Assembly: GCA_050259595.1 (NCBI GenBank)
Contig: JBLNAX010000096.1
Span: 2,734-66,733 of the forward strand
Direction of reading: 5' to 3'
DNA length: 64,000 nucleotides
Source: Acidobacteriota bacterium
GTDB lineage: Bacteria; Bacillota; Syntrophomonadia; Syntrophomonadales; DTU052
Positions within the stretch are counted from its first letter, which is position 1; each line of letters begins with the position of its first letter. The notes beneath the pieces were generated by a model. The model saw only the letters and a program-made list of their open reading frames with translations. It was not told where the DNA came from and did not search any database. Shown one piece after another: positions 1 to 64,000 of the stretch. The position numbers were made by a program, and so were the translations under genes.

Positions 1-671
1 ACTCCCACAAAACCTAGAACCGGCCAGGGAAGCTCCTTCAATTCATTAGCTACCTCTATCGAATCATCGTTTGCTTTCTTAAAGTGACTGATATCTGCGG
101 CATTAGGCAGCAAGTGTATTTCCTCACACAGCGGTGCTTTATCGTTATAAAGTCCTTGTGCCGTAACAAATACAATATCAGCCTTGGCTAATAGCTTTCG
201 TTCCAAAGCCTTGACAGTCTCCGGGTCAAACCCCTGGTAAGCGGAATGTTCGTCTACGCAATCATAAACCACCAATTTTTCACCGAGACGACCGACCAAG
301 TCTGCACTGTTATGTAGATAGGTCCATAAAATGGGGTTCTTCATACCTAGCTGGCTGGCTGCTTTTCTTACGGAATGAGCTATCGGAATCTGATTTATAA
401 GATTTATTTCCTGGTGTTTATTGCCGAAGGGAAGGACTACTGGAGGGGATAACAAGAAAATGTTTTCACTAATCCGGCGAATACCTTCCCGCCAGCTCCG
501 CCACTTCTGCCAGCAAGCCGGGTCTTTAAACGGAGAAAGTATTGAAATCGGCGGCTCTACATAGAGGATACGATTCGAACGAGGCAACCGTGACATAACT
601 TGTTGTTTGCGAGTCCACAAAGGCTCCCAATCCACCGAAGATATGCAGATTATGTCCTGGTTTTCCAACAT
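1..671 (-). CDS. Glycosyltransferase, GT-B/GT4-like (TuaH-like); runs off the window start
   Basis: Absent from the ORF track; translated by hand from ATG at 671: MLENQDIICISSVDWEPLWTRKQQVMSRL...ILYVEPP...ILWTY...VVYDCVDEH...ADIVFVTA...LLPNAAD...VLGFVG, typical of TuaH-like glycosyltransferases. Confidence 0.85.
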   Translation of the reverse strand, partial: MLENQDIICISSVDWEPLWTRKQQVMSRLPRSNRILYVEPPISILSPFKDPACWQKWRSWREGIRRISENIFLLSPPVVLPFGNKHQEINLINQIPIAHSVRKAASQLGMKNPILWTYLHNSADLVGRLGEKLVVYDCVDEHSAYQGFDPETVKALERKLLAKADIVFVTAQGLYNDKAPLCEEIHLLPNAADISHFKKANDDSIEVANELKELPWPVLGFVG

Positions 672-1011
672 ACTCACCAGATACCTCGTTTCTATAATGA
701 GTTTATAATACATGCAAATTAGTTTATGCTCCATTATAGTGGATGCAAATGTTGGTTTGTGTCGATTGTCTCATCAATTGCTGGTTAATTCAATCTTAAG
801 ATACTGTAAAAAAGCCCGCTAAATGGGAATATCAGTCTTGCCTAACTCGCATCGTTGGAATTCTGGTAAATCCGTACATAGAAAAGAGAAAGCAATAACA
901 GCTCCAATGCCCAACTATCAGGCATTCGACACAGACTCGTCTGGATCTTGAATATTGACATGTGTGGAGATACCTTAAGGAGTCTACATGCAGAGGAAAC
1001 GAGGGTGGAAC

Positions 1012-1046
1012 AAAACTGACTCCCCATCAGGTGAGGAGTCAGTTCT
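1012..1046 (-). terminator. Intrinsic terminator after the Q-rich gene
   Basis: Stem AACTGACTCC/GGAGTCAGTT followed by a T-run on the minus strand. Confidence 0.6.
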
Positions 1047-1126
1047 TTGTGAGCATACAGTTGCAATTTGATCAACATTACCTTAGTTTGGCTAGATCTA
1101 GATTTAATCAATCTTAGGAAGATTAT

Positions 1127-1516
1127 TTAGCTTGTTTGGTTATTGTTGTTGTGATCGGAATTACCAGCTTGGTTACTTGTATTGTTGGAATTCGATGAGT
1201 TGATGTGGGACATTCCGGCATCTACGGCCATAGCTGCAGGCATTGCTGATGCCAGCATCATCTCCGCAGGCAGTAGGGCAGCAGCAATCGCCCAGTTTTG
1301 CGACCCGAGCTGCATCATTTGATTAAGATTTTGATTCATTTTCTGACTTATACCGGTATTCTGTCCCTGCTGACCTTGTCTTTGTTGACTCTGACCTGAC
1401 TGGCTTTGGGTTTGCTGGTCCTGGTCCTGCTCATGCTGAGTTTGCCATTGTTGGTTCTCGGGGTTAGAAGCTTTTACAATGATCACATCACTGGTTGTAT
1501 GAATTTCTTTGTTCAT
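1127..1516 (-). CDS. Gln/Asn-rich low-complexity hypothetical protein
   Basis: 129 aa, AAAGGAG RBS upstream, own terminator; Q-rich N-half, Met/Ala-rich hydrophobic middle, N-rich tail. Confidence 0.7.
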   Translation of the reverse strand: MNKEIHTTSDVIIVKASNPENQQWQTQHEQDQDQQTQSQSGQSQQRQGQQGQNTGISQKMNQNLNQMMQLGSQNWAIAAALLPAEMMLASAMPAAMAVDAGMSHINSSNSNNTSNQAGNSDHNNNNQTS

Positions 1517-1861
1517 AGTGGCTCCTTTCGTTTTAATGAATCGATAAGGCCACTATTATCATTTGTAAGTGCGTGTAAACTGATAACGTCAGTTTTTGTT
1601 AAGGCAGCAAAATATAGATAACTCCTTAAAATGTTGAGGTATTCATGGGTTTAGAGACATACAATTCCATTTATAAAAATTAATTAAAATCACTTTCCAA
1701 CTGCTATGGCCAGTGGCTCGCACCAATCATAGGCCGGGTTTTCACAATGATCCTATCCCGTGGACTATGCCAAACTAATCAGCTTCGTCTATGAGGCTGA
1801 CGAAAGATAATATATCTTGATCGTGTTCAGGAATGTACTGCTCAACACAACAGCTTAATGC

Positions 1862-2608
1862 TCATCTTACATAATATAGAGGCTGGCGATAAGCCTTTGT
1901 AGCCTCACCTTGTGTTATAAAACCGCATTCCAGCATATTTATGAGCACCTCACGCTGTCGGCTTTTGGCTTTATCGGGATGAACAAACGGTGAATAGCCG
2001 CTTGGGGCCTTTACCAGCCCGGCTAGAAGTGCACATTCAGGCAGACTCAAGTTCTTCACGTCCTTGCCAAAATAGGTTTTTGCAGCTGCTCCTACTCCCC
2101 AGGCCCCGGCCCCAAAGTATATCCTGTTTAAATAAAAATGCATGATCTGCTCTTTTGAATAACGATGTTCGAGCTGCAAAGCCAGACTTATTTCCTGTAT
2201 CTTTCTAGTCCAGGTCTTTTCTTGAGTTAGGAATGCATTGCGGGCCAATTGCTGGGTGATCGTGCTGGCACCCTGGGCTTTGCTGCCAGATAGGATATCG
2301 ATAAACAGGGCTTTGGCCATGCGGGCAGGATTGATTCCTTGATGCTCATAGAAAGCCCTATCTTCAGTAGCTAAAAAGGCGTTTATCAAGTCCTGCGGGA
2401 CCTCACTCAATGGGACTTGGATCGGATTATAAGCCTCGGAAGTCTGTAGTTTTTCTGGATCCCAATCGGGCACATGAAGTGTTGCTCCAAAAGTGATTCC
2501 GATAGCAATGCATCCTACTATGAATGCTATAGTCCAGAAAAATCCTCTGCTAGTAATCAAGGAAGTACTGTTTTTCATCGGCTTCTTCCGAGGGTTGGAC
2601 ATATTCAA
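1862..2608 (-). CDS. Monofunctional peptidoglycan transglycosylase (GT51 domain only)
   Basis: N-terminal TM; motifs EDRAFYEHQGIN, GASTITQQLARN, RKIQE, KEQIMHFYLN; no transpeptidase domain. Confidence 0.9.
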   Translation of the reverse strand: MNMSNPRKKPMKNSTSLITSRGFFWTIAFIVGCIAIGITFGATLHVPDWDPEKLQTSEAYNPIQVPLSEVPQDLINAFLATEDRAFYEHQGINPARMAKALFIDILSGSKAQGASTITQQLARNAFLTQEKTWTRKIQEISLALQLEHRYSKEQIMHFYLNRIYFGAGAWGVGAAAKTYFGKDVKNLSLPECALLAGLVKAPSGYSPFVHPDKAKSRQREVLINMLECGFITQGEATKAYRQPLYYVR

Positions 2609-2987
2609 CTCTCCCTAAAAGAATTTTCAAGATTAGTATTACCCAGGCTGAGAATGAAAACTGATTATTAGAGATGGATTCTCTTTTTTAACGCAATTAA
2701 ACGGATTCTTGAGCACTTTGAGCATGATGCTAGAAGTCGTCCGGCCAGAATTCCGCGGCTTAATAGGTGATTGATCTTTCCTCTGTCAAACATCACGTCA
2801 AATTCCTGCCAATATTCTAAAACCATACAAATTATAATAATATTGCTATAAAAACAGCTTCTGGTATCCTTATATATGGAGATGGATATTGCTAATATTT
2901 GGCGATGAAGGATCAGATGACAGGCCTGTGCACTGTGTTTATTGGACATTGGCCCAGTCTATTCCTAATACTTATTGAGGTGATATT

Positions 2988-3650
2988 ATGAACTGTTGCC
3001 GGTGTGAAGCATCAACAGAGCCTAAATTGATTGATTTTATGCTGTTCAATCTATCAGGACGCAATATATACCAGAGCCAGGGGAAGACTTACATTGAGAG
3101 TAGGTCTTCGCAGTTTGTTTCAAGCTTGATATCGGTCTTATTTCTCTCGTTTACCGTGGTAATGTGGTTCATGATAACAGAGGGAATCAAAGGTTTGGTT
3201 GCGGTATTGATCGGCCTCATAGCCTTGGTATTATGGTGGTTCGTGGATAAAACATTTGCCTGGTATGCCCTGAAATTCAATTCGGTTATCGTCAATGAGC
3301 CCGAGGCAGGAATTCAGGTATTGGACCTGCCATGGTTATGGGAGTTTTATTTACGCAGTGTATCAAAAAAATACATTTATATGTGCGGACAATGTGGAGC
3401 CGTCTACAGTGAAATTGATTCTGATGCATCACTTCTGGCATTGTTGAGCGGGGGGGCATTTGTTGGATTATTATATGCGGTGCGGAAGTACATCTTACAT
3501 ATGGCTGCAGTCCCCTCCTGGAGCAGGGGTTTGATGGCCTTAGCTGCTATAATGATTGCATTTGTATTGTTCGAGGCGCTCCACTGGACCTTGATCAAAC
3601 CATCCAAAGCCAGCTTACAGGAATCTTCAGGGGTGACTGCTTACCAGTAA
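2988..3650 (+). CDS. Hypothetical membrane protein with two Cys clusters
   Basis: GAGGTG RBS; about 4 TM segments; CCRC at the N-terminus and CGQC internally. Confidence 0.7.
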   Translation: MNCCRCEASTEPKLIDFMLFNLSGRNIYQSQGKTYIESRSSQFVSSLISVLFLSFTVVMWFMITEGIKGLVAVLIGLIALVLWWFVDKTFAWYALKFNSVIVNEPEAGIQVLDLPWLWEFYLRSVSKKYIYMCGQCGAVYSEIDSDASLLALLSGGAFVGLLYAVRKYILHMAAVPSWSRGLMALAAIMIAFVLFEALHWTLIKPSKASLQESSGVTAYQ

Positions 3651-4600
3651 ACGCTGCGGGCAGCTTTGCGGGCTTTTTTGTTCTCATACATCAGGGTATC
3701 AGCCAGCGACATCAAGTCGTCCAGCGAACATGGGTTGAGAGGATCGAACATGGCTGATCCTATACTCATTGCCACCTTGTACTTTCTCAGGTTTTGCTCG
3801 TTAAAGCTTTCGATGTTATGCTGCAGACGGTTAGTGATGACCTCCGCCTGCTCACTATCACTATCAACTGCCAGTGCGGCAAATTCATCCCCACCCAGAC
3901 GAGCGATTATATCGGACACCCTGAAGCTTGATTTGAGTAGATGTGCTGTGTCTATCAGAAGATTATCGCCCTCTTCATGGCCCATGTTATCATTGACCCA
4001 CTTCATCCCATCCAAATCGATGTAAAACAAATAAATAGGCTTTTTACTGCGGTTGGCTATTTTTATCTGTTGTTCCACCAGGGAGATAAAGCCGCGCCGG
4101 TTGTTCAGGCCGGTCAGCTGATCGGTTATCGCCATTATCTGCAGTTGGTCGTTGACTGACTGCAGTTTTTGTATCAGTTGATTCTGAATATCCCGTGATC
4201 TTTTCAGTTCCAGGTGAGTACGCACCCGGGCCCGTAATTCTACATCATTAAAGGGTTTGGTCACATAATCGACCGCCCCCGCTTCAAAACCTTTAACTAC
4301 AGAATCTGTGGTGTTGCTGGCAGTGATCAGAATAACCGCGATATCGCTGGTCTGTGCAGATTCCTTGAGCTTTTCGCACACTTCGAAGCCGTCCATATCA
4401 GGCATGACAAGATCGAGCAGTATCAGATCAGGCGGATTCTCGGAACTTTTCTCCAAAGCCTGTTTGCCGTTCATGGCCACCGCGATTTCACATTCCTCTT
4501 CGCTTAGAACGTTCGAAAGCAGCTTCAGGTTCATGCGCGAATCATCCACGATCAGAACCAGCGGTTTATTTCTGATTTCGATAACCTTGTCACTGAGCAT
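3641..4600 (-). CDS. Response-regulator diguanylate cyclase (REC-GGDEF)
   Basis: LIVDD, LILLDLVMPDMDG and DYVTKPF receiver motifs; DQLTGLNNRR and ARLGGDEF. Confidence 0.95.
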   Translation of the reverse strand: MLSDKVIEIRNKPLVLIVDDSRMNLKLLSNVLSEEECEIAVAMNGKQALEKSSENPPDLILLDLVMPDMDGFEVCEKLKESAQTSDIAVILITASNTTDSVVKGFEAGAVDYVTKPFNDVELRARVRTHLELKRSRDIQNQLIQKLQSVNDQLQIMAITDQLTGLNNRRGFISLVEQQIKIANRSKKPIYLFYIDLDGMKWVNDNMGHEEGDNLLIDTAHLLKSSFRVSDIIARLGGDEFAALAVDSDSEQAEVITNRLQHNIESFNEQNLRKYKVAMSIGSAMFDPLNPCSLDDLMSLADTLMYENKKARKAARSVYW

Positions 4601-4668
4601 GTCGGCGATCCTTCCTCGCTAAAGACTGATCAAACTTACACTTAATCTGAATATTTGTACCTTATATC

Positions 4669-4696
4669 ATTTGACGATGGTTTAGAATTCTCCTGC
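4669..4696 (-). promoter_or_regulatory. SigH-like promoter of the diguanylate cyclase gene
   Basis: GCAGGAGAA...GTCAAAT on the minus strand; 18 nt between AGGA and AAAT. Confidence 0.45.
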
Positions 4697-4830
4697 ATTT
4701 AGCAGAATCAAAGTTTCTTAAGCGAATTTGATTTGACAGTAACAGGGAAATGGGCGATATTGGCTATATATTATATAATTGTAATAATGAACAACGGGAT
4801 TAAAATGCTGTGGAGATGAGGTGTAAAGTT

Positions 4831-6591
4831 TTGACCAAGCGTATTCTTGCTATGTTTATGGTAGGTTTTCTGGTTTTGATGGGGCCTATGGCCTGGGTAG
4901 CCTACGGCTATACTCCTGTTCCGACGGCTCCAACGAATCTGAGGCAGACTGGTGTTTCGGATACGACTGTTAAACTGGCCTGGGATTATACTGGCACGGT
5001 TGTGATTTCTAGCTTTGATATCTTCCGCGCGCCCGAGGGATCGTATACTTGGACGAAGATCGGAACGGTCGATGCTAGTACTTTGACAATCAAGGATACC
5101 GGATTAACTCCCGGAACAACTTATTGCTATGTGGTAACTGCGGTCAATGGAGCGGGGAGTTCACCTTATTCCAGCCAATGCAGTGCGACAACGACTATTC
5201 CCTCCCTGCCACCACCACCGACCGCGCCTCCCGCTGCGCCAACAACTATGGTTTGTACTACTGTATCAACAACCCAGATTAATGTGCACTGGACTGATAA
5301 TTCAAGCGATGAGACAGGTTTTATTGTTGACCGAACGTTTTGGAACGGCACCGCTACGGTTGACGATTCGATAGGACGCGTGTTTCCAGCCAATACGCAG
5401 GATATATCTGACACTGGTTTGGTTGGGGGGCGGGAGTACGAGTATCGTATCAGGGCTACTAATTCCGCCGGAAACTCTTCGTATTTGGATGGTTTCGCCC
5501 AAACAGTCGTGACTGCTCCAGGTCCGATTACTGGGTTCCGGGCTGTAGTAGCCAGTGGGCCAGTCGTAAACCTAAGCTGGGATCCAGTGCCAAATGGAAT
5601 AGGTTTTTATATAGGGCGTAGAACAGCCGGGGATCCGTCTTCCATATTCCCAGGTCATTCTGTAATAAATCTTACTTCAACCAGCTGTACGGATAACTCG
5701 GATCTTACCCCAGGAACGACCTATCAATACGAATTAATGGCACGCAATCGGGTCGGAGATACGAGATCATCATCAGTTAGCGTGACTATCCCTGCTGCAG
5801 GCAGTAGCGGAGTTCCGGCAGCACCTTCGAATTTTACCGCGACCTTAAACTCGGCCGGCAGGATAGCCTTGCACTGGCAGGATAACTCCAGTGATGAGGG
5901 TGGTTTCAGGATATACAAGAAAACTAATGGTTCAGCATATGACTATTGGTACCTGGAACTGAACAACGTGCAGAGTGACCTGGATTCTGAGGTCACACCC
6001 GGCAATACCTATCAATATAGAGTTCAGGCAGTTAGAGGCACGACTGTTTCTGATTGGGTTTACTCCAATATTGTCACAGTTCCGGCTGCCACCACGACTA
6101 CACCACCTTCGACTACGCCAGGAACAACACCATCAGGGACACCAGGGACAAGTAGCGGAGGGACTGCGCCTTCAACGGGGTCAACTGCAGGAACCAAAGT
6201 TATAAGATTCTATGTAGGCTCCTGTGAATATTACGTAAATGACGTCCTTTATACCATGGATACCGCACCGGTCATCAAGGACGGTCGCACCCTCCTTCCC
6301 ATCAAATATGTGGCTGAACAGGTAGGCGCCACGGTGGGCTGGGACTCCGGCACTCGTCGAGCATCTATATCCACCGCTGCGGATGTTATCTGGATGTGGA
6401 TCGGCCGCAATACGGCTCAGGTCAATGGTGTAAATGTGCCTATCGATCCGGCTAATTCACTGGTAAAGCCGATAACCGTGCCACCGGGGCGGACTCTGCT
6501 GCCATTGCGTTTTGTTGCTGAGAAGCTCAACTGTAAATTAGATTGGAACCCGATTACAAAGGAGATAAAGCTTACTTATCCCAAGCCGTAG
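4831..6591 (+). CDS. Secreted protein: four fibronectin type III domains, Thr/Pro/Gly linker, C-terminal copper-amine-oxidase-N (stalk) domain
   Basis: Signal peptide; repeats PxAPxNL...W...LTPGTTYxYxVxAxN; C-terminal APVIKDGRTLLPIKYVAE and GRTLLPLRFVAE; TTG start at 4831 after GAGGTG (ORF track start 4810). Confidence 0.9.
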   Translation: MTKRILAMFMVGFLVLMGPMAWVAYGYTPVPTAPTNLRQTGVSDTTVKLAWDYTGTVVISSFDIFRAPEGSYTWTKIGTVDASTLTIKDTGLTPGTTYCYVVTAVNGAGSSPYSSQCSATTTIPSLPPPPTAPPAAPTTMVCTTVSTTQINVHWTDNSSDETGFIVDRTFWNGTATVDDSIGRVFPANTQDISDTGLVGGREYEYRIRATNSAGNSSYLDGFAQTVVTAPGPITGFRAVVASGPVVNLSWDPVPNGIGFYIGRRTAGDPSSIFPGHSVINLTSTSCTDNSDLTPGTTYQYELMARNRVGDTRSSSVSVTIPAAGSSGVPAAPSNFTATLNSAGRIALHWQDNSSDEGGFRIYKKTNGSAYDYWYLELNNVQSDLDSEVTPGNTYQYRVQAVRGTTVSDWVYSNIVTVPAATTTTPPSTTPGTTPSGTPGTSSGGTAPSTGSTAGTKVIRFYVGSCEYYVNDVLYTMDTAPVIKDGRTLLPIKYVAEQVGATVGWDSGTRRASISTAADVIWMWIGRNTAQVNGVNVPIDPANSLVKPITVPPGRTLLPLRFVAEKLNCKLDWNPITKEIKLTYPKP

Positions 6592-6626
6592 GATGTAATG
6601 AGAAGTCAACAAATAAAGGTATAATT

Positions 6627-6652
6627 AAAAGGCCGCTGAACAAGCGGCCTTT
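6627..6652. terminator. Bidirectional terminator
   Basis: AAAAGGCCGCT-GAACA-AGCGGCCTTT between convergent genes. Confidence 0.7.
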
Positions 6653-6654
6653 AT

Positions 6655-7185
6655 TCATGCCAACAAACTTATAACCAGCTTGGGTACCAGTGTTACAACA
6701 AGAACACCGTATATAAGGTCTAACCAAAAGAATGAGCCCAGTGCACAGATATAAAGAAGCCCTACTATGGGTTTTCCTATAAATCGGGCAATTGGAGAAG
6801 CCCCAGAATGATTGATGGCCTTCCGGACTTCTTTGGCATCGCCAAGGCTGGGGAAGGAATGCATGGCAATTGATGCAGCTAACCATATAAGAAAGATGTC
6901 TAATATGTGTATTGAATCCAGGTTTAAGTACCTGTAGACGGACGGGAATGCAATTAGAATCCCTGTCAAAGTATTCACGGACATTGGCCCCAGGCCGATT
7001 ATTAGGCTCTGATATGAGGTTTTGGGATTTTCGTGAACTATGTAACCAGCAGGAGTGTCAAAACGGAAATAGCAGACCTCATAAACAGCTAATCCACACA
7101 GCTTGCAGAACAATAGATGAGCTAATTCGTGGACTATGACCCCGGGAAAAGTAAATAACGATATTACCGAGCCAGGTATGAACAT
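6655..7185 (-). CDS. Membrane zinc metalloprotease-like protein (HExxH zincin, DUF3267-like)
   Basis: FPGVIVHELAHLLFC, GYIVHE, several TM helices, FPSLGD. Confidence 0.75.
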   Translation of the reverse strand: MFIPGSVISLFTFPGVIVHELAHLLFCKLCGLAVYEVCYFRFDTPAGYIVHENPKTSYQSLIIGLGPMSVNTLTGILIAFPSVYRYLNLDSIHILDIFLIWLAASIAMHSFPSLGDAKEVRKAINHSGASPIARFIGKPIVGLLYICALGSFFWLDLIYGVLVVTLVPKLVISLLA

Positions 7186-7332
7186 AGGAATTCCCCCTTA
7201 GTATTATTTACTCTATTTAATTTAGAAAGTAAATTGGTTTAGTTGATTTCCAAAATGAATTTGAGATATTTATTCTACACATGGAGTTAATCGATTATAA
7301 TAAACAACATAAACAACTTAATAACTTGGGAA

Positions 7333-7493
7333 ACCGGTACCCGTGCCTAAGTCAGGCCGGGTAAAAGGGAAAGCGGTGTGATTCCGCTGCAGTTTATCCC
7401 CTACTGTGATCGCGACCAAACCTGCGTTTGCCACTGGATTATTCCGGGAAGGTGCAGGGAGTAGGATGAGCGAAAGCCAGGAGACCTGCCGGT
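7333..7493 (+). ncRNA. Cobalamin riboswitch
   Basis: AAAAGGGAAAGCGGTGTGATTCCGC, CCCCTACTGTGA, GCCACTG...GGGAAGG and the B12 box AGCCAGGAGACCTGCC; lies upstream of the B12 uptake genes. Confidence 0.95.
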
Positions 7494-7562
7494 GATTCTT
7501 AAGTACTCTATCTTCCGGGATGAGAAGGGGGACTGTTATGGTGTCATACTATACCTGACAAG

Positions 7563-7590
7563 ACCGCGCCGGGAAGGGGCGGCTTTTTTA
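7563..7590 (+). terminator. Riboswitch attenuator terminator
   Basis: CCGCGCCGGGAAGGGGCGG followed by TTTTTT; upstream TCTTCCGG (about 7511) could act as antiterminator. Confidence 0.7.
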
Positions 7591-7631
7591 TTGGCATTTA
7601 CTGATCAAAAAGAGATAAGGATGGTTGATCG

Positions 7632-8882
7632 ATGTTAAGAGTCAAGAGTGGTTTATGGAAGCCGGGCATAGTTAGCCTGATATTATTGTTGATTATGGGG
7701 ATAATGGTTCCCCAGACTATAGCTGCAACGACGGCGGATGATGTCAATTATTCACTGCGTAAGGCGGTCGACTATTATTATGATTCTGGAAAAACCTTAG
7801 ATTGGATGTACGCCCTGGGTTTAGGTTCCGCGGGAGATGCCGGGGCTATGAGATATGATGTGGGTAGTCCAGACTTCTCAAAGTTGACTGATGCTGAAAA
7901 CAGATTGATGGGGCTAGTTGCGGCCCAAAGAGATGTGACAGCTGTTTCAGTTAATGGCGAGGTATACAACCTGGTGCAGATTATTGCCAGCAGCCAGAAG
8001 CCGGACGGACATTTCGGCGGGCCGGGCGCCACACTCAACAACACGTTATGGGCTGTGATCGCCCTCGATATGGCTGCTAATAATGGTGTATCAAGTGCAG
8101 TCTACAGTTATGATGCAGACAAGGCTCTTGATTACATATCAGGTAAACAGTGTGCAGATGGAGGGTTTGACGAGAGCGGGTGGGGCGAAGACGCGGACTC
8201 TACAGCTCATGTCCTGCTGGCTATAGCTCCGCACGTGACATCTGACAGCCAGATAATAACCAAAGCTCTAAATTATTTAAGCAGTAAGCAGCTTCCCTCC
8301 GGTGGTATCGATAACTGGGGCGAGAACCCCTCCAGCACTGCGGCAGTCATAGAAGCCCTTGTGGCTCTGGGCAAGGACCCACAGGGATCTGAATGGACTA
8401 AAGACGGGCATAACCTGGTCGGTAGTCTGCTTAGCTACCAGACTGCTACTGGTGGATTCATTCAGACTACTAACTGGGGACCGGTCGACCACACAGCTTT
8501 TGCTTTGTTGGCATTGACCGATCTGGCTAGCTGTAAGTCCAAATACCAGCATCAGTTCGTCATCACTCCTTGCGATATTCATCTGGCTGTCGATTCAACT
8601 GCCACTCTAGTGGCTGGATCCGATGCTGACTTGACGGTTAGAGTTGCCAATGTTTCAGGGAACAACAAGCCAGTACTCGTGATCGCTGTACTATATAATT
8701 CATCAGGTAAAATGGAGCGTTACTCTTATGCTAGCCATGAGATTGCCGCCGGAACAACTCAGGGCTTTGGCCTTGGGTTTGGGCTACCGGTTGGCACAGG
8801 CTATAAGGTTAAGGTTATGGTCTGGGATTCATGGCAAAATCGGCAGCCCCTGTGCAGTGCCGTAACCATTCCGGTCAATTAG
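7632..8882 (+). CDS. Secreted prenyltransferase/squalene-oxidase-repeat (alpha/alpha barrel) protein with C-terminal Ig-like domain
   Basis: Signal peptide; repeats SQKPDGHF, KQCADGGF, KQLPSGGI, YQTATGGF; DSTAHVLLA/STAAVIEAL; C-terminal KVMVWDSW..PL. Confidence 0.85.
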   Translation: MLRVKSGLWKPGIVSLILLLIMGIMVPQTIAATTADDVNYSLRKAVDYYYDSGKTLDWMYALGLGSAGDAGAMRYDVGSPDFSKLTDAENRLMGLVAAQRDVTAVSVNGEVYNLVQIIASSQKPDGHFGGPGATLNNTLWAVIALDMAANNGVSSAVYSYDADKALDYISGKQCADGGFDESGWGEDADSTAHVLLAIAPHVTSDSQIITKALNYLSSKQLPSGGIDNWGENPSSTAAVIEALVALGKDPQGSEWTKDGHNLVGSLLSYQTATGGFIQTTNWGPVDHTAFALLALTDLASCKSKYQHQFVITPCDIHLAVDSTATLVAGSDADLTVRVANVSGNNKPVLVIAVLYNSSGKMERYSYASHEIAAGTTQGFGLGFGLPVGTGYKVKVMVWDSWQNRQPLCSAVTIPVN

Positions 8883-8885
8883 GAG

Positions 8886-10262
8886 GTGCGGTCGATGAAA
8901 CCCAGATGGATAATAACTTGGATATTAGCACTGATACTGATCCTTCAGAGTGTCGCCAGTGTTGCTGCACTTAGCACCCTACAGGTAGAGAGCAAGCCTG
9001 GTAAACTGACTGTTTCTGGCCAGGCGAACGCTAACACTCAGGTCGCTCTGACGGTGACCGACCAGATATATGGTGGACGAAAATACCTGGGACAGGTCAA
9101 GGCTGATAACAATGGCAGCTTTTCTGTTGATGTGCCGTTAGAGATAGGCAGCTACCGTATTTTTGCCACTGGGTCCAGTATAAATCATGAAACAACAGCT
9201 TCAGTTAGTGTCACTGACAGTTCCTCTTTACCGTCGGGTGACGGGGGTGGTGGCAACAATCAACAGGCAATGACGTTATCCATTCAAGTGACCGGCGATA
9301 GCCAGCGTGGAGTAATGCTGGGGCGAACCGTGAAGACCTATCCGAAGGGGACTCTTAAAACGGCGCTGGATCTGCTGCGTGATACCTTGACAGCTGCCGG
9401 GATCAACTATGTTGTAGACGGAAATGGCTATGTAAAAGCAATCGGCGGGTTAAAGGAATTCGATCGGGGAGCCAACAGTGGTTGGCTATACTATGTGAAT
9501 AACACTTCACCTCCCGTGGGAGCAGATAATTGTACCGTTAATGATGGTGATTATGTTGAGTTCAGGTATGTCATTGACGGATTGGCAGGCGATCAATTCA
9601 ACATGGGGGGCGGTGGAATACCGGACCCGATAAAACAAGACACAAATAAACCTGCCCAACCGCTCACAACCTCTACAGAGAAAACAGTGAGCAGTCCGGC
9701 CAGCACGGGCGACTGGGCCAATCAGGCACTCAGTGAACTCATACGACGTGGAATCATAAAGAGTGATGCCAAGGATTTTCAACCCAAAAGGGCTATAACC
9801 CGGGCTGAGTTTGTCTCATTGCTTTATCGCGCTCAGGCCTTTAAAACCCCCGCCGATTCCGAACCATCATTCACTGATGTCAAACCAGGCAGTTGGTGCC
9901 ATGAGGCGGTTGAGGGTGCTGCTCAGGCTGGAATCATTGGAGGTTTCAGTGATGGAACTTTTAAACCGAACCAACCGTTGACCCGCTACCAGGCGGCGGC
10001 TATACTGCGCAATTTAGGCGATATAAAGGCTACCAGCAATAAGAAGCCATCTGATCATGGCCAGATACCGGAATGGGCGCAGCCCGGAGTAGTTTATGTT
10101 TTCAATACGGGTCTAATGGGAGGATATCCCGGAGGAGTGTTCCGTGGCGAAGGTAAGATAACCCGGGCGGAGGCGGCAGCCTTGCTGGTAAATTATTTGA
10201 ATGCTAAGATCCCAACTGCAACTCCGCAGGGCAGTAGCCAATCGTCGAGAGCTAGTAAGTAG
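8886..10262 (+). CDS. S-layer protein: N-terminal Ig-like domain, DUF4430 (transcobalamin beta-like) domain, three SLH domains
   Basis: YVKAIGGLKEFDRGANSGWLYYVN...VGADNCTVNDGDYVEFRY; SLH motifs ITRAEFV, FKPNQPLTRYQAA, ITRAEAA. Confidence 0.9.
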   Translation: MRSMKPRWIITWILALILILQSVASVAALSTLQVESKPGKLTVSGQANANTQVALTVTDQIYGGRKYLGQVKADNNGSFSVDVPLEIGSYRIFATGSSINHETTASVSVTDSSSLPSGDGGGGNNQQAMTLSIQVTGDSQRGVMLGRTVKTYPKGTLKTALDLLRDTLTAAGINYVVDGNGYVKAIGGLKEFDRGANSGWLYYVNNTSPPVGADNCTVNDGDYVEFRYVIDGLAGDQFNMGGGGIPDPIKQDTNKPAQPLTTSTEKTVSSPASTGDWANQALSELIRRGIIKSDAKDFQPKRAITRAEFVSLLYRAQAFKTPADSEPSFTDVKPGSWCHEAVEGAAQAGIIGGFSDGTFKPNQPLTRYQAAAILRNLGDIKATSNKKPSDHGQIPEWAQPGVVYVFNTGLMGGYPGGVFRGEGKITRAEAAALLVNYLNAKIPTATPQGSSQSSRASK

Positions 10263-10307
10263 AGTTAAACCATATCGTTAGTTTGCTTGGAGGTAGGATC
10301 GTAAAGT

Positions 10308-11171
10308 ATGGAACGATGGCAGTCTATGCCCCTTTTTACATATTGCATGGTATGGATGCTGATCATCCTGCTTTACCAGCATCCGTTATGCCTGACGATT
10401 ATGGGTATAGGACTGATGATAACAGTGAATGCTCTTGGTTTGATCAAAAATGCTGTTCGCAATATAGGCTATATCCTGCCTGTAATACTGATGCTGCTAG
10501 TGATCAATTCATTAATAAACAACAATGGACGCCAGGTCTTGATCGCAGTTCAATTGTTGGGTGCTCTTAGAGTAGTCTATTGGGAACCGTTGATATTCAG
10601 CCTGGCTATGAGCCTGAAATTGATCGATTTAATGCTTTTATTCGTATTGATAAATGAATTTCTGGAACCGTATCGCATTATCGAATTGAGTGGAGGCAAG
10701 CTGCATAAGCCGGTGCTGGTCATGGCCATGGCCCTACGCATTGTTCCATTTATGGGGGCGGAAATAAAACGGGTCCAGGAATCTTACCGTACACGAGGAT
10801 TTACATTTAGGGGAGGTCTTCTGCAACGTACTCGGGAATATGGGGTGTTGGCTAGAGCTGCCCTGATCCTGGCCTTGGAAAATGCGGCTGCCTGGGCGGA
10901 AGCCATGCAGGCGCGAGGTTACGGGGCTGGTCCCCGCAGTCACTATTTTCGCGGTGCTTGGAGTGCGGCCGATCATTATGTTATGGCTGCTAGTCTTATC
11001 GCCCTGACCATTGCCGTTATTGCTTTCGTTTTCAACTATGGAGCTGATCAATACTATTACGGAGTGGCTACTCAGCCAAGAGTCATCGAGGTAATTGCAG
11101 TAGTGGCCTTGACTGTTATAATATCGGGTCCGGGAATTCTCGCCGGGAGGTGGCGAAACTGGCAATATTAG
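10308..11171 (+). CDS. ecfT: ECF transporter T component
   Basis: Multiple TM helices; ALRIVP...RTRG and AEAMQARGY coupling-helix motifs. Confidence 0.9.
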   Translation: MERWQSMPLFTYCMVWMLIILLYQHPLCLTIMGIGLMITVNALGLIKNAVRNIGYILPVILMLLVINSLINNNGRQVLIAVQLLGALRVVYWEPLIFSLAMSLKLIDLMLLFVLINEFLEPYRIIELSGGKLHKPVLVMAMALRIVPFMGAEIKRVQESYRTRGFTFRGGLLQRTREYGVLARAALILALENAAAWAEAMQARGYGAGPRSHYFRGAWSAADHYVMAASLIALTIAVIAFVFNYGADQYYYGVATQPRVIEVIAVVALTVIISGPGILAGRWRNWQY

Positions 11172-12835
11172 AAGCAGACAGAATCAACTACCGCTACCCG
11201 CGGAGCCAAGAGATGGCTTTAAAGGGGATCAGTATGTCGGTCGAGCCCGGAGAAATGATGTTGGTGATCGGACAGTCTGGATCAGGCAAATCGACACTGG
11301 CCAAAGTTTTAGCCGGACTGGTACCTGATTTCTATGGTGGGTTGTTTTCTGGCCGAGTCTTGTACAAAGGACGTGAGCTGCGCGAATGGCATAAAATGCA
11401 GCGGACCCAGCAGATAGGTTTTGTCTTCCAAGATTCCGAACGGCAGCTGATATTTGATCAGGTAGAAAGAGAGATTGCCTTCGGGTTAGAAAATTTGGGT
11501 CTATCCCGCCCTGCCATGCATCTACGGGTGGCTGAAGTCTGCGATTATCTTGGCATACACAGCCTGCTCCGCCGGGCGGTACATGAGCTTTCTGGTGGAG
11601 AACGGCAAAAGGTGGCACTGGCCGGGGTCCTGGCCATGCACCCGGAACTTTTGATCCTGGATGAACCGGTCTCACAGCTTGATCCGATAGCAGCTGAGGA
11701 GTTTATTCAGATCGTCAAAAGGCTTAATGAAGAGCGTGGAATAACCGTTATAATCTGTGAACAAAGAACCGAGCGATTATTCCATATAGTCGATAAAACT
11801 GCAGTCATAAACGATGGCAGGATCACAGACACGGGAACGCCACATAGCGTAGCAATGAGGACGGCTAGAGACTACCTGTTGCCTACTGTTCCGCGCTTAT
11901 TCCGCCAGGCGGGCTGGAGTGCATCGCTGCCGCTGAGCATCCGGGAAGGGCGGCAATCGATCAGCCGTATGGCTGATCCAGCTTTGATACATATGGCCGA
12001 CACTGATGGAAATGATTCTGTTGGGCTAAGAGGTCCGAATGTGGTCAGCTTGAATAAGGTTTGGGTAGGTTATGAGTCCGGCCATGAAGTACTGAAGGAC
12101 GTGAGCTTTGACATTGCGGCGGGCGAAATCGTTGGTATTGCCGGTGGTAACGGGGCCGGAAAGTCAACCCTCCTGAAAACGATATCCGGTCTTGTCAGTA
12201 GTAAGCAAGGCCGGGTCGAAGTACTGGGACGGGCCGGACGCCAGCTCAAGCCAGAAAAATTAGCTGGTCAAATAGGTTACCTGCCGCAGAATCCCGCCGA
12301 CATGTTGTGGAGCGGCACCGTGCGTGAAGAGCTCACACAGACAGTAGCCAAACTGGGATGCCTGGACCAAGTCTTGATAGATCGAATCGTTGGTATTTTA
12401 AATCTGGAATCTCTGCTCGATGCTAACCCCCGGGAACTTAGCCAGGGTGAACAGGTGAGAGTAGCACTCGCTTCGATAGTATCAATAAAACCTCAGTTAC
12501 TGTTATTGGATGAGCCTACCCGAGGACTGGACAGCCTGAACCGGGAAGCTGTAGGGCAGTTGATCAAGGTCATGGCGTTGGCTGGATCAACGGTAATGAT
12601 CGTCTCCCATGATACCGAATTCCTGGCCGACTATGTTCAGCGTTTACTTATAATGTTTGATGGACAGATCGTGGCTGATGGAGCCAAGGAAGAAATCTTG
12701 CGGGAAAGTGTATTTTACTCCCCGCCAGCGGCGAGCATTTTCAGAGGAATAGATGATTCTATTCTCACCCAGGAACAGGCTCGTAAACAACTGGAACAGT
12801 ATTTGGCGAACAACCGAGAGGACTGTGCAACTTAA
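11150..12835 (+). CDS. ECF transporter duplicated ATPase
   Basis: Two ABC domains: GQSGSGKST/LSGGERQ/LILDEP and GGNGAGKST/LSQGEQ/LLLDEP. Confidence 0.95.
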   Translation: MAKLAILEADRINYRYPRSQEMALKGISMSVEPGEMMLVIGQSGSGKSTLAKVLAGLVPDFYGGLFSGRVLYKGRELREWHKMQRTQQIGFVFQDSERQLIFDQVEREIAFGLENLGLSRPAMHLRVAEVCDYLGIHSLLRRAVHELSGGERQKVALAGVLAMHPELLILDEPVSQLDPIAAEEFIQIVKRLNEERGITVIICEQRTERLFHIVDKTAVINDGRITDTGTPHSVAMRTARDYLLPTVPRLFRQAGWSASLPLSIREGRQSISRMADPALIHMADTDGNDSVGLRGPNVVSLNKVWVGYESGHEVLKDVSFDIAAGEIVGIAGGNGAGKSTLLKTISGLVSSKQGRVEVLGRAGRQLKPEKLAGQIGYLPQNPADMLWSGTVREELTQTVAKLGCLDQVLIDRIVGILNLESLLDANPRELSQGEQVRVALASIVSIKPQLLLLDEPTRGLDSLNREAVGQLIKVMALAGSTVMIVSHDTEFLADYVQRLLIMFDGQIVADGAKEEILRESVFYSPPAASIFRGIDDSILTQEQARKQLEQYLANNREDCAT

Positions 12836-13521
12836 TGGAATCAGTATTAGACTTGATCAGCCTGTTGAAAAACCTGAATTGGGGCCTGACCAGCTTTGTT
12901 TTACTGGTGTTAGCCTTGTGGTTTTTCTTGTGGAGAGCAGACCGATCATCGATGGGGGTTCGTGACATTACCCTGGTTGCTACTCTATCAGCGGTTGCTG
13001 CTCTAGGACGCGTTCCCTTCGCTGCTCTGCCCGGTATACAGCCTACGACCTTTATGGTCACTGTTGCTGGTTTGGTATTCGGCGGGCGAGCCGGATTTTT
13101 AGTAGGTTGCCTGGGGGCGCTGGTATCCAACTTCTTTTTGGGTCAAGGGCCATGGACTCTTTGGCAGATGGCAGCCTGGGGGTTGATCGGCGTTTGTGCG
13201 GGATGGTGGGGCAAATATGATTTTGCTTCAACGCGCTGGGGATTGGCTCTGTACGGCATTGTTTGGGCTTTTCTTTTTGGCTGGATAATGAATGTCCAAT
13301 ATTGGATCACCTTCACCTATCCATTGACAATTTCGGGGTATTTGACCGCATGTGCAACCAGTGTGTGGTTCGACTTCCTTCATGCAGCCAGTAACGCTGT
13401 ACTAGGATTCATTATCGGGCCGGAGATAGTTAAGCTGCTGCGGGAATATCGTTTGGTTTTTGAAGCCGTTCCGGTTGAACAGGCTTCTACTGATAGTTCA
13501 GATATAGCGGAGGATTGCTGA
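12835..13521 (+). CDS. cbrT: ECF S component, CbrT-like (cobalamin)
   Basis: GRVPFAALPGIQPTTF and SNFFLGQGPWTLWQM motifs; B12 riboswitch context. Confidence 0.8.
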   Translation: MESVLDLISLLKNLNWGLTSFVLLVLALWFFLWRADRSSMGVRDITLVATLSAVAALGRVPFAALPGIQPTTFMVTVAGLVFGGRAGFLVGCLGALVSNFFLGQGPWTLWQMAAWGLIGVCAGWWGKYDFASTRWGLALYGIVWAFLFGWIMNVQYWITFTYPLTISGYLTACATSVWFDFLHAASNAVLGFIIGPEIVKLLREYRLVFEAVPVEQASTDSSDIAEDC

Positions 13522-14498
13522 TGCTGAAGAGGATCATTGTCTGTGTATTATTGATTGCCGCGCTGGCGGGCCTGGCAAATTACCGGCAGTTACAGGGAAG
13601 TGTTAGTGCTTTCTTCACAGGCCATGATCTTTCCGATAAAGCAGTGACATCCCGAGATAAAGTAAAGTTGTGGGTTACAGCTGATTATGGTTCTATGACA
13701 ATATGGAGTGGAGAAATCGAAACAGCCCCCGGACAGGACCTGCTAGATCTAATGAAAAAGCACATGCAGGTAGGAACCGGCTATGGTGGTGGTTTCGTAA
13801 AGACTATAAATGGTTTTCCCGCCCAAGATTCGTCACCCGCGAGCAAAGATTGGTTTCTATACATAGACGGCATTCTGTCAGATAAGGGTGCAGGGGAGGC
13901 CGTACCCGCCAATGGCCAGGTAGTGTGGTGGGATTTCCATGGCTGGGATGGTACGACGTTTGTCCCCGCTTCAATAGGAGCCTATCCCAGGCCTTTGAGT
14001 AGTGAGATCATCATTGCCGCTCCCGCAGGTGAAGATTCACAGAAAGCGGCCGATCAAGTGGCAAAGATCGTTGGCGGAAAAACGAGAAACAAGACCAAAT
14101 TAATTCCGCTTACCAAAGGATGGACGCCGGAGTCATACAAATGCCCGGTGATCGTAATTGGCGCATGGCCAGAATTGTCCAAGATACCAGCCGTTACCGC
14201 ACTTTTTCAGCGTTCGGTGGAAAGCGGGATTTTCTGTGGTTTCAAAAATGGTGATTTGCTAGCATATGATGAACAGGGCCGGGTTGCACGGGAATTCGGG
14301 GCTGGTTGTGGATGTTTGGTGGCGTCTGGTTCCGGTCTCGGTGACACCAGCCCAGTGTGGATAATCAGCAGCACCGATCGCCAGGGTATGGAAAGTGTGA
14401 TTAGATTATTGCGGGAACATCCAGAGAAGGTTAGCCGGAGATTTGGCTTAGTGGCTGCTGGCTCTGAAATACTGGCGTTGCCAGCCAAGCGTAAATAG
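13515..14498 (+). CDS. Membrane-anchored or secreted DUF4430-domain protein
   Basis: N-terminal hydrophobic anchor; YGGGFVKTING...DWFLYIDGILSDKGAGE...VVWWDFH. Confidence 0.85.
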   Translation: MLMLKRIIVCVLLIAALAGLANYRQLQGSVSAFFTGHDLSDKAVTSRDKVKLWVTADYGSMTIWSGEIETAPGQDLLDLMKKHMQVGTGYGGGFVKTINGFPAQDSSPASKDWFLYIDGILSDKGAGEAVPANGQVVWWDFHGWDGTTFVPASIGAYPRPLSSEIIIAAPAGEDSQKAADQVAKIVGGKTRNKTKLIPLTKGWTPESYKCPVIVIGAWPELSKIPAVTALFQRSVESGIFCGFKNGDLLAYDEQGRVAREFGAGCGCLVASGSGLGDTSPVWIISSTDRQGMESVIRLLREHPEKVSRRFGLVAAGSEILALPAKRK

Positions 14499-14510
14499 TA
14501 GGAGGTCATT

Positions 14511-15530
14511 ATGAGAGCATTCAAACATATCGTGCCAATTTTACTGATAGCGATATTGTTGCCTATTGTCTCGCCAACCGCTTTGTCTGCAGTTCCATCG
14601 AATAAAACGGCTGTGGTGGAGGCTGATAAAGAAGCAGCTAAAGCTCGGGACTATCTCCTGAGCCAATATAAAAACGGGGCTTCAGATTGGGGTCTGATAG
14701 CTCTCTCTGCTCAGACCGGAAACAAAGATAGTCAAAGAATCGCAGATCTAAAGAAAAACTGGATGAATAAAACTATAAGTCAGCTTAAGAGTAAATCCGA
14801 TTTGCCCCGGGTCACCACCGACTACGCGCGGTTAGCGCTGGCGGTGGCTGCTGCCAATGGCAACCCCCGTAACTGTGGAGGAATCGATCTGGTACAGAAT
14901 CTGATCGATTCGCAGACACCAAGTGGGAAGTTTGCTGATTTAGTGGATGGCACCGGAGAAGAACTGGTCAATGCGCACATCTGGGCGATCATAGTTTTAT
15001 ACTCGTGTGGGGAAGAGGTGCCGCAGCCGGAGATGGCGCGGCGCTGGCTGATCGATCACCAGAACCGTGATGGAGGCTTTGGATTCAAGGCTTCAAGCAA
15101 TGTATCTGATGTAGACATAACTGCACAAGCGTTGTTAGCTCTTAATTGTTTAGGCGATACCTCGAGCTCACCAGTGGTGCGCCGTGGTCTAGCTTATTTA
15201 AAAAAACGCCAGGCGGCCAGTGCTGGCTTTGCGGGTTGGGGTGGCGAAAACTGTGAATCATCGGCATCAGTCTTACAGACACTGATCGCATTCAGGATCG
15301 ATCCCCTGGCTGCTCAATGGACAGTAAAGAGCAAGAACATGCTGGGCTTTATGAAATCGTGCCAGCTTGATAATGGCGCTTTTGGCCATCTGGCGGGTGG
15401 CACTGCCAACGTTATGGCTACTGAACATGCTTTGCTTGCTTTGAGTGAGTATCGCGATGGGGTGACCATATATCAGAAACTCCATAAAAGCAGACTGCAA
15501 AAGAGCAGCAAGCCACGAGTCAAAGGCTAA
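14511..15530 (+). CDS. Secreted prenyltransferase-repeat alpha/alpha barrel protein
   Basis: Signal peptide; TTDYARLALA, SQTPSGKF, HQNRDGGF, DVDITAQALLAL, ENCESSASVL, CQLDNGAF, NVMATEHALLAL. Confidence 0.85.
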   Translation: MRAFKHIVPILLIAILLPIVSPTALSAVPSNKTAVVEADKEAAKARDYLLSQYKNGASDWGLIALSAQTGNKDSQRIADLKKNWMNKTISQLKSKSDLPRVTTDYARLALAVAAANGNPRNCGGIDLVQNLIDSQTPSGKFADLVDGTGEELVNAHIWAIIVLYSCGEEVPQPEMARRWLIDHQNRDGGFGFKASSNVSDVDITAQALLALNCLGDTSSSPVVRRGLAYLKKRQAASAGFAGWGGENCESSASVLQTLIAFRIDPLAAQWTVKSKNMLGFMKSCQLDNGAFGHLAGGTANVMATEHALLALSEYRDGVTIYQKLHKSRLQKSSKPRVKG

Positions 15531-15540
15531 CAACCATAGA

Positions 15541-15582
15541 GAATAAGAAGACCACCCGCCGTAGCAGGTGGTCTTCTTATTA
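15541..15582. terminator. Bidirectional terminator
   Basis: AATAAGAAGACCACC...GGTGGTCTTCTTATT. Confidence 0.8.
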
Positions 15583-15599
15583 TTATGTTTTTTACTGGT

Positions 15600-17240
15600 T
15601 TATGGAACCGGCATATCCGGTAAACGGTCTTTGCTGGTCATGTCATAGAACCAGAATTTCGGTTTCTGAACTGTTCCGAAGCAGGTGGCATAGGGCATGA
15701 TCATGTTGTAATTACTGCCACTGATGCTCGGCGTGCCGCTGAAGAGCTGGGCCCCCAAACCGCCCGTGGATGTCAGTTTATAGACTTGGAAATCACCAGC
15801 ATGACACTTGACACATATTTCTGCAGCAGAAGTTCCGCCAGTATCAGCGTACATGAAGAACTCATCTGCTGTCGGTGCGGCGTAGAATTTGAGCTGTACT
15901 GTCAGGTTATTTGTGCGGTCCATTCTTACATCCGCAAAGTCGCGGCCATCGGCGATTGCCGGTTCATTGACATCGCTTTTCCACATCGGCAGACGCTGCG
16001 AGCTCTTGGTGGTCGGATAGATTGTCAGGTCCGGAGGAGTGTAACCGGCTGCTTTTACATCAGCTGCTGCCTGGCCTAGGGTCTTCCAACCGCGAAGTTT
16101 ATCAAAGAATAACGGTGTGCCTAGGGTTCCAGGATTATAGCCCAGGACTGCATTCCAGCCTACCCAGGCTGCACTGCCATGATCTACGACCCATTTGGGG
16201 AGACCGTTCATACCCGCAGGGTCGGAACTGCTGCAGGAGCAGTCGGCCCAGATGGTTTTGGGGAAGTCATGATCGTTCCAGTATGCTGCGGCAAATTGAC
16301 TGCCGATAGCGTATACGTAATTAACTTCATCAGTTACCCAGTTGTCTACACTGAATACGATGGTGCCGGTATAGCCGCTGTTCCAGGCGGGCGGTGAAGT
16401 GTAGTAGGGGCGGACCATGAAGTAGAAGTCATTGTTTACTACTCCGCCGTGAGCGGCGAAGAAGATCATGCCGTAGTCATTATCCATATTGGCGGCTGCT
16501 GCCAGGTTGGCAGAGTCATTGTTTTTTATAGTGGTCTGGAATCCCATTTCAGCCAGATAATTATTGATTTGATCACCCATGGTGACACACCCGGCAGCCT
16601 GGTCTCTCATTGTGTTAAAGATCAGAGCCTTGCGGGATGACGGAGTATTAGGCAAAAACATGATCGGATTAGGTCTTACCAGGTTAGGGTCGATCACTAC
16701 TTGATTATTAGGAACAATGGTGTATACATTCGATGATGTACTATCGTTAGGGATTATCTTGCCGGGATCTATTATAGTTTTGTCAACGGTTACCGGCGGT
16801 TTGGGAAGAGGGGTAGCTGTGGCCACTGGGAGGGTTGCCTTAGGGCTGATAGCAGCAGCGGGCAGTGCTGCGCCGAAGGTGCTCTTGCCCAGCATCATCA
16901 GCATTTTGTAGCCGTTCTTATATTCGACGAAGATGTTTCCGCCGGGCTGCAGTTTAGCTATCTTGACAGCAGGCTGCTGTATTATGTATTGTAGCTGCTG
17001 CTGAAGCACTGGAGCCGGGGCCTTTTTCTTCTGTAAAACCTGGATCCTGTAATTCTGATGTACGTTCTTTGTAATACTCTTAATGGTGTCCGTATTCACA
17101 GCTTGTGAGCCCGGGGGTTCTGGCTGTGGATTGATGGCCAGTGTCGGCAGAGCCGTTACCATTGTCAGCATAAATGTTAACAGTAGAATAAATACCGTGG
17201 TCTCGCGTTTGAAGGGGTTGCTTTTAAATAACCTTTTCAT
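15600..17240 (-). CDS. Secreted protein with a clan CD (caspase/CHAT/gingipain-fold) cysteine-peptidase-like domain
   Basis: Signal peptide, INPQPEPPG, Pro-rich linker, then MIFFAAHG...TIWADCSCSS...DHGSAAWVGW...FFDKLRGWKTLGQA, matching the CHAT/C25 element order; beta-rich C-terminal domain. Confidence 0.65.
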   Translation of the reverse strand: MKRLFKSNPFKRETTVFILLLTFMLTMVTALPTLAINPQPEPPGSQAVNTDTIKSITKNVHQNYRIQVLQKKKAPAPVLQQQLQYIIQQPAVKIAKLQPGGNIFVEYKNGYKMLMMLGKSTFGAALPAAAISPKATLPVATATPLPKPPVTVDKTIIDPGKIIPNDSTSSNVYTIVPNNQVVIDPNLVRPNPIMFLPNTPSSRKALIFNTMRDQAAGCVTMGDQINNYLAEMGFQTTIKNNDSANLAAAANMDNDYGMIFFAAHGGVVNNDFYFMVRPYYTSPPAWNSGYTGTIVFSVDNWVTDEVNYVYAIGSQFAAAYWNDHDFPKTIWADCSCSSSDPAGMNGLPKWVVDHGSAAWVGWNAVLGYNPGTLGTPLFFDKLRGWKTLGQAAADVKAAGYTPPDLTIYPTTKSSQRLPMWKSDVNEPAIADGRDFADVRMDRTNNLTVQLKFYAAPTADEFFMYADTGGTSAAEICVKCHAGDFQVYKLTSTGGLGAQLFSGTPSISGSNYNMIMPYATCFGTVQKPKFWFYDMTSKDRLPDMPVP

Positions 17241-17368
17241 CTTTCTGTCCTCCCAAATAACTTTTTATTTCTCTAATTACCAGCATTTCTTTTTCCAGGC
17301 TGGTCTGGAGTTCAAAACCTATTTCGGTGTAATCGTTTTACATCGGCGGCACCTCCTTTATGAATCAA

Positions 17369-17411
17369 ATTATATTTGGAAAAAACTTTTGTTTCTGTGA
17401 TGGGCATCACA
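17369..17411 (-). promoter_or_regulatory. Crp/Fnr-type site with -10 box (class II promoter)
   Basis: TGTGA-TGGGCA-TCACA at 17396-17411; TATAAT on the minus strand at 17369-17374. Confidence 0.7.
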
Positions 17412-17620
17412 AAATCAAAAATAATTTTCTGAGATATTGACTCTTCCTTAAGCTTTTTAATGCCTAACTAAAGGATTGTGCATTTGGCATCCGGTGATGG
17501 CGATTAGACCTGAAAAATAAAAGGATTATTATCAGTATTTAAAGATATCACGTGAGATTCAAAGAGGGGGACGATCGTGGGGTCTATCAAATGCAAAGCA
17601 GAAAGCCAAATTAAAGTTTT

Positions 17621-17644
17621 AGGGACGGGAAAATTCCCGTCCCT
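17621..17644. terminator. Terminator hairpin after the peptide gene
   Basis: AGGGACGGGAA-AA-TTCCCGTCCCT inverted repeat. Confidence 0.65.
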
Positions 17645-17666
17645 TTGTGTATTGGCTTTAATTAAC

Positions 17667-17876
17667 TTAGGGTCTGGTAGGAGAACCATCCGCACCCTGG
17701 AAAATGCTGCCCCAATTCGTAGGCAGGCTGTCCGGTCCCATCACTATACCGGGTCTTAGAATGATGGTCGGAGAAGTATCCGCCCCGGCCATTACTGCTG
17801 GTGCCAGTGCCATTACAAATATGGCTATCAACACAGCCAGCATGACCAGTTTGGTTTTGCTACGGAACATCGCCAC
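17667..17876 (-). CDS. Small secreted peptide with three G[AP]DxxPT repeats
   Basis: GGAAGGGAGGG RBS, Sec signal peptide (...LAPAVMA), own promoter and terminator; repeats GADTSPT, GPDSLPT, GADGSPT. Confidence 0.75.
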   Translation of the reverse strand: MAMFRSKTKLVMLAVLIAIFVMALAPAVMAGADTSPTIILRPGIVMGPDSLPTNWGSIFQGADGSPTRP

Positions 17877-17921
17877 TCACTAATCCCTCCCTTCCAAGTT
17901 TATAAGTGTCTAACCAATAAT

Positions 17922-17965
17922 ATTATACAATATCCAATAAGCGGTTTTCTGTGGCCGTCATCACA
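17922..17965 (-). promoter_or_regulatory. Crp/Fnr-type site with -10 box (class II promoter)
   Basis: TGTGG-CCGTCA-TCACA at 17950-17965; TATAAT on the minus strand at 17922-17927. Confidence 0.65.
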
Positions 17966-17998
17966 TTAATGCAATTATTTGCATGTACATTTTATTAT

Positions 17999-18214
17999 TT
18001 ACAAACTGGTTCCTATTGGGCTGTTCATTGTTCCGAATTCCTCAGCATCAGTATATATCGTATTCCCCTTTGGCTTGAAAGTCTCACAGCAGGTCCCGAC
18101 CGATGATTCTACGATTCGGTCACCTGCCGCGCGCACTTCTATGCCTTTCGCGTTGCACTCGAAATCCCGATTATATTTGCATTCCTCAACCAGACAGCGG
18201 TCGACGTTGGGCAT
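17999..18214 (-). CDS. DUF1540-like small Cys-rich protein
   Basis: CLVEECKYN...CNAKGIEV...TCCETF; AAAGGAGG RBS. Confidence 0.85.
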   Translation of the reverse strand: MPNVDRCLVEECKYNRDFECNAKGIEVRAAGDRIVESSVGTCCETFKPKGNTIYTDAEEFGTMNSPIGTSL

Positions 18215-18416
18215 TTGTTATCCTCCTTTAAGTAACTATGATGCTTAGTTTGCGGCAGATAATTATTTCTCATTCTAATGGCTATCGCTCAGCACCATCG
18301 ATTTACTGGCAACATATGGTAAGGCAAAGCGGGGCCTATCCGATGCCACTGTTAGGTCTTTGATATGAGTAATGTTGCGTTGGGGTGAGGCTGCTATGAC
18401 TGGAGGGGGAGATTCA

Positions 18417-19520
18417 TTGAAGACTTTGCTTCTAGAGGTGCCGGTTATTGCTGTCACTGGCAGTTCGGGTAAGTCTACGACCAAGGAAATGATTGCCGCG
18501 ATTCTGCAGAACCGCTGTGAAATCTTCAAAACGCCGGGCAACCGTAATTACTGGACTGCTACCGAAAAATTTGCCAAATGGATTCGTCCTTCTCATCAGG
18601 CGGTAGTCCTGGAATATGGTATCGCTGGTTTTGGGCACTTAAAGCGGTCATGTCAGATAATTCGCCCCAATATTGGTGTCATTACAATGGTGGGAACTGC
18701 ACATTTAGGCAATTTCAGGGGCGATGTGAAAAGACTTGCGCTGGCCAAATCGGAATTGATCCAAAATATGAGCCAATCCGGAAAGCTGTATATAAACGCT
18801 GACGATGATAATTCCAAGCTGCTGCAAACCAGTGGGTTTAAAGGTAAGATTATTCGTATTGGGATCGATCAAACCGCTGATTATCAGGCATTTGATGTCA
18901 AGTATGCAGACCAGGGTATGACCTTTAAAGTCAAATTAGATGGACGGACATGTAGCTTTTTCATTCCTATATATGGGCGCCACAATGTCTATAACGCGCT
19001 TTTTGCTATTGCTGTAACACATGCTCTGGGTTATGAACCGAGCGATATGCAGAAAGGTCTTGCCAACTATACCAGGCTGGTTGGAAGGCTGACATTTATT
19101 GAACTAGCCCGAAATGTAACACTGATTGATGATTCATACAGTGCTAACCCCAACTCGGTGAAAGCGGCTCTCGATGTTCTGGCCACCGTCAGCAAAGGCT
19201 CAAATATAGCGGTACTTAGCGATATGACCTGTCTGGGGAGGTATACTTCCATTGGTCACAATGAGGTTGGTCGGTACATTGCTGAAAAAAGGATCGACCA
19301 TCTTTACACGATTGGTGAAAGGGCTGAGAAAATTGGCGAGAGTGCTGTAAAGTCGGGCTTTGATCCGCAAAAGGTGATACACAATTTTACAAAGGACGAA
19401 CTAATCCATAAGCTCGTAGAAACCGTTAAATCCAATGCTACAGTATTGGTTAAAGGTTCGCATAGCACCGGTATGAAAGAGATCGTGGATGCCCTCAAAG
19501 TGCGATTGATCGAGCCCTGA
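18417..19520 (+). CDS. MurF-like Mur ligase lacking the N-terminal domain
   Basis: AVTGSSGKSTTKEMI, VLEYG, GRHNVYNAL, IDDSYSANP, VLVKGSH; TTG start after GGAGGGGG. Confidence 0.85.
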   Translation: MKTLLLEVPVIAVTGSSGKSTTKEMIAAILQNRCEIFKTPGNRNYWTATEKFAKWIRPSHQAVVLEYGIAGFGHLKRSCQIIRPNIGVITMVGTAHLGNFRGDVKRLALAKSELIQNMSQSGKLYINADDDNSKLLQTSGFKGKIIRIGIDQTADYQAFDVKYADQGMTFKVKLDGRTCSFFIPIYGRHNVYNALFAIAVTHALGYEPSDMQKGLANYTRLVGRLTFIELARNVTLIDDSYSANPNSVKAALDVLATVSKGSNIAVLSDMTCLGRYTSIGHNEVGRYIAEKRIDHLYTIGERAEKIGESAVKSGFDPQKVIHNFTKDELIHKLVETVKSNATVLVKGSHSTGMKEIVDALKVRLIEP

Positions 19521-19547
19521 TCAAATATGGCTAATTATGAAAAACAG

Positions 19548-19580
19548 GATGGATTGAGGGTGAGTGAGCCCTCAATCCAT
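19548..19580. terminator. Inverted repeat between convergent genes
   Basis: ATGGATTGAGGG...CCCTCAATCCAT. Confidence 0.65.
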
Positions 19581-19620
19581 AAAAACATGGAGTTATATAT
19601 GGGCGATTTACCTGAGTTGA

Positions 19621-20376
19621 TTAGAACCCAACTTTAAGGTTCCAGGGCATAACGATCTTATATGTCGGTGTGATTTGATATATCTGAGGGATCGTGGGAC
19701 TGGTTTTGGTTATGCTGCTGGCGTATTTGTAAGAAGTACTTGGCAGTACTCGCCGTACATCGTTCAACTGCTGGCCATACCACCAGGAGAAATTGTCTAC
19801 GATACCGATAGCAGTTGGATGACCGCTCATGGTATTGATTACACAGGTCTTTCCGTTTACTTGTCCCACATAGATGCCAACATGGCTGATATGGCGCCCC
19901 AGAGCGGCAGTTGTTGTCCACCAGGTGAAGATGTCACCAGGTTGGAGTTTTTCCACGCCGACCAATTTATAGCGGCTGGTGCCGGGAATGAGTTGGGAAT
20001 ATACTCCCTCAACAACTGTGCCCACTTGATTGTACTTGGCTGATATAGTTGTAAGCGGGTATCCGTAATCACCATAGACTCTAGATACAAACTGTGAACA
20101 GTCTATGTATCCTGTGGTTGAGTATGCCGTATGTCCATATTTAATAAAGCCGAATTCCATGTACCAAATGGCTCGTCCGACCAGGGACTGAGCGGGATTC
20201 TGTTGATAAGAGGCGCGCAGGGCATAAATTATCGGCACCTCATGGTTCTTATAGTGTTCCTGTTCGGGGGTTAGAGGGGTCGTGGTGACTGTTGCAGCGA
20301 ATCCCATAGACGTCGCAAACAAAACAACAGTCAGTACGATCGCTAGTGCAATCGCTAATCTTGACGTTATCCGCAT
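19621..20376 (-). CDS. Secreted NlpC/P60 (C40) peptidase
   Basis: Signal peptide; IDCSQFV, LQPGDIF, HISHVGIYVG. Confidence 0.9.
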   Translation of the reverse strand: MRITSRLAIALAIVLTVVLFATSMGFAATVTTTPLTPEQEHYKNHEVPIIYALRASYQQNPAQSLVGRAIWYMEFGFIKYGHTAYSTTGYIDCSQFVSRVYGDYGYPLTTISAKYNQVGTVVEGVYSQLIPGTSRYKLVGVEKLQPGDIFTWWTTTAALGRHISHVGIYVGQVNGKTCVINTMSGHPTAIGIVDNFSWWYGQQLNDVRRVLPSTSYKYASSITKTSPTIPQIYQITPTYKIVMPWNLKVGF

Positions 20377-20502
20377 TATTGATCCTCCTACTGCAAATTA
20401 ATGTTCGAACATAGCTACCCGGATAACTAATTTCGTCTCACCATAAACATCGGGCGTGACGGAGGTGAACTCGATGGTAAGTGGAGGGAAGAGAGGAAAA
20501 AG

Positions 20503-20526
20503 AAAAAGGAGGCTATAAACCTCCTT
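20503..20526 (-). terminator. Terminator of the YtkA/FixG-like operon
   Basis: AAGGAGG-TTTATAG-CCTCCTT followed by TTT on the minus strand. Confidence 0.6.
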
Positions 20527-20551
20527 AATCAGTAACCATATAGTCAAAATG

Positions 20552-21907
20552 TTACATACGCATTCCCATTCTAACAGTAAATGTTAGGAAGTTGATTACA
20601 CCAAAAAAGAGTATGACTAAAATATAAGGTATAGCTACGGACCATGCCCGGTGTTCACCGTAATTGTTTTTAGCGATCCTATTGGCAGTGTAAATCGAGC
20701 CGAGAGTTCCGATAATAACTAAGACGTACTGCATGATTTGAATCGTCGGGTCGGGGACTAGGCCGAGCGGCCCTTCCATATGCATTCCGAACAAACCCGT
20801 AAAAGTATAATAGATGGCTTTCCCTTCGGCTAATAGGTGGAACAGATTATGGGCTATATGGGCAGATAGATCAAGTGGAATTACTGCATAGCCAAAGCGG
20901 GCAAAGGCATTTTTTAATGTTTCGCCGGTTACGTGTTTGGAAAAAGCAGTAGCAGCAAAAAGCAGTAAAACCGGCGTAGCCATAGCTAAGATAAACAGGA
21001 TTGTAAAAGCCACATTTACGTTACTAATTCCTAAAAACTGTTCTACCCACTTGAGAAACGCTGGGTAAAAGTCCAGCATGGTAATGTTTTGTACAAAAAC
21101 AATTCCCACAATAACAATTGCCAAGAAAGACTCCTCAAACCGCGCTCTAGTCATTGACCAGAATTCACTCGTGGGAATGCGTGGTGTTATCCTGATAGAA
21201 TCGTGGGGGCAAGTCTTTATGCAGTTGGCACACAGGTTACAGCTTGCGTTGTTTTCCATTGCCATAGGTAATTCGAACATCGGGCACCCCGGAGCATTGC
21301 TGTTACCTCTATAACAATCCCTAGTTTTGCACTGAGTTCTGCAGATATCCTTGTCAGCCCTTAACTCCAGCATTCCTGCTCGTGAATAGTTGCCGGACAG
21401 ACTGCCAAGAAAACATAAATAGCGGCACCAGGTACGGCGTTCAAAGAACATAGCTGTTATCATAACACCGGCGAAAAGTAACAATAATACGGTTCCGGTG
21501 CCCCTAGGAGACTCTACGATGCCCCAAATATGATCGGACCAGGTGATGAGAATAAAAGTAAAATCAATTATCCAAAGCCCATACTTCTTGATGAAATGCG
21601 GAACCTTCAGATCTGCTCCAAAGAGTTTTTGGGTTAGATCGCTGAGCCAGGCGAAGGGGCATATGGCACACCAGAACCTGCCGAACAAAAAGAAGAAAAG
21701 CGGTATCAACGGCCACCAGAGGACCCAAGTGGCTGCTGTGCCGAAGTTGTCTTCTGGAGTGATCGGTCCTGCTATAGCCTCAAACATCACAACGGCAAAG
21801 ACAAGAACAGCGCCCCACTGAAATATGCTAGGGTACAGGCGGCTTTTGAGAAAGTGTCTTAAAACTGGATATCTTAGAAGATTTATCGGCTGTTTATTCG
21901 AAGACAT
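20552..21907 (-). CDS. Membrane 4Fe-4S polyferredoxin (FixG/NapH/NosR-C-like)
   Basis: GRFWCAICP, RTWCRYLC and CNLCANCIKTCP motifs, many TM helices, HIAHNLFH; start at MSSNK after GGAGGG. Confidence 0.85.
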   Translation of the reverse strand: MSSNKQPINLLRYPVLRHFLKSRLYPSIFQWGAVLVFAVVMFEAIAGPITPEDNFGTAATWVLWWPLIPLFFFLFGRFWCAICPFAWLSDLTQKLFGADLKVPHFIKKYGLWIIDFTFILITWSDHIWGIVESPRGTGTVLLLLFAGVMITAMFFERRTWCRYLCFLGSLSGNYSRAGMLELRADKDICRTQCKTRDCYRGNSNAPGCPMFELPMAMENNASCNLCANCIKTCPHDSIRITPRIPTSEFWSMTRARFEESFLAIVIVGIVFVQNITMLDFYPAFLKWVEQFLGISNVNVAFTILFILAMATPVLLLFAATAFSKHVTGETLKNAFARFGYAVIPLDLSAHIAHNLFHLLAEGKAIYYTFTGLFGMHMEGPLGLVPDPTIQIMQYVLVIIGTLGSIYTANRIAKNNYGEHRAWSVAIPYILVILFFGVINFLTFTVRMGMRM

Positions 21908-22469
21908 GTGATGTCCCTCCACTTTCGTGCGGTTTTCTTTTCTTGAGCATTGATGCTAGTATACCGGCGAGAAAAATCATCCCAGCAATAACACCGATAA
22001 AAATATAGTTTGGTCCCGAGCTGTCAACACTGATCGGAAATGTGATCTTTCCTGGGCCAAGACGAGAAGTAATATTAAATGTTTGATTCCATTGCCCCGG
22101 GTCACTGAGAGTGATGGAAGCAGTGTATTGGCCTCGATAGCTCTTATTTGAATGCATAATTACCTGTTCCGGTTTATCCATGCTGAGAGACATTTGATCA
22201 CCACTCATGTTGGCGTCGTTGTCCATCATGGTTGATTTCATCTGAACTTTGGCACCGGTAACTGGTTTCCCAGTGAGCTTGTCAGTAAGAATCACGGAGA
22301 TAGTTGTAGGTTTGTTGGACATGAGCATCTCTGGTTGGGTCGTCAATACTATGTGATAGGGACCGGCTGTTTTTGCGTTTTCTTCTGCAGCTAATGCAAA
22401 AGCGCTGGTTGCCAGTAATGATGTGATTAGCATTATAGCAAGGATAATTTTCTTTCTAAAATGATTCAT
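21894..22469 (-). CDS. YtkA/FixH-like Met-rich surface protein with C-terminal TM anchor
   Basis: Signal peptide; GKPVTGAKV, Met-rich segment, GQYTASITLSDPGQW; GGAGGAG RBS before ATG at 22469. Confidence 0.75.
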   Translation of the reverse strand: MNHFRKKIILAIMLITSLLATSAFALAAEENAKTAGPYHIVLTTQPEMLMSNKPTTISVILTDKLTGKPVTGAKVQMKSTMMDNDANMSGDQMSLSMDKPEQVIMHSNKSYRGQYTASITLSDPGQWNQTFNITSRLGPGKITFPISVDSSGPNYIFIGVIAGMIFLAGILASMLKKRKPHESGGTSHVFE

Positions 22470-22508
22470 ACAACAAACTCCTCCATTCGTATTTGTTGTA
22501 TTTATACT

Positions 22509-22524
22509 TGCAACGGTCATGCCA
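22509..22524 (-). promoter_or_regulatory. Sigma54 (-24/-12) promoter
   Basis: TGGCATGACCGTTGCA on the minus strand: GG-N10-GC, near consensus, 40 nt upstream of the start codon. Confidence 0.8.
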
Positions 22525-22795
22525 GTATGAAGGGCAGAACGAAGTCTTCTAAGACCTAAGCCTTATGGCACGGGAGTATGGCAAATGGTGGTGGCAGTCA
22601 TTTGAAGAGATGACCTTGAATCAATGCTTGTATTTCATCATATAAGTCTGCGAAAAGCTACATAGTTGCGGCTTTTCATACAATAGAAGCGGTTACACTG
22701 ATAGCACTAAGATATATGGTTGCTTTGATGATTCGAATGGAGTACCCCTGGTATGAGGCAAAAGGCTATAATAGAGAATATTAGTTTTATTAAGG

Positions 22796-24709
22796 ATGCA
22801 TCCTATGAATCTCTTGACCATGGAAAACATATGTAAATCGCATGGTGCTAAGAATCTCTTGCGGGAGATCAGCTTCAGTATCGATGAGGGCGAAAAGATT
22901 GGTCTGTTAGGCAAGAATGGCTCGGGCAAGTCTACTTTTTTAAAACTTGTGGCGGGCGCCGAAGAACCTGATCAGGGCTTTATTGTTACGGCCAAATCAC
23001 TGCGCATCGAGTATCTGGCGCAAAACGCCCTGTACGATCCAGAGGCCACGATCATGCAGACTGTGTTAAGTGGAGATTCACCTGCTATGCAGGTTTGGCG
23101 GCAGTATCATGCTATGATCCTAGATATGGACAATGCCGAGGCAGATGCAGCAAATCGAGAATTATCACATTTGAGCCAACAGATGGAGAACCTGGACGCC
23201 TGGACTCTTGAGAGCGAGGCTCACTCTATTCTGACGCGATTAGGCATTGCGCAGTACAGCGAGCCGATGGGCATGCTCTCCGGCGGTCAGCGTAAAAGAG
23301 TTGCCCTGGCAGCGGCGCTCATGAATCCGGCGGATCTGCTGATTCTTGATGAACCGACCAACCATTTGGACAATCAGGCTATAGATTGGCTGGAAAAATA
23401 CTTGCAAAAGTTCAACGGTGCATTGCTGATGGTTACTCACGATCGATATTTTTTAGAGCGTGTAACCAACCGTATTGTTGAGATCGATAGTGGTCAGATG
23501 TATAACTATCCTGGCAATTACAGTGTTTTTATCGAACGCAAGCTGGAGCGGGAAGACCGCGAAGCAGCTACCGCGGATAAACGGCAGGCTTTACTGCGTA
23601 AGGAATTAGAATGGATGCGCAAAGGTGCCCGAGCCCGCACTACCAAGCAGAAAGCGCGAATTGACCGTTTTGAGAAGCTGCAGGCTGAGCAGCCGCGCAC
23701 AGCAGGCGGGACAGTGGACATTGCATCTACCGCCAGCCGCTTAGGCAAAAAGACGATCATTCTGCATGACATATCTCACGGTTATGACGGAGTGCAGCTT
23801 GTCAAAGACTATTCCTGTATATTGGATAGGGAAGAGCGTATGGGTATAGTCGGCCCCAACGGTGTGGGTAAATCAACAATATTGCGTATCATGAGCGGAG
23901 ATATAACACCTGATGAGGGTTATATCGAACTCGGCAGTACCGTTAAAATCGGGTATTTTCCTCAGGAGAGTACAGGCCTCCCGCTGGAAATGCGAGTCAT
24001 TGATTATATTCGCGACGCAGCTGAATACGTACAAGCCGGCAAGAAAAATCTCAGTGCCTCACAAATGCTGGAGACATTTCTGTTTACACCGGCTTCCCAA
24101 TGGACGGCCTTGGAGAAGCTTTCCGGAGGGGAGATCAGGCGTCTGCACCTACTGCGTATCCTTATGGAAGCCCCCAATATCCTGCTCCTGGATGAGCCGG
24201 GGAATGATTTGGATATCGAGACTCTGAACATCCTGGAGGACTATTTGGATGACTTCAAAGGTGCGGTAGTGGCGGTGTCGCACGACCGTTATTTCCTGGA
24301 TCGAGTATCAGAAACGATATTAGCCTTTGAGGGCGATGGCCGACTGACCGAATATCCCGGTAATTACTCTGATTACCTATTCTATTCCGCAGAAAAGCCT
24401 GACCCTCGGCAGGATTCAGCTCCGGCTAATGAGAAAAAAGCTTACCGTGATTCCGAAAAACCAAAGCAGGTCAAGTTCACTTTCAAGGAACAAAAAGAGT
24501 TTGAGGAAATCGATGATAAAATCGCGGCTGTGGAAACCGAATTAAAGGACCTGAATGCCCTAATAGAAGCGGCGGCCAGTAATTACATGCTCTTGGAAGA
24601 GCTTCTGGCTAGACGCCCGGAAATAGAGCAGCAGTTGGATGTACTGCTGGAGCGCTGGACTTATTTAACTGAACTGGCTGAGGAGATAGACAGGCAGAAA
24701 GGCCGGTAA
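22796..24709 (+). CDS. ABC-F family ATPase (Uup/YfmR-like)
   Basis: Two ABC domains without TM helices; LDEPTNHLD, KGARARTTKQKARI linker, C-terminal KFTFKEQKEF coiled coil. Confidence 0.92.
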   Translation: MHPMNLLTMENICKSHGAKNLLREISFSIDEGEKIGLLGKNGSGKSTFLKLVAGAEEPDQGFIVTAKSLRIEYLAQNALYDPEATIMQTVLSGDSPAMQVWRQYHAMILDMDNAEADAANRELSHLSQQMENLDAWTLESEAHSILTRLGIAQYSEPMGMLSGGQRKRVALAAALMNPADLLILDEPTNHLDNQAIDWLEKYLQKFNGALLMVTHDRYFLERVTNRIVEIDSGQMYNYPGNYSVFIERKLEREDREAATADKRQALLRKELEWMRKGARARTTKQKARIDRFEKLQAEQPRTAGGTVDIASTASRLGKKTIILHDISHGYDGVQLVKDYSCILDREERMGIVGPNGVGKSTILRIMSGDITPDEGYIELGSTVKIGYFPQESTGLPLEMRVIDYIRDAAEYVQAGKKNLSASQMLETFLFTPASQWTALEKLSGGEIRRLHLLRILMEAPNILLLDEPGNDLDIETLNILEDYLDDFKGAVVAVSHDRYFLDRVSETILAFEGDGRLTEYPGNYSDYLFYSAEKPDPRQDSAPANEKKAYRDSEKPKQVKFTFKEQKEFEEIDDKIAAVETELKDLNALIEAAASNYMLLEELLARRPEIEQQLDVLLERWTYLTELAEEIDRQKGR

Positions 24710-24769
24710 CAGGTGAGGACGGGTCATATAGGTCCAGAAACGAAGATTTAATATATTAGGGTATAAAAT

Positions 24770-24793
24770 AAAAGCGGGTGTGCCCGCTTTTTT
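24770..24793 (+). terminator. Intrinsic terminator
   Basis: AAAAGCGGG-TGTG-CCCGCTTTTTT. Confidence 0.75.
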
Positions 24794-24953
24794 CTTACTG
24801 TATACAGTTTCTGATTATGTGGTCGCAAGCTGCTATGAGCGGAAGAAAGCTAATAAAAATGAGCTATATAACAGAGCTTGCAGAAAAAATAATATTGTGT
24901 TATAACATTAACATAGGCATTGCGGATGGAATGTTGCAAAGGGGGTCGAAAGC

Positions 24954-25907
24954 ATGAAACTAGTGAAGATTATCGGAATAATTGTCCTGTTGATCGTATT
25001 AGTGAATGGCTTGTTGTTGATTCGATTTTACTCAGGTAAGAAAGAAATGCAGGCGAACAATGATAAAATAGGGAAGGCACGTCTGATGATACCGGAAGTT
25101 GATTCGCTCGAAATCATTCCTGTTGTCGACAGCCAGACATCCAGAAGTGATGTCCGGACGGAGGATGGTTTGTCCTATGTCCTTCGAAGTGACCATGAAT
25201 CAATAATATTTGATGTGGGTTGGAACAAGAACAATGAAAAGGAATCACCATTTATATACAACCTTAAAGCGTTGGGGTTCGATCTTTCGGACTTTAATGC
25301 CATGGTTATCAGTCACTGTCATCCGGACCACGTTGGAGGCATGGGGTTCAGAGAACAAAAGGTGACTGTTGGTGGGCAAACGGCCGACTTTCCGGTCTAT
25401 ACTCCAATTCCCATGACATTTGAGGATACCAAAACAATTGCAGTTGGCAAGCCGTCCATGATCGGTAAGGATTTCGCCAGTAGCGGACCTTTGGCGCAGC
25501 AAATGTATGTGCCGGGGACAGTATATGAACAAGCGTTGATGATTAATGTGAAAGGTAAGGGGCTGGTGCTTGTTTCAGGATGCGGCCATCCGCAGATAAA
25601 CACCATGGTTGAGAAAGCAGAGGCTATCACCGGGCAGCCAGTATACGCGGTTGTAGGGGGCACACACCTTTACTATACTACTGTAGAGTCGGCTTTCTGG
25701 CGTCGAATAATGGGCAGCACCAAAGTCTTTGCATTGGGTTTGAGCCGTGCTGAGGTAGAAAATACAGTTGACAAGCTGAAAGCACAAGGTGTACAAAAGG
25801 TGTACATCTCGGCTCATGATGCGGACCAGGCATCACTGAAAATATTTGAATCGCGTTTTGTTAAGGATTTTGCGGTAATTAAGGTAGGAAGTCCCATCAA
25901 CTTTTAG
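24954..25907 (+). CDS. Metallo-beta-lactamase-fold hydrolase with N-terminal anchor
   Basis: IIFDVG, ISHCHPDHVGG, SGCGHP, VGGTHL. Confidence 0.88.
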   Translation: MKLVKIIGIIVLLIVLVNGLLLIRFYSGKKEMQANNDKIGKARLMIPEVDSLEIIPVVDSQTSRSDVRTEDGLSYVLRSDHESIIFDVGWNKNNEKESPFIYNLKALGFDLSDFNAMVISHCHPDHVGGMGFREQKVTVGGQTADFPVYTPIPMTFEDTKTIAVGKPSMIGKDFASSGPLAQQMYVPGTVYEQALMINVKGKGLVLVSGCGHPQINTMVEKAEAITGQPVYAVVGGTHLYYTTVESAFWRRIMGSTKVFALGLSRAEVENTVDKLKAQGVQKVYISAHDADQASLKIFESRFVKDFAVIKVGSPINF

Positions 25908-25919
25908 TGGGGGAGTGGA

Positions 25920-26762
25920 ATGGCACAGTCAATCAAAAAGCAGGACAGCGTAAGCAGTATAATAATGTTTATCTTTAACGTATTTCTAGTAGAGCGGGGA
26001 ATAAACAGTATCCCGCTGAAGAAGATACTGCACCTCGTGCAACCGTTCAATAAAAATGAAACCGCTGTCAGAATGGGGCTCTCGCGAGCCGTTCAGAACG
26101 GAATACTGCGCAATGTAAGGAAAGATAACGAGGTTCACTATGAATTGACTGAATCCGGCGTTGAGGCGGTAGAGGAATGGCGCCGGGTATTGGCCGAATT
26201 TCGCCACAATATAGATGCTCAGGTGGCAGGTTGGAGTGGATTTTGGAACACGGTCTTCATTAGTGACAGTACCTTCAATAATTCAGACACGCTGGCGCTG
26301 GTGCTGGATATATTGGCTGAGCACAAATACGGTATGCTCAGTAAGAACTTGTGGATATGCCCATATGGACGCTCCTCTGCGTTTGCCAAAGTGCTAAATA
26401 TGAAGAAGACAGAGTCATTAGGGGTCCAGATATTCGAATCGCGACCGCTTCAGAATAATAGGGTTCTGGCCAACATGGTCTGGGGAACTGAGAAATTGGC
26501 TGCCAGATATTCTGAGTTTTTTACTGAATTAAATAAAGAAGTTCAGGCCCTAAAGCAGGAAAAAACGGCAGAAGGAATACTGCCTTTTCTGCACCGGTTT
26601 GGGATTCAGTTGTTCGAAATCATAAAAGATGATCCCCAATTGCCGATGGAAGTCCTACCCGAGGGCTGGCTAGGCCTCGAAGCCGCCAGGACCTTCAATG
26701 GAATACGAGAGGATCTGCTGCCGGCGGCAAGTGAGTATATAGATCAGGTGTTAGCTGAGTAG
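25920..26762 (+). CDS. PaaX-family transcriptional regulator
   Basis: ETAVRMGLSR winged helix, YELTESG, WSGFW, DDPQLPMEVLPEGWLG. Confidence 0.88.
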   Translation: MAQSIKKQDSVSSIIMFIFNVFLVERGINSIPLKKILHLVQPFNKNETAVRMGLSRAVQNGILRNVRKDNEVHYELTESGVEAVEEWRRVLAEFRHNIDAQVAGWSGFWNTVFISDSTFNNSDTLALVLDILAEHKYGMLSKNLWICPYGRSSAFAKVLNMKKTESLGVQIFESRPLQNNRVLANMVWGTEKLAARYSEFFTELNKEVQALKQEKTAEGILPFLHRFGIQLFEIIKDDPQLPMEVLPEGWLGLEAARTFNGIREDLLPAASEYIDQVLAE

Positions 26763-26772
26763 AAAAAAGAAC

Positions 26773-26798
26773 AAACCCTCCGATCACGCGGAGGGTTT
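26773..26798. terminator. Bidirectional terminator
   Basis: AAACCCTCCG-ATCACG-CGGAGGGTTT. Confidence 0.7.
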
Positions 26799-26807
26799 AT
26801 GATAGGC

Positions 26808-27197
26808 TTATGCGGTTATTTGTTTGTCTTCCTTCAGAATGTGTTGGCTTATCCAGTTGACCAGGAATTCCAGCAGGTCCGAGATGTATTTATCCTGGTT
26901 TTCATCGATTGTCCTATAATCGGTCTCTTCGATTTTCTTTATGAAGTCATCGTGAATGACTTTGTGCCCCAAAAACCTCATGTATTTGACACTCTGCATG
27001 AACTCTTCTTCTGTCTTGAAATGGTAGATAGTGTACTCTTTGAGCTCGTCCAGAACCGTGGCAATTTGATCAAACTTGTCTGTGATAAGGTCATTCTTGA
27101 GTAGTTCGAAAGCTCGATTGGCAATTTCAAACAGCTTTTTGTGCTGTTCATCGATTTGCTCAACGCCAGTGCTATATTTATCATCCCACTTGATCAT
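26808..27197 (-). CDS. Bacteriohemerythrin
   Basis: IDEQHKKL, HFKTEEEFM, HKVIH, HILKED iron ligands. Confidence 0.95.
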   Translation of the reverse strand: MIKWDDKYSTGVEQIDEQHKKLFEIANRAFELLKNDLITDKFDQIATVLDELKEYTIYHFKTEEEFMQSVKYMRFLGHKVIHDDFIKKIEETDYRTIDENQDKYISDLLEFLVNWISQHILKEDKQITA

Positions 27198-27229
27198 CAA
27201 GAAGCCCCCTCTCAAATATTTGAAGTGTA

Positions 27230-27256
27230 CTTCGACAAAATACCAGCTATTCCTTC
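27230..27256 (-). promoter_or_regulatory. SigH-like promoter of the hemerythrin gene
   Basis: GAAGGAATA...GTCGAAG on the minus strand. Confidence 0.5.
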
Positions 27257-27392
27257 AACAAAAAGACTCGATTACGTGCGAAGTAAACGGGAATGGGGTA
27301 TAGGTAGAATGTTCTAGAATTGGCTTCCTGGCCTTTGTTAGATATAATATCATTGTCTATGTGTATGGAATCAAGCAACAAGGAGAAGGCCA

Positions 27393-28310
27393 ATGAATGC
27401 GAAAGATAACATGTCCTGGCAGGATGAAGTACAGCGCGTGGCAAAGGGCATCAGACGCCGGGTTTTGGAACATACCATCAACAGCAATGGCGGCTATCTT
27501 AGTCAGGCTTGTTCGGCTGCGGAAATCGTTGCAGCCATGTATCTGAAAATCATGAATCTGGGCCCTTCGGTGGCGCCACTGATTCCGCTGCGTTTTGGCG
27601 GTGTGCCAGGACCCAATAATAGTGAAAGCTTTACCGGAGCCGGATATAATGGACCACAGGCACCAGACCTGGACCGGTTTATTTTGTCTCCCTCACAATA
27701 TGCTCTGGTCATCTACGCGGCACTAGTGGAGCTGGGGCGCATGGCCCTGGAGGGACTTGCTCAGTTTAATCAAGATGGCAGTACTGTTGAGATGATAGGT
27801 GCTGAACACTCGCCGGGTATGGAGGTAATGACAGGTTCGCTGGGGCAGGGCTTGAGTCAGGCCGCTGGTATGGCCATGGCCCGCAGACTCCGCGGTGATA
27901 CTGGTCGTATATGGCTTTTCATGTCCGATGGAGAATTTCAGATCGGGCAGACCTGGGAGGCTATCCAATCCATGGTCTATCATAAGCTAGACAATATAGG
28001 CATTTATGTTGATGTTAACGGACAACAATGTGATGGCACGGTGACCAGTGTAATGAATATCGAGCCTCTGGACCAGCGGTTGGAGGCTTTCGGGGCCAGA
28101 GTATTCAAAGTTGACGGCCATGATATAGAAGCACTAGCTGCTCCGGCTGGGCTAGAACCCAATGGCCAGCCTCTGGTAGTGCTGGCTTACACCAACTCTT
28201 GTCAGGGTATAGAATTGCTTAGTTCGCGGGCACCTAAACTGCACTACTTGCGATTTGATAACGATGCTGAGCGGCAGAAATACTCGACATTCCTGGCCAA
28301 CTTTGAATAG
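27393..28310 (+). CDS. Transketolase-like ThDP enzyme, N-terminal subunit (atypical active site)
   Basis: DRFILS, TGSLGQGLS, ThDP motif SDGEFQIGQTWEA...DVN, VDGHD. Confidence 0.92.
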   Translation: MNAKDNMSWQDEVQRVAKGIRRRVLEHTINSNGGYLSQACSAAEIVAAMYLKIMNLGPSVAPLIPLRFGGVPGPNNSESFTGAGYNGPQAPDLDRFILSPSQYALVIYAALVELGRMALEGLAQFNQDGSTVEMIGAEHSPGMEVMTGSLGQGLSQAAGMAMARRLRGDTGRIWLFMSDGEFQIGQTWEAIQSMVYHKLDNIGIYVDVNGQQCDGTVTSVMNIEPLDQRLEAFGARVFKVDGHDIEALAAPAGLEPNGQPLVVLAYTNSCQGIELLSSRAPKLHYLRFDNDAERQKYSTFLANFE

Positions 28311-28325
28311 ATAAGGAGAACACTT

Positions 28326-29333
28326 ATGGAGATCAAGACCAAAGTCCACCATAAGAACTTGGTCGAATGGGCCAAAGATAAGCCAGAAGTCGTGGTGTTG
28401 TCAGCCGACCTGACCAGTTCCACGGAAATAGACCTGTTTCGAGATACATATCCAGACCGCTTCTTTTCTATGGGCATTGCTGAGCAGAATATGCTGAGTT
28501 TTGCGGGGGGGATAGCCCGCGAAGGCTATTTCCCATTCGTGCATACCTTTGCGGTATTTATCTATCGACGCGCTTATGATCAGATAGCAGTATCGGTGGC
28601 CTATCCGAATCTGCCAGTACGCATGTTTGGCTTTTTACCGGGAATTATGACCCCGGGCGGGGCTACCCACCAGGCAATTGAGGACATCAGTATCATGCGC
28701 TCCCTGCCTAATATGACAGTGCTGGAGTGCGGAGATGCTACCGATGTGGAGAGCGTGCTCGACGTGGCTCAGTCTGTGAATGGGCCAGTTTACATCCGTA
28801 TGCTGCGGGGCGAGATCCCACGATTGTTCGATAAGTCGGAACCTATGATGTTAGGTAAGACCAGAACTCTCAGTGAAGGAACCGATATTGCAGTGTTTTC
28901 CAGTGGTATATGCACTGAAGAAGCCATGCGGGCGATTAAGGCTTTACAGGCTCACGGAGTATCTATTCAGCATTTACATGTTTCTACTTTGAAACCGTTC
29001 GATAATCCGGAAGTTCTCGATGCAATAGCTGGAGCTAAATACGGGGTTGTCACATTCGAAAATCATTCGGTAATTGGGGGCCTGGGAACCATTGTAGCTG
29101 AAAAAATAGCAGAGGCCGGTCTGGGCAAAAAACTGGTTCGTATCGGAATCAAAGACACATTCCTGCATGGAGCCAGCCGCAAGTATCTTGCTCGTGAATA
29201 TGAGATCGATGCCCTAGCACTGATCGGAAGGATAGGGCAGATGGTGCGTAGCCAGTTCAACATTACCGAAAATGAATTGGCTGATATCCACATTACCGCA
29301 GTCCACAGCCAGGCCAAAGCGGAGGCGCTGTAG
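28326..29333 (+). CDS. Transketolase-like enzyme, C-terminal subunit
   Basis: LSADL, MGIAEQNM, YDQI, GGATHQAIED, GPVYIR, ENHSVIGGLG. Confidence 0.92.
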   Translation: MEIKTKVHHKNLVEWAKDKPEVVVLSADLTSSTEIDLFRDTYPDRFFSMGIAEQNMLSFAGGIAREGYFPFVHTFAVFIYRRAYDQIAVSVAYPNLPVRMFGFLPGIMTPGGATHQAIEDISIMRSLPNMTVLECGDATDVESVLDVAQSVNGPVYIRMLRGEIPRLFDKSEPMMLGKTRTLSEGTDIAVFSSGICTEEAMRAIKALQAHGVSIQHLHVSTLKPFDNPEVLDAIAGAKYGVVTFENHSVIGGLGTIVAEKIAEAGLGKKLVRIGIKDTFLHGASRKYLAREYEIDALALIGRIGQMVRSQFNITENELADIHITAVHSQAKAEAL

Positions 29334-30443
29334 ATGGAAAGATTTACGATCGTTTACCGGCTGGCAGGAACCGAAGCTGAAGCTTACAGCCGGGCTCATG
29401 ATATATGCCTGGAGCAGACTGTGGAATTTCCGGGCGAGCTCATTCCGCCCGGTTTTATTCGCGATAATGTTTTAGGTCAAATCGAAGAATTCGTGCCCAA
29501 TGGCACGGAGAGTTATCAGGCGACCATCAGCTTCGCCATTGATATAGACGCAGGTGAACTGACTCAACTATTGAATGTCATGTTTGGCAATATCAGCTTA
29601 AAACCCGGTTATCGGGTGGAAGAGATATGTCTTGCGGAATCAATGCTGAAAATGTTTAAAGGTCCGAGATTTGGGCGCGCCGGGTTGCGCAGTTTGTTAA
29701 ATGTGCCCCAACGCCCCCTGCTGGCTACCGCACTTAAACCGATGGGACTAAGCAGCAGAGAGCTGGCTGATCTGGCCTACAAGTTCGCTCTGGGTGGCAT
29801 CGATATCATCAAAGACGATCATGGCCTGACAGACCAAAACTATGCTCCTTTTAAGGAGCGGGTCCGTCTGTGCGCGGAAGCTGTATATAAGGCAAATCGC
29901 GAAACAGGACAAAAATGCATTTATGTCGCAAATATAACCGCTCCATATGGTGAAATCATGACTCGAGCTCAGTATGCCAGGGATCATGGAACTGGTGGAC
30001 TTATGCTGGCTCCTGGTTTAGTTGGTTTTGATACTATGAGGACTCTAGCCGATGATGATGCCATCGCTCTGCCGGTGATATGCCACCCGGCACTCTTGGG
30101 CAGTTATGTGTTGAGCCCTGACTTTGGGATATCTCGTTATGCCTTGTTTGGACAGATAGTGCGTCTGGCCGGTGCTGATAGCACCATTTATCCTAATTTT
30201 GGCGGGCGCTTTTCGTTCAGTCGTGACGAGTGCAATCGCATCGTGGACGGGACAAAGGCGCCGATGAGCGAAGTTAAGCCGATTTTCCCGTGCCCCGGAG
30301 GCGGCATGAGTGTCAGTAGTGTACCGGAAATGCGAATGGTTTATGGTGAAGATGTAATCTTTCTGATCGGCGGTAACTTGTTCAAGCAGGGGCCGGACAT
30401 CGTTGAGAACTGCCGCCATTTTCGCAGTTTGGTGGATAGATAA
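29334..30443 (+). CDS. RuBisCO-like protein (form IV, KDDH / deep-YkrW-like)
   Basis: CLEQTVE, FGNIS, GPRFG, ALKPMGLS, GGIDIIKDDHGL, HPA, PCPGGGM, LIGG; ATG directly follows the upstream TAG. Confidence 0.93.
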   Translation: MERFTIVYRLAGTEAEAYSRAHDICLEQTVEFPGELIPPGFIRDNVLGQIEEFVPNGTESYQATISFAIDIDAGELTQLLNVMFGNISLKPGYRVEEICLAESMLKMFKGPRFGRAGLRSLLNVPQRPLLATALKPMGLSSRELADLAYKFALGGIDIIKDDHGLTDQNYAPFKERVRLCAEAVYKANRETGQKCIYVANITAPYGEIMTRAQYARDHGTGGLMLAPGLVGFDTMRTLADDDAIALPVICHPALLGSYVLSPDFGISRYALFGQIVRLAGADSTIYPNFGGRFSFSRDECNRIVDGTKAPMSEVKPIFPCPGGGMSVSSVPEMRMVYGEDVIFLIGGNLFKQGPDIVENCRHFRSLVDR

Positions 30444-30481
30444 CAGGCCAACATTTATTAGGTCGCACTAACTCTCCTACT

Positions 30482-31282
30482 CTATTTCAGCTCAACCACA
30501 AGAATCCGCTGAGACTTTGGCATTCTCGCCATATTGATAGCGGTCGGAGGGTAGGCTCCTGTTTTACCCCGAGTGCTCGAGAGTGCCTGCTCCTCTATAA
30601 GTCTTATCCCGGTCCCCCATCCCTCGATTTTCCGAGTATCATCCAGCCACCATCGGACAACAGCTCCTGTTTTGCGTATAGAATAATCAAGCTGACTGTC
30701 ACGGGCGGTGATTGAGCCGAAGCAGTCGAATACTACTTGGCAGCCAGGGAAGGCTGTCTTTAGCCCCAATAATAGGGCTTTCACTTCATCTTCGCGCAAA
30801 TACATAAACAGCCCTTCGGCTAGAACTAATACTGGTCCGGTGCGTTTCCGTATTTTGTTGATCCAAGTTAAATCGGTTACGGATGAAGGTATCATGTGAT
30901 AGCGGGTAGTTTCTCTATAGAACTCTTTTCGTAGATGAATAACATCAGGGAAGTCAAGGTCATACCAAGTGACCTTGTTATTGTTGAGCCTGTAGTACCG
31001 GCTGTCCAGGCCGCAGCCCAAATAGATCACAGTGCTCCGTGGATTATCCTGTATGAATTTATGGGCATAATCGTCGAATAAGCAGGCTCTGCGGCATATG
31101 GAAGTACAGTTTTGCTGGGTGATGCCGAGCTGCATAAATTCATAGTCAAGCCTATCAAGGATCTCCAGAGCCTTCAAGTCCATGATCAAAGGATCCTTTT
31201 TGCGAGTCTCCAGGGCTCTGCAGTATAGGGGAACCAGGAGGGTTTCCTTTTCCTTGCGCAGCTGGATTTTAACTCTATTCAT
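30482..31282 (-). CDS. Class I SAM-dependent methyltransferase (LCM/TcmP-like)
   Basis: TLLVPLYCRA, LGCGLDSR, WYDLDFPDVI, LAEGLFMYL. Confidence 0.9.
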   Translation of the reverse strand: MNRVKIQLRKEKETLLVPLYCRALETRKKDPLIMDLKALEILDRLDYEFMQLGITQQNCTSICRRACLFDDYAHKFIQDNPRSTVIYLGCGLDSRYYRLNNNKVTWYDLDFPDVIHLRKEFYRETTRYHMIPSSVTDLTWINKIRKRTGPVLVLAEGLFMYLREDEVKALLLGLKTAFPGCQVVFDCFGSITARDSQLDYSIRKTGAVVRWWLDDTRKIEGWGTGIRLIEEQALSSTRGKTGAYPPTAINMARMPKSQRILVVELK

Positions 31283-31402
31283 TAAACGGGGCCTCCTTTA
31301 CTTGGCGTCTAACCACTTGCTGCCATTATATGGACCAATTGTGACGACGGTTAACAAACATAGTTGATTGAACGGTGTTATATTTTACATTCACTAAATT
31401 TG

Positions 31403-31430
31403 GAAGGATAAAAAGAACCAGTTGTCGAAA
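31403..31430 (+). promoter_or_regulatory. SigH-like promoter of the chemoreceptor gene
   Basis: GAAGGATAA...GTCGAAA; 18 nt between AGGA and GAAA. Confidence 0.5.
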
Positions 31431-31526
31431 ATCATCAGCAAATAAGCGTTTATGCAATACACTTCTTTATTTGTTTCAGTGATTCAAACAATTGTATTTA
31501 ATAATGATTACCGGAAGGTGAGATTG

Positions 31527-34148
31527 ATGGCTGATCGTGATAAACAACTGGCCAAGATGTTTCGGCCTTATTTAGCGTTTACACTCGTTTATCCTGCTAT
31601 ATGTGATGCTTTTGTTGGTGTGTTATTTTGTCTGTGGACGGGTGTAGATAAAGCAGCATATTGGATCGCGTGTATTGCTGTGACTGGTGCGGGCGGCTTC
31701 CTCATCTCTGCATTTATGGTTCAAACGACCATGAAAACATTTCTAAACCCCATAATGTCTATGATCAAGAGCATTGATAAGATGGCTCATGGCGACCTTA
31801 GAATGGAGCAGGGGGCGAAGCGGTTTGGCTTTCTTAATATGATGAAGAACGCCATTGATAACATGGGTTACTCGGTCCAGCGGCTGGTTTCAATGGTGGT
31901 AGGGATCGGAGGGACCCTGGATACACTGGCTATAAATATGGATTCCAGAGTCAGAACAACCCAGGGTGTTGTAACCGACGCGGCTTCAGCTATTTCTCAG
32001 GTTTCCCGGGTTTGTGATGAACAATCGACAGCGGTGGAAACCATCGCTGTAAAAAGTAAGGATATAAGTGATACAGCCCAGCGCATTGCAGGGAATACCC
32101 GTCAGCTGACAGCGATTCTGAAGGAAGCCAGTGATGCCATTTTTAAGAGTTCGGCAGATGTTGACGAACAGAAGGAGCGTATGAAGGCGACGAGGATCAC
32201 AGTAGAACGGATCAATACAGTAATTACTGATTTAGCCTCCAAATCGCAGGAAATAGGCAGTATTACGGAGGTTATTTCCGACATTGCAACTCAGACTAAT
32301 CTGCTGGCCCTCAATGCATCTATAGAAGCCGCCCGTACCGGAGAGCGCGGCAGGGGTTTCCAGGTGGTAGCCCAGCAAGTCAGGCGATTGGCGGAGGAAT
32401 CCTCCAAAGCCGCAGTAGAGACCAGAAACATTATTGTTGGTATCCGTGACAGCGTGGGCCATGTGGAAAACCAAGCCCATGTGGCTGCGGAAGCCGTTAA
32501 GAGTCAGGAAAATGCCATTGAAGACAACCGTTCAGTGATAACAGAAGTTATGAATAACACAGAACATATTGTTGAAGAGATGAATGTTCTGAGCCAGGAG
32601 ATCTTGGGGTTGGCCGATTCCATAAGCTATGTCAGTACTCTGGCCAATGGCATCAAAGAAATCACCCATGATACTGCGGATGAAGCCCATCAGATACTGG
32701 CAAAAGCCAACGAGCAGATCGAACTGATGATGAACTTGCAGCAGGTATCAGCCCGATTGCGGAAAATGGCTGCTGACTTAAAAGCCCAAAGTGCTCATTT
32801 TATTGTGCCGGATACCGTTAAGAAAGAAGAAAATCGCGAGATCGTACTGGTCAGTGATGAAAAATTGCAGCGGGTCAGCCGTAAATACATTCTTAACTCT
32901 ATTAAAATGGCTACACTTATCGCATTGGTGGTTTTTACCCCGTTCATCGTCTGGTCAGGGGGGTCTATGACTGCTGATCGCTATATTGAGGGATTTATTA
33001 AAGCGGCGGTTTTGGTCCTTGTGTTTGGGCCACTCGTCACCTGGAGCACCACCTATATAAATAAGATCAAGTTTATCATGCCTACTGGTATGTTGATCAA
33101 GCAGGCAGCGGAAGTGGCCGCAGGAGACCTGGCCAATGGGATTCCGGCCAACCATCCCAGGGGTCATCTTAGCTTGATGCGCGATGTATTTGATGAGATG
33201 ATATTTCAATTACGCCAAGCAACCAATAATGTTCGCGAGGTATGCAGCGAAATAAACATACAGGCCCAGCAAGCGGTATCTATGGCGCAGGATAATTCCC
33301 AATGTGCCGGCGAAGTGTCGGGTACTCTCGACAAGATGGCACACGGTGCATCACAGCTGGCAATAGAAGTGGTGGAGGCTGCCGACCATGTAAAGCAGGC
33401 ATTTGCCGCACTTACTGATATTGTCGTCAGGGCTAATACACTAGCCGAGTTTTCGTCCGCCACAGAGACAGTTATTGTTAGAGGGGTCGAGAACGCGGAA
33501 CAGCAGAGACAGCGAGTGTCGGAAAACTTAGGCCTAGCTAATAGGATCTATGAAGTGGTCAGTGATCTCGAACGGAGGTCGAGTTCGATAGGGCAGGTGG
33601 TCGACGTAATAACCACTATCGCCAGCGAAACCAACCTGCTGGCTTTGAACGCCGCTATTGAGGCGGCCCGGGCTGGTGAGGAAGGTCGCGGCTTTGCAGT
33701 TGTGGCTGGCGAAGTTAAGGAACTGGCGGAAGAGACCCTGCAAGCGGCGCAAAGGATATATGCTCTCATTGGAGATATTCAGGCCGGAACTGTCAAGGTC
33801 GTATCCGATATGGACGAAGCCCGGACGGCTCTCGATACCCAGGTTCAGGCGGTGTTCTTCAGTGAACAGGTTCTAAACCAGGTTAAAGACCAATTGCTGC
33901 CTATCAATAAGGAGACACGGGAAATACTTGACGAGTGTCGGGTAATACAAGGGGACACCCGCGAAATATCAATAGATATCGAGAATATAGCAGCCTCCAG
34001 TCAGAAGACGGTTGCTGCCGCTGAGGAAGTCTTAGCTTCTTGTGAAAGCCAGCAGCAGTCTATGGAGTCCCTGGCCGGACAGGTCTCTGAATTTGGGGCC
34101 TTTACGGCCAAGCTATATAAACGTTTAGCGACGATCAAGACTGCATAA
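31527..34148 (+). CDS. Methyl-accepting chemotaxis protein with tandem (2TM-HAMP-signalling domain) x2 architecture
   Basis: Two hairpin tips, [22 protein letters not shown] and [22 protein letters not shown], each preceded by two TM helices and a GDL HAMP motif. Confidence 0.92.
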
Positions 34149-34232
34149 GGATACAGTTGCATATTTGCCTTGATAAAATAAAAAAGGCAATGGCCCTCGG
34201 CATTTGAGAACCACTGCCCGTTTCGGGAATAT

Positions 34233-35237
34233 TTATATAGTTGGAGTTGTAGTTGTTACGGTATTCGACTGTGCTTTGCCCAGGTCATTGATTGCCCATA
34301 TTTCATATGTATAAGTTGTTCCAGGTGCTGCTGTGTCATCTGCAAAGGAAGTTGTGTCAGCTGCCAGATCCCAGGTGGTCTTATGTCCTTCTGAGTCGCC
34401 ACGATACAATCTGAACTTCGTCTCATTAGTTGAATTGTCTACCCAGGATAAACAAATTTCGGTACTTGTGACTGATGTGGCGGTCAGATTACTAGGTGCC
34501 ATTGGTGGGGTATCTGTAGATATGGTTACAGTAATTGGATCTGTCATTGGTGAATCACCCCAGCAGTTGCGAGCAAACATGCGATAGGTGTATGTATGGC
34601 CAGGTACTACATCAAAATCGCTGGCGTCCCAGTGCAATGCTGACACCGGATACATACACTCGTGCCAGGAATCATCAGGACCATCTTTTCTTAGAATATG
34701 AAACGATTCTGCATCCATTTTACCCTGCGCCCAACCAATACTTGTGTGCAGATAATCTCCACAGGCAACAAAGTCCATTGGCATGTCAGGCACTTTATCC
34801 TCATACATGGCCGGTTTTTCGCCAGAGTAATAAGTATAAACAGATGGTGTGACATCTTTGCGGACGCCCCTCACGCGGTAATAGTATGTAATATTAGGTA
34901 CTGCATACGCATCAGTATAGCTCGTAGCTCCAACACCTGTGGTGCCGATCCTGGTATAATAGGTTTCGCCTTCTTTACGGCGTTCGATTTCGAAACATCT
35001 CTGAACATCGGAACTAATATACCAGTAGATAACAATTTTGCGGTTATACAATACTTGGATCTGGCTTAGGGTAGGACTCGGATCAAATCTGGTAAACTCT
35101 ATGCTTGGGCCGGGCTTCATAGTGACTGTCTGAATAGGCTGCAGTGTTATTGCCGCTGGGGTTGGCTGTACCGCCATTGCCACCAGAAGCATGGTGGCGA
35201 CCAATGTGTTGAAGATCTTCGCTGAGAGATTTTTCAT
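34233..35237 (-). CDS. Secreted fibronectin type III repeat protein
   Basis: Signal peptide; three FN3 domains (YYYRVRG, PGHTYTYRMFARN, APSNLTA...WVDNSTNE...PGTTYTYEI). Confidence 0.88.
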   Translation of the reverse strand: MKNLSAKIFNTLVATMLLVAMAVQPTPAAITLQPIQTVTMKPGPSIEFTRFDPSPTLSQIQVLYNRKIVIYWYISSDVQRCFEIERRKEGETYYTRIGTTGVGATSYTDAYAVPNITYYYRVRGVRKDVTPSVYTYYSGEKPAMYEDKVPDMPMDFVACGDYLHTSIGWAQGKMDAESFHILRKDGPDDSWHECMYPVSALHWDASDFDVVPGHTYTYRMFARNCWGDSPMTDPITVTISTDTPPMAPSNLTATSVTSTEICLSWVDNSTNETKFRLYRGDSEGHKTTWDLAADTTSFADDTAAPGTTYTYEIWAINDLGKAQSNTVTTTTPTI

Positions 35238-35292
35238 TTTAGTTCTCCTTTCTAATCGGGCAACATCGCCCTCCCGTTATCCCATTGGTGTT

Positions 35293-35336
35293 AGTCTATC
35301 ATTGGTTGAATTGGCATTTCTGTGACCGCGATCACA
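35293..35336 (-). promoter_or_regulatory. Crp/Fnr-type site with extended -10 box (class II promoter)
   Basis: TGTGA-CCGCGA-TCACA at 35321-35336; TGaTAGACT on the minus strand, hexamer at 35293-35298. Confidence 0.65.
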
Positions 35337-35481
35337 AAAACAGGAAATATTTATTGGCGTCTTCCAGCTCAAAAGCAAAACAACAGTTGAGACAGTTATT
35401 AGAAGGGTTTATAGTAATAGTAACTGAACCTTATTCGGTTGATCATTCTTTGCGGGTGCATGAGGGGCGGGTAATCTAGCT

Positions 35482-36297
35482 ATGTATGCGGACAGTTCGA
35501 AAAAAAGCAGGCGTGAAAAGTGGCATGAGGACCCCCAGCCGGCCAACAAGATCAAGGCGATCATTGCTTTGAAAAATGCATTTCTGCCTACGCTGGATGA
35601 TATTCTAGCTGATTACAGAAATCGCTTCGATTTGGATATCGACCCTCGCAATATTGAAATCCACACTGGAAGGTTCTCATTTGAAATAGGCATGGAAAGG
35701 TACACTATCTATCTAATGCCGGTTGCTATCCCTTGGTTGTCGTTAGAGGGGCCCTGCGCTCTGGCCTGGTATTGGCCTAAAGCCACCATTTCTATGCAGT
35801 CACACACCGCACATTTGTTGATAACTACTGAGACAACTGTTGATACATCCACCGATGCTCTGGCCCGGGTGATGACCCTGACCAGAATGAGCGCCGCCGC
35901 CGCTGCCAAAAGTGATTCGGTCGGCGTATACTGGGATGCGGGAGGGGTTATTCAGGAAGCCCAGGAATTCATATTCTCCGCTGAGGAAATGAGCAAAGAT
36001 GAGCTTCCATTGAACCTCTGGATAGATTTTAGGATAGAGGATGCCCCTGGAGAAAGATTCAAGCTGTTCACGACTGGTATGAGAGTTTTCGGTCATCGCG
36101 AGATCGAGGTTAGACCTGCCCGGATCAATCCTGACGAGATATTGAGTACAGTGTTTAATGTGGCTTGCTATCTCCTGCTAAACGGACCGGTAATCAAGGA
36201 CGGCAATACTATCGGTGCCACCGATGAGGATAGAATGCTGGTTCAGTATGGACCTTCCATGTTTGAACGGGAGCAGGTAATGATCCTCAGAATGTGA
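35482..36297 (+). CDS. DUF4261-like domain protein
   Basis: HTAHLLI, LPLNLWI, FTTGMRVFGHREIE, YLLLNGPVIKDGNTIG. Confidence 0.75.
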   Translation: MYADSSKKSRREKWHEDPQPANKIKAIIALKNAFLPTLDDILADYRNRFDLDIDPRNIEIHTGRFSFEIGMERYTIYLMPVAIPWLSLEGPCALAWYWPKATISMQSHTAHLLITTETTVDTSTDALARVMTLTRMSAAAAAKSDSVGVYWDAGGVIQEAQEFIFSAEEMSKDELPLNLWIDFRIEDAPGERFKLFTTGMRVFGHREIEVRPARINPDEILSTVFNVACYLLLNGPVIKDGNTIGATDEDRMLVQYGPSMFEREQVMILRM

Positions 36298-36369
36298 TCA
36301 TATGACGACCTATCTTATTTCATTTCATACATATCAGTTCCACAACAAATAGGCGATTCATTTTGTACA

Positions 36370-36466
36370 AGAAAGCAAAGAAGGGCTTTGCGCCCTCCTA
36401 AGCTTGGGTATTGTGTTGGGAAGTAGGGTAACAATTTTATGTTGAGGGTTATCTGTTGTACAATCC
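36370..36466 (-). ncRNA. Candidate small RNA 2
   Basis: TACAAT (minus, 36473-36478) upstream; C-rich single-stranded body; AGGGC-GCAAA-GCCCT hairpin plus U-tail. Confidence 0.3.
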
Positions 36467-36636
36467 TCATTTATTGTAACTTACCGGATGTGACTGATTT
36501 TTTAGACAATATCCAAAAATGTCGACAACAAACGACCCGGGGGGACGTATGTGTCCCGGAATATCAAGTAATCAGATTTTATAGATGTGCACAAGCCAAA
36601 TCTTCCCATAATATCGAGTGTTTGTGAAGGCAGCAC

Positions 36637-36715
36637 AAAAACAAGCGGGCAGATCTTGTGATCTGCCCGCTGCCGCTCCTTGGGATAGTTGTTTTTTTAA
36701 TTTATTGTTTCAACT
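36637..36715 (-). ncRNA. Candidate Crp/Fnr-activated small RNA 1 (about 80 nt)
   Basis: Class II promoter directly upstream; 11-bp terminator stem AGCGGGCAGAT/ATCTGCCCGCT plus U-tail; no translatable ORF in between. Confidence 0.5.
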
Positions 36716-36721
36716 GTTTAA

Positions 36722-36787
36722 ATCATATAGTTTATGACACTTGATTTCTGTGAGCTTCATCACAAAATCAATGTGAGCTTGGATACA
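36722..36787 (-). promoter_or_regulatory. Crp/Fnr-type site with -10 box, plus a second weaker site
   Basis: TGTGA-GCTTCA-TCACA at 36749-36764; TATGAT on the minus strand at 36722-36727; second site TGTGA-GCTTGG-ATACA at 36772-36787. Confidence 0.65.
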
Positions 36788-36892
36788 TAGTATGCTCTTT
36801 TCAAAACCATACCTGTTTACTGCAGGACAATAACAGCCTGCTGACGAACATGGCATATAATTACAAATCGACATAGAGTTAGGGGGATCATT

Positions 36893-38158
36893 GTGCGGCG
36901 ACTATGGGTGGTTCTCATTGCAGTATTATTGTTAAGCGGCTGCGCAGGTCCGGCAGCAAACCAGGGGGGCCAGCAAAACACAGGTGATTGGCAGAGATCT
37001 TATGCGGGGGCCAGTGGTTGGAGAATTGGCTATAGTGTAACTGAAACCAGCAGCAGTAATTTCGTTATTGCAGGAAAACAGATCAATGCCAGTAATGACA
37101 GTGCGACAAATAGCATCTTTATGACCAATGCCGATGCCAATGGCCGGGCACAATGGGCTATCAATTCTTTAAAAGATGATAAAGGTGTTTCTGAGTATGC
37201 TTTTTATGTTGCTGCCAGCAATGATGGAGGAATCAACTTTTTATCTAGAAAACAAGGTAATGGAACAACCACTGCAGAAACCACAGCCTGTTTCATGGAT
37301 CAACAGCACAGTATGAAGTTTAATGAGGTCCTTGATGCCAAACGGGTGTTGAATGAATTCAGCCGCATACAGAGTTTGAACGATGGGGGATATCTGGCTG
37401 TTGCTTTTGATTCAGGCGGTATAATGAACAATGATGGTGGACAGCCCATACTTACCATGGATCAAGCATACCTGGTCAACTACGACAGCCGATGGAACAA
37501 GATATGGGAAGTGCCACTTGCCAAATCAGCTTCCAACTCGGCAAATTATCGAGTTTCTTCACTAGTCCAGACCCGAGATAAAGGATATCTGCTGCTGGCG
37601 TCAGCGGTTGAAGAAATGATCGATGTGCCAGCCAGCTTAGTGATGAAATACGATAATAAAGGAGCCTGTTTGTGGAGCCGGGCGGCTGAAAAGGCCAAGG
37701 ATATTGTGCCAGCAACCGATAACAACGGTTTTGTTTTGTTAGGTTCGGGGATCAATGATACTACAGACGAGCAGGTGATGCAGGTGAGCAGCTTTGACAA
37801 CATGGGCAAAAAACAGTGGTGCAGGACTTTTCCAGGCGTTACAAATGGATTTAGGATCATCGCCGGCAAAAGTGGAGGATACATCATCACGGGAACCACT
37901 GCAGTATCATCTGGAACAGATATATACGCGGTTATACTGGATTCATTGGGGAATAGATTGTGGGATAAAAAGAGTCAGGTCAGTAAGGTTGGATGTCCGT
38001 TTCAGATAATACAGACCCGGGCTGGTGCTATAGTGATAGCAGCCAATCAGGGGAAAGTGAGTACGGGCAGCAATCTATGGGACACAGAAACTGAAGGTGA
38101 TGTAGTGTTGATCAAGTTTGAACTGCCCGGTTCACCTAAACCAGCGGATCTTATATAG
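36893..38158 (+). CDS. Lipoprotein with probable beta-propeller repeats
   Basis: Lipobox LLSGC; repeats such as DGGYL/DKGYL...KYDNKG..LW. Confidence 0.8.
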   Translation: MRRLWVVLIAVLLLSGCAGPAANQGGQQNTGDWQRSYAGASGWRIGYSVTETSSSNFVIAGKQINASNDSATNSIFMTNADANGRAQWAINSLKDDKGVSEYAFYVAASNDGGINFLSRKQGNGTTTAETTACFMDQQHSMKFNEVLDAKRVLNEFSRIQSLNDGGYLAVAFDSGGIMNNDGGQPILTMDQAYLVNYDSRWNKIWEVPLAKSASNSANYRVSSLVQTRDKGYLLLASAVEEMIDVPASLVMKYDNKGACLWSRAAEKAKDIVPATDNNGFVLLGSGINDTTDEQVMQVSSFDNMGKKQWCRTFPGVTNGFRIIAGKSGGYIITGTTAVSSGTDIYAVILDSLGNRLWDKKSQVSKVGCPFQIIQTRAGAIVIAANQGKVSTGSNLWDTETEGDVVLIKFELPGSPKPADLI

Positions 38159-38243
38159 ATAATTATTGAATGGTTCTGTTTAACTATCGCTTTGAGTATA
38201 ATTGGGTGATCGTTTAAGTGTAGCTAAGTGTCGTAATTTAACG

Positions 38244-38271
38244 GCAGGTTTTTCCTTTATATATGTCGAAA
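38244..38271 (+). promoter_or_regulatory. SigH-like promoter
   Basis: GCAGGTTTT...GTCGAAA, 18-nt spacing. Confidence 0.45.
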
Positions 38272-38306
38272 CGGTCTCTTAGTGTTTGTTTAGGGAGGCA
38301 TAAATA

Positions 38307-40787
38307 ATGACCTTTAGAGCTGGATTTTATAAGAAAAACCTGAGGGATGGTCATAAGAAGGCCAGGATCGGATTAACAGTCGCTTTGTGTGTGATCCTAG
38401 TATTCGGCATCATCATTCCTGGAAATGCGGCTTCATTCAAAGATCTAAATGCGAATATATCGATATATCCATTTGCTGCATACCTATCGGCCAAGAACAT
38501 TATGGGTGGTTATCCAGATGGCACTTTTCACGCGGAAAGAACATTCACCCGCGCACAAATGGTAGTTCTCCTATGTAAGGTGAAATGCTTGAACACTAAC
38601 CAACCACAACCAATAAGTTTCAAAGACGTAAAAACATCTCACTGGGCTTATAAATACATCGGAGCTGCAGTAAAAGCAGGGTTGGTTACAGGTTATCCCG
38701 GTGGTTATTTCCGCCCTGATGCTCCGGTGACCAGGGCTGAAGTAGCGGCAATGTTGATAAGTCTGACCAGCGAAGAGACTCCCATCTTAAGTCTCCCAAC
38801 TAACATCAGTGATGTATCGCAGTCTCACTGGGCCCGCAAGCAGATCGCAGCGGTCATTGATGCTGGTTTTGTTCCGCCGCTAAGTTATGCAGGATTTGCC
38901 CCGGACAGCCCGGCCAAACGTGGACAGGTAGCCCAAGGTTTGGCTATGCTTCTTACTACAGCATCTGAGTACATAACAGTGCCGTTATCCACGACATTGG
39001 TCAAACTAAACGGGGAAGTCAGCCTAACAGACAACCAAGGACAGGCGAAATCAATCACTGGATCTGCCGCATGTAAGGTAGGAGATACGATCAAAACGGG
39101 AGCCAGCGGAGAAGCTGAGATCCAGTTCCCGGATGGTTCTAGTATTTTAATGGAACCGTCTTCGGTGCTGAAAATAGTTAGTACTAGTGGGCAGGCTGTG
39201 ATCAAGGCCAATGGCGACCCGGGAACGGCTGTGGATTTTGCTGAATTTGAGCTGCCGCAGGGCAGGATATTTGGGGTCTTGGCTTCAAATTCAGATCCTT
39301 CTGGGGATGCTGCTGAGTATGATGTCGGTGCCGGGCAACAGAATACAAACAGTAATCTATTTGCTGCCAGTTCCCAGTCGGAAAAGGCTAAAAAAGCATG
39401 GTGGAAGAAGGCGGCTAGTTCACGGGTGCGCATCAAGATAGATATGCCCTGGACAGTAGCGGGCATTCGCGGCACTGTGTGGATGAACGAGGTGTCCGCC
39501 AGCGCTCAGACAGTTTCGGTTGTTGAGGGTGCTGTAAATGTTTCCGCCGGTGCTGGAGCGGTCAATGTTGAGGAAGGGCAATATAGTGTGGTTGCAGGTT
39601 CTGGAAGACAACCGGATGCTCCCAAGCCACTCACGTTGGGCGAGCGTAAAAAGTGGAACGCGTCGAAAGACTGGCTGAGCCGCAGTCTAAACCGGATAAA
39701 GCTCAATGTTCCTTTGAATATGAAACGTCCTATTGTGTCTGAACAGGTATTGCGCATAGAAAGCCGCTTTGAAGATTTAATGGCTAATACAGACGGTCCG
39801 AATGAAATACAGAGTCCCCAGGACCAGACTTCTTCAGGCACAAAATATATTCAATCAGTTCAGATTACTGGGGTGCCTGCCGCAGGGGCTACATTGACGG
39901 GGAATGTAAATCTAGCTGCTATGACCGTAAAGCCCCAAGGCAAGTTTGTTTATAAGTGGTATATCGGGCTTAACCAGGATGGTTCCGATAAGACTCCTAT
40001 TGCCAACGCAAACAGATTAGAATATGCAGTTAAATCCACCGATCTAGAACACTATATTTTCTTTGAAGCTTCATTCCAGAATTCTGAAGGTGATATAACT
40101 GAAACGGCTTTGAGCAGTCCCGTGGGATCTTCCAAAGAAGCTCAACCGGTTATCCAGTCGGTGCAGATAAGTGGTGAGCCTTACACGACTGCTGTACTGG
40201 CGGGCAGTGCCAGCTACGATAGGACTGCTTTGTCGAAGGGGGCTATTATATATAAGTGGTACAGCGATCTGAAGCCAGATGGTATAAATCGGGTTCCGAT
40301 AGAGAATGCCACCGGGAGTCAGTATACTTTGTCTGCCAATGATGTTGGGCGGTATATGTTCCTTGAAGCGGCTTTCCAGACCAGTTCGGGTAAGGTCACT
40401 GAAAGAGTAATCAGCAACTCTATAGGACCGATAAGACAACTGCCCCAGGTAATTCAATCGGTGCAGATAAGCGGGGAACCCGTTACTGGAAGTATATTGA
40501 GTGGGAGTGTTACATACTCTACCAGGGCCACCCCGGATGGGACAATCACCTATAAGTGGTATAGAGGATCAACAACTGATGGCTCAGACAAGACTTTGAT
40601 CCCCGATGCAACAGGGATCCAGTATACTTTAACATCGCTTGATGTTAATCAATATGTTTTCCTGGAAGTCACAGTCTCTAAGAGCGGAATAAGTCAGTCT
40701 ATGCAGAGTTCGCCGAAAGGCCCAGTAAGGGTGCTGCTCAAGGTCCCTACGGGAACGGTGCCGCTGGCACCTATAATACGCAGATAA
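38307..40787 (+). CDS. S-layer protein: three SLH domains, FecR domain, three Ig-like repeats
   Basis: SLH motifs GYPDGTF, GYPGGYFRPDAPVTRAE; FecR motifs GDTIKTG..GEAEIQFPDGS and VAGIRGT; three repeats IQSVQI[TS]G.P...L.G...YKWY...[PL]I..A....Y.....D...Y.F.E. Confidence 0.88.
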   Translation: MTFRAGFYKKNLRDGHKKARIGLTVALCVILVFGIIIPGNAASFKDLNANISIYPFAAYLSAKNIMGGYPDGTFHAERTFTRAQMVVLLCKVKCLNTNQPQPISFKDVKTSHWAYKYIGAAVKAGLVTGYPGGYFRPDAPVTRAEVAAMLISLTSEETPILSLPTNISDVSQSHWARKQIAAVIDAGFVPPLSYAGFAPDSPAKRGQVAQGLAMLLTTASEYITVPLSTTLVKLNGEVSLTDNQGQAKSITGSAACKVGDTIKTGASGEAEIQFPDGSSILMEPSSVLKIVSTSGQAVIKANGDPGTAVDFAEFELPQGRIFGVLASNSDPSGDAAEYDVGAGQQNTNSNLFAASSQSEKAKKAWWKKAASSRVRIKIDMPWTVAGIRGTVWMNEVSASAQTVSVVEGAVNVSAGAGAVNVEEGQYSVVAGSGRQPDAPKPLTLGERKKWNASKDWLSRSLNRIKLNVPLNMKRPIVSEQVLRIESRFEDLMANTDGPNEIQSPQDQTSSGTKYIQSVQITGVPAAGATLTGNVNLAAMTVKPQGKFVYKWYIGLNQDGSDKTPIANANRLEYAVKSTDLEHYIFFEASFQNSEGDITETALSSPVGSSKEAQPVIQSVQISGEPYTTAVLAGSASYDRTALSKGAIIYKWYSDLKPDGINRVPIENATGSQYTLSANDVGRYMFLEAAFQTSSGKVTERVISNSIGPIRQLPQVIQSVQISGEPVTGSILSGSVTYSTRATPDGTITYKWYRGSTTDGSDKTLIPDATGIQYTLTSLDVNQYVFLEVTVSKSGISQSMQSSPKGPVRVLLKVPTGTVPLAPIIRR

Positions 40788-40812
40788 TGATTAGGATTGA
40801 AATGATCACAAA

Positions 40813-40857
40813 ATATGGAAAAGGCCGTGCTTCAGATAAGTACGGCCTTTTCCATAT
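40813..40857. terminator. Bidirectional terminator
   Basis: ATATGGAAAAGGCCGT...ACGGCCTTTTCCATAT. Confidence 0.8.
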
Positions 40858-40872
40858 CGTTCGGTAAATAAT

Positions 40873-42735
40873 CTATAATGGCAGTGTGAAAGAAAAGCTG
40901 CTGCCTTGGCCAGCGGTACTTTCTACCCAGATCCGCCCTCTGTGAGCTTCCACGATCTCCTTGCATATCGATAGGCCGAGGCCAGTCCCAACAGGCTTGT
41001 TTGTGAGGGTGTCGCCTACTTGTTTGAACTTCTCAAACACCTTATCAATATCTTCTGGGGCAATACCAATGCCGGTGTCTATAACTGAGATGACCACTGT
41101 GTTCCCAGTAAGTCGGGCACTGCATGTGATTTTGCCCGATGAAGTGAATTTGGCAGCATTTGAAATGAGATTGATGAGGACTTGAATCAACCGGTCACGA
41201 TCACCCGTCACTGTTGGCAGGTCAAGTGGGACTTCCTTAACCATTTCTAAGCTGGATCGTATAAATAATGACGCAGTTGCGGATATAGCCTGATCTACTA
41301 TCTCGTTGACCACGACCGGATCATGTTTCCAGTCGACCTGGTGGGCTTCCATTTTGGCAACATCCAAGAGGTCATTTATGAGGGTGGTCAAACGCACGCT
41401 CTCTGAAAGAATTATATCCAGATCTTGTTCAACTTGATTGATAGCTTTGACTACTTTTTTGTCAATGGCTTCAGTGTGGGGAAGTATCGAATCATTCAGG
41501 CGTTTTTTGGTCATGTTGGCAAAGCCTCGGATAGAAGTCAGTGGGGTCCGAAGTTCATGGGAAACCGTCGATAGGAAATTGGTTTTCATAGTATCCAATT
41601 CCTTGAGTTGTTCATTGGATCTGCGCAGAGCCTCTTCGACTTCCAAACGTTCAGCTATTTCCTGCTGAAGCTGTCTTGCCTGCCTGATATCCTGGGCTAC
41701 GACCACCACGCCCATGACTTCTCCTCGTTTATTCTTGATCGAAGATCCAGACACATTTACCGGAACCGAGCCGCCATCCGCCGTCCGATAGTCCATTTCC
41801 AAAACCTTGCCGTGCGGGAAATCTCCCTTGATCATGTTTTCTACTTCATATCGCAGATCCTGTGGCCTGGTGGATATTTCTTCAACCAGGCTGCCTGCCA
41901 GTTCTGATTCGCTGAAACCCAACATTTCTGCGGTACGGCGATTAATGCTAAGTATCTTGCGTTTAGGGTTTACCAGGATCAACAGGTCCATAACTCGAGA
42001 CACGATTTCATAGGCAGCGATCTCGGTCGTCAAAACCATTAGTTCATAATTCGATATCGCATACCAGATGCCGAAAACCCAAATCAGGATTATACTGGCG
42101 GCTAGTGCGGGGAAGGGGTGTTTAGCCATCGCTGGAATTATAATATTAGTTAGAGTGCCCAGAATCAGAGCTGCGACACCTAGACCAGTTACGATCCGAG
42201 CCTGTCGCTTTTCGCGAAAATCGTCCGAATGCCGTCCCCACCACCATGTAGAGAATAGTCCCAGTACAACGTATGAGGAATAGTAACACACGAAAGCAAT
42301 CATCCAGGGTTGGCTTCCGGCAGAAATCTCTACCCAGCCCATGTTAGTGTGAAGCAGGTCACTGGTAGTGAGGATCCCTGTCCATGCTTTAATAATAAAT
42401 ATCGTAGCGGGGAGATAGAGTAGAGGAAATAGCCATTTCTTACGGAGAACTGATTTGCGTTGTGATAGAAGCAGCATAAAATGGAGGTTAATGGCGGGAA
42501 ATGTACACCACCCTAAGGATGATATCTTAAGCCAGAACCAGGCCCAGCTTTTATCGGGCGCGGAGTATAAAAAAGAATAGAAGAAAGCCCATATAGCATA
42601 ACTCATGCACAAAGCAAAAAAAGACCTATTGAGTGCAGCCCGGGTATTAAGACGATAAGCAAATACACCCAGGTACAAATAAATGATTGCGGATGAGAAA
42701 GACAATAGAGTGAAAAAAATCATTTTGAACTCCAA
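40873..42735 (-). CDS. Sensor histidine kinase (7TM N-terminal domain, PAS, HisKA, HATPase)
   Basis: VSHELRTPLTSI, NLISNAAKF, DTGIGI, GTGLGL; about 7 TM helices. Confidence 0.95.
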   Translation of the reverse strand: MEFKMIFFTLLSFSSAIIYLYLGVFAYRLNTRAALNRSFFALCMSYAIWAFFYSFLYSAPDKSWAWFWLKISSLGWCTFPAINLHFMLLLSQRKSVLRKKWLFPLLYLPATIFIIKAWTGILTTSDLLHTNMGWVEISAGSQPWMIAFVCYYSSYVVLGLFSTWWWGRHSDDFREKRQARIVTGLGVAALILGTLTNIIIPAMAKHPFPALAASIILIWVFGIWYAISNYELMVLTTEIAAYEIVSRVMDLLILVNPKRKILSINRRTAEMLGFSESELAGSLVEEISTRPQDLRYEVENMIKGDFPHGKVLEMDYRTADGGSVPVNVSGSSIKNKRGEVMGVVVVAQDIRQARQLQQEIAERLEVEEALRRSNEQLKELDTMKTNFLSTVSHELRTPLTSIRGFANMTKKRLNDSILPHTEAIDKKVVKAINQVEQDLDIILSESVRLTTLINDLLDVAKMEAHQVDWKHDPVVVNEIVDQAISATASLFIRSSLEMVKEVPLDLPTVTGDRDRLIQVLINLISNAAKFTSSGKITCSARLTGNTVVISVIDTGIGIAPEDIDKVFEKFKQVGDTLTNKPVGTGLGLSICKEIVEAHRGRIWVESTAGQGSSFSFTLPL

Positions 42736-42787
42736 ATCGGAAGGGATCAGATAAATTAATTATAATGGTTGGATGGTAGTTTGTCTT

Positions 42788-43216
42788 TTATTGGTCCGTG
42801 TTTTCGTCAGCAATATCATAGACGTGATACCGGTATTTGTCATAAAACCCTATCAGTTCGTGAACTCCAGATGACTGGTCATCTCGTGCTTTGGCCTTAC
42901 CCCTGCGAGGGTCGACTTTGGTACCCATCCACATATCTGCAGTGCCGTCCGAATAAAAGGTGGCGCCGGCTGAAACCAGTTGTTTGCCGTTCATTCTTGC
43001 CCAGTTTTGAGCCATTTTAAAATCACCGCGACATGACGAAATATTCTTTTCCAGTTCTTTGCGTTGCTCGGCGTCCACTGTATCACTTATGAACATTTTA
43101 AATCGGCCGTTGTTAAAACTAGCGAAGGCAACAGGCAGTTTAGCTGCTTTAGCTCCCCGTTTGGTCGTCCTGGTCAGACTTTTTTTACCAGCAGCACTTT
43201 TCGGCACAGTCACCAT
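42788..43216 (-). CDS. Hypothetical protein
   Basis: 142 aa, AGAGGAGG RBS; basic N-terminal tail. Confidence 0.65.
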   Translation of the reverse strand: MVTVPKSAAGKKSLTRTTKRGAKAAKLPVAFASFNNGRFKMFISDTVDAEQRKELEKNISSCRGDFKMAQNWARMNGKQLVSAGATFYSDGTADMWMGTKVDPRRGKAKARDDQSSGVHELIGFYDKYRYHVYDIADENTDQ

Positions 43217-43350
43217 CCTCCTCTAGTTCCTGATGTGAGTCTTATCGAGTAAGTTTTTGTAAAGCTTGAGTGCCGAATACAATTCTGATTAGCAGTTCCC
43301 TGCGATTGGAATAATGTAAAGTGATCAATTAACTGAGGAGTGATAATTTC

Positions 43351-43491
43351 TTGAATAAGGAATTTGCCGACACAGTAGGTTTAGAACGCATAAAAAGGGC
43401 CTTGGAGGCCCTTGGTGATGATCCCGAATGTTTAAACCCTTTGTTGATAACAGATGAGGCTTTCTCTGAAACACCCCGGCATGACGCCTAA
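43351..43491 (+). CDS. Small hypothetical protein (46 aa)
   Basis: Below the ORF-track cutoff; GAGGAG RBS and TTG start: MNKEFADTVGLERIKRALEALGDDPECLNPLLITDEAFSETPRHDA. Confidence 0.4.
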   Translation: MNKEFADTVGLERIKRALEALGDDPECLNPLLITDEAFSETPRHDA

Positions 43492-43526
43492 AATCCTCTA
43501 TAGAGTGCAGAGAAAAAGTCGGCAGC

Positions 43527-44435
43527 CTAATTGCCAACCAACACATCAATGTCGAGTGGTATGCCCTTTTCTGGTGCTAAAACCAAGGATATTGCTTCAT
43601 TGGGGCAGTGTGAAACACATATTCCGCAGCCCATACAAAGCTCCATGTCTAACTCAGGGCTTTCTGTGACTTCCCCTATGGCTTTAAAGTAGCAGTAATC
43701 GGTACATGCTCCACACCCGGTACAGAGTTCGCTGTCGACTATTGGTTTGTACCCGGAATGAACGATTCTCGGAACCCCGCGAAGATACGATTTCATCCCC
43801 AGGCAGCAGCAGGAGCAGCAGTTACATATGGCATAGAAACGGTCGTGATTGCTTTCCTTGAACCAGGCGGTATGAATGTGGCCGCGCTCTTCTTCGGCAT
43901 CAATAATGGCCAGAGCTTCCTCCACAGTCAGCTTGCGGGCAGTTTTCTGATGCTCCACCACAAAAGTAGCAAAGGGTTCTCCTACCACCAGGCAAACATC
44001 GCGAGGCAGGCAGGCATCCTCTTTCTGAGCCCTGCAAGGGCATTCTATTACAGAGATGCTGGGGAGCGGCTCGCGGAGAATGATGCTTTTGGCGACCCGA
44101 TAGGGAACAACATGCTCCAAGTCAGGCAGATTAACAGGTTTGTCCAGTTTAATGATCTTTGCCGCATCAGTTTTGGTGATTACTTTACCATGATAGGTTT
44201 CGCCTGCATTTGATTTTTCGGTCCAGCGAGCCAGCCATAACCAGCTGGCAGGTTTTAGATAGAGATCAGGCCGAACTCCATAAAAATAGGCAACTGCCTT
44301 ATTGAACAGCGAGATGTCGGATTCTTTGTATACATCCAAAGTGGATTTTTTGGGAAATAGTGATCTTTCCATCCAGAGCCAGCCAATCAATGAAATGACG
44401 GCCAGGATACCGATAACAATCACAAAGATCTTCAT
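43527..44435 (-). CDS. Membrane-anchored 4Fe-4S dicluster protein
   Basis: CPCR, ICNCCSCCC, CTGCGACTDYC, CMGCGICVSHCP. Confidence 0.9.
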   Translation of the reverse strand: MKIFVIVIGILAVISLIGWLWMERSLFPKKSTLDVYKESDISLFNKAVAYFYGVRPDLYLKPASWLWLARWTEKSNAGETYHGKVITKTDAAKIIKLDKPVNLPDLEHVVPYRVAKSIILREPLPSISVIECPCRAQKEDACLPRDVCLVVGEPFATFVVEHQKTARKLTVEEALAIIDAEEERGHIHTAWFKESNHDRFYAICNCCSCCCLGMKSYLRGVPRIVHSGYKPIVDSELCTGCGACTDYCYFKAIGEVTESPELDMELCMGCGICVSHCPNEAISLVLAPEKGIPLDIDVLVGN

Positions 44436-44619
44436 AGAGCACCTCCTTTATACAATCAGTTATACGCTTTTATACAAAAATTAACCAGGGATAACAATTG
44501 ATAAAAGAAAGTTTTGTCTCAGTATTACCGATAACATATATATGTATTGTAGCTTAATGTGCTCATTAATTCTGTAGATTCTGTATTGGAATGCATCCAG
44601 ATATTTAAGTGCCAAGCAA

Positions 44620-45156
44620 ATGACAATTATTTTGGGGGGTTGGCTTGTGGTCCAAAAGAAGCATATCCTTAAAGTGGCTGATTTCGTCAATAAGATGGTC
44701 GATACCATTGTGGGAAGGGATACCCCGGTCAATATTAGTGGTGATGAACTGAATCCAGATGAAGTAGAGCGATTGAGGGAATATGTGCCGATTTTCAGGG
44801 TTCAGGTACTGCTTCTGATGATGGAAGCATCCTCCCAAACCGAAGCCCAGGTTCTAGCACGCAGCAGCCTGGTTCTGGAGGCAGTCAGCAGCAGTGTTAA
44901 GAAACATGGATTGACTCAGGAACAAGCAGTTGCTTATGGTGAGGAGATAATCGATATGCATATAGCTTATCAGACTCGAGTCATGCAGACCGAGCAGAAT
45001 CCGCAGGACCAGTTGTTCTGCGCGTGTATGGTTTTTGCAGAAAAGGTGTTTCCAAGCTTCAAACCCACTTCCGAACATAGGATCACAGCTTTGTCTGTGG
45101 CCAAACAGATATACCGCAACATGGAGAACATTATGAACAGCGTGATTTTGACTTAG
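44620..45156 (+). CDS. Hypothetical protein
   Basis: 178-aa helical ORF; start possibly GTG at 44647. Confidence 0.6.
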   Translation: MTIILGGWLVVQKKHILKVADFVNKMVDTIVGRDTPVNISGDELNPDEVERLREYVPIFRVQVLLLMMEASSQTEAQVLARSSLVLEAVSSSVKKHGLTQEQAVAYGEEIIDMHIAYQTRVMQTEQNPQDQLFCACMVFAEKVFPSFKPTSEHRITALSVAKQIYRNMENIMNSVILT

Positions 45157-45290
45157 TAGTTTTCAAAAACACAAAGTGTAATATATAGGGATAACTGGAA
45201 CCGTCCGTGCTGCTACGGGTGGTTTTTCACAGGTAGTAAGAAATGTGCTAATACGACGTAGTTGTTGAGAGAGCGATTGGGGGAGATGCC

Positions 45291-45689
45291 ATGAGACTAG
45301 CGTGCTGTGGCAATGACTGCGAGATTTGCCCACGATATACAGCCACCCAGATTGAGGAAATTAGTGAGCTAGAAAGAGTTCTGGATATATGGAAGAGAGC
45401 AGGCTGGCGTGATGATTCGGCAAACGTGGAAGATATGAGATGCAGCGGCTGTTCCACCGCCAATCCATGCCGCTACGAAATCGCTGCATGTGCAGCAGAA
45501 AGAGCTGTAGCTAATTGCGGTCTGTGTGCCGAATACCCGTGCCAGCGAGTCAAAGAAACATTTCGTAGGACTCAGGAATATGCGGATGTGTGCCGCGCAA
45601 TCTTCCCCGATGACATTTTTGAGCCCTTAGAACGCTCATTCTTCTTTAAGAAAGAGAATCTCGAACAGGTTAAAGCTGGTAAAAAATAG
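45291..45689 (+). CDS. DUF3795-like Cys-rich protein
   Basis: CCGNDCEICP, CSGC, CRYEIAACA, NCGLCAEYPC. Confidence 0.88.
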   Translation: MRLACCGNDCEICPRYTATQIEEISELERVLDIWKRAGWRDDSANVEDMRCSGCSTANPCRYEIAACAAERAVANCGLCAEYPCQRVKETFRRTQEYADVCRAIFPDDIFEPLERSFFFKKENLEQVKAGKK

Positions 45690-45698
45690 CCGGTTATT

Positions 45699-46367
45699 TT
45701 AGCCAAGTGGTGCTTCGGTTTGCAGTCCTGCATTTGCTGGTTCCGGTTGATTGATGCCAAAATACAAGGCTAGTAAACGAATGATAACAGTGGTGAAAAA
45801 GCAGATATATAGTGGAATCATCCCGCCTATGAAATGCCGGGAGACAACCAGGGATGCTGCACCGATAATTGAGGCAGTTGCGTAGATCTCGCGTTTAAAG
45901 ATAAGTGGTATTTCTTGAGCGAAAATGTCCCTAATAACCCCCCCGCCGACTCCGGTGATGACCCCGATAGCTATGGCAATGAAGTTCGAAGTCACTGGCT
46001 GTTGAAAGGCAATATTGGCTCCAATAGCGGTGTACACGCCCAAGCCGATGGCATCGAAAAAGAGAATGAATTTAACCTTGCTGCCAGTAAACTTGCGTGG
46101 AAATATCATTACTAAAAACGCGACTGCCATGGCGACAATAGTAAACACTGGCCTCCTCAAAGCCGTAGGCGGTAAATAGCCAATAAGCATGTCGCGGATG
46201 ATCCCGCCACCTAAGGCGGTGGAAATACCCAGAACTATGATCCCGAAGAAATCCAGACGCTTTTTGACCCCTAACAAAGCCCCGGAGACCGCCGAAGCAA
46301 TTATTCCTATGTAGGTGAAAATATCAAACAAACCCATAAATCGTTTCCCCGCAGCCATGTGATTCAC
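45699..46367 (-). CDS. Trimeric intracellular cation channel family / UPF0126 membrane protein
   Basis: Duplicated TALGGGIIRD and TGVGGGVIRD motifs; DAIGLG; REIYA. Confidence 0.9.
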   Translation of the reverse strand: MNHMAAGKRFMGLFDIFTYIGIIASAVSGALLGVKKRLDFFGIIVLGISTALGGGIIRDMLIGYLPPTALRRPVFTIVAMAVAFLVMIFPRKFTGSKVKFILFFDAIGLGVYTAIGANIAFQQPVTSNFIAIAIGVITGVGGGVIRDIFAQEIPLIFKREIYATASIIGAASLVVSRHFIGGMIPLYICFFTTVIIRLLALYFGINQPEPANAGLQTEAPLG

Positions 46368-46561
46368 TTATGCAATAAACATAGCACAAGAATGATGTAT
46401 TTTACATGTTAGAAATGCTGTTTTTTATTGGGGCTAAGTGAAACGAAAGATTCGAACTGCGCCTAATTCTTGCTTAAAAAATGGCTCTTGTCATGTCATG
46501 ATATTTTCTCGACATTTTTAAACATTGGTCAATGAAAAGAAATAGGGTAGTATTACATAAG

Positions 46562-46575
46562 TGACCCGCGAGTCA
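46562..46575. promoter_or_regulatory. Possible TetR-type operator of the RND operon
   Basis: TGAC-CCGCGA-GTCA palindrome upstream of the efflux genes. Confidence 0.35.
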
Positions 46576-46664
46576 ATTTATTGTTGTTGGTTTTTCAAAG
46601 GTAATTTTAATAGTTTTATGGTATTAAAAATTATATGCATATGCGGTTCGGAGGAGGAATAGTT

Positions 46665-47753
46665 TTGCGCAAGTTGGGTGTAGTCCTATTAGCTGTATTA
46701 TTGGTAATCTCTGCGATTGGAATAGGCGGCTGCGGTCAGAAGGCGGACACCCCGTCTACAGAAACAAGTGTGGAGAACGTGATCAATGCAAACACCACAG
46801 GAGTGTTTTTAGGTCCACTACAGGAAAGAATCACGCTTAGCGGTAAGCTGGATGCCCTTAACCTAGCTAACGTGGTGGCTAAAACTCCGGGCAAAGTAGC
46901 TAAGCTACTGGTGGATGTAGGCAGCCGGGTCTCCGCAGGACAGACCATGATCGTATTAGAGTCAGAGGATCTAGCGGCTTCTTTGGCTTCAGCTCAGGCT
47001 GGTGTGGATAATGCCCAGGTGTCACTTGACCTGGCCAGCAGCCAGTATGAAAGAGGGAAAGCCCTTCATGTTCAGGGGGCTATAACCCAGGCTGATTTCG
47101 AAAACAACTATGAGGGTCCTTGGAAGAAAGCCGAAGTTGCGTTAAAGACGGCGCAGGCTTCGCTAGCCCAAGCCCGTGCCAAATATAACGATGCCATGAT
47201 CAAATCTCCGCTGGCCGGTGTTATAACGGCTAGAAACATCAATGTTGGAGAACTAGCCGGTTCTTCCAGCCCGCTTGTTACTGTAATGAGTCTGGATAAA
47301 GTGGTAGTCATGGTCAATGTGAATGAAGATCAGGTCAACAAGCTTAAAGTGGGACAGGATGTGAAAGTCAAAGTAAGTGCAGTATCTGACAGCCCCTTTA
47401 CCGGGAAGATTTCAAATATTGCGCTGGCAGCCAACACTTCCAGTAAAGTCTTTCCAGTTAAGATCCAGATCGATAACCAGGACCATGTGTTAAAGCCTGG
47501 AATGTTTGCGGACGTGACCTTTACGTGGACTGATAAACCGGGGTTATTGGTGCCCCTCACTGCGGTTGTGCAGGATAATGGGAGCCACAAAGTGTTTGTT
47601 ATAAAAGACGGTGCTGCCAAATCGGTAAGAATCAGTATTGGTAAATCCGATTCCAAGAATACACAGGTAATTTCAGGGTTAAATGAAGGCGACATGGTGG
47701 TAGTCAATGTCCCTGATGGTCTAAAGGACGGGAGCAAGGTCAATACTCAATAA
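46665..47753 (+). CDS. RND efflux membrane-fusion (adaptor) lipoprotein
   Basis: Lipobox-like GGC; KTPGKVAKLLVDVG, IKSPLAGVI, LKPGMFA, GLNEGD; TTG start after GGAGGAGG. Confidence 0.92.
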   Translation: MRKLGVVLLAVLLVISAIGIGGCGQKADTPSTETSVENVINANTTGVFLGPLQERITLSGKLDALNLANVVAKTPGKVAKLLVDVGSRVSAGQTMIVLESEDLAASLASAQAGVDNAQVSLDLASSQYERGKALHVQGAITQADFENNYEGPWKKAEVALKTAQASLAQARAKYNDAMIKSPLAGVITARNINVGELAGSSSPLVTVMSLDKVVVMVNVNEDQVNKLKVGQDVKVKVSAVSDSPFTGKISNIALAANTSSKVFPVKIQIDNQDHVLKPGMFADVTFTWTDKPGLLVPLTAVVQDNGSHKVFVIKDGAAKSVRISIGKSDSKNTQVISGLNEGDMVVVNVPDGLKDGSKVNTQ

Positions 47754-47784
47754 TCTGGAATAGACGATTAAACCTTGATTTGGG

Positions 47785-50700
47785 GTGAAATATTTGCGGA
47801 TTACCGAAATGGCAATCAAACGTCCGGCCATGATGACCATGATTATTATGGTCTTTGTGATTCTGGGCATATATACTTACGGACGTATCGGGGTGGAACT
47901 ATTTCCGGCCATCAATATTCCTTTTGTTTCGGTTTCGGTCAGCTATCCGGGCGCCGGGGCTGAAGAAATCGAAGGCCAGATCATAAAGCCCATCGAAGAT
48001 TCACTGGCTTCCTTAAGTGGTATTAAGCATATCAATTCACAGGCTTCCGCAGGCAGTGGTACGGTGGGAGTGGAATTTGACATGTCGGCCGATGTAGATA
48101 AATCGGCTATGGATGTTCAGAAAAAGATCGATGCAATAAAAGGAAGAATGCCTGACGGTGCCGGAGACCCGGTAGTATTCAAAATGGACATGAACGACAT
48201 GCCCATTCTAAGTCTAGCTTTAAACGGTAAACGGCCACCTTATGAGCTGTACAATATCGCCAATGATATCGTAAAAGAGAAATTACAGACAGTTGCTGGC
48301 GTGACCCAGGTGAATATTGTGGGTGGGCAGCAGCGCGAAGTTCAGATCCATATTGATAAAAGCAAAATGGAAGGCTTTGGCTTGTCCTTAAACCAGGTAA
48401 CCAGCCGCTTAAAAACAGAAAATCTGAATGATCCCAGCGGTCGCTTAGATCGTCCGGAAGCTGAGTACAACGTACGGGTGTTGGGCGAATACCGCAGCGT
48501 TGAGGACATTAAAGAGATCCAGATACCTACATCTTCCGGTTATGCAGTGCCCTTGAAAGAGATCGCGACAGTCATCGATGGTTATACAGAAATGCGCCAG
48601 CGCAGCCGTCTCAACGGTATATCAGCGGTCGGGATCCAGGTAAGCAAACAGAGCGATGCCAGCGTGGTAGCAGTCGGAGATGCCGCTAAAAAAGAACTTG
48701 AGGCTATTCAGAAGGAGCTGCCGGCCGACTGCAAACTAGTCATTTCCAACGATCAGTCATTGTTTGTACGCCAATCATTGAGTGGTACTGTTGAGAGCAT
48801 CATTGAAGGTATAATCGTTACCGGCCTGGTGTTGTTCCTCTTCCTGCGCAAATGGCGCTCGACGTTCATTGTAATGTTAGCCATTCCGACTTCTTTGCTG
48901 GCGACAATAATGATGATGTATTTTGCCGGGTTCACCTTTAACATGATGTCCATGATGGGCTTAGCCCTCTGTATAGGGATTCTAGTCGATGACTCGATCG
49001 TTGTGCTGGAAAACATCGATCGCCACCTGCATATGGGCAAGCTGCCCTGGCAGGCAGCCTTGGATGGCCGTAGTGAGATCGGTATGGCTGCCATCGCTAT
49101 AACCGCTTCTGACGTGGTGGTTTTTGCTCCGATCGCCTTTATGACCGGGATGATCGGCCAGATGTTCAAGCAATTCGGTTTAACTATCGTATTTGCTACA
49201 CTATTTTCGCTTTTCATTTCTTTCACCATGACTCCTATGCTGGCTTCTCTGCTATATAAACCGATTCGTAGCGGAGCCGGTGAGGTAAAAAGAGAATCTT
49301 CACTAGGCAGCAGAGTCAAGGATAAGTATGTGGAAATGCTGCACTGGTCGCTGAATCACCGGGCATTGGTAGTTATCATTTCAATAGCGGCTTTCGTGCT
49401 AAGCCTTGGGATACCGATTTTCGGTGTGGTGGGAACTGAATTCACACCTAAAACTGACCAGGGACAGCTCAATGTGTCGATGGAATTACCGGTAGGTACA
49501 CCTATAGGCAAGACTGACATAGTTCTAAAACGCATGGAGAAGAAACTGAGTTCTATTCCTGAAATACAATATTATCAAAGTTCCCTGGGGTCCTCGGGCG
49601 GGCGCAGTTCTGCAGCCGGATCCAATATCGGCCGTATTGGTGTGCGGCTGACCCCGAAAGGCGAGAGAAAACGGACATTGTGGCAAATCGGTGATATTAT
49701 TCGGAGCTGGAGTGGTGACTTCAAGGAAGCAAAGCTTACGGTTACTGAATCCGACCAAATGGCTGGCGGCGGCGGTTCGGCGGTACAGATAATAGTATCG
49801 GGAAAAGACCCTGTTAAACTGGTCAAAATCACCGAAGATATCAAGAAGGTTGTCGAGCAAACTCCGGGGTCGGCTGATATCAACACCAACTTCCGGCTCG
49901 GACAGCCCGAAGTGGAAGTTCTGCCTAACCGCTCACGCGTTGCATTTTACGGAATTTCTATCAATGATATTGCACGTACGGTGCGTACTGCTATTAATGG
50001 GGAAAGTGCCGGAGTCCTGCGCGAGGGCGATGATGAAACCGATATTACTGTCAATATGGCCGGTGCCAGCAAATCAGATATCGATAATATTAGAAATCTG
50101 CAAGTAACTGGTGCCAGCGGCTCGGCGCCACTGCAGCAGGTGGCCGATGTTGTTATAGGCAGTGGACCGACCGATGTGAGACGAATCGACCGGCAGAGAG
50201 CCATCACGATATCAGGAAATATCCGCAATCGCCCCCAGGGAGATTTCATGAAAGACGTGCAGGTACGAATAGCAAGCATGAATCTGCCGCACGGGTTTAC
50301 GGTAAGTTATCAGGGACAGCAGCAGAGCATGCAGGAGAGTTTCTCCGATCTGCTCCAAGCCCTGGTTTTGTCGATCATACTGGTATATATGGTTCTGGTC
50401 ATGCTCTACGAATCGTTTTCCACGCCTTTGATCAGGATGCTGTCTCTGCCGCTAGGTATTGTAGGAGCTTTCCTGGCTCTGGCGATAACGCGCAGTAATA
50501 TCAACATTATGAGTCTGATCGGCATAATCATGTTGGATGGTCTAGTGGCTAAGAACGGTACTTTGCTGATTGATTATACTCATACTCTAGTTGAGCGCGG
50601 GCGTACCCTGCGCGAAGCGCTGATAGAAGCCGGTATAACCAGGCTCAGGCCCATTATTATGACCACCGCTACCATGGTAATGGGGATGCTGCCCACGGCG

Positions 50701-50916
50701 CTTGCTTTGTCGGAGGGTTCGGAATTCCGCAGCAGTATGGCCTGGGTGCTGATCGGCGGACTGCTGTCTTCCACATTGTTTACTTTGTTCGTGATTCCAG
50801 TCGTTTATACTTTGATCGATGATTGGAAAGTCAAGCGCGGCAAAGGGCGTGGACGCCTGGAGGCCAGGTTTGAGAATACAATGGAGATTTTAGAGGATGT
50901 TGGGATAATCGAATAG
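47785..50916 (+). CDS. RND efflux permease (AcrB/AcrD/AcrF family)
   Basis: 1043 aa; YPGAGAEEIE, GILVDDSIVVLENI, KNGTLLIDY, RLRPIIMTT. Confidence 0.96.
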   Translation: MKYLRITEMAIKRPAMMTMIIMVFVILGIYTYGRIGVELFPAINIPFVSVSVSYPGAGAEEIEGQIIKPIEDSLASLSGIKHINSQASAGSGTVGVEFDMSADVDKSAMDVQKKIDAIKGRMPDGAGDPVVFKMDMNDMPILSLALNGKRPPYELYNIANDIVKEKLQTVAGVTQVNIVGGQQREVQIHIDKSKMEGFGLSLNQVTSRLKTENLNDPSGRLDRPEAEYNVRVLGEYRSVEDIKEIQIPTSSGYAVPLKEIATVIDGYTEMRQRSRLNGISAVGIQVSKQSDASVVAVGDAAKKELEAIQKELPADCKLVISNDQSLFVRQSLSGTVESIIEGIIVTGLVLFLFLRKWRSTFIVMLAIPTSLLATIMMMYFAGFTFNMMSMMGLALCIGILVDDSIVVLENIDRHLHMGKLPWQAALDGRSEIGMAAIAITASDVVVFAPIAFMTGMIGQMFKQFGLTIVFATLFSLFISFTMTPMLASLLYKPIRSGAGEVKRESSLGSRVKDKYVEMLHWSLNHRALVVIISIAAFVLSLGIPIFGVVGTEFTPKTDQGQLNVSMELPVGTPIGKTDIVLKRMEKKLSSIPEIQYYQSSLGSSGGRSSAAGSNIGRIGVRLTPKGERKRTLWQIGDIIRSWSGDFKEAKLTVTESDQMAGGGGSAVQIIVSGKDPVKLVKITEDIKKVVEQTPGSADINTNFRLGQPEVEVLPNRSRVAFYGISINDIARTVRTAINGESAGVLREGDDETDITVNMAGASKSDIDNIRNLQVTGASGSAPLQQVADVVIGSGPTDVRRIDRQRAITISGNIRNRPQGDFMKDVQVRIASMNLPHGFTVSYQGQQQSMQESFSDLLQALVLSIILVYMVLVMLYESFSTPLIRMLSLPLGIVGAFLALAITRSNINIMSLIGIIMLDGLVAKNGTLLIDYTHTLVERGRTLREALIEAGITRLRPIIMTTATMVMGMLPTALALSEGSEFRSSMAWVLIGGLLSSTLFTLFVIPVVYTLIDDWKVKRGKGRGRLEARFENTMEILEDVGIIE

Positions 50917-50949
50917 GCGAACCTACATCAACTGCCCATATTGAAAAGC

Positions 50950-50979
50950 AAAGCCGCGGGATTGATTCCTGCGGCTTTT
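50950..50979. terminator. Bidirectional terminator
   Basis: AAAAGCCGCGGGA-TTGAT-TCCTGCGGCTTTT. Confidence 0.75.
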
Positions 50980-51004
50980 AACCTTTACGGTTTTATTCTT
51001 TTGT

Positions 51005-52648
51005 CTAAGCTCGGAAATCTTCGCCTCTGGTTTTGGCCTTTTCCATGGCCCGCAGAGCCGTGCGCATGGGCTTGCCGACTGGTGTGCGGGGCAGTTCGTT
51101 TATGAACTCAACGTGAGACGGCACTTTATAGGGAGCGAGACTCTCGCGGCAATGTTTCTTTACCTCTTCTGTGGTCATTGATTCATTGGGCTTCAGGACT
51201 ACATAGACCTTTACCGATTCGCCACGTCTATCATCGGGCACACCGATAGTACATGCATCCAGGACCTTGGGATGGGCATACATCACTTCATCGATATCCC
51301 GCGGATATACATTGAAACCGCTGCAGATTATCATGTCTTTCTTGCGGTCGATTATCTTGATATAACCCTCTTCATCCATAGTGGCAATATCTCCGGTATA
51401 CAGCCAGCCATTGCGAATGGTGTTGGCTGTCTCTTCGGGATTGTTCCAGTAGCCCTGCATGATGGTGGGGCCGCAGGCGATCAGTTCGCCAGGTTCACCG
51501 GGTGGTAGATCTTGCTTGCCGGTCTCCAGATCCACGATGCGAATGTCCATGTCTGGCCAGGGCAAGCCGACACTGCCAGGGATCCGCATGGTGAACATAG
51601 GCGTACAGGTTAGAACATTTGAACTCTCCGACATGCCGTAGCCTTCAGTAATGGTCGCGCCGGAAAGTTCTTCGAACTGTTTCATGACTTCAACTGCCAG
51701 CGGGGCCGAACCGCAAATCATACCTTTGATAGATTTGATTTGCGAGGTAGAAATGTCAGGATGCTGGTTCAGTCCGTAGATCATTGCTGGCACAGCTGTA
51801 AAGAAGTTCGGGCGATGCTGGTTGATATTCTTCAGCAGGTTATCTGGTGTTGGTATGTCGACAATTATAATAGTTCCACCGGCTATACTATTCATGTTTA
51901 TATTTGTATTGAATCCGTATATATGGTGGAACGGTATGGCTCCTAAATTTCTGAAATCCCAGTCGGGGAACAAATCGTTGAACCAATTGACCGTCTGTAG
52001 GCCAATCGCTTCTAAATTGCGATTTGACAACATGCATCCTTTCGATGGGCCGGTCGTCCCGCCGGTATATTGCAATAATGCAATATCGTCTGGGCTGACA
52101 TAGAACTGGGGTTCTGTATCCTGTCCGGAGTCTATCAAGGCATCAAAATCATAAATATTTGGAGCACCAAGAATGTCGATCAAAGCAACTGGATTCTGTA
52201 TGACAATAGTACGCTTTAGTTGGGTTTCGCCGCTGTCCATTATTTGATTTATCTTATCAGCAAAAAAACTCATTACAAATACAGTTTCAGCGCCACTGTT
52301 CAGAAATTGATGGGTCAGCTCTTTTGGTGTGTACAGAGGATTGGCTGGGACAACAATGGAGCCGGCTTTAAAGCAGGCCTGTAGGGCGATCACGTATTGT
52401 GGGATGTTGATGGTCATGATGGCGACCCGGTCACCTTTCTTTACACCGAGGTCAATGAGGGAATTGGCCAGTTTACGGGCCATAGAGTTGGCTTGCTGAT
52501 ATGTAATGACCAGATCATTGTAGATGAGATAAGGTTTGTCCGGTTGTTTTTCCGCCCAATCCAGGAAATAGTCCTTGATCGGCTTACCCGGGTAATCGAT
52601 GGATCTGGGCACTTTGGAATCATACCACTTGTACCAAATTCTCTCCAT
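51005..52648 (-). CDS. Long-chain fatty-acid--CoA ligase (FadD-like)
   Basis: QYTGGTTGPSKG, EGYGMSE, TGDIA, DRKKDMI, LAPYKVP, PVGK. Confidence 0.93.
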   Translation of the reverse strand: MERIWYKWYDSKVPRSIDYPGKPIKDYFLDWAEKQPDKPYLIYNDLVITYQQANSMARKLANSLIDLGVKKGDRVAIMTINIPQYVIALQACFKAGSIVVPANPLYTPKELTHQFLNSGAETVFVMSFFADKINQIMDSGETQLKRTIVIQNPVALIDILGAPNIYDFDALIDSGQDTEPQFYVSPDDIALLQYTGGTTGPSKGCMLSNRNLEAIGLQTVNWFNDLFPDWDFRNLGAIPFHHIYGFNTNINMNSIAGGTIIIVDIPTPDNLLKNINQHRPNFFTAVPAMIYGLNQHPDISTSQIKSIKGMICGSAPLAVEVMKQFEELSGATITEGYGMSESSNVLTCTPMFTMRIPGSVGLPWPDMDIRIVDLETGKQDLPPGEPGELIACGPTIMQGYWNNPEETANTIRNGWLYTGDIATMDEEGYIKIIDRKKDMIICSGFNVYPRDIDEVMYAHPKVLDACTIGVPDDRRGESVKVYVVLKPNESMTTEEVKKHCRESLAPYKVPSHVEFINELPRTPVGKPMRTALRAMEKAKTRGEDFRA

Positions 52649-52898
52649 CTATTTATCCTCCTTCATCTGCCTATCTTTATCTTGTACGACTTGATTTTTT
52701 AACTGGCAATACCTCCTTTGTATAACTTTAAATAGTTATGTGTCTTTTTTCTAAATTAGGCTATATATTTCCTGCTTGATATTTGCTTTTTGGAATAATT
52801 GTTATGGATAAGTTTGCCATTGGGAGGGAGACCGCGCTGGTATGAAGAATTGATAGTTTTAGGGGATATATAGTTCCCATGGAAAGGAGTTCATGTAA

Positions 52899-53504
52899 GT
52901 GCCTGCAATGAACAGATTGCATATAACCAATAAAAAGATTGTCTTATTTATATCGATCCTTATTCTAATTCTCTTAGCCGTGCAGCCGGTTCTGGCGGCA
53001 AAAAGTAAAACTAAAGTGAAGGCTAAGCCGGCACCAAAACCGAAAACACCGATAATGCTGACTTATGCTAACCCTAACTACAAAATCACATTGAATTATC
53101 CGTCAGCGTGGGAAAAAGTGCCCGGGTATAAACAAACCATTGTTACATTCGGATCGCCTCTGGAAAGTAAAAATGATTTGTTCCGTGAAAACGTGACTAT
53201 AACGACCGATACTCTCATCGGGAAAACCACCTTAAAAGAGTACACCGACCAGTCTCTGGAGCGAACCCGAAACACCCAACCGGAGTATAAACTAGTCCAG
53301 TTGGCGCCGACAAAGGTGGCTGGCTACCCGGCACATCGTGCCATTTATGGTTCAAAGTATGGAATATATCAGGTCAAGATACTGCAGGTGTTCACAGTTG
53401 TAAAGGGCAGGGTATATACTTTTACTTTCACCGCTCAGCCCGATAAATACGATAAGTTCCTGGCCCAAGCGGCCCAGATCATTCAATCGGTAAAGATTAA
53501 GTAA
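52899..53504 (+). CDS. Secreted PsbP/DcrB-like protein
   Basis: Signal peptide; ITLNYPSAWE, FRENVTI, KVAGYPA, GRVYTFTFTA. Confidence 0.75.
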   Translation: MPAMNRLHITNKKIVLFISILILILLAVQPVLAAKSKTKVKAKPAPKPKTPIMLTYANPNYKITLNYPSAWEKVPGYKQTIVTFGSPLESKNDLFRENVTITTDTLIGKTTLKEYTDQSLERTRNTQPEYKLVQLAPTKVAGYPAHRAIYGSKYGIYQVKILQVFTVVKGRVYTFTFTAQPDKYDKFLAQAAQIIQSVKIK

Positions 53505-53594
53505 CATTTTTAGTGGGTGAACCATTTTGGGTTATTAGTTGATTCTGATCCACGATATGGTTTAGAATGTTATCAGTGATTTTACAACCATATA

Positions 53595-53688
53595 TTTCTC
53601 CGAGCCTGCGTGCCTACAGCGATAGCCACGGTTCTCAGGCAGTTAGGGTCCATCGGGAAACGGATGGGCCTCCTATTGGAAAGGAGAA
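53595..53688 (+). ncRNA. Moco/Tuco (molybdenum/tungsten cofactor) riboswitch motif
   Basis: TCTCCGAGCCTG...CAGGC, TAGGGTCCATC-GGGAAAC-GGATGGGCCTCC-TATT-GGAAAGGAGA; upstream of xdhC; an inner P3-like arm suggests the Moco subtype. Confidence 0.85.
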
Positions 53689-53708
53689 GCTGGATTCGGC
53701 CATATATT

Positions 53709-53741
53709 GGGACGGGTTGCTTTTCGCAACTCGTCCTTTTT
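53709..53741 (+). terminator. First terminator after the riboswitch
   Basis: GGGACGGGTTGC-TTTTC-GCAACTCGTCC followed by TTTTT. Confidence 0.75.
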
Positions 53742-53752
53742 AGGTTAATTGT

Positions 53753-53779
53753 GCCCGGCGTTCTTCGCCGGGCTTTTTT
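53753..53779 (+). terminator. Second terminator after the riboswitch
   Basis: GCCCGGCG-TTCTT-CGCCGGGC followed by TTTTTT. Confidence 0.75.
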
Positions 53780-53820
53780 ATTATAATGGGGCTAAGCTGT
53801 ACTAGAAGGGGTGGATCAAA

Positions 53821-54855
53821 ATGAAAAAGTATTACAGTCAACTCCTGCAAACCCTCAACAGTAGTATTACGGGCTTATCGGCCATGGTTATCAAAAGCGA
53901 CGAAGAGAGCTATCTGGGCCACAAGGTCTGTACTGATGCTGTTGGGCGGCTGTTGTTTCACAGTGGACCGGCGGAACTGACTGATACTTTGCTTAATGTG
54001 CTCAATCAACACAATCACAATATGCACACGATTCTACAGGTGCCAGGTGCGGGGACGGTATTTATCGAACCACTGCAAGCGGCACCAAATGTCCTGATTT
54101 TAGGCGGTGGGCACGTGGCTCAGGCTTTATCCAAAATTCTAAGTGTTATAAGGTATCAGGTAACAGTTGTTGATGACAGGTCTAGTTTTGCCGATACGCT
54201 GCATTTTCCCGGTGCTGATCAGGTAGTTTGCGGTGCCTTTATAGAAGTGATAGAAAAACATAACTTTAATAAGAATGACTTTGCCGTTATCTGTACCCGC
54301 GGTCATAGTCATGATATGGAGTGTCTGCGAGCCTTGATCGGTAAACCTTTAGGCTACATAGGCATGATAGGGAGCGCTCAGAAGACCAGAACCATATTCG
54401 CGGCCTTAGAAAACGAGGGTATAACCTGGGAACGACTGGCTGATGTTCATTCACCTATAGGCCTTGATATTGGAGCGCGGACCCCCGAAGAAATAGCAGT
54501 CAGTATTGCTGCCGAGATAATTTCCGTAAACAATCAACTTCGTGGTGAACCACTCGATGTTAAGTGGTTGGAAAGGGTGGCTGCAGTGGAACAAGCGGCA
54601 GCTATCGTAACAGTGACGATGATCATGGGTTGTGCGCCGCGTAAGGCGGGGGCCAGAATGCTTGTAATGGCTGACGGCAGTACTTATGGTACTATAGGGG
54701 GCGGGACCGGCGAAGAGATGGCCAGGGTCAACGCTTTGGAGGTCATCGATACCGGAAAACCGCAATACTTCTGCATGGATATGAACAACGAGATAGCGGC
54801 CAATGATGGTATGATCTGTGGCGGACAGATGCAGATGTTTATCGAGCCTTTGTAG
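53821..54855 (+). CDS. XdhC/CoxI-family molybdoenzyme maturation factor
   Basis: LGGGHVA, TRGHSHD, YIGMIGS, PIGLDIGARTPEEIAVSI; C-terminal APRKAGARM..GTIGGG..MICGG. Confidence 0.92.
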   Translation: MKKYYSQLLQTLNSSITGLSAMVIKSDEESYLGHKVCTDAVGRLLFHSGPAELTDTLLNVLNQHNHNMHTILQVPGAGTVFIEPLQAAPNVLILGGGHVAQALSKILSVIRYQVTVVDDRSSFADTLHFPGADQVVCGAFIEVIEKHNFNKNDFAVICTRGHSHDMECLRALIGKPLGYIGMIGSAQKTRTIFAALENEGITWERLADVHSPIGLDIGARTPEEIAVSIAAEIISVNNQLRGEPLDVKWLERVAAVEQAAAIVTVTMIMGCAPRKAGARMLVMADGSTYGTIGGGTGEEMARVNALEVIDTGKPQYFCMDMNNEIAANDGMICGGQMQMFIEPL

Positions 54856-54987
54856 GAATAGATGCTGGTAATAAGTGAAATAATCGATTAAGTAAGCAGC
54901 TAAACACAGCTGCTTTTTCATTTGATGACAACGTTTGCCGAGTAACATCTTGCTTCCTGGAAAATACTCTATACGGAGGTGATTTGA

Positions 54988-55122
54988 ATGCCTAAGAAAA
55001 TGAAGAAGAACCCGGTACACTATGATGATAGGGAAATGGATATGATCCCCTGGAAATTTGCCCATCTAGATTTCCTTTGGCCATTTTGTAGGCTCCTGGC
55101 CGGAAGAAAGCCGCGTAATTAG
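54988..55122 (+). CDS. Small hypothetical protein (44 aa)
   Basis: Below the ORF-track cutoff; GGAGGTGA RBS: MPKKMKKNPVHYDDREMDMIPWKFAHLDFLWPFCRLLAGRKPRN. Confidence 0.5.
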   Translation: MPKKMKKNPVHYDDREMDMIPWKFAHLDFLWPFCRLLAGRKPRN

Positions 55123-55143
55123 CTAAATGACCGCCTGCCATTT

Positions 55144-55971
55144 TTAGTGAACATAACGTCCCGCCTCGGGCATCGCCACCCGGTCAAAATCCCGCACCAG
55201 TATTTCCAACTCGTTTTGCAGCTGTTTACCCTTCATTGGAACGCCGTGCCCGGTTGCAACTACTGATGGATGCAAAGCTTCTAACCGTTTGACCGATTGC
55301 CAGGCCAAATCCCAATCAGTGGTGAAGTAAGCCGGCGGACCATGCACTTCCTGGCGCTGGGTCAATACAGCAGTGGCCGATTCCTGTTTTACTGTAGTGA
55401 AGGCATCCCCGGCTAGTAGAACACCATCTTCATCACGGAATAACGAAATATGTCCGGGGGTGTGCCCTGGGGTGTGGATCCAGGACCAATCAGGCAGGCA
55501 CGGGACACTGCCGTCTAGCGGTAGGGAACGGATCCGTTTATGGAGGTCTATGCTGTTATGAGGGAAGAAAGGAGATAGCAAAGATACCAAGCCCTCGTCC
55601 ACTGTGGGGTCAGCCGGAGGATAATTGCGCTGGCCTGTCAAATACCGAATTTCCAGGGGGTGTGCGTAGACCAGAACATCCCACTCATGAGCGAGTTCTA
55701 TCACTGCCCCGACGTGGTCAAAATGTCCATGAGTCAGGATAATCGCACCAGGAATGCTGTGGCGGCCAAATCTGGCCTGCGATGCCTCGAGAATAGGGCC
55801 AGTCGAGTTTTCGGTCCCGGAATCGATCAGCACCCATCCCCCGCTTCCGGCACCCGGCTCCCCAATTAAATAAATATTTACAATAAGCATGGGAACGCGC
55901 TGGATATCGGGAGCAATCTCTATGAAGACAGGATCATCCGTGTGCCCGCTTTTTGCTCTATCAGTACCTAT
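55144..55971 (-). CDS. Metallo-beta-lactamase-fold hydrolase (YflN-like); start uncertain
   Basis: LTHGHFDHVG, HTPGHTPGH, LAGDAF, ATGHG; AAGGAGG RBS sits 8 nt before an in-frame ATA at 55971. Confidence 0.85.
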   Translation of the reverse strand: MGTDRAKSGHTDDPVFIEIAPDIQRVPMLIVNIYLIGEPGAGSGGWVLIDSGTENSTGPILEASQARFGRHSIPGAIILTHGHFDHVGAVIELAHEWDVLVYAHPLEIRYLTGQRNYPPADPTVDEGLVSLLSPFFPHNSIDLHKRIRSLPLDGSVPCLPDWSWIHTPGHTPGHISLFRDEDGVLLAGDAFTTVKQESATAVLTQRQEVHGPPAYFTTDWDLAWQSVKRLEALHPSVVATGHGVPMKGKQLQNELEILVRDFDRVAMPEAGRYVH

Positions 55972-56173
55972 GGTATAAACCTCCTTGTACAAATCGTCGA
56001 TAATAATAGTGTTGTGTATTTTACCTGGGAGAATACAGGAAGCCGTCGTATTGGATTGGGCTCGAAATCCCATCGCGAATATAGTATCGGCAAGTAGCAA
56101 TATAATCCAATGGTCAACATAATGTATTGCATGGTAAAATATGTGATAGGAACAACGAAAAGGAGATGAACAC

Positions 56174-56446
56174 TTGGTTGGGGTAGATGTAATCCAACAA
56201 ACCGGTAACGAAATATGGAACAAGCGTTATTGCGGGGTTGTAACTGATTTAACAGAATTACCCTGGCCTGCAGTTATATATTGTGCTGTGGATGTAGATG
56301 AGAAAGATGAGTGCGACGACAAAACCGAAGAACGGCCAGTGAAGATCCAGATCGAAGGAGATCCTCACCGCAAACTTAGCCAATCGGAAATAGATGAGTT
56401 GATACGTCGTTTATTAGAACTAGGATGTGAAACCCAGTCTAATTAA
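56174..56446 (+). CDS. Small acidic hypothetical protein
   Basis: AAAGGAG RBS, TTG start, hairpin at about 56461-56482 after the stop. Confidence 0.5.
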   Translation: MVGVDVIQQTGNEIWNKRYCGVVTDLTELPWPAVIYCAVDVDEKDECDDKTEERPVKIQIEGDPHRKLSQSEIDELIRRLLELGCETQSN

Positions 56447-56702
56447 GAGCCCCAAATGAAAACACACCCTATTCAGGGTGTTCTTTATTTATATTGTATA
56501 TAGAATCATCCGCTGTGCAGTCCCCAATGTGCCTACAGCTATGCCTTGTATTATTATTGCGGGGACATGGGCCATCTATCCCCCTTGCAATTTAACTGCA
56601 AGTGTAAAATAATGTTATAGGACTTTGCTTTATTCATGATGTATCTTTTAACTTCATAATTTGGCAAACTTATAGATACTTACAGCAGAAGGAGGACCAA
56701 TA

Positions 56703-56918
56703 ATGGCTAATGAAACGATAATTCTCAATGTTGAAGGGATGAGCTGCAGTCACTGTGAGAACTCTGTCAAAAAGGCGGTTGGTGCACTTAACGGCGTTAA
56801 TGCTGTAAATGTAGATCTTAAAGGCAAAAGGGTCACAGTAGATATGGACACCGAGAAGGTTTCGCCAGAGACGATCAAGGACGTTATAGAAGATCAGGGC
56901 TATGAGGTCAAGCAGTAG
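56703..56918 (+). CDS. copZ: Copper chaperone
   Basis: VEGMSCSHCENSV HMA motif, EDQGYEV; AAGGAGG RBS. Confidence 0.95.
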   Translation: MANETIILNVEGMSCSHCENSVKKAVGALNGVNAVNVDLKGKRVTVDMDTEKVSPETIKDVIEDQGYEVKQ

Positions 56919-57108
56919 TTGAGCCGCCATTTCAAAGTCATGGAAGCTACTCGATGGGAGTCGGGTAGCTTTTGTTTTTCGTAATACCATATTTCACTCC
57001 ACGCCCCAAGCCTGCTTAAGTTAATTTGTGGGCTATACATATATTGACAATTGTTTGAGAGAGTGAGACATTTTTGATGAGAGATCTCTTTTAAGAAAGG
57101 GTCAAATA

Positions 57109-57954
57109 ATGAGTTCATCTAAGAATGCTTTAGTGGTGGAAGGTGGAGGCTCGCGAGGCATTTTCAACGCTGGGGTGCTTGATGCATTTTTAACTGAAGG
57201 TTTTGATCCATTTAACATATACATTGGTGTCTCGGCCGGAGCATATTGCCTGGCTTCGTTTTTAGCGAGAATGTACCAAGGTACTTACCGGTTATATACT
57301 GACTATTGTCGACGCCCCGAATACATCAATTGGTGGCGATTTATTCGCGGTGGTCATCTTTTGGATCTTGATTGGCTTCTTAAAATTTCGAATCGTGAAA
57401 TGCCATTGGATCTGGATCGTTTATTGGATCCAAGAAATGAATACTATATAGGCGTCACCGATGCTCGTCATGGCCAGGTTAATCATATTATGCCCAACCA
57501 AAACAACCTGATGGATTTACTGAAAGCATCTATGGCGATTCCATTGCTGTATCGCAAATTCGTAGACATAAACGGTATGGAATGTGTGGATGGTGGCTTG
57601 GCTGACCCCATTCCGGTACGGAAGGCTCATGAATTGGGTGCATCAAATATCATGGTCTTACGTACCCGGCTACATTCCTATTCCATGAAGCCAACTGTGG
57701 GTGACACATTTGGCAGTTTACTGCTATTTAAACACCCTGCATTAGTGAGGGCTTCCCATAATCGGCCGAACGTTTATCAAGAATCAATCGCATTCATTCG
57801 CAATCCCCCGGACGGGGTTAGGATCATTGAGATAAATCCCCCCGAATGCTTTCGAACCAAAAGGCTAACCATGGACCTGGAGATCTTCAAAAGCGACTAC
57901 CAACTGGGTTATACTGCAGGTCTTGCAGCCATTAGCCGGTGGTCCGCTAATTAG
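57109..57954 (+). CDS. Patatin-like phospholipase (YjjU-like)
   Basis: EGGGSRG, GVSAG, DGG. Confidence 0.92.
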   Translation: MSSSKNALVVEGGGSRGIFNAGVLDAFLTEGFDPFNIYIGVSAGAYCLASFLARMYQGTYRLYTDYCRRPEYINWWRFIRGGHLLDLDWLLKISNREMPLDLDRLLDPRNEYYIGVTDARHGQVNHIMPNQNNLMDLLKASMAIPLLYRKFVDINGMECVDGGLADPIPVRKAHELGASNIMVLRTRLHSYSMKPTVGDTFGSLLLFKHPALVRASHNRPNVYQESIAFIRNPPDGVRIIEINPPECFRTKRLTMDLEIFKSDYQLGYTAGLAAISRWSAN

Positions 57955-57979
57955 CCTGATCTTCTCTATACAATCAGCT

Positions 57980-59736
57980 TTATGGAATAGCCAAAGGGCT
58001 GAGCCTCCAAATGCCATTTACTAATGCTGCTTCATACCGACAACTGTGTATCTTCCATGTCGTACCCTGAAAATAACTGTAAGAAACCCAAACAACCGCA
58101 CTTGTTCCATTGTAACTATCGAAACTGCACCCTATCACAGTCCCTCTATTATTTGGATTATTTATATAGTTTATTTGATTGCCATCATTTTCAAAGACAT
58201 TTGAAGATTGTTGGCGAAGTTCTTTAATTATTGCTTCTGTTTCCTTGGTGCTTACTACGGCTATTTGATCAAAACTGATGGCAATGTATTCATTTCCGCC
58301 ATTGTTGGTTTTATAACCAGTCTTTATGGCGGTAAGTAATAGGTTTACCATCCTCTGATCGGTGCTGTTCAGTGCTAGTATTTTTCCCTTCTTGACGACC
58401 TTATCCGTGATAAAACGGCCCTTGTGATCAATAGTACCCTGACGCCCGTTCAGCCACACCGCCGCTCGACTATTCTTAAATGCCGCAGCATCATCGAATT
58501 GTGGACTGATGATTACATTGCCTTTCAGATCTATGTATCCCCATTTCCACGGGGAAATATATGACCGGACAGGGGCCACCCCTTCAGAATACACCCCGGC
58601 TTCCATGAATCTTGGTAGTATGGCCCAATTCCCGTTCTGATCCAGATACCCGACCTTGCGTGAAGTAAAGGAATAATATCCTACCCAGCCGGCTTTCGGC
58701 GGATAAGGCGTAAATTGGCCGTGAATGTTAACCAGACCGTTTACTCTCTTTATCGTCTGTACATCAGCGTAGCCGTTGTGAAATGACGAATTGACATAAC
58801 CAAAGCGCGGATTAATAATCATATTTCCAGCTTTGTCGATGAACCCCCATCGAGGATATGTTTCGGTACCTGCATCTACTGCAGCCAAGTTTTCTGAGAA
58901 TGGAAATACCCAATTATACTGAGGCTTGATGACTATTTGTCCGCTGGTATTAATAAAGCCCCACTTTTCACCGAACAAGTCGACAATGCGAACGGCTGCC
59001 ATTCCCTCCGAGAAATTAGCGGCACCATCAAAGCGCGGCTGTATTTCGATTGTGCCCTCTTTGTTTATGTAGCCGATGTGCTCATCGGGAGAGTTTGTCC
59101 ATCTAAAGGCGGCTAACCCATCATAGAATTCTCTGAGATCGCCATATTTGCATTTGATCACTGTTTGGCCTTGAGCATCAATAAATCCCCATTTGTCGAA
59201 CATTCTAACTGCGGCCAACCCATCAGAAAAGCTGCGGGCCTCGTCATATAAAGGTTCAATGATCCAGTTTCCCGTTCGATCTATATATCCCCATAAACCG
59301 TCCTGCTCACTGCGGCCAAGCCTTCGGAAAATTCCAGGGCGGCATCATATTGCGGGGGAATGGCATAAGAACCGGTGGTATCGATGAAACCAAAGATCTT
59401 ATTGCCGGCTGGGGCTAACCCCTCGGAAAATTTGCCAAACCGTTCACCGTTTCTTGCTTTAAAAATTTTTTCATATCCCTGGGCATTGAAAAAGCTGTCA
59501 AAATATTTATTGCCCAATGTAACAACTGTGCCATTATCAAGAACACACCATACATCATGGGTCTTTGGTGAAAGATAAACGGTTTGTCCGTCCTCGGGTA
59601 TGACGATAGCTGTGGCGGGAGTCAGAATACTCACAGGCTTGGGGGCGGCTGTAACAGCTGGTGCCAATAATATGGCAGTAATTATTGAAAAGATCAGCAG
59701 AATCCTTGAAATCCTTCGGGTCCGTTTTGGGGGCAT
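57980..59736 (-). pseudogene. WG-repeat (KWG) secreted protein interrupted by a 1-nt frameshift at about 59306
   Basis: Both ORF pieces carry F[SY]EGLAAV...WG[YF]I[DN]..G..II.P.[FY] repeats; adding one base at GTG-AG-CAG restores AAV-x-QDGLWGYIDRTGNWIIEPLYDEARSFSDGLAAVR. Confidence 0.85.
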
Positions 59737-59857
59737 AAATTTCACTTCCTGTTCTAAGAAATTATTAAACACTATAGATAAATATTCCATTCTAGTTAGA
59801 CGTTATCCATATCCAAAAAGATCCACAAACTAGAATGAAAAGAGAGGGAATTAGAAT

Positions 59858-59898
59858 AAAACCGGCTTGCTGCTCTAATGAGCAGCAAGCCGGTTTTT
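59858..59898. repeat. Long perfect inverted repeat in a divergent intergenic region
   Basis: AAAACCGGCTTGCTGCTC-TAAT-GAGCAGCAAGCCGGTTTT. Confidence 0.75.
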
Positions 59899-60048
59899 GG
59901 GTGATTGTTATGATCGCCTAATGCATAATATACTTAATGGTCTGTCCCCAACCTTGTATTTACTCATTTCACTCTTTTAGGAAGTGTTATGCTTAGTGTA
60001 ATTAAGTGCTATGTATTGGCGTATGTTTTTTGATTGGAAGTGGTTAGT

Positions 60049-60222
60049 GTGAAGTATATTATTCTGGGATTGATTCTATTAGCCATCGGTTACGTATTTG
60101 TAAGGTTCCGGTCACAGAATCGATTCCTATGTGACAACTGTGCATATGACTATGACAGGGCCTGCACCAATCGTGAAAGACCAAATGCCAAGAATTGTTC
60201 CGAATATCGCAAGAGAGGGTAA
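60049..60222 (+). CDS. Small membrane-anchored four-Cys protein
   Basis: One TM helix then C-x2-C-x7-C-x10-C; GTG start. Confidence 0.6.
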   Translation: MKYIILGLILLAIGYVFVRFRSQNRFLCDNCAYDYDRACTNRERPNAKNCSEYRKRG

Positions 60223-60315
60223 GCATACATGCTTTATTTTGGGGATTTGAGGATGGTTGCATTGATTCGGTTATAATATATACCGAATTGCTTATGCATG
60301 GCTTAAGGAGATAAT

Positions 60316-61890
60316 ATGTCAACTGCCGGCAAGAACATAGCCAAAGCCGCCGGATTTATGATGGTTACGACGATAATCGCCCGTCTTCTAGGGCTGGTTC
60401 GCGACCAGATATTCACCGCCTGGTTTGGCCGCAATCATCTGACTGATGCTTACAGTGCGGCCTTTTCTATACCTGACCTGGTTTACATGCTGCTGGTTGG
60501 GGGAGCCTTAAGCTCGGCCTTTATACCGGTATTCAGTAAATACCTGGCTTTGGATCAGGAAGAAGAAGCCTGGAAAGTAGCCAGTATCATGCTGAATGTC
60601 ACGGTGGTTTTCCTGCTGGTTATCATAATTGTGGCGGAAATATATACAAGGCCTTTAGTTAAGGCCCTAGTTCCTGGCCTGCCCCCGGATATGATCAACG
60701 TGGGGGTGACCTTGACCCGGATCATGTTCATTCAGACCTTCATCATGGCCTTAAATGGATTAGCTCTGGGTATTCTTAATTCCAAACAACATTTTACTTC
60801 ACCGGCTATTGGCTCTATCGTTTATAACGTAGGGATCATTGGGATGGGTCTAGCGCTTTCACACAAAATAGGCATCATGGGCTTTGCCATTGGCGTCGTC
60901 ACCGGCGCACTGCTGAACCTAGCAGTGCAGATACCGGCATTGCTGAGAACCCGGCCTAAATATCATTTTTCATTTGATGTACGCCATCCCGGATTTAAGC
61001 AGATGATGATCCTGATGCTCCCGGTATTAGTCGGCCTGTCGGTGACCCAGCTCAACCTCTTCGTGACCCAGAACAAGGCCTCGGACCTGGCCGCTGGTTC
61101 TATTTCCGCACTGCGTTTAGCTCAGCGGATAATGCAGATGCCTATCGGGGTGTTTGGTATATCCATCGCTATGGCCATCTTCCCCTCTATGAACGCGCAG
61201 GTGGCGCGCATGGACCTGGCCGAGTTTAAGCGCACAGTATCACTGGGATTGCGGGCTATGTTTCTCATTACAATTCCCTCGGCTGCAGGCTTGATAGCCT
61301 TGAAAGGACCGATCATCCAGCTCTTGTTTCAGTTCGGAAAATTCCATGCTACCGATGCTGCGGCTACGGCGGTGGCTTTGATGTTTTACTCGTTTGGCTT
61401 GTTTGCCTACAGTGCCCTGCAGCTTCTAAATCGCGTGTTTTACTCGCTCAAAGATACTGTTACACCGGTCGTCACCGGGGTAATTTCCATAGCTTTGAAT
61501 ATTGGTCTCTCGATAGTGCTAGTCCAATATCTCCAACACCGGGGCTTAGCCCTGGCCTACTCGCTGGCAGGGATCATAAACATGTTGATGCTGTTGGTGA
61601 TCTTTAAATGGCGTATGAAGACGATCGATGGGGCAAGGATAGCTCGTGGTTTCATTATCTCACTACTGGCAGCGGGCATAATGTTTGTACCCACATACCT
61701 TATTGGCGAGTTCCTACTGGCCAACCTGCATCTGACTCCGAAACTGGACCAGTTGATCACCGTGCTGGTGGGTATTGCCGTGGGAACCATGATCTACGGA
61801 TTCGTGATACTTAAGTTTAAACTTGAGGAAGCACAAATGATCCTGGATATGATGAAGAAGCGTTTTCCCCGGTTGAGTTTTCTAGGCTAA
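60316..61890 (+). CDS. murJ: Lipid II flippase MurJ/MviN
   Basis: RLLGLVRD, DAYSAAFSIPD, GGALSSAFIPVF, RIMQMPIGVFG, FYSLKDTVTP. Confidence 0.93.
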   Translation: MSTAGKNIAKAAGFMMVTTIIARLLGLVRDQIFTAWFGRNHLTDAYSAAFSIPDLVYMLLVGGALSSAFIPVFSKYLALDQEEEAWKVASIMLNVTVVFLLVIIIVAEIYTRPLVKALVPGLPPDMINVGVTLTRIMFIQTFIMALNGLALGILNSKQHFTSPAIGSIVYNVGIIGMGLALSHKIGIMGFAIGVVTGALLNLAVQIPALLRTRPKYHFSFDVRHPGFKQMMILMLPVLVGLSVTQLNLFVTQNKASDLAAGSISALRLAQRIMQMPIGVFGISIAMAIFPSMNAQVARMDLAEFKRTVSLGLRAMFLITIPSAAGLIALKGPIIQLLFQFGKFHATDAAATAVALMFYSFGLFAYSALQLLNRVFYSLKDTVTPVVTGVISIALNIGLSIVLVQYLQHRGLALAYSLAGIINMLMLLVIFKWRMKTIDGARIARGFIISLLAAGIMFVPTYLIGEFLLANLHLTPKLDQLITVLVGIAVGTMIYGFVILKFKLEEAQMILDMMKKRFPRLSFLG

Positions 61891-61954
61891 CCTGGTATCA
61901 GCAGAGGCATTCTACATCATCTTTTGTTGTTCATGCTTTTACTATTAGATCAAG

Positions 61955-62530
61955 ATGGATGAGGTTATGAAGTCTTTTGAGACACTTGGTATTTTTTTGT
62001 TCGTGTTTATTGAAAATCTAGGGATTCCTTTTCCTACTGAAGGTGGATATGTTTTAGCGACATTGATGATAAAGGCTGGTTATCCGTATTGGATGATGCA
62101 GGTCATTTTACTTGCAGGACATATGGCGGGGAGTATATTGGCTTATTTTCTTGGCTTATCGAGCCATGATTTTGTGATGAGGCGGTTTAGTCAAAACCAA
62201 AGTTTTACTAGAGCCAGTGAGTGGTTGACCGGGTGGTACGACAAACACGGCTCAGTGACCGTGTTTGTAGCCCGGTTTGTTGGATATATACGCCCCTGGT
62301 CTTCGCTGGTTGCCGGTTTTGCTGAGGTTAACGTTAATTCCTTTGTTTTTTGGACTTTTAGCGGCTCACTGATATTCAATCTGGCTTTTATTGAATTGAA
62401 TCTTAGGTTTCTCAAATTGTATCAATCTCACGGCATATATTTCAAAATTCTCATGATTGCTTTGATCGTATTATCCTTTAGTGCCGTTTTCCTGGCTAAA
62501 TACCTGCTGCCGAGAAAATCAAAGCTGTGA
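61955..62530 (+). CDS. DedA family membrane protein
   Basis: ENLGIPFPTE, GSILAYFLG, VFVARFVGYIR, LVAG. Confidence 0.9.
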   Translation: MDEVMKSFETLGIFLFVFIENLGIPFPTEGGYVLATLMIKAGYPYWMMQVILLAGHMAGSILAYFLGLSSHDFVMRRFSQNQSFTRASEWLTGWYDKHGSVTVFVARFVGYIRPWSSLVAGFAEVNVNSFVFWTFSGSLIFNLAFIELNLRFLKLYQSHGIYFKILMIALIVLSFSAVFLAKYLLPRKSKL

Positions 62531-62532
62531 TG

Positions 62533-63381
62533 CTAGATAATGTGCAGATCTCCATCATAGGTCACCACCAGTGAATCTACAGAATAAGCTTTAGGCATTT
62601 CCTTGAACACCGTAAAATCCTCATTCATACCGCCTTCTAAAACAGAAGTGACCTTGCCATCAGGGTCAAGCTGGCCAATATATATGGTGTCAGATTTATC
62701 TACGCCCAATAGTGCATACTGGCCATCAGTCGGTGAGACCTGCTTAACAGCGCCTTTGTACCTGACATAAACCTTGTTTTTGGTGGTGCTATCATAAACC
62801 AGAGCATCTTTGCTCTTTAAACTGCCGATTTTGCCAATCCACTGGGTCGTTTTCACTTTGCTGATATTGTTGTTGGCGTCCACCCTGTAGACCATGGCTT
62901 TTTCATGACTTTTGATGCAAAGATATATGACATTGGTGGCGGTTGAGAACGTAACATCGGCTATCCGAGATTGTTTCGGCAATCCTTTGATACTGGGTTC
63001 TTCAGGCTGGCTGCCGGTTTCCAGGTTGATTGGTTTGAGTATTACGGTTGTTGTGTTCTTGCCCTCTTTATTAATGCCCACCAGCGCCACATATCGGTCA
63101 GGCAGCCAGGAGAAGTAGGTGATACTCTCTTTTTCATTCAGGTCCAGGTGGTATTTTGATTCATTGCTTTGAGATTTGAGTATATCCAATCCATTTGCCG
63201 ATGTTCTGGCTACATAGGCTCCATCGTACGATATGAGGTTGGTAGCACCGGTTTTTTGATACGTTTCAACCAGGTTCTGCGAAAAACTTACCGATGGAAC
63301 TAGTAGTACGCGGTCCGCGTATGTGTATATCGAAAGTTGAAATATAATTATTACAATAAGCCATTGGGCCAGCTTTTTCAT
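62533..63381 (-). CDS. Hypothetical membrane-anchored protein
   Basis: N-terminal TM, beta-rich body; GGAGTGG RBS; operonic with the upstream gene. Confidence 0.75.
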   Translation of the reverse strand: MKKLAQWLIVIIIFQLSIYTYADRVLLVPSVSFSQNLVETYQKTGATNLISYDGAYVARTSANGLDILKSQSNESKYHLDLNEKESITYFSWLPDRYVALVGINKEGKNTTTVILKPINLETGSQPEEPSIKGLPKQSRIADVTFSTATNVIYLCIKSHEKAMVYRVDANNNISKVKTTQWIGKIGSLKSKDALVYDSTTKNKVYVRYKGAVKQVSPTDGQYALLGVDKSDTIYIGQLDPDGKVTSVLEGGMNEDFTVFKEMPKAYSVDSLVVTYDGDLHII

Positions 63382-63394
63382 GTCACCACTCCAT

Positions 63395-64000
63395 CTATTT
63401 TACGATAAAAGCCGTAGGTATCTGGCGTTCACCCAGGATGTCACATGGACGATTGATAACTTTGCCGCTGTAATACATGGTTGTGCTGGAGCCGCCGTCG
63501 AGATTGACTGCCGTGACTGCACCGTTTTCATATAAAATGTCCTGAACATCTACTATAGTTGCTCCTAATGAATGCTGAAGCTGACGTCCATCGATTACCA
63601 GCAGTAGGATAGTGCCATCTTCTGTCTGACCTAGCGCAGTCCGTGGAGCTATTCCCCAGCCTCCGTCACCCTCGCTTATCTGCTTGTCCCCGTTTAGGAT
63701 CAGCGGAGGCCCGAAGGATATGCCTTCCTTAATGTGCATTTCTTTGATTTCCTCAACTGTATACTTGCCTGCCACCAGAAGTCCGTCGTCGGTGAGCCCG
63801 GCTAGCTGCACTTTGCCCTGGCAGTCTTCGCCGGCCAAGAATTCTCCGTCGTGAATAACCACGCCATAAGGTAAACGGCCGGTTCCGGTACCATGCGGAT
63901 CAATAAAACCACCGGCGTTGACCGAGGCAATAGCGTTGTTTTCCCGAGCGATCTGGCTGGTGGTCTGGCCTTTTATACCCATGCTGGACGCAGGCGCCAA
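63395..64000 (-). CDS. Phosphodiester glycosidase family (NAGPA/EpsL-like); 5' part outside the window
   Basis: VNAGGF, SFGPPLI, PRTALGQ, VIDGRQ, NLDGGSST. Confidence 0.92.
   Translation of the reverse strand: MAPASSMGIKGQTTSQIARENNAIASVNAGGFIDPHGTGTGRLPYGVVIHDGEFLAGEDCQGKVQLAGLTDDGLLVAGKYTVEEIKEMHIKEGISFGPPLILNGDKQISEGDGGWGIAPRTALGQTEDGTILLLVIDGRQLQHSLGATIVDVQDILYENGAVTAVNLDGGSSTTMYYSGKVINRPCDILGERQIPTAFIVK

Follow-up and report, generated by a model that had tools for sequence, protein, structure and literature searches.

A predicted secreted caspase/gingipain-fold protease and an adjacent orphan repeat peptide with matching CRP/FNR-type promoter sequences

CHAT proteases work in defence and signalling as switches, in the cytoplasm or at the membrane, and are activated by nucleotides or by partner proteins. 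In the precursors of cyanobactin-type RiPPs and of yeast alpha-factor, brief recognition motifs are interspersed with stretches that vary. The known proteases that mature RRNPPA propeptides are subtilisin-like, and we know of no clan-CD enzyme that serves as an RRNPPA propeptide maturase. According to PMC11343458, RRNPPA systems of the Bacillota include tandemly duplicated pheromone propeptides that are matured by extracellular proteases. Gingipain RgpB (family C25) of Porphyromonas gingivalis is a secreted bacterial clan-CD cysteine endopeptidase built from an N-terminal module, a catalytic domain and an Ig-like beta-sandwich. PMC4357240, which also describes this layout, defines clan CD by a catalytic His and a later Cys that each lie at the C-terminal end of a central strand, describes the Gly beside the catalytic His as conserved in all clan-CD families, and gives basic P1 as the commonest preference within the clan.

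We analyzed a 64-kb stretch of DNA (the window), in which a gene for a 546-aa protein lies beside a gene for a 69-aa repeat peptide. The first-pass annotation had read the two as possibly a protease and its substrate in a RiPP-like or signalling system. Both open reading frames, their translations and both predicted signal peptides were re-read from the sequence and agree with that annotation; the features of the locus are collected in Table 1. Of the locus as a whole, we think it probable, with real room for doubt, that it holds a secreted clan-CD protease and an orphan peptide that are co-regulated and that do not form a conserved protease-substrate system.

Table 1. Features of the protease and peptide genes, in positions of the window.
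Feature	Position	Strand	Basis or remark
Protease gene, 546 aa, stop codon included	15600..17240	(-)	ORF list; translation as earlier quoted
Protease RBS, GGGAGG	17254..17249	(-)	8 nt before ATG at 17240; strong
Protease signal peptide (predicted), residues 1-35 (MKRLFK..., ends PTLA)	17136..17240	(-)	modelled helix 9-29
Protease N-terminal domain, residues ~45-120, putative prodomain	16881..17108	(-)	two helices and a three-stranded sheet
Protease linker, residues 121-194, Pro/Thr/Ala-rich, disordered	16659..16880	(-)	pLDDT 30-47
Protease catalytic domain, residues 195-415, caspase-haemoglobinase fold	15996..16658	(-)	AF2 and Foldseek
Protease C-terminal beta-sandwich domain, residues 418-546	15603..15989	(-)	all-beta in AF2 model, pLDDT >93
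His264 codon, proposed catalytic His, Gly265 next	16449..16451	(-)	conservation and modelled strand placement
Cys336 codon, proposed nucleophile	16233..16235	(-)	conservation and modelled strand placement
ATG-TAA start-stop pair behind strong AAAGGAGG, protease leader	17338..17343	(-)	read from sequence
CRP/FNR-type palindrome TGTGATGGGCATCACA upstream of protease gene	17396..17411	(.)	exact TGTGA-N6-TCACA
TATAAT of protease promoter	17374..17369	(-)	21 nt beyond CRP/FNR-type site
Peptide gene, 69 aa, GTG start; predicted signal peptide 1-30, mature part 31-69	17667..17876	(-)	ORF list
Peptide RBS, GGGAGGG	17891..17885	(-)	8 nt before GTG at 17876; strong
Motif copy 1, GADTSPT, residues 31-37	17766..17786	(-)	directly after signal-peptidase site
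Motif copy 2, GPDSLPT, residues 47-53	17718..17738	(-)	
Motif copy 3, GADGSPT, residues 61-67	17676..17696	(-)	
GC-rich 10-bp hairpin, terminator or stabiliser	17621..17644	(-)	23 nt after peptide stop
CRP/FNR-type site, one mismatch, TGTGGCCGTCATCACA, upstream of peptide gene	17950..17965	(.)	
TATAAT of peptide promoter, TG-extended	17927..17922	(-)	TG-TATAAT from 20 nt beyond site

Fold, proposed catalytic dyad and family of the protease

The 546-aa protein starts in the manner of a signal peptide, with a basic n-region and a hydrophobic core that lead to a small-x-small site (PTLA followed by INPQ). AF2 modelled the whole protein with a pLDDT of 83.6 and a pTM of 0.78, and the catalytic domain alone with values of 93.8 and 0.91. 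Within the N-terminal domain the pLDDT was 93-98 over residues 50-116; this domain is common to most members of the family in an alignment of relatives, and the linker that follows it differs among them in length and in sequence. The overall layout is like that reported for RgpB in PMC4357240. By its position, and by analogy with gingipains, the N-terminal domain may be the prodomain of a zymogen. Unlike the gingipains, the window protease has no PF01364 match, its N-terminal domain consists of two helices and three strands, and, judging by domain content and by the genomes in which homologs occur, it probably comes from an anaerobe of the Bacillota type and not from a member of the Bacteroidota.

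A Foldseek search of the PDB with the catalytic domain returned SAVED-CHAT, DdvA CHAT, caspase-9, RgpB, Csx29 and MALT1, and all of the matches listed were clan-CD enzymes (probability 0.96-1.00, TMq 0.44-0.56). SAVED-CHAT (8tl0) was matched at 7.8e-6 with a TMq of 0.55-0.56; 8rw5, 8eey and 7zoq were further CHAT entries among the best matches, and RgpB was matched at 6.0e-4 with a TMq of 0.54. With the whole protein as query, MALT1 (caspase plus Ig3) came out on top at 2.8e-5, and the other matches included RgpB at 8.3e-5, CHAT proteins and caspases, as well as Kgp and a metacaspase. The TM-scores of the protease models against solved clan-CD structures were only about 0.5.

The dyad proposed for the protein was found where it had been placed, with H264-G265 inside FFAAHG and with the second Cys of WADCSC, C336, as the conserved one. 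Among the aligned relatives, H264 is kept in 29 of 31, G265 in 28 of 31 and C336 in 31 of 32, and all 9 protease homologs at the 8 genomic loci described below keep the His, the Gly and the Cys. By DSSP on the AF2 model, a strand at 256-262 is followed by H264 and a strand at 330-334 by C336. As modelled, the window protease has the clan-CD fold, a His before the Cys at the strand ends, and a Gly next to the His; the gingipains likewise carry His-Gly and Cys at strand ends. The claims of the first-pass annotation that this protein has a caspase-like fold, and that its His-Gly and Cys stand in clan-CD order, were upheld by the two AF2 models with their clan-CD matches and by the strand placement and conservation of the dyad. 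Together, these results support a putative clan-CD cysteine protease of the caspase/CHAT/gingipain fold that is predicted to be secreted.

CHAT proteases (SAVED-CHAT, Csx29/TPR-CHAT and DdvA) share this fold and the order of the dyad, and are the best Foldseek matches of the catalytic domain. In contrast to them, the window protein is predicted to be exported, has no sensor domain and has no match to the CHAT Pfam model. MALT1 and the metacaspases (C14B) resemble the window protease in joining a caspase domain to an Ig-like one, and the acidic S1 regions of MALT1 are like the consensus of its family. There is no membership at the sequence level, however; the window enzyme is without most of the acidic set, and it is predicted to be secreted, not cytosolic.

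A sequence search of 1.84 billion representatives gave 85 relatives at E<=1e-3, the window protein itself counted in, and many of these 85 matches cover the C-terminal domain only. In one relative (P0050), a C-terminal domain of the window-protease type precedes a Peptidase_C25 domain. Cu_amine_oxidN1 was fused to 7 of the 52 relatives scanned and Laminin_G_3 to 4 of the 52, among other accessory domains, and these fusions support a predicted extracellular life for the relatives. Seven relatives have a database name; six of these are called "hypothetical protein" and one is named for its accessory domain. The closest relative, P0002, is 42% identical to the window protease and is its sister in the tree (support 100/99). 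It has Tyr and Ser where the His and Cys of the dyad would be, so part of the small clade around the window protease is probably not catalytic.

The family is in no curated library that we searched. The window protease had no Pfam match at E<=0.1 and no NCBIfam match, and with the Pfam limit raised to 10 the only match was ExbD (E=0.11). None of the Pfam models for C25 (PF01364), C14, C13 (legumain), C11 (clostripain) or CHAT matched it, and when 33 family members were compared with Pfam, no clan-CD family was among the 25 listed families of 37. The catalytic domain had 0 matches by sequence in the PDB at E<=10, and a profile of the family gave only chance-level matches to PDB sequences (eS7, and subtilisin E at an E of 0.9). 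A tblastn search of plasmids with the protease gave no match. Two leads towards C25 were rejected: hhalign of the catalytic-domain profile against the C25 domain of P0050 aligned the His-Gly strand only, with a probability of 2.8%, and an Atlas feature search led to clusters labelled "gingipain domain" and Peptidase_C25 with a score of only 0.79, short of the level taken as meaningful. On these sequence comparisons the protease belongs to a small caspase/gingipain-like family, which we call undescribed solely because a literature search found nothing specific to it.

The first-pass annotation had the enzyme cleave after Asp, a specificity carried over from caspases and legumain. This finds little backing in the family, given that basic P1 is commonest in the clan and that the family consensus is acidic in the three presumed S1 regions of the alignment (D209/D213, E or D at Cys-2, and D372). 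In PMC4357240, the acidic S1 residues of MALT1 are Asp365, Asp462 and Glu500, and Asp specificity of the caspase type goes with an Arg on L1 (Arg87 in caspase-7), a Gln at Cys-2 and an Arg on L5. By analogy with MALT1, the acidic consensus suggests Arg or Lys at P1 for the family. Alone among the aligned relatives, the window enzyme has its presumed S1 positions replaced, with N209, R212, Q214, C334 and T372; by alignment and secondary structure only, R212 would lie in L1, C334 at Cys-2 and T372 on L5, with Asp213 retained. Because acidic S1 positions are replaced and an Arg is present, the specificity of the window enzyme may have changed.

The repeat peptide and the promoters

In the 69-aa peptide, too, a basic n-region comes first, then a hydrophobic core and finally a small-x-small site (AVMA followed by GAD). 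As the first-pass annotation had described, three copies of G[AP]DxxPT follow the predicted signal peptide, beginning at residues 31, 47 and 61, and their number is far beyond chance. Three copies were reached in 1 of 100,000 shuffles of the 39-aa mature part, and three copies of any 4-of-7 pattern in 2 of 20,000 shuffles of the same part. In a six-frame translation of the window the motif occurs 3 times, each time in the peptide ORF. The copies differ in synonymous codons, which suggests that the motif is kept as a protein sequence.

Several features speak to the coding status of the gene. Its ORF is the only one of 35-130 aa in the window to have both an RBS and a signal-peptide-like N-terminus. 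The codon-usage score was 0.25; in-frame windows taken from real genes scored 0.22 +/- 0.09, and off-frame windows scored -0.60 +/- 0.25. Codon usage alone leaves the strand unsettled because one antisense frame scores 0.29. The 81 nt that contain the hairpin fold at -27.7 kcal/mol (z = -5.9), a value that none of 200 shuffles equalled; there is no clean U-run after this hairpin on the minus strand. The mature part is predicted to be disordered, with a pLDDT of 0.45 in the Atlas model. We conclude that the 69-aa gene is real and that it encodes a tandem-repeat orphan peptide with a disordered mature part of 39 aa, which its N-terminus predicts to be exported by the Sec route. The peptide was also considered as a Sec-dependent bacteriocin, and this was rejected for its net charge of about -1 and the lack of an immunity or transporter gene.

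The two genes had been said to have separate but matching class-II promoters. The geometry stood at both genes, where the 21-22 nt between the site and the -10 element would place the centre of the site near -41.5/-42.5 of the predicted start, in line with class-II promoters, whose palindromic site is centred near -41.5 and overlaps the -35 region. What did not stand is that the promoters mark out the pair, since the same promoter type precedes two further genes for secreted proteins, at 35.3 and 36.7 kb, 18 kb away. At all four promoter-proximal sites a -10 element lies 21-23 nt downstream, and the genes encode secreted proteins or lipoproteins. Three exact CRP-type sites occur in the window, where 0.06 would be expected, and none of 100 shuffles produced as many. 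A fifth CRP-type site, with one mismatch, lies at 42348 inside a histidine-kinase gene and is probably due to chance. No gene of the Crp/Fnr family was found in the window, and no CRP-type site was found upstream of the protease homologs in the 8 loci, where the one match is inside a gene (L006). The best explanation of the sequence is that the protease and peptide genes would be transcribed separately, as members of a wider set of secreted or surface-protein genes with CRP/FNR-type class-II promoters.

Homologous loci and the relation between the two genes

The comparison of loci covered 8 genomic loci with 9 homologous protease genes. The repeat peptide was beside the protease homolog at 0 of the 8 loci, and no homolog of the peptide was found in these loci, in the Atlas or in a search of 5.8 billion proteins at near or longer lengths. 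The co-occurrence expected by the first-pass annotation was thus not seen, with homologs lacking the peptide at 8 of 8 loci (9 genes), and, with no homologs of the peptide, no set of sequences shows the conserved motif and varying cores that the annotation also expected. A lone G[AP]DxxPT match (L002, at 11906, minus strand) falls within an ORF of 307 aa, some 4.5 kb from the protease homolog, and does not represent a small peptide. Directly downstream of the protease homolog, 4 of the 8 loci encode a stand-alone N-domain protein, of which the window has no copy.

The neighbours of the pair in the window are a DUF1540 gene, a MurF-like ligase, an NlpC/P60 gene and an ECF transport operon controlled by a cobalamin riboswitch. 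No RiPP-type modifying enzyme, dedicated transporter or immunity gene was found near the peptide, and no TPR receptor of the RRNPPA type was found in the flanking genes or among the scanned window ORFs of 120 aa or more, which counts against the RiPP-like or signalling system of the first-pass annotation. Multi-core precursors are like the window peptide in alternating motifs with variable stretches. The window peptide differs from multi-core RiPPs in having a Sec signal peptide and not a RiPP leader, in belonging to no precursor family, in its surroundings as just listed, and in showing no pattern of Cys, Ser or Thr of the kind usual in modified cores. Phr-type propeptides are, by PMC11343458, also small, Sec-exported and made of repeated units; they differ in that the window peptide has no adjoining receptor gene and no sequence relation to them, and a dedicated clan-CD protease is absent from the known systems.

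At present the protease and the peptide are linked by adjacency and shared regulation only. If the protease cut the exported peptide after each motif Asp, 16- and 14-aa signals or bioactive products would be released. The two genes adjoin in the same orientation and have promoters of one type, and the repeat is far beyond chance with synonymous codon differences between its copies, all of which would fit such processing. So would the S1 region, where the window enzyme alone lost acidic residues (N209, Q214, C334, T372), because an acidic pocket would have repelled Asp, and where Arg212 was gained in the L1 region that holds Arg87 in caspase-7 (PMC4357240). Yet only 1 of the 3 caspase-type determinants has a possible counterpart, with Asp213 still present, and 0 of 8 homolog loci have such a peptide, which itself is without homologs. 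The motif also stands at the mature N-terminus, where a cut after the first Asp would merely free a tripeptide, and residues 31-46, 47-60 and 61-69 could just as well be diverged copies of a single unit that the motif opens, and not spacers around cores. We judge cleavage after each Asp to be very unlikely. Arg-Pro cleavage, for which LRPG in the peptide and LVRPN in the protease linker were compared, was rejected because conservation of the linker motif does not extend to the relatives.

The peptide has tandem units behind a Sec signal peptide, its mature part is short and disordered, and a co-regulated secreted protease lies next door, all of which would suit a Phr-type propeptide that is matured by the window protease, by another extracellular protease or by both, and whose receptor is encoded elsewhere. 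We hold this to be unlikely, in view of a peptide that has no family and of the lack of an RRNPPA-like receptor, both adjacent and among the scanned ORFs. The peptide might also modulate the protease without being consumed, as a competitive pseudo-substrate, an inhibitor or a tether. Adjacency and shared regulation are the grounds for this, and the family does tend to have a small accessory protein (the N-domain copy at 4 of 8 loci) that the window lacks, but the peptide bears no relation to the N-domain, is disordered by prediction and is not conserved, and a modulator is extremely unlikely. Lastly, the absence of homologs wherever we searched and the antisense frame that equals it in codon usage would be in keeping with a 69-codon ORF that is not expressed as a protein, its repeat being a product of chance or a relic. 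Against this, the ORF has an RBS, a signal peptide, an extended -10 with a CRP-type promoter and a hairpin after the stop, it is the sole ORF of its kind in 64 kb, and its repeat arose in 1 of 100,000 shuffles; we consider a silent ORF highly improbable.

Under our preferred reading of a protease and an orphan peptide that are co-regulated, the protease would be a Sec-exported clan-CD cysteine endopeptidase made as a zymogen. The N-terminal domain would keep the enzyme inactive until the linker is cut, and the activated protease would then act outside the cell on proteins or peptides. Processing of the peptide by the protease, if there is any, would be a novelty of the window lineage. Such a lineage-specific pairing could be real, given the unusual S1 residues and an orphan neighbour with the same promoter type. 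In its fullest form, an ancestral acidic S1 of the Arg/Lys type would have been rebuilt and a newly arisen Sec-exported peptide with three G[AP]DxxPT motifs would have been recruited under the same CRP-type regulator; the motif would then guide the protease in freeing short peptides outside the cell. We regard this as distinctly unlikely; if true, it would be a de novo two-gene module for the maturation of a pheromone or bioactive peptide, built on a caspase-fold enzyme.

Implications for the clan and the family

The protease defines a predicted secreted caspase-fold family, an added branch of clan CD beyond the gingipains and the cytoplasmic CHAT switches, with members in anaerobes such as Pelotomaculum, Syntrophomonas, Desulfobulbus and Geobacter. 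The characteristic N-terminal module of this family can also stand alone as a small partner protein. The window member is odd at the positions expected to set P1, and may thus offer a natural case of specificity change on the caspase fold. If the peptide is its substrate, the protease would be, to our knowledge, the first known dedicated clan-CD maturase of a Sec-exported multi-unit peptide in bacteria.

A predicted secreted clan CD protease family

Our translations of the 546-codon and 69-codon ORFs (the protease and the peptide below) matched those of the first-pass annotation exactly. In both ORFs a strong ribosome-binding site lies 8 nt ahead of the start codon, and both N-termini look like Sec signal peptides. 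The protease had no match in Pfam or NCBIfam, and sequence searches of the PDB returned nothing significant. Searched exhaustively with HMMER, a set of 1.84 billion representatives yielded 85 proteins at E≤1e-3, the protease's own record included (54 at ≤1e-10, 24 at ≤1e-30); judged by these matches, the family is real but small. Three parts are conserved across them: an N-terminal domain (N-domain) at residues about 45-120, a central domain at 195-415 and, at 418-546, a C-terminal domain, which many other proteins also contain. The relative P0050, a true Peptidase_C25 protein, has only the C-terminal domain in common with the protease. Database names exist for seven relatives, none of them indicating a peptidase: 6 read "hypothetical protein" and 1 refers to an accessory domain. 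When 52 of the 85 matches were scanned with Pfam, Cu_amine_oxidN1 was found in 7, Laminin_G_3 in 4, and CARDB, PKD or fn3 each in single proteins, accessory domains that would be typical extracellular company.

The protease had been described as a caspase/CHAT-fold enzyme with a His/Cys dyad, which corresponds to His264 (next to Gly265) and Cys336. Modelled with AF2 from the family alignment, the whole protein gave a confident prediction (pLDDT 83.6) in which only the signal peptide and the 121-194 linker scored low. The Foldseek matches of this model in the PDB were MALT1 paracaspase (caspase plus Ig3), gingipain RgpB, CHAT proteins, caspases, Kgp and a metacaspase. A separate model of the catalytic domain (pLDDT 93.8, pTM 0.91) matched SAVED-CHAT (7.8e-6, TMq 0.55) and RgpB (TMq 0.54), as well as DdvA, caspase-9, Csx29, caspase-4, a metacaspase and MALT1; among the matches listed, all are clan CD enzymes and no single family stands out as nearest. 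Clan CD is defined, according to PMC4357240, by a His and a Cys that end consecutive central strands, with a Gly beside the His. In the model His264 follows strand 256-262 and Cys336 follows strand 330-334. Aligned relatives retain His264 in 29/31 cases, Gly265 in 28/31 and Cys336 in 31/32, and all three residues are present in the nine homologs from the eight genomic loci described below. Taken together, the clan CD matches, the dyad conservation and the predicted strand-end placement support the claimed fold and dyad, and the protease can be assigned more sharply to a new, uncurated clan CD family with a gingipain-like layout.

That layout runs from the signal peptide through the conserved N-domain, a disordered Pro/Thr-rich linker and the catalytic domain to a beta-sandwich. 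The likeness to RgpB lies in this order of N-terminal module, catalytic domain and beta-sandwich; in RgpB the N-terminal module is a prodomain, and the C-terminal one is Ig-like (PMC4357240). By analogy, the protease would be secreted as a zymogen, and cleavage in the linker would remove or displace the N-domain.

The peptide gene, its repeat and its promoter

Coordinates of the features discussed; those of L-numbered loci refer to other genomes
Feature	Position	Strand	Remark
DUF1540 gene	17999..18214	minus	first in transcription order
69-codon ORF (peptide)	17667..17876	minus	second in transcription order
Strong hairpin	17621-17644	minus	after the peptide ORF
Spacer			380 bp, between hairpin and 546-codon ORF
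546-codon ORF (protease)	15600..17240	minus	last in transcription order
One-mismatch CRP-type site	17950		before the peptide gene
Exact CRP-type site	17396		before the protease gene
ATG-TAA start-stop pair	17338-17343	minus	about 100 nt before the real start codon of the protease
Exact CRP-type sites	35321-35336 and 36749-36764		class-II spacing to a -10 element
Secreted fn3 protein	34233..35237	minus	near the CRP-type sites at 35321/36749
DUF4261 protein	35482..36297		near the CRP-type sites at 35321/36749
Lipoprotein	36893..38158		family unassigned; near the CRP-type sites at 35321/36749
Cobalamin riboswitch	7318-7507	plus	95 bits; precedes the long operon
Long operon	7632-15530	plus	
Transketolase/RuBisCO-like genes	27393-30443	plus	
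Moco/tungsten-cofactor riboswitch	53586-53702	plus	65 bits; upstream of the XdhC-like gene
XdhC-like gene	53821..54855		
Stand-alone N-domain gene, L002	7572-8009		
Stand-alone N-domain gene, L003	7299-7709		
Stand-alone N-domain gene, L004	5643-5972		
Stand-alone N-domain gene, L006	7514-7885		
Tandem protease paralogs, L006	4071-4631, 4493-5689, 5812-7461		two paralogs

The mature peptide after AVMA is GADTSPTIILRPGIVMGPDSLPTNWGSIFQGADGSPTRP (39 aa). The motif G[AP]DxxPT begins at precursor residues 31, 47 and 61, so the three copies reported in the first-pass annotation are present. Shuffling the mature part produced three copies of this pattern in 1 of 100,000 trials and three copies of any 4-of-7 pattern in 2 of 20,000, and the motif does not occur outside the peptide ORF in a six-frame translation of the 64-kb window. 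Synonymous codons differ among the three copies, a pattern more in keeping with selection at the protein level than with a recent DNA duplication. Among window ORFs of 35-130 aa, only this one combines a ribosome-binding site with a signal-peptide-like start. Its codon-usage score of 0.25 compares with 0.22 +/- 0.09 for real genes and -0.60 +/- 0.25 for off-frames; one antisense frame scores 0.29, so codon usage alone leaves the strand unfixed. The hairpin 3' of the stop codon has a folding energy of -27.7 kcal/mol (z = -5.9). The peptide ORF is a real gene and its repeat is real. In one respect the peptide departs from the first-pass annotation: since the signal-peptidase site immediately precedes motif copy 1, residues 31-46, 47-60 and 61-69 are readable as three diverged copies of one unit, and the peptide can be read as three motif-initial units, the last truncated, rather than as spacers around two cores.

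An analogy to RiPP precursors failed on every testable feature. The closest described analogue is the Phr-type propeptide of Bacillota that is exported by Sec, carries tandem duplications and is matured by extracellular proteases (PMC11343458); no receptor gene adjoins the window peptide.

Exact TGTGA-N6-TCACA sites occur three times in the window versus 0.06 expected, a count reached in 0 of 100 shuffles. A -10-like hexamer lies 21-23 nt after each of the four CRP-type sites, a spacing that would centre the sites at about -41.5 to -43.5, as in class-II promoters. The matching promoters attributed to the protease and peptide genes are therefore real. The other two such promoters precede the secreted fn3 protein and the lipoprotein, and the genes that these two sites precede include that of the DUF4261 protein. 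The promoter therefore marks a regulon and not a private link between the pair; the arrangement suggests a CRP/FNR-type regulon of exported proteins. No Crp/Fnr-family gene was found in the window, nor a CRP-type site before protease homologs in other genomes. The ATG-TAA pair lies 8 nt behind a strong AAAGGAGG and immediately follows the predicted -10 of the protease promoter; it is a possible leader element.

The end of the protease ORF abuts the terminator of a convergent operon. The long operon of the window encodes two prenyltransferase/squalene-cyclase-like alpha-alpha toroid proteins, two DUF4430 proteins (one with SLH domains), CbiQ, a double ABC ATPase and an ECF S component, and has the look of a B12 capture and uptake system exposed at the cell surface. 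Elsewhere, split transketolase genes are followed by a gene for a 369-aa RuBisCO large-chain-like protein (PF00016, 7e-33), probably a RuBisCO-like protein cluster.

Conservation of the pair and cleavage specificity

We searched 5.8 billion proteins for relatives of the peptide and recovered only itself at similar lengths and 76 candidates at longer lengths, none of which scored. The Atlas held nothing above chance, and the best tblastn match besides the peptide itself did not go below E 0.6. Protease homologs, sought in one genome per species, were located at eight loci, in Pelotomaculum, Desulfobulbus rhabdoformis, Geobacter, a Chlorobaculum MAG, Syntrophomonas (two loci), a deltaproteobacterial MAG and a Syntrophomonadaceae MAG. 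None of the eight had the motif near the homolog or, within 1.5 kb of it, a small repeat-containing ORF with a signal peptide. Protease homologs thus exist without the peptide (present at 0/8 loci), which counts against a peptide-processing system by the first-pass annotation's own reasoning, and no comparative test supports such a system. On this comparative evidence the pair is not conserved.

Directly downstream of the homolog in 4 of the 8 loci is a gene for a 110-146-aa stand-alone copy of the N-domain (E 4e-14 to 2e-8 against that of the protease); this gene is absent from the window. Several of these proteins begin like lipoproteins, and they may act as trans-acting prodomains or inhibitors. 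One of the four loci, L006, has two tandem protease paralogs. In the upstream one the N-domain and the catalytic part occupy separate overlapping frames, so the gene is split or frameshifted.

The protease had been proposed to cut the peptide after each motif Asp, a specificity taken from caspases and legumain. PMC4357240 gives a basic P1 as the most frequent preference in clan CD and names three S1-determining regions: alpha1/L1, L4 (two residues before the Cys) and L5; these carry Arg87, Gln184 and Arg233 in caspase-7 and Asp365, Asp462 and Glu500 in MALT1. Alignment and secondary structure were used to assign the presumed S1 positions of the protease. In each of the three regions the family consensus is acidic, with D209 in 23/28, D213 in 25/29, D214 in 16/29, E or D at Cys-2 in 14/32 and D372 in 23/30. 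The full acidic set is present in 9/9 genomic homologs, so the family at large probably prefers Arg/Lys. The window protease deviates from its family (N209, Q214, C334 and T372), retaining only Asp213 of the acidic set, and its Arg212 is present in no other aligned row. These replacements fall short of a case for Asp specificity, because a possible counterpart exists for just one of the three caspase-type determinants.

The closest relative, P0002 (42% identity), is sister to the window protease (tree support 100/99) and has the same neutral residues at the presumed S1 positions. Tyr and Ser replace its dyad His and Cys, so P0002 is probably inactive, a putative pseudo-enzyme. The most interesting detail is that the enzyme adjoining the orphan peptide is also one with a rebuilt presumed S1 pocket. 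Processing of the peptide by the protease is possible as a lineage-specific novelty.

Follow-up and report, generated by a model that had tools for sequence, protein, structure and literature searches.

Within the window, as we call the whole 64,000-nucleotide stretch of DNA analyzed here, positions 27393-30443 form a single tight operon encoding the two subunits of a split transketolase (TK)-like enzyme, TK-N and TK-C, and a RuBisCO-like protein (RLP) (Table 1). Shine-Dalgarno-like sequences precede all three starts, and the stop codon of TK-C and the start codon of RLP abut (TAG/ATG at 29331-29336, meeting at 29333/29334), as the preliminary description had it. The sigma-70-like promoter candidate upstream is a consensus match only; the region holds eight sites of this kind where 4.3 would be expected. 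The absence of a cupin, kinase, transporter or regulator gene, also claimed in that description, holds for the operon itself but not for its surroundings, where a PaaX-family regulator gene lies nearby; a bacteriohemerythrin gene and, too, a terminator-like hairpin separate it from the operon. No neighbor of this kind recurred beside RLP in 80 related loci, and no SAM riboswitch or other sulfur-linked signal was found upstream of the window's operon.

Table 1 Features of the RLP-TK locus and its upstream region (window coordinates).
Feature	Position	Strand	Description
PaaX-family regulator gene	25920-26762		
Bacteriohemerythrin gene	26808-27215	-	between the PaaX-family regulator gene and the operon
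Sigma-70-like promoter candidate	27320..27348	+	TTGGCT-17-TATAAT; ~45 bp 5' of TK-N; consensus match 10/12
TK-N	27393..28310	+	ORF, 305 aa; ThDP-binding (PP) subunit, variant split transketolase-like enzyme
TK-C	28326..29333	+	ORF, 335 aa; pyrimidine-binding and C-terminal subunit
RLP	29334..30443	+	ORF, 369 aa; DeepYkr-type RuBisCO-like protein, probable 5-methylthioribulose-1-P 1,3-isomerase

Classification of the RuBisCO-like protein

The RLP has the fold of the RuBisCO large subunit (Pfam RuBisCO_large, 114.6 bits), and among solved structures it comes closest to the Rhodopseudomonas palustris RLP 3qfw (241 bits, E 1.8e-70), compared with 4nas (157 bits), 2oek (141), 1ykw (130), 2qyg (125) and 3nwr (78). 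At 369 aa, compared with 378 aa for 3qfw, it belongs to the type of about 370 aa with a short N-terminal domain, and its AF2 model (pLDDT 86) matched 3qfw with a TM-score of 0.89-0.93. MtnW-type enolases reached at most 157 bits and Photo RLPs at most 131 bits, and the MtnW models stayed below their cut-offs (209 vs 409 and 161 vs 514 bits). An identity as the apiose-pathway RLP OiaX was rejected, with 79.3 bits in the OiaX equivalog model against a cut-off of 700 and placement in a different clade.

The KDDHG motif reported earlier is present in the translation; the aligned position of 3qfw holds KDDH and that of 4nas KDDE, and residues K135, K160, D161, D162, H163, H251, P252 and R292 were identical in all 100 RLPs aligned. 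The KDDH signature, replacing KDDE of RuBisCO, probably marks the DeepYkr clade. On sequence grounds the window's RLP is of the DeepYkr type: the characterized members of that type resemble it more than the YkrW, Photo, NonPhoto and OiaX clades do, and it clusters with the DeepYkr isomerases of R. rubrum and R. palustris, away from apiose and sugar-acid RLPs. We regard 3qfw as R. palustris RLP1, since the title of 2qyg reads rlp2 and PMC5893883 ascribes two RLPs to the organism. Identity to 3qfw being only ~34% (Foldseek alignment), we infer a common function by way of the cupin-linked relatives described below.

Active site of the variant transketolase

Domain models recognized both subunits as transketolase-like. 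TK-N matched Pfam Transketolase_N (70 bits), with 6yak as best fold match, and TK-C matched Transket_pyr (114 bits) and Transketolase_C (66 bits), with 6yaj as best PDB match (E 6e-62). In the NCBIfam transketolase equivalog model the subunits scored 161.2 and 213 bits, both under the cut-off of 488. An identity as DXS was rejected (TIGR00204, 20 bits for TK-N and 172.6 bits for TK-C against a cut-off of 466); a separate 632-aa protein of the same genome aligns as DXS and keeps DGxTH as well as the two N-terminal GH motifs. The genome also encodes a separate canonical split transketolase.

The subunits were aligned by HMMER to the solved split transketolase 6yak/6yaj and human transketolase, and by MAFFT to the genome's own canonical split transketolase and DXS. 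The motifs GYLS, SPSQ and EMIG of TK-N and IAEQ and FLPG..PGGATHQ of TK-C, previously read by eye, are all in the translations, as is SDGE in TK-N, and both methods placed the motifs exactly on the canonical GHPG, SKGH, GHP, GDGE, THAG and GEDGxSHQ positions. The proposed retention of the ThDP motif and catalytic Glu and the proposed loss of histidines were both borne out. All three domains (PP, Pyr and C-terminal) are present, as are the ThDP/Mg motif and the Glu that activates the cofactor. In TK-N, Asp179 and Asn209 of this motif are invariant among relatives, as is His284; TK-C retains the catalytic Glu within IAEQN and the ATHQ His, and the equivalents of His261 and His473 are retained. 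The equivalents of His26, His66 and His100, which in E. coli we take to contact the donor C1-hydroxyl and the diphosphate, are replaced in TK-N by Tyr35, Gln101 and the EMIG loop. In TK-C, Leu (FLPG) stands for the phosphate-binding His461 and Pro/Gly-Gly for the Glu-Asp469 pair, with Gly opposite Asp469, presumably the acceptor stereochemistry residue. The equivalents of Arg520 and Ser385 are retained, but that of Arg358 falls in a two-residue alignment gap; because His461 is lost as well, binding of the 5-phosphate is not assured.

An insertion in TK-N had been put at about 20 residues; it exists, but spans 27 columns relative to canonical split transketolases (residues ~56-86), and TK-C carries a conserved C-terminal extension of ~20 residues. 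Conservation of the substitutions reaches at least 95% in 53 TK-N relatives (45 split and 8 fused) and 55 TK-C relatives (47 and 8) from many phyla, TK-N being fused to TK-C in eight Nitrospirota-type loci.

Gene context and relation to the cupin

Across the 80 nearest RLP loci, the variant TK was found directly upstream of RLP in 53 and 3.8 kb away in one (54/80 in total), and a cupin homologous to the R. rubrum MTXu-5P sulfurylase in nine; TK and cupin were never found together. In the reverse test, RLP adjoined 61 of 80 TK-N-seeded loci. No RLP lay within 5 kb at 13 of the 80, and three of five such genomes checked had no RLP at all; the TK substrate may not require RLP, or the RLP-less MAGs may be incomplete. 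At the genome level, the variant TK was present in none of nine cupin genomes and the cupin in one of 29 TK genomes (G017, which has both), while genomes with an orphan RLP encoded the variant TK elsewhere (8/11) or neither TK nor cupin (3/11). The variant TK is tightly tied to RLP and nearly mutually exclusive with the cupin; it sits where the cupin sits in related genomes, taking its place.

The cupin of the related loci is a homologue of Rru_A2000 (3jzv, E 1.4e-41), which is named as MTXu-5P sulfurylase in PMC4958253. No cupin orthologue was found in the window's genome, where the best profile match reached 41.8 bits, compared with 254-278 bits for eight of the nine related-locus cupins and 149 bits for the ninth (L078). 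In the tree, cupin-linked RLPs are nested or interleaved among TK-linked RLPs, and no alignment column of the 100 RLPs discriminates the two groups. The window's RLP is 68-72% identical to cupin-linked Syntrophomonadaceae RLPs (L006-L010), and the cupin-linked sister loci carry an O-acetylhomoserine sulfhydrylase (540 bits, cut-off 495). Recurring neighbors comprised ABC, AhpD-like and aldolase genes, all scattered, and, at cupin loci, the cupin, O-acetylhomoserine sulfhydrylase and CoA-binding genes; no further family occurred in more than ~10 of the 80 loci.

TK and RLP are linked under at least 10 phylum-level labels, one of the carriers being a Promethearchaeota MAG. In the collection of 185,579 species genomes the variant TK turned up in at least 540, ranging from Bacillota, Nitrospirota and Chloroflexota to the Promethearchaeota MAG. 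Judging by record titles, cultured carriers include Sporotomaculum syntrophicum, Desulfosporosinus sp. Tol-M, Chloroflexus sp. MS-G and Thiorhodococcus drewsii.

Salvage of MTA or 5'-deoxyadenosine had been suggested in the preliminary description, and both mtnP and mtnA were found in the window's genome, in an mtnP-mtnA-class II aldolase-deaminase cluster on contig C28 that ends with a 5'-deoxyadenosine/MTA deaminase-type amidohydrolase. MtnA scored above cut-off in 27 of the 29 TK genomes. The related locus L018 has, on one strand, the order ABC-MtnK-MtnA-DeoR-TK-N-TK-C-RLP-...-Rpe-like-...-aldolase, and at L016 a SAM riboswitch, MetX and a Cys/Met PLP enzyme lie directly 3' of RLP. The window's genome already encodes the DHAP shunt, in which an aldolase handles the same substrate, so the RLP-TK module would be partly redundant; according to PMC5893883, two routes also run in R. 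rubrum and R. palustris.

Proposed pathway and comparison with known systems

Our main reading, to which we give a probability of roughly 0.55, is that the product of RLP (1-methylthio- or 1-deoxy-xylulose-5-P) is split by the TK-like ThDP enzyme into glyceraldehyde-3-P and a C2 unit, probably with release of methanethiol. The earlier interpretation of the operon as a cleavage pathway of an RLP and a retooled transketolase is supported by the data above, every computational check put forward with it having turned out in its favor. Its chemistry would run as follows. The two-enzyme module would receive 5-methylthioribulose-1-phosphate, and possibly 5-deoxyribulose-1-phosphate too, from MtnP and MtnA encoded elsewhere in the genome. 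Homology to characterized enzymes suggests that the DeepYkr-type RLP would isomerize 5-methylthioribulose-1-P to 1-methylthio-xylulose/ribulose-5-phosphate. Gene context and the active-site changes suggest that a TK-N/TK-C heterotetramer would then add ThDP to C2 and break the C2-C3 bond, freeing glyceraldehyde-3-phosphate, in a site that would still bind ThDP and keep the catalytic Glu and some of the phosphate site, but from which the presumed C1-hydroxyl-holding histidines are gone. On chemical grounds the ThDP-bound fragment should be at the aldehyde level after this cleavage, becoming an acetyl unit only upon methanethiol elimination. As 1-hydroxy-2-(methylthio)ethylidene it could meet three fates: expulsion of methanethiol to give acetyl-ThDP and then acetate or acetyl-phosphate, which we prefer by analogy with phosphoketolase and sulfoacetaldehyde acetyltransferase; protonation and departure as (methylthio)acetaldehyde; or transfer to an acceptor. 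Such a route would use no thiol reductant and would direct carbon to glycolysis, not to DXP. More tentatively, the variant TK might be a ThDP-dependent, methanethiol-releasing C-C lyase, a methylthio-pentulose 'phosphoketolase' converting 1-methylthio-xylulose-5-P to glyceraldehyde-3-P, methanethiol and acetyl-phosphate or acetate, by which the cupin route would have been repeatedly displaced. If so, it would constitute a redox-neutral, oxygen-independent and possibly ATP-yielding branch of methionine salvage.

The O-acetylhomoserine sulfhydrylase of the cupin-linked sister loci and the SAM-riboswitch-controlled Met genes at L016 point to sulfur salvage, and make it unlikely that the physiological substrate of the same module comes from the 5'-deoxyadenosine branch. 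There, the RLP would make 1-deoxy-xylulose-5-P from 5-deoxyribulose-1-P and the TK would act as a reverse DXS, yielding glyceraldehyde-3-P and hydroxyethyl-ThDP (acetaldehyde/acetoin) and disposing of a radical-SAM by-product. The loss of the C1-hydroxyl histidines suits H at C1 as well as S-methyl, yet sacrificing DXP, a useful isoprenoid precursor, seems wasteful. The amidohydrolase ending the genome's own mtnP-mtnA-aldolase cluster is in keeping with this branch, as is the MtnK/MtnA/aldolase/ADH set of L018, presumably of the kind described for 5-deoxyribose disposal, and the genomes of L149 and L151, in which no RLP was found, carry the TK pair in divergent orientation to a radical SAM CofH/MqnC-like gene. 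Both substrates may also coexist, the two readings not being exclusive.

Slightly less probable still is a true ketol transferase that passes the C2 unit on, with an unusual donor or acceptor, and so makes or reshuffles methylthio- or deoxy-ketose phosphates, or that acts ahead of RLP and makes its substrate. The fold, ThDP site and catalytic Glu are those of transferases, but the Asp469 equivalent is lost; TK comes first in the gene order TK-N, TK-C, RLP, but the same RLP type pairs with a cupin acting downstream of RLP; and the Rpe-like epimerase and LsrF-like aldolase/thiolase of L018 could process further sugar phosphates, but a dedicated acceptor-supplying enzyme is not evident, as no further neighbor family exceeds ~10 of the 80 loci. 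It is very improbable that the enzyme is an ordinary transketolase of the pentose-phosphate pathway, or an inactive, degenerate paralogue, standing by chance beside an RLP of unrelated or unknown function: Pfam and NCBIfam label both subunits only as transketolase, but the scores lie far under the equivalog cut-offs, a canonical split transketolase is encoded elsewhere in the genome, the ThDP ligands and catalytic Glu are retained, linkage to RLP spans the phyla noted above (the Promethearchaeota MAG included), and five canonical residues are replaced, yet across phyla the replacements, insertion and C-terminal extension show at least 95% conservation, which argues for purifying selection on the changed site.

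SAM chemistry inevitably produces MTA and 5'-deoxyadenosine as by-products. To our knowledge, the RLP-cupin isoprenoid shunt and the DHAP shunt by the aldolase are the anaerobic routes known so far. Cleavage by the variant TK would add a third fate of methylthioribulose-1-P and, in the sampled genomes, one far commoner than the cupin route (54 vs 9 of the 80 nearest RLP loci). No published account of the pairing of RLP and variant TK was found in the open-access literature, and the module would represent an apparently undescribed, widespread way for microbes to recycle methylthioadenosine. If true, the main reading would explain what hundreds of genes do that now carry the labels 'RuBisCO large subunit' and 'transketolase', labels that can mislead metagenomic calls of carbon fixation and the pentose-phosphate pathway, and would introduce a new reaction type into the transketolase family. 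The substrates can be prepared enzymatically from MTA.

Among known systems, the variant TK resembles the split-gene transketolase of Carboxydothermus hydrogenoformans (6yak/6yaj) and EC 2.2.1.1 in its two subunits, fold, ThDP/Mg motif and catalytic Glu, and in the equivalents of His261, His473, Arg520 and Ser385. It differs from them in the replaced equivalents of His26, His66, His100, His461 and Asp469, in the change of GDG to SDG and of the EG-motif Glu to Ile or Ser, and in the TK-N insertion and TK-C extension. Phosphoketolase and sulfoacetaldehyde acetyltransferase (Xsc) are ThDP enzymes that eliminate a beta-leaving group (water or sulfite) to form acetyl-ThDP and then acetate or acetyl-phosphate. 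Their likeness to the variant TK would lie in the proposed chemistry only, with methanethiol as leaving group; no specific sequence relation exists beyond the ThDP superfamily, and neither enzyme's family model matched TK-N or TK-C. The D-apiose/apionate pathways reportedly described by Carter et al. in 2018 and touched on in PMC6302742, with RLPs (OiaX/OiaT) and the apulose-4-P transketolase AptA/AptB, likewise join an RLP and a split transketolase in sugar catabolism, but the window's RLP belongs to another clade, a distinction drawn from the RLP.

The DHAP shunt (MtnP/MtnK, MtnA and the class II aldolase Ald2/DrdA, acting on MTA and 5'-deoxyadenosine) draws on the same substrate pool, is co-encoded in the same genome (contig C28) and, in L018, in the same operon, and likewise yields a triose phosphate and a C2 sulfur compound; its aldolase, however, acts directly on the 1-phosphate ketose, and neither an RLP nor a ThDP enzyme takes part. 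The MTA-isoprenoid shunt of Rhodospirillum rubrum and Rhodopseudomonas palustris, formed by the DeepYkr RLP Rru_A1998/RPA2169 and the cupin MTXu-5P sulfurylase Rru_A2000/RPA2170, has the same RLP type (3qfw as best match, KDDH) and shares MtnP and MtnA with the window's genome, and the sister loci with RLPs 68-72% identical hold an Rru_A2000-type cupin and O-acetylhomoserine sulfhydrylase. Unlike this shunt, the window's operon and genome lack the cupin and have the variant split transketolase in its place, and the expected products would be glyceraldehyde-3-P and a C2 unit instead of DXP, formed with no thiol co-substrate.

The operon and its surroundings

The two subunits of the variant split transketolase (TK-N and TK-C) and the RuBisCO-like protein (RLP) are encoded in one operon, in which a Shine-Dalgarno-like sequence precedes all three starts. 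The preliminary description had reported that the TAG of TK-C abuts the ATG of the RLP gene, and it had quoted motifs that were all found in the translations of TK-N, TK-C and RLP; its observation of operon and motifs is confirmed. Beyond the bacteriohemerythrin gene on the upstream side lie genes for a PaaX-family regulator and an MBL-fold protein, and the downstream side is occupied by an LCM-type methyltransferase gene on the minus strand. None of these four neighbors recurs in the related loci (80 RLP-seeded), and the operon is therefore a self-contained three-gene unit. No constant third partner was found beside TK-N, TK-C and RLP, with no other family present in more than about 10 of the 80 loci. 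A plus-strand ORF (26799-27104, 101 aa) was rejected as an operon member; it is probably spurious, because the minus-strand bacteriohemerythrin gene that it overlaps is the real gene. No riboswitch was found upstream of the operon in the window or upstream of TK-N in eight related loci, and across the whole window Rfam matched only the two riboswitches listed in the table.

Features of the operon, its surroundings and two related gene clusters (positions refer to the window unless a contig or locus is named)
Feature	Position	Strand	Details
TK-N	27393-28310	+	305 aa; Pfam Transketolase_N
TK-C	28326-29333	+	335 aa; Pfam Transket_pyr and Transketolase_C
RLP	29334-30443	+	369 aa; Pfam RuBisCO_large
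Promoter-like site	27320-27348		upstream of TK-N
Bacteriohemerythrin gene	26808-27215	-	135 aa; 115 bits; own RBS; adjoins the operon on the upstream side
Terminator-like hairpin	26771-26800		with the bacteriohemerythrin gene
Cobalamin riboswitch	7318-7507	+	95 bits (Rfam)
Molybdenum/tungsten cofactor riboswitch	53586-53702	+	65 bits (Rfam)
Complete DHAP-shunt-type cluster	G000:C28:19543-23320 = L004:7535-11320		window's own genome; directly after ftsY
Thirteen-gene run	L018:206-13110	one strand	related locus

Identity of the RLP and active site of the transketolase

The best solved relative of the RLP is the Rhodopseudomonas palustris protein 3qfw (E = 1.8e-70, 241 bits, full length), and the model of the RLP matches its fold with a TM-score of 0.89-0.93. 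It scored lower against MtnW-type enolases (157 bits or less), against 1ykw and 2qyg, which are RLPs of the Photo type (125-131 bits), and against 3nwr (78 bits). The KDDH motif is common to the RLP and 3qfw, whereas the MtnW protein 4nas has KDDE at this place, and the RLP falls under the cut-offs of the NCBIfam MtnW models. An apiose-type RLP/TK pair was rejected, with the OiaX model giving 79 bits against a cut-off of 700; the placement with sugar-acid or apiose RLPs raised in the preliminary description was not seen. Since the PDB title of 2qyg says rlp2 and PMC5893883 gives R. palustris two RLPs, 3qfw is taken to be RLP1, the DeepYkr enzyme, shown in that paper to be a 5-methylthioribulose-1-P (MTRu-1P) 1,3-isomerase. 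Identity to 3qfw is modest (34%, Foldseek alignment), so that the function is assigned chiefly through gene-context evidence.

The variant TK was compared by HMMER alignment with the solved split transketolase 6yak/6yaj and human TK, and by MAFFT alongside the canonical split TK and the DXS encoded in its own genome. It retains its ThDP/Mg ligands (SDGE...DVNG; Asp179 and Asn209 are invariant) and the cofactor-activating Glu (IAEQN), as well as the equivalents of His261 (KLHY), His473 (ATHQ), Arg520 and Ser385. The equivalent of His26 is replaced by Tyr, that of His66 by Gln, the His100 loop by EMIG, that of His461 by Leu and that of Glu-Asp469 by Pro/Gly-Gly; the Arg358 equivalent lies in a two-residue alignment gap. 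Both alignments thus bear out the loss of the His26, His66, His100, His461 and Asp469 equivalents previously proposed by eye. The Pro/Gly-rich insertion in TK-N is likewise present, at about residues 56-86 (AF2 pLDDT 73-81), but it comprises 27 residues instead of the roughly 20 first estimated, and TK-C is extended by about 20 residues at its C-terminus. Retained and replaced sites, insertion and extension are at least 95% conserved across relatives (45 split and 8 fused TK-N, 47 and 8 TK-C), which marks the active site as selected and remodelled, not decaying, and the existence of fused forms confirms that the two TK ORFs of the window make one enzyme. The protein scores far under the cut-offs of the transketolase and DXS equivalog models. 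An ordinary pentose-phosphate transketolase was rejected, given the lost active-site residues and the canonical paralogue in the same genome.

In four Nitrospirota-type loci (L021, L024, L053, L057) both TK parts are fused into one protein of about 670 aa, and the gene between it and the RLP encodes a protein of the CMD/AhpD family with about 150 aa (L021:7472-7927 and likewise in the other three). The window's own genome holds a second atypical split transketolase (L085:2250-4033, on contig G000:C100; region L085:83-9044), which keeps the N-terminal histidines and is without the His461 and Asp469 equivalents. Its neighbors are three radical SAM/SPASM genes, three methyltransferases, an SDR and an NDP-sugar epimerase/dehydratase, a setting in which it may serve to synthesise a branched or modified sugar.

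Transketolase and cupin as partners of one RLP

Searches of a species-representative genome collection returned at least 592 relatives with the RLP as seed and at least 543 with TK-N; the best 80 loci of each, most of them MAGs, were examined. Among these RLP-seeded loci, a variant TK lies directly upstream of the RLP (gap of at most 1 kb) in 53 of 80 and 3.8 kb away in one, and a 145-aa cupin takes its place in nine. Neither enzyme was present in 12 loci with adequate flanks, the upstream sequence was too short in five, and none of the 80 carries both. Among the TK-N-seeded loci, the RLP is adjacent in 61 of 80, no RLP was found within 5 kb in 13, and the sequence was too short in six. On the test proposed in the preliminary description, the TK variant mostly neighbors this RLP and excludes the cupin, at every RLP-seeded locus examined and very nearly so in whole genomes. 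The cupin is clearly homologous to Rru_A2000 (3jzv, E = 1.4e-41), which PMC4958253 names a 1-methylthio-xylulose-5-P sulfurylase acting after the RLP Rru_A1998. In five cupin loci it is accompanied by an O-acetylhomoserine sulfhydrylase and a CoA-binding protein.

In a Nitrospirota MAG, a divergent variant TK (L023:4209-6215, 48-51% identity) lies 1.8-3.8 kb upstream of the RLP, apparently split into several ORFs, and may be decaying. The full trio also occurs in a MAG with the label Promethearchaeota (Asgard archaea; L123:5001-8056, 54-67% identity), suggesting inter-domain transfer or a binning artefact.

Among the RLPs closest to that of the window (68-73% identity, from Syntrophomonadaceae MAGs), some are linked to the TK and others to the cupin. 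A tree of 119 RLPs places the cupin-linked proteins within the TK-linked ones, and the group containing the window RLP (10 members, SH-aLRT 91) comprises five cupin-linked, four TK-linked and one unlinked protein; the two outgroups, the RLP or RuBisCO homologues L163 and L164, are too distant (end branches of 10) to root this tree or to give the swaps a direction. No alignment column was found to separate 91 TK-linked from 9 cupin-linked RLPs, and the candidate catalytic positions K135, K160, D161, D162, H163, H251, P252 and R292 are the same in every one of the 100. At the genome level, none of nine cupin genomes encodes the variant TK (the best match, 39% identical, is the canonical TK), and no cupin orthologue was found in the window's own genome (98.7% complete). 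A variant TK (65-70% identity) is encoded elsewhere in 8 of 11 genomes with an orphan RLP; the remaining three have neither enzyme, which counts against the proposal, as does the presence of a cupin in 1 of 29 TK genomes. This single case is G017, the genome of L047, with a Rru_A2000-type cupin (C8:97408-97839, 58% identity), where both second enzymes may coexist. The same RLP with near-exclusive cupin or TK in loci, tree and genomes is a pattern of non-orthologous displacement: TK and cupin are alternative partners of one RLP.

Methylthioadenosine metabolism and the predicted reaction

Contig C28 of the window's own genome encodes mtnP, mtnA, a class II aldolase and an amidohydrolase of the methylthioadenosine (MTA)/5'-deoxyadenosine deaminase type in a row. 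Of the salvage genes named in the preliminary description, mtnP and mtnA were thus recovered in this genome, and mtnK was not; an O-acetylhomoserine sulfhydrylase is also encoded. Of 29 TK-type genomes, 27 have an MtnA above the model cut-off. The thirteen-gene run of L018 is ordered sugar ABC transporter, MtnK (431 bits), MtnA (452 bits), DeoR regulator, TK-N, TK-C, RLP, LsrF-like aldolase/thiolase, Rpe-like epimerase, mutarotase, Zn-ADH and class II aldolase, the LsrF-type 3-hydroxy-5-phosphonooxypentane-2,4-dione thiolase scoring 493 bits, over its cut-off. The Rpe-like epimerase is notable because the characterised RLP yields the xylulose and ribulose epimers in a 3:1 ratio, according to PMC6302742 and PMC4958253. 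In L016, the RLP gene is followed by a SAM riboswitch, the only one found in the window and the eight related loci searched upstream of TK-N, and then by MetX, a Cys/Met PLP enzyme and CysK.

Homology and context support a supply of MTRu-1P by MtnP and MtnA, and the RLP belongs to the isomerase type that turns this compound into 1-methylthio-xylulose/ribulose-5-P. The TK-like enzyme may take this product as donor ketose, with ThDP adding at C2, and then free glyceraldehyde-3-P. In transketolase, His26, His66 and His100 bind the donor C1-hydroxyl; the Tyr, Gln and aliphatic residues at the equivalent places would fit a thioether or methyl group at C1. On chemical grounds the resulting enamine, bearing a beta-methylthio group, should readily lose methanethiol to give acetyl-ThDP, a route that would explain how the enzyme stands in for the methanethiol-releasing cupin. 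It is also possible that the enzyme releases (methylthio)acetaldehyde or passes the C2 unit to an acceptor, and the 1-deoxy analogue from 5'-deoxyadenosine may be a substrate as well.

Against the proposed cleavage reaction count the functional overlap of the module with the aldolase route that this genome also encodes, the partly altered TK phosphate site, and the RLP-less TK pairs, for which no RLP was found in three of the five genomes checked. Two of these three are Anaerolineae MAGs (L149:3677-6921, L151:3329-6572), in which the variant TK pair and a radical SAM CofH/MqnC-like gene are divergently arranged and this query found no RLP nearby or elsewhere. The function of the TK-RLP module is a prediction; the interpretation in the preliminary description passes every computational test available.

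Full-text searches of the open-access literature found no paper linking an RLP or 1-methylthio-xylulose-5-P with transketolase. Papers containing both words concern the Calvin cycle or 7-deoxysedoheptulose instead, and the word transketolase does not occur in PMC5893883, PMC13454268 or the review PMC6302742. The expulsion of methanethiol proposed here would resemble the chemistry of phosphoketolase and sulfoacetaldehyde acetyltransferase. Subject to correction from older literature, the module appears to be new as a form of the DeepYkr-RLP branch of MTA salvage: it shares the RLP with that branch and differs from it in the second enzyme.
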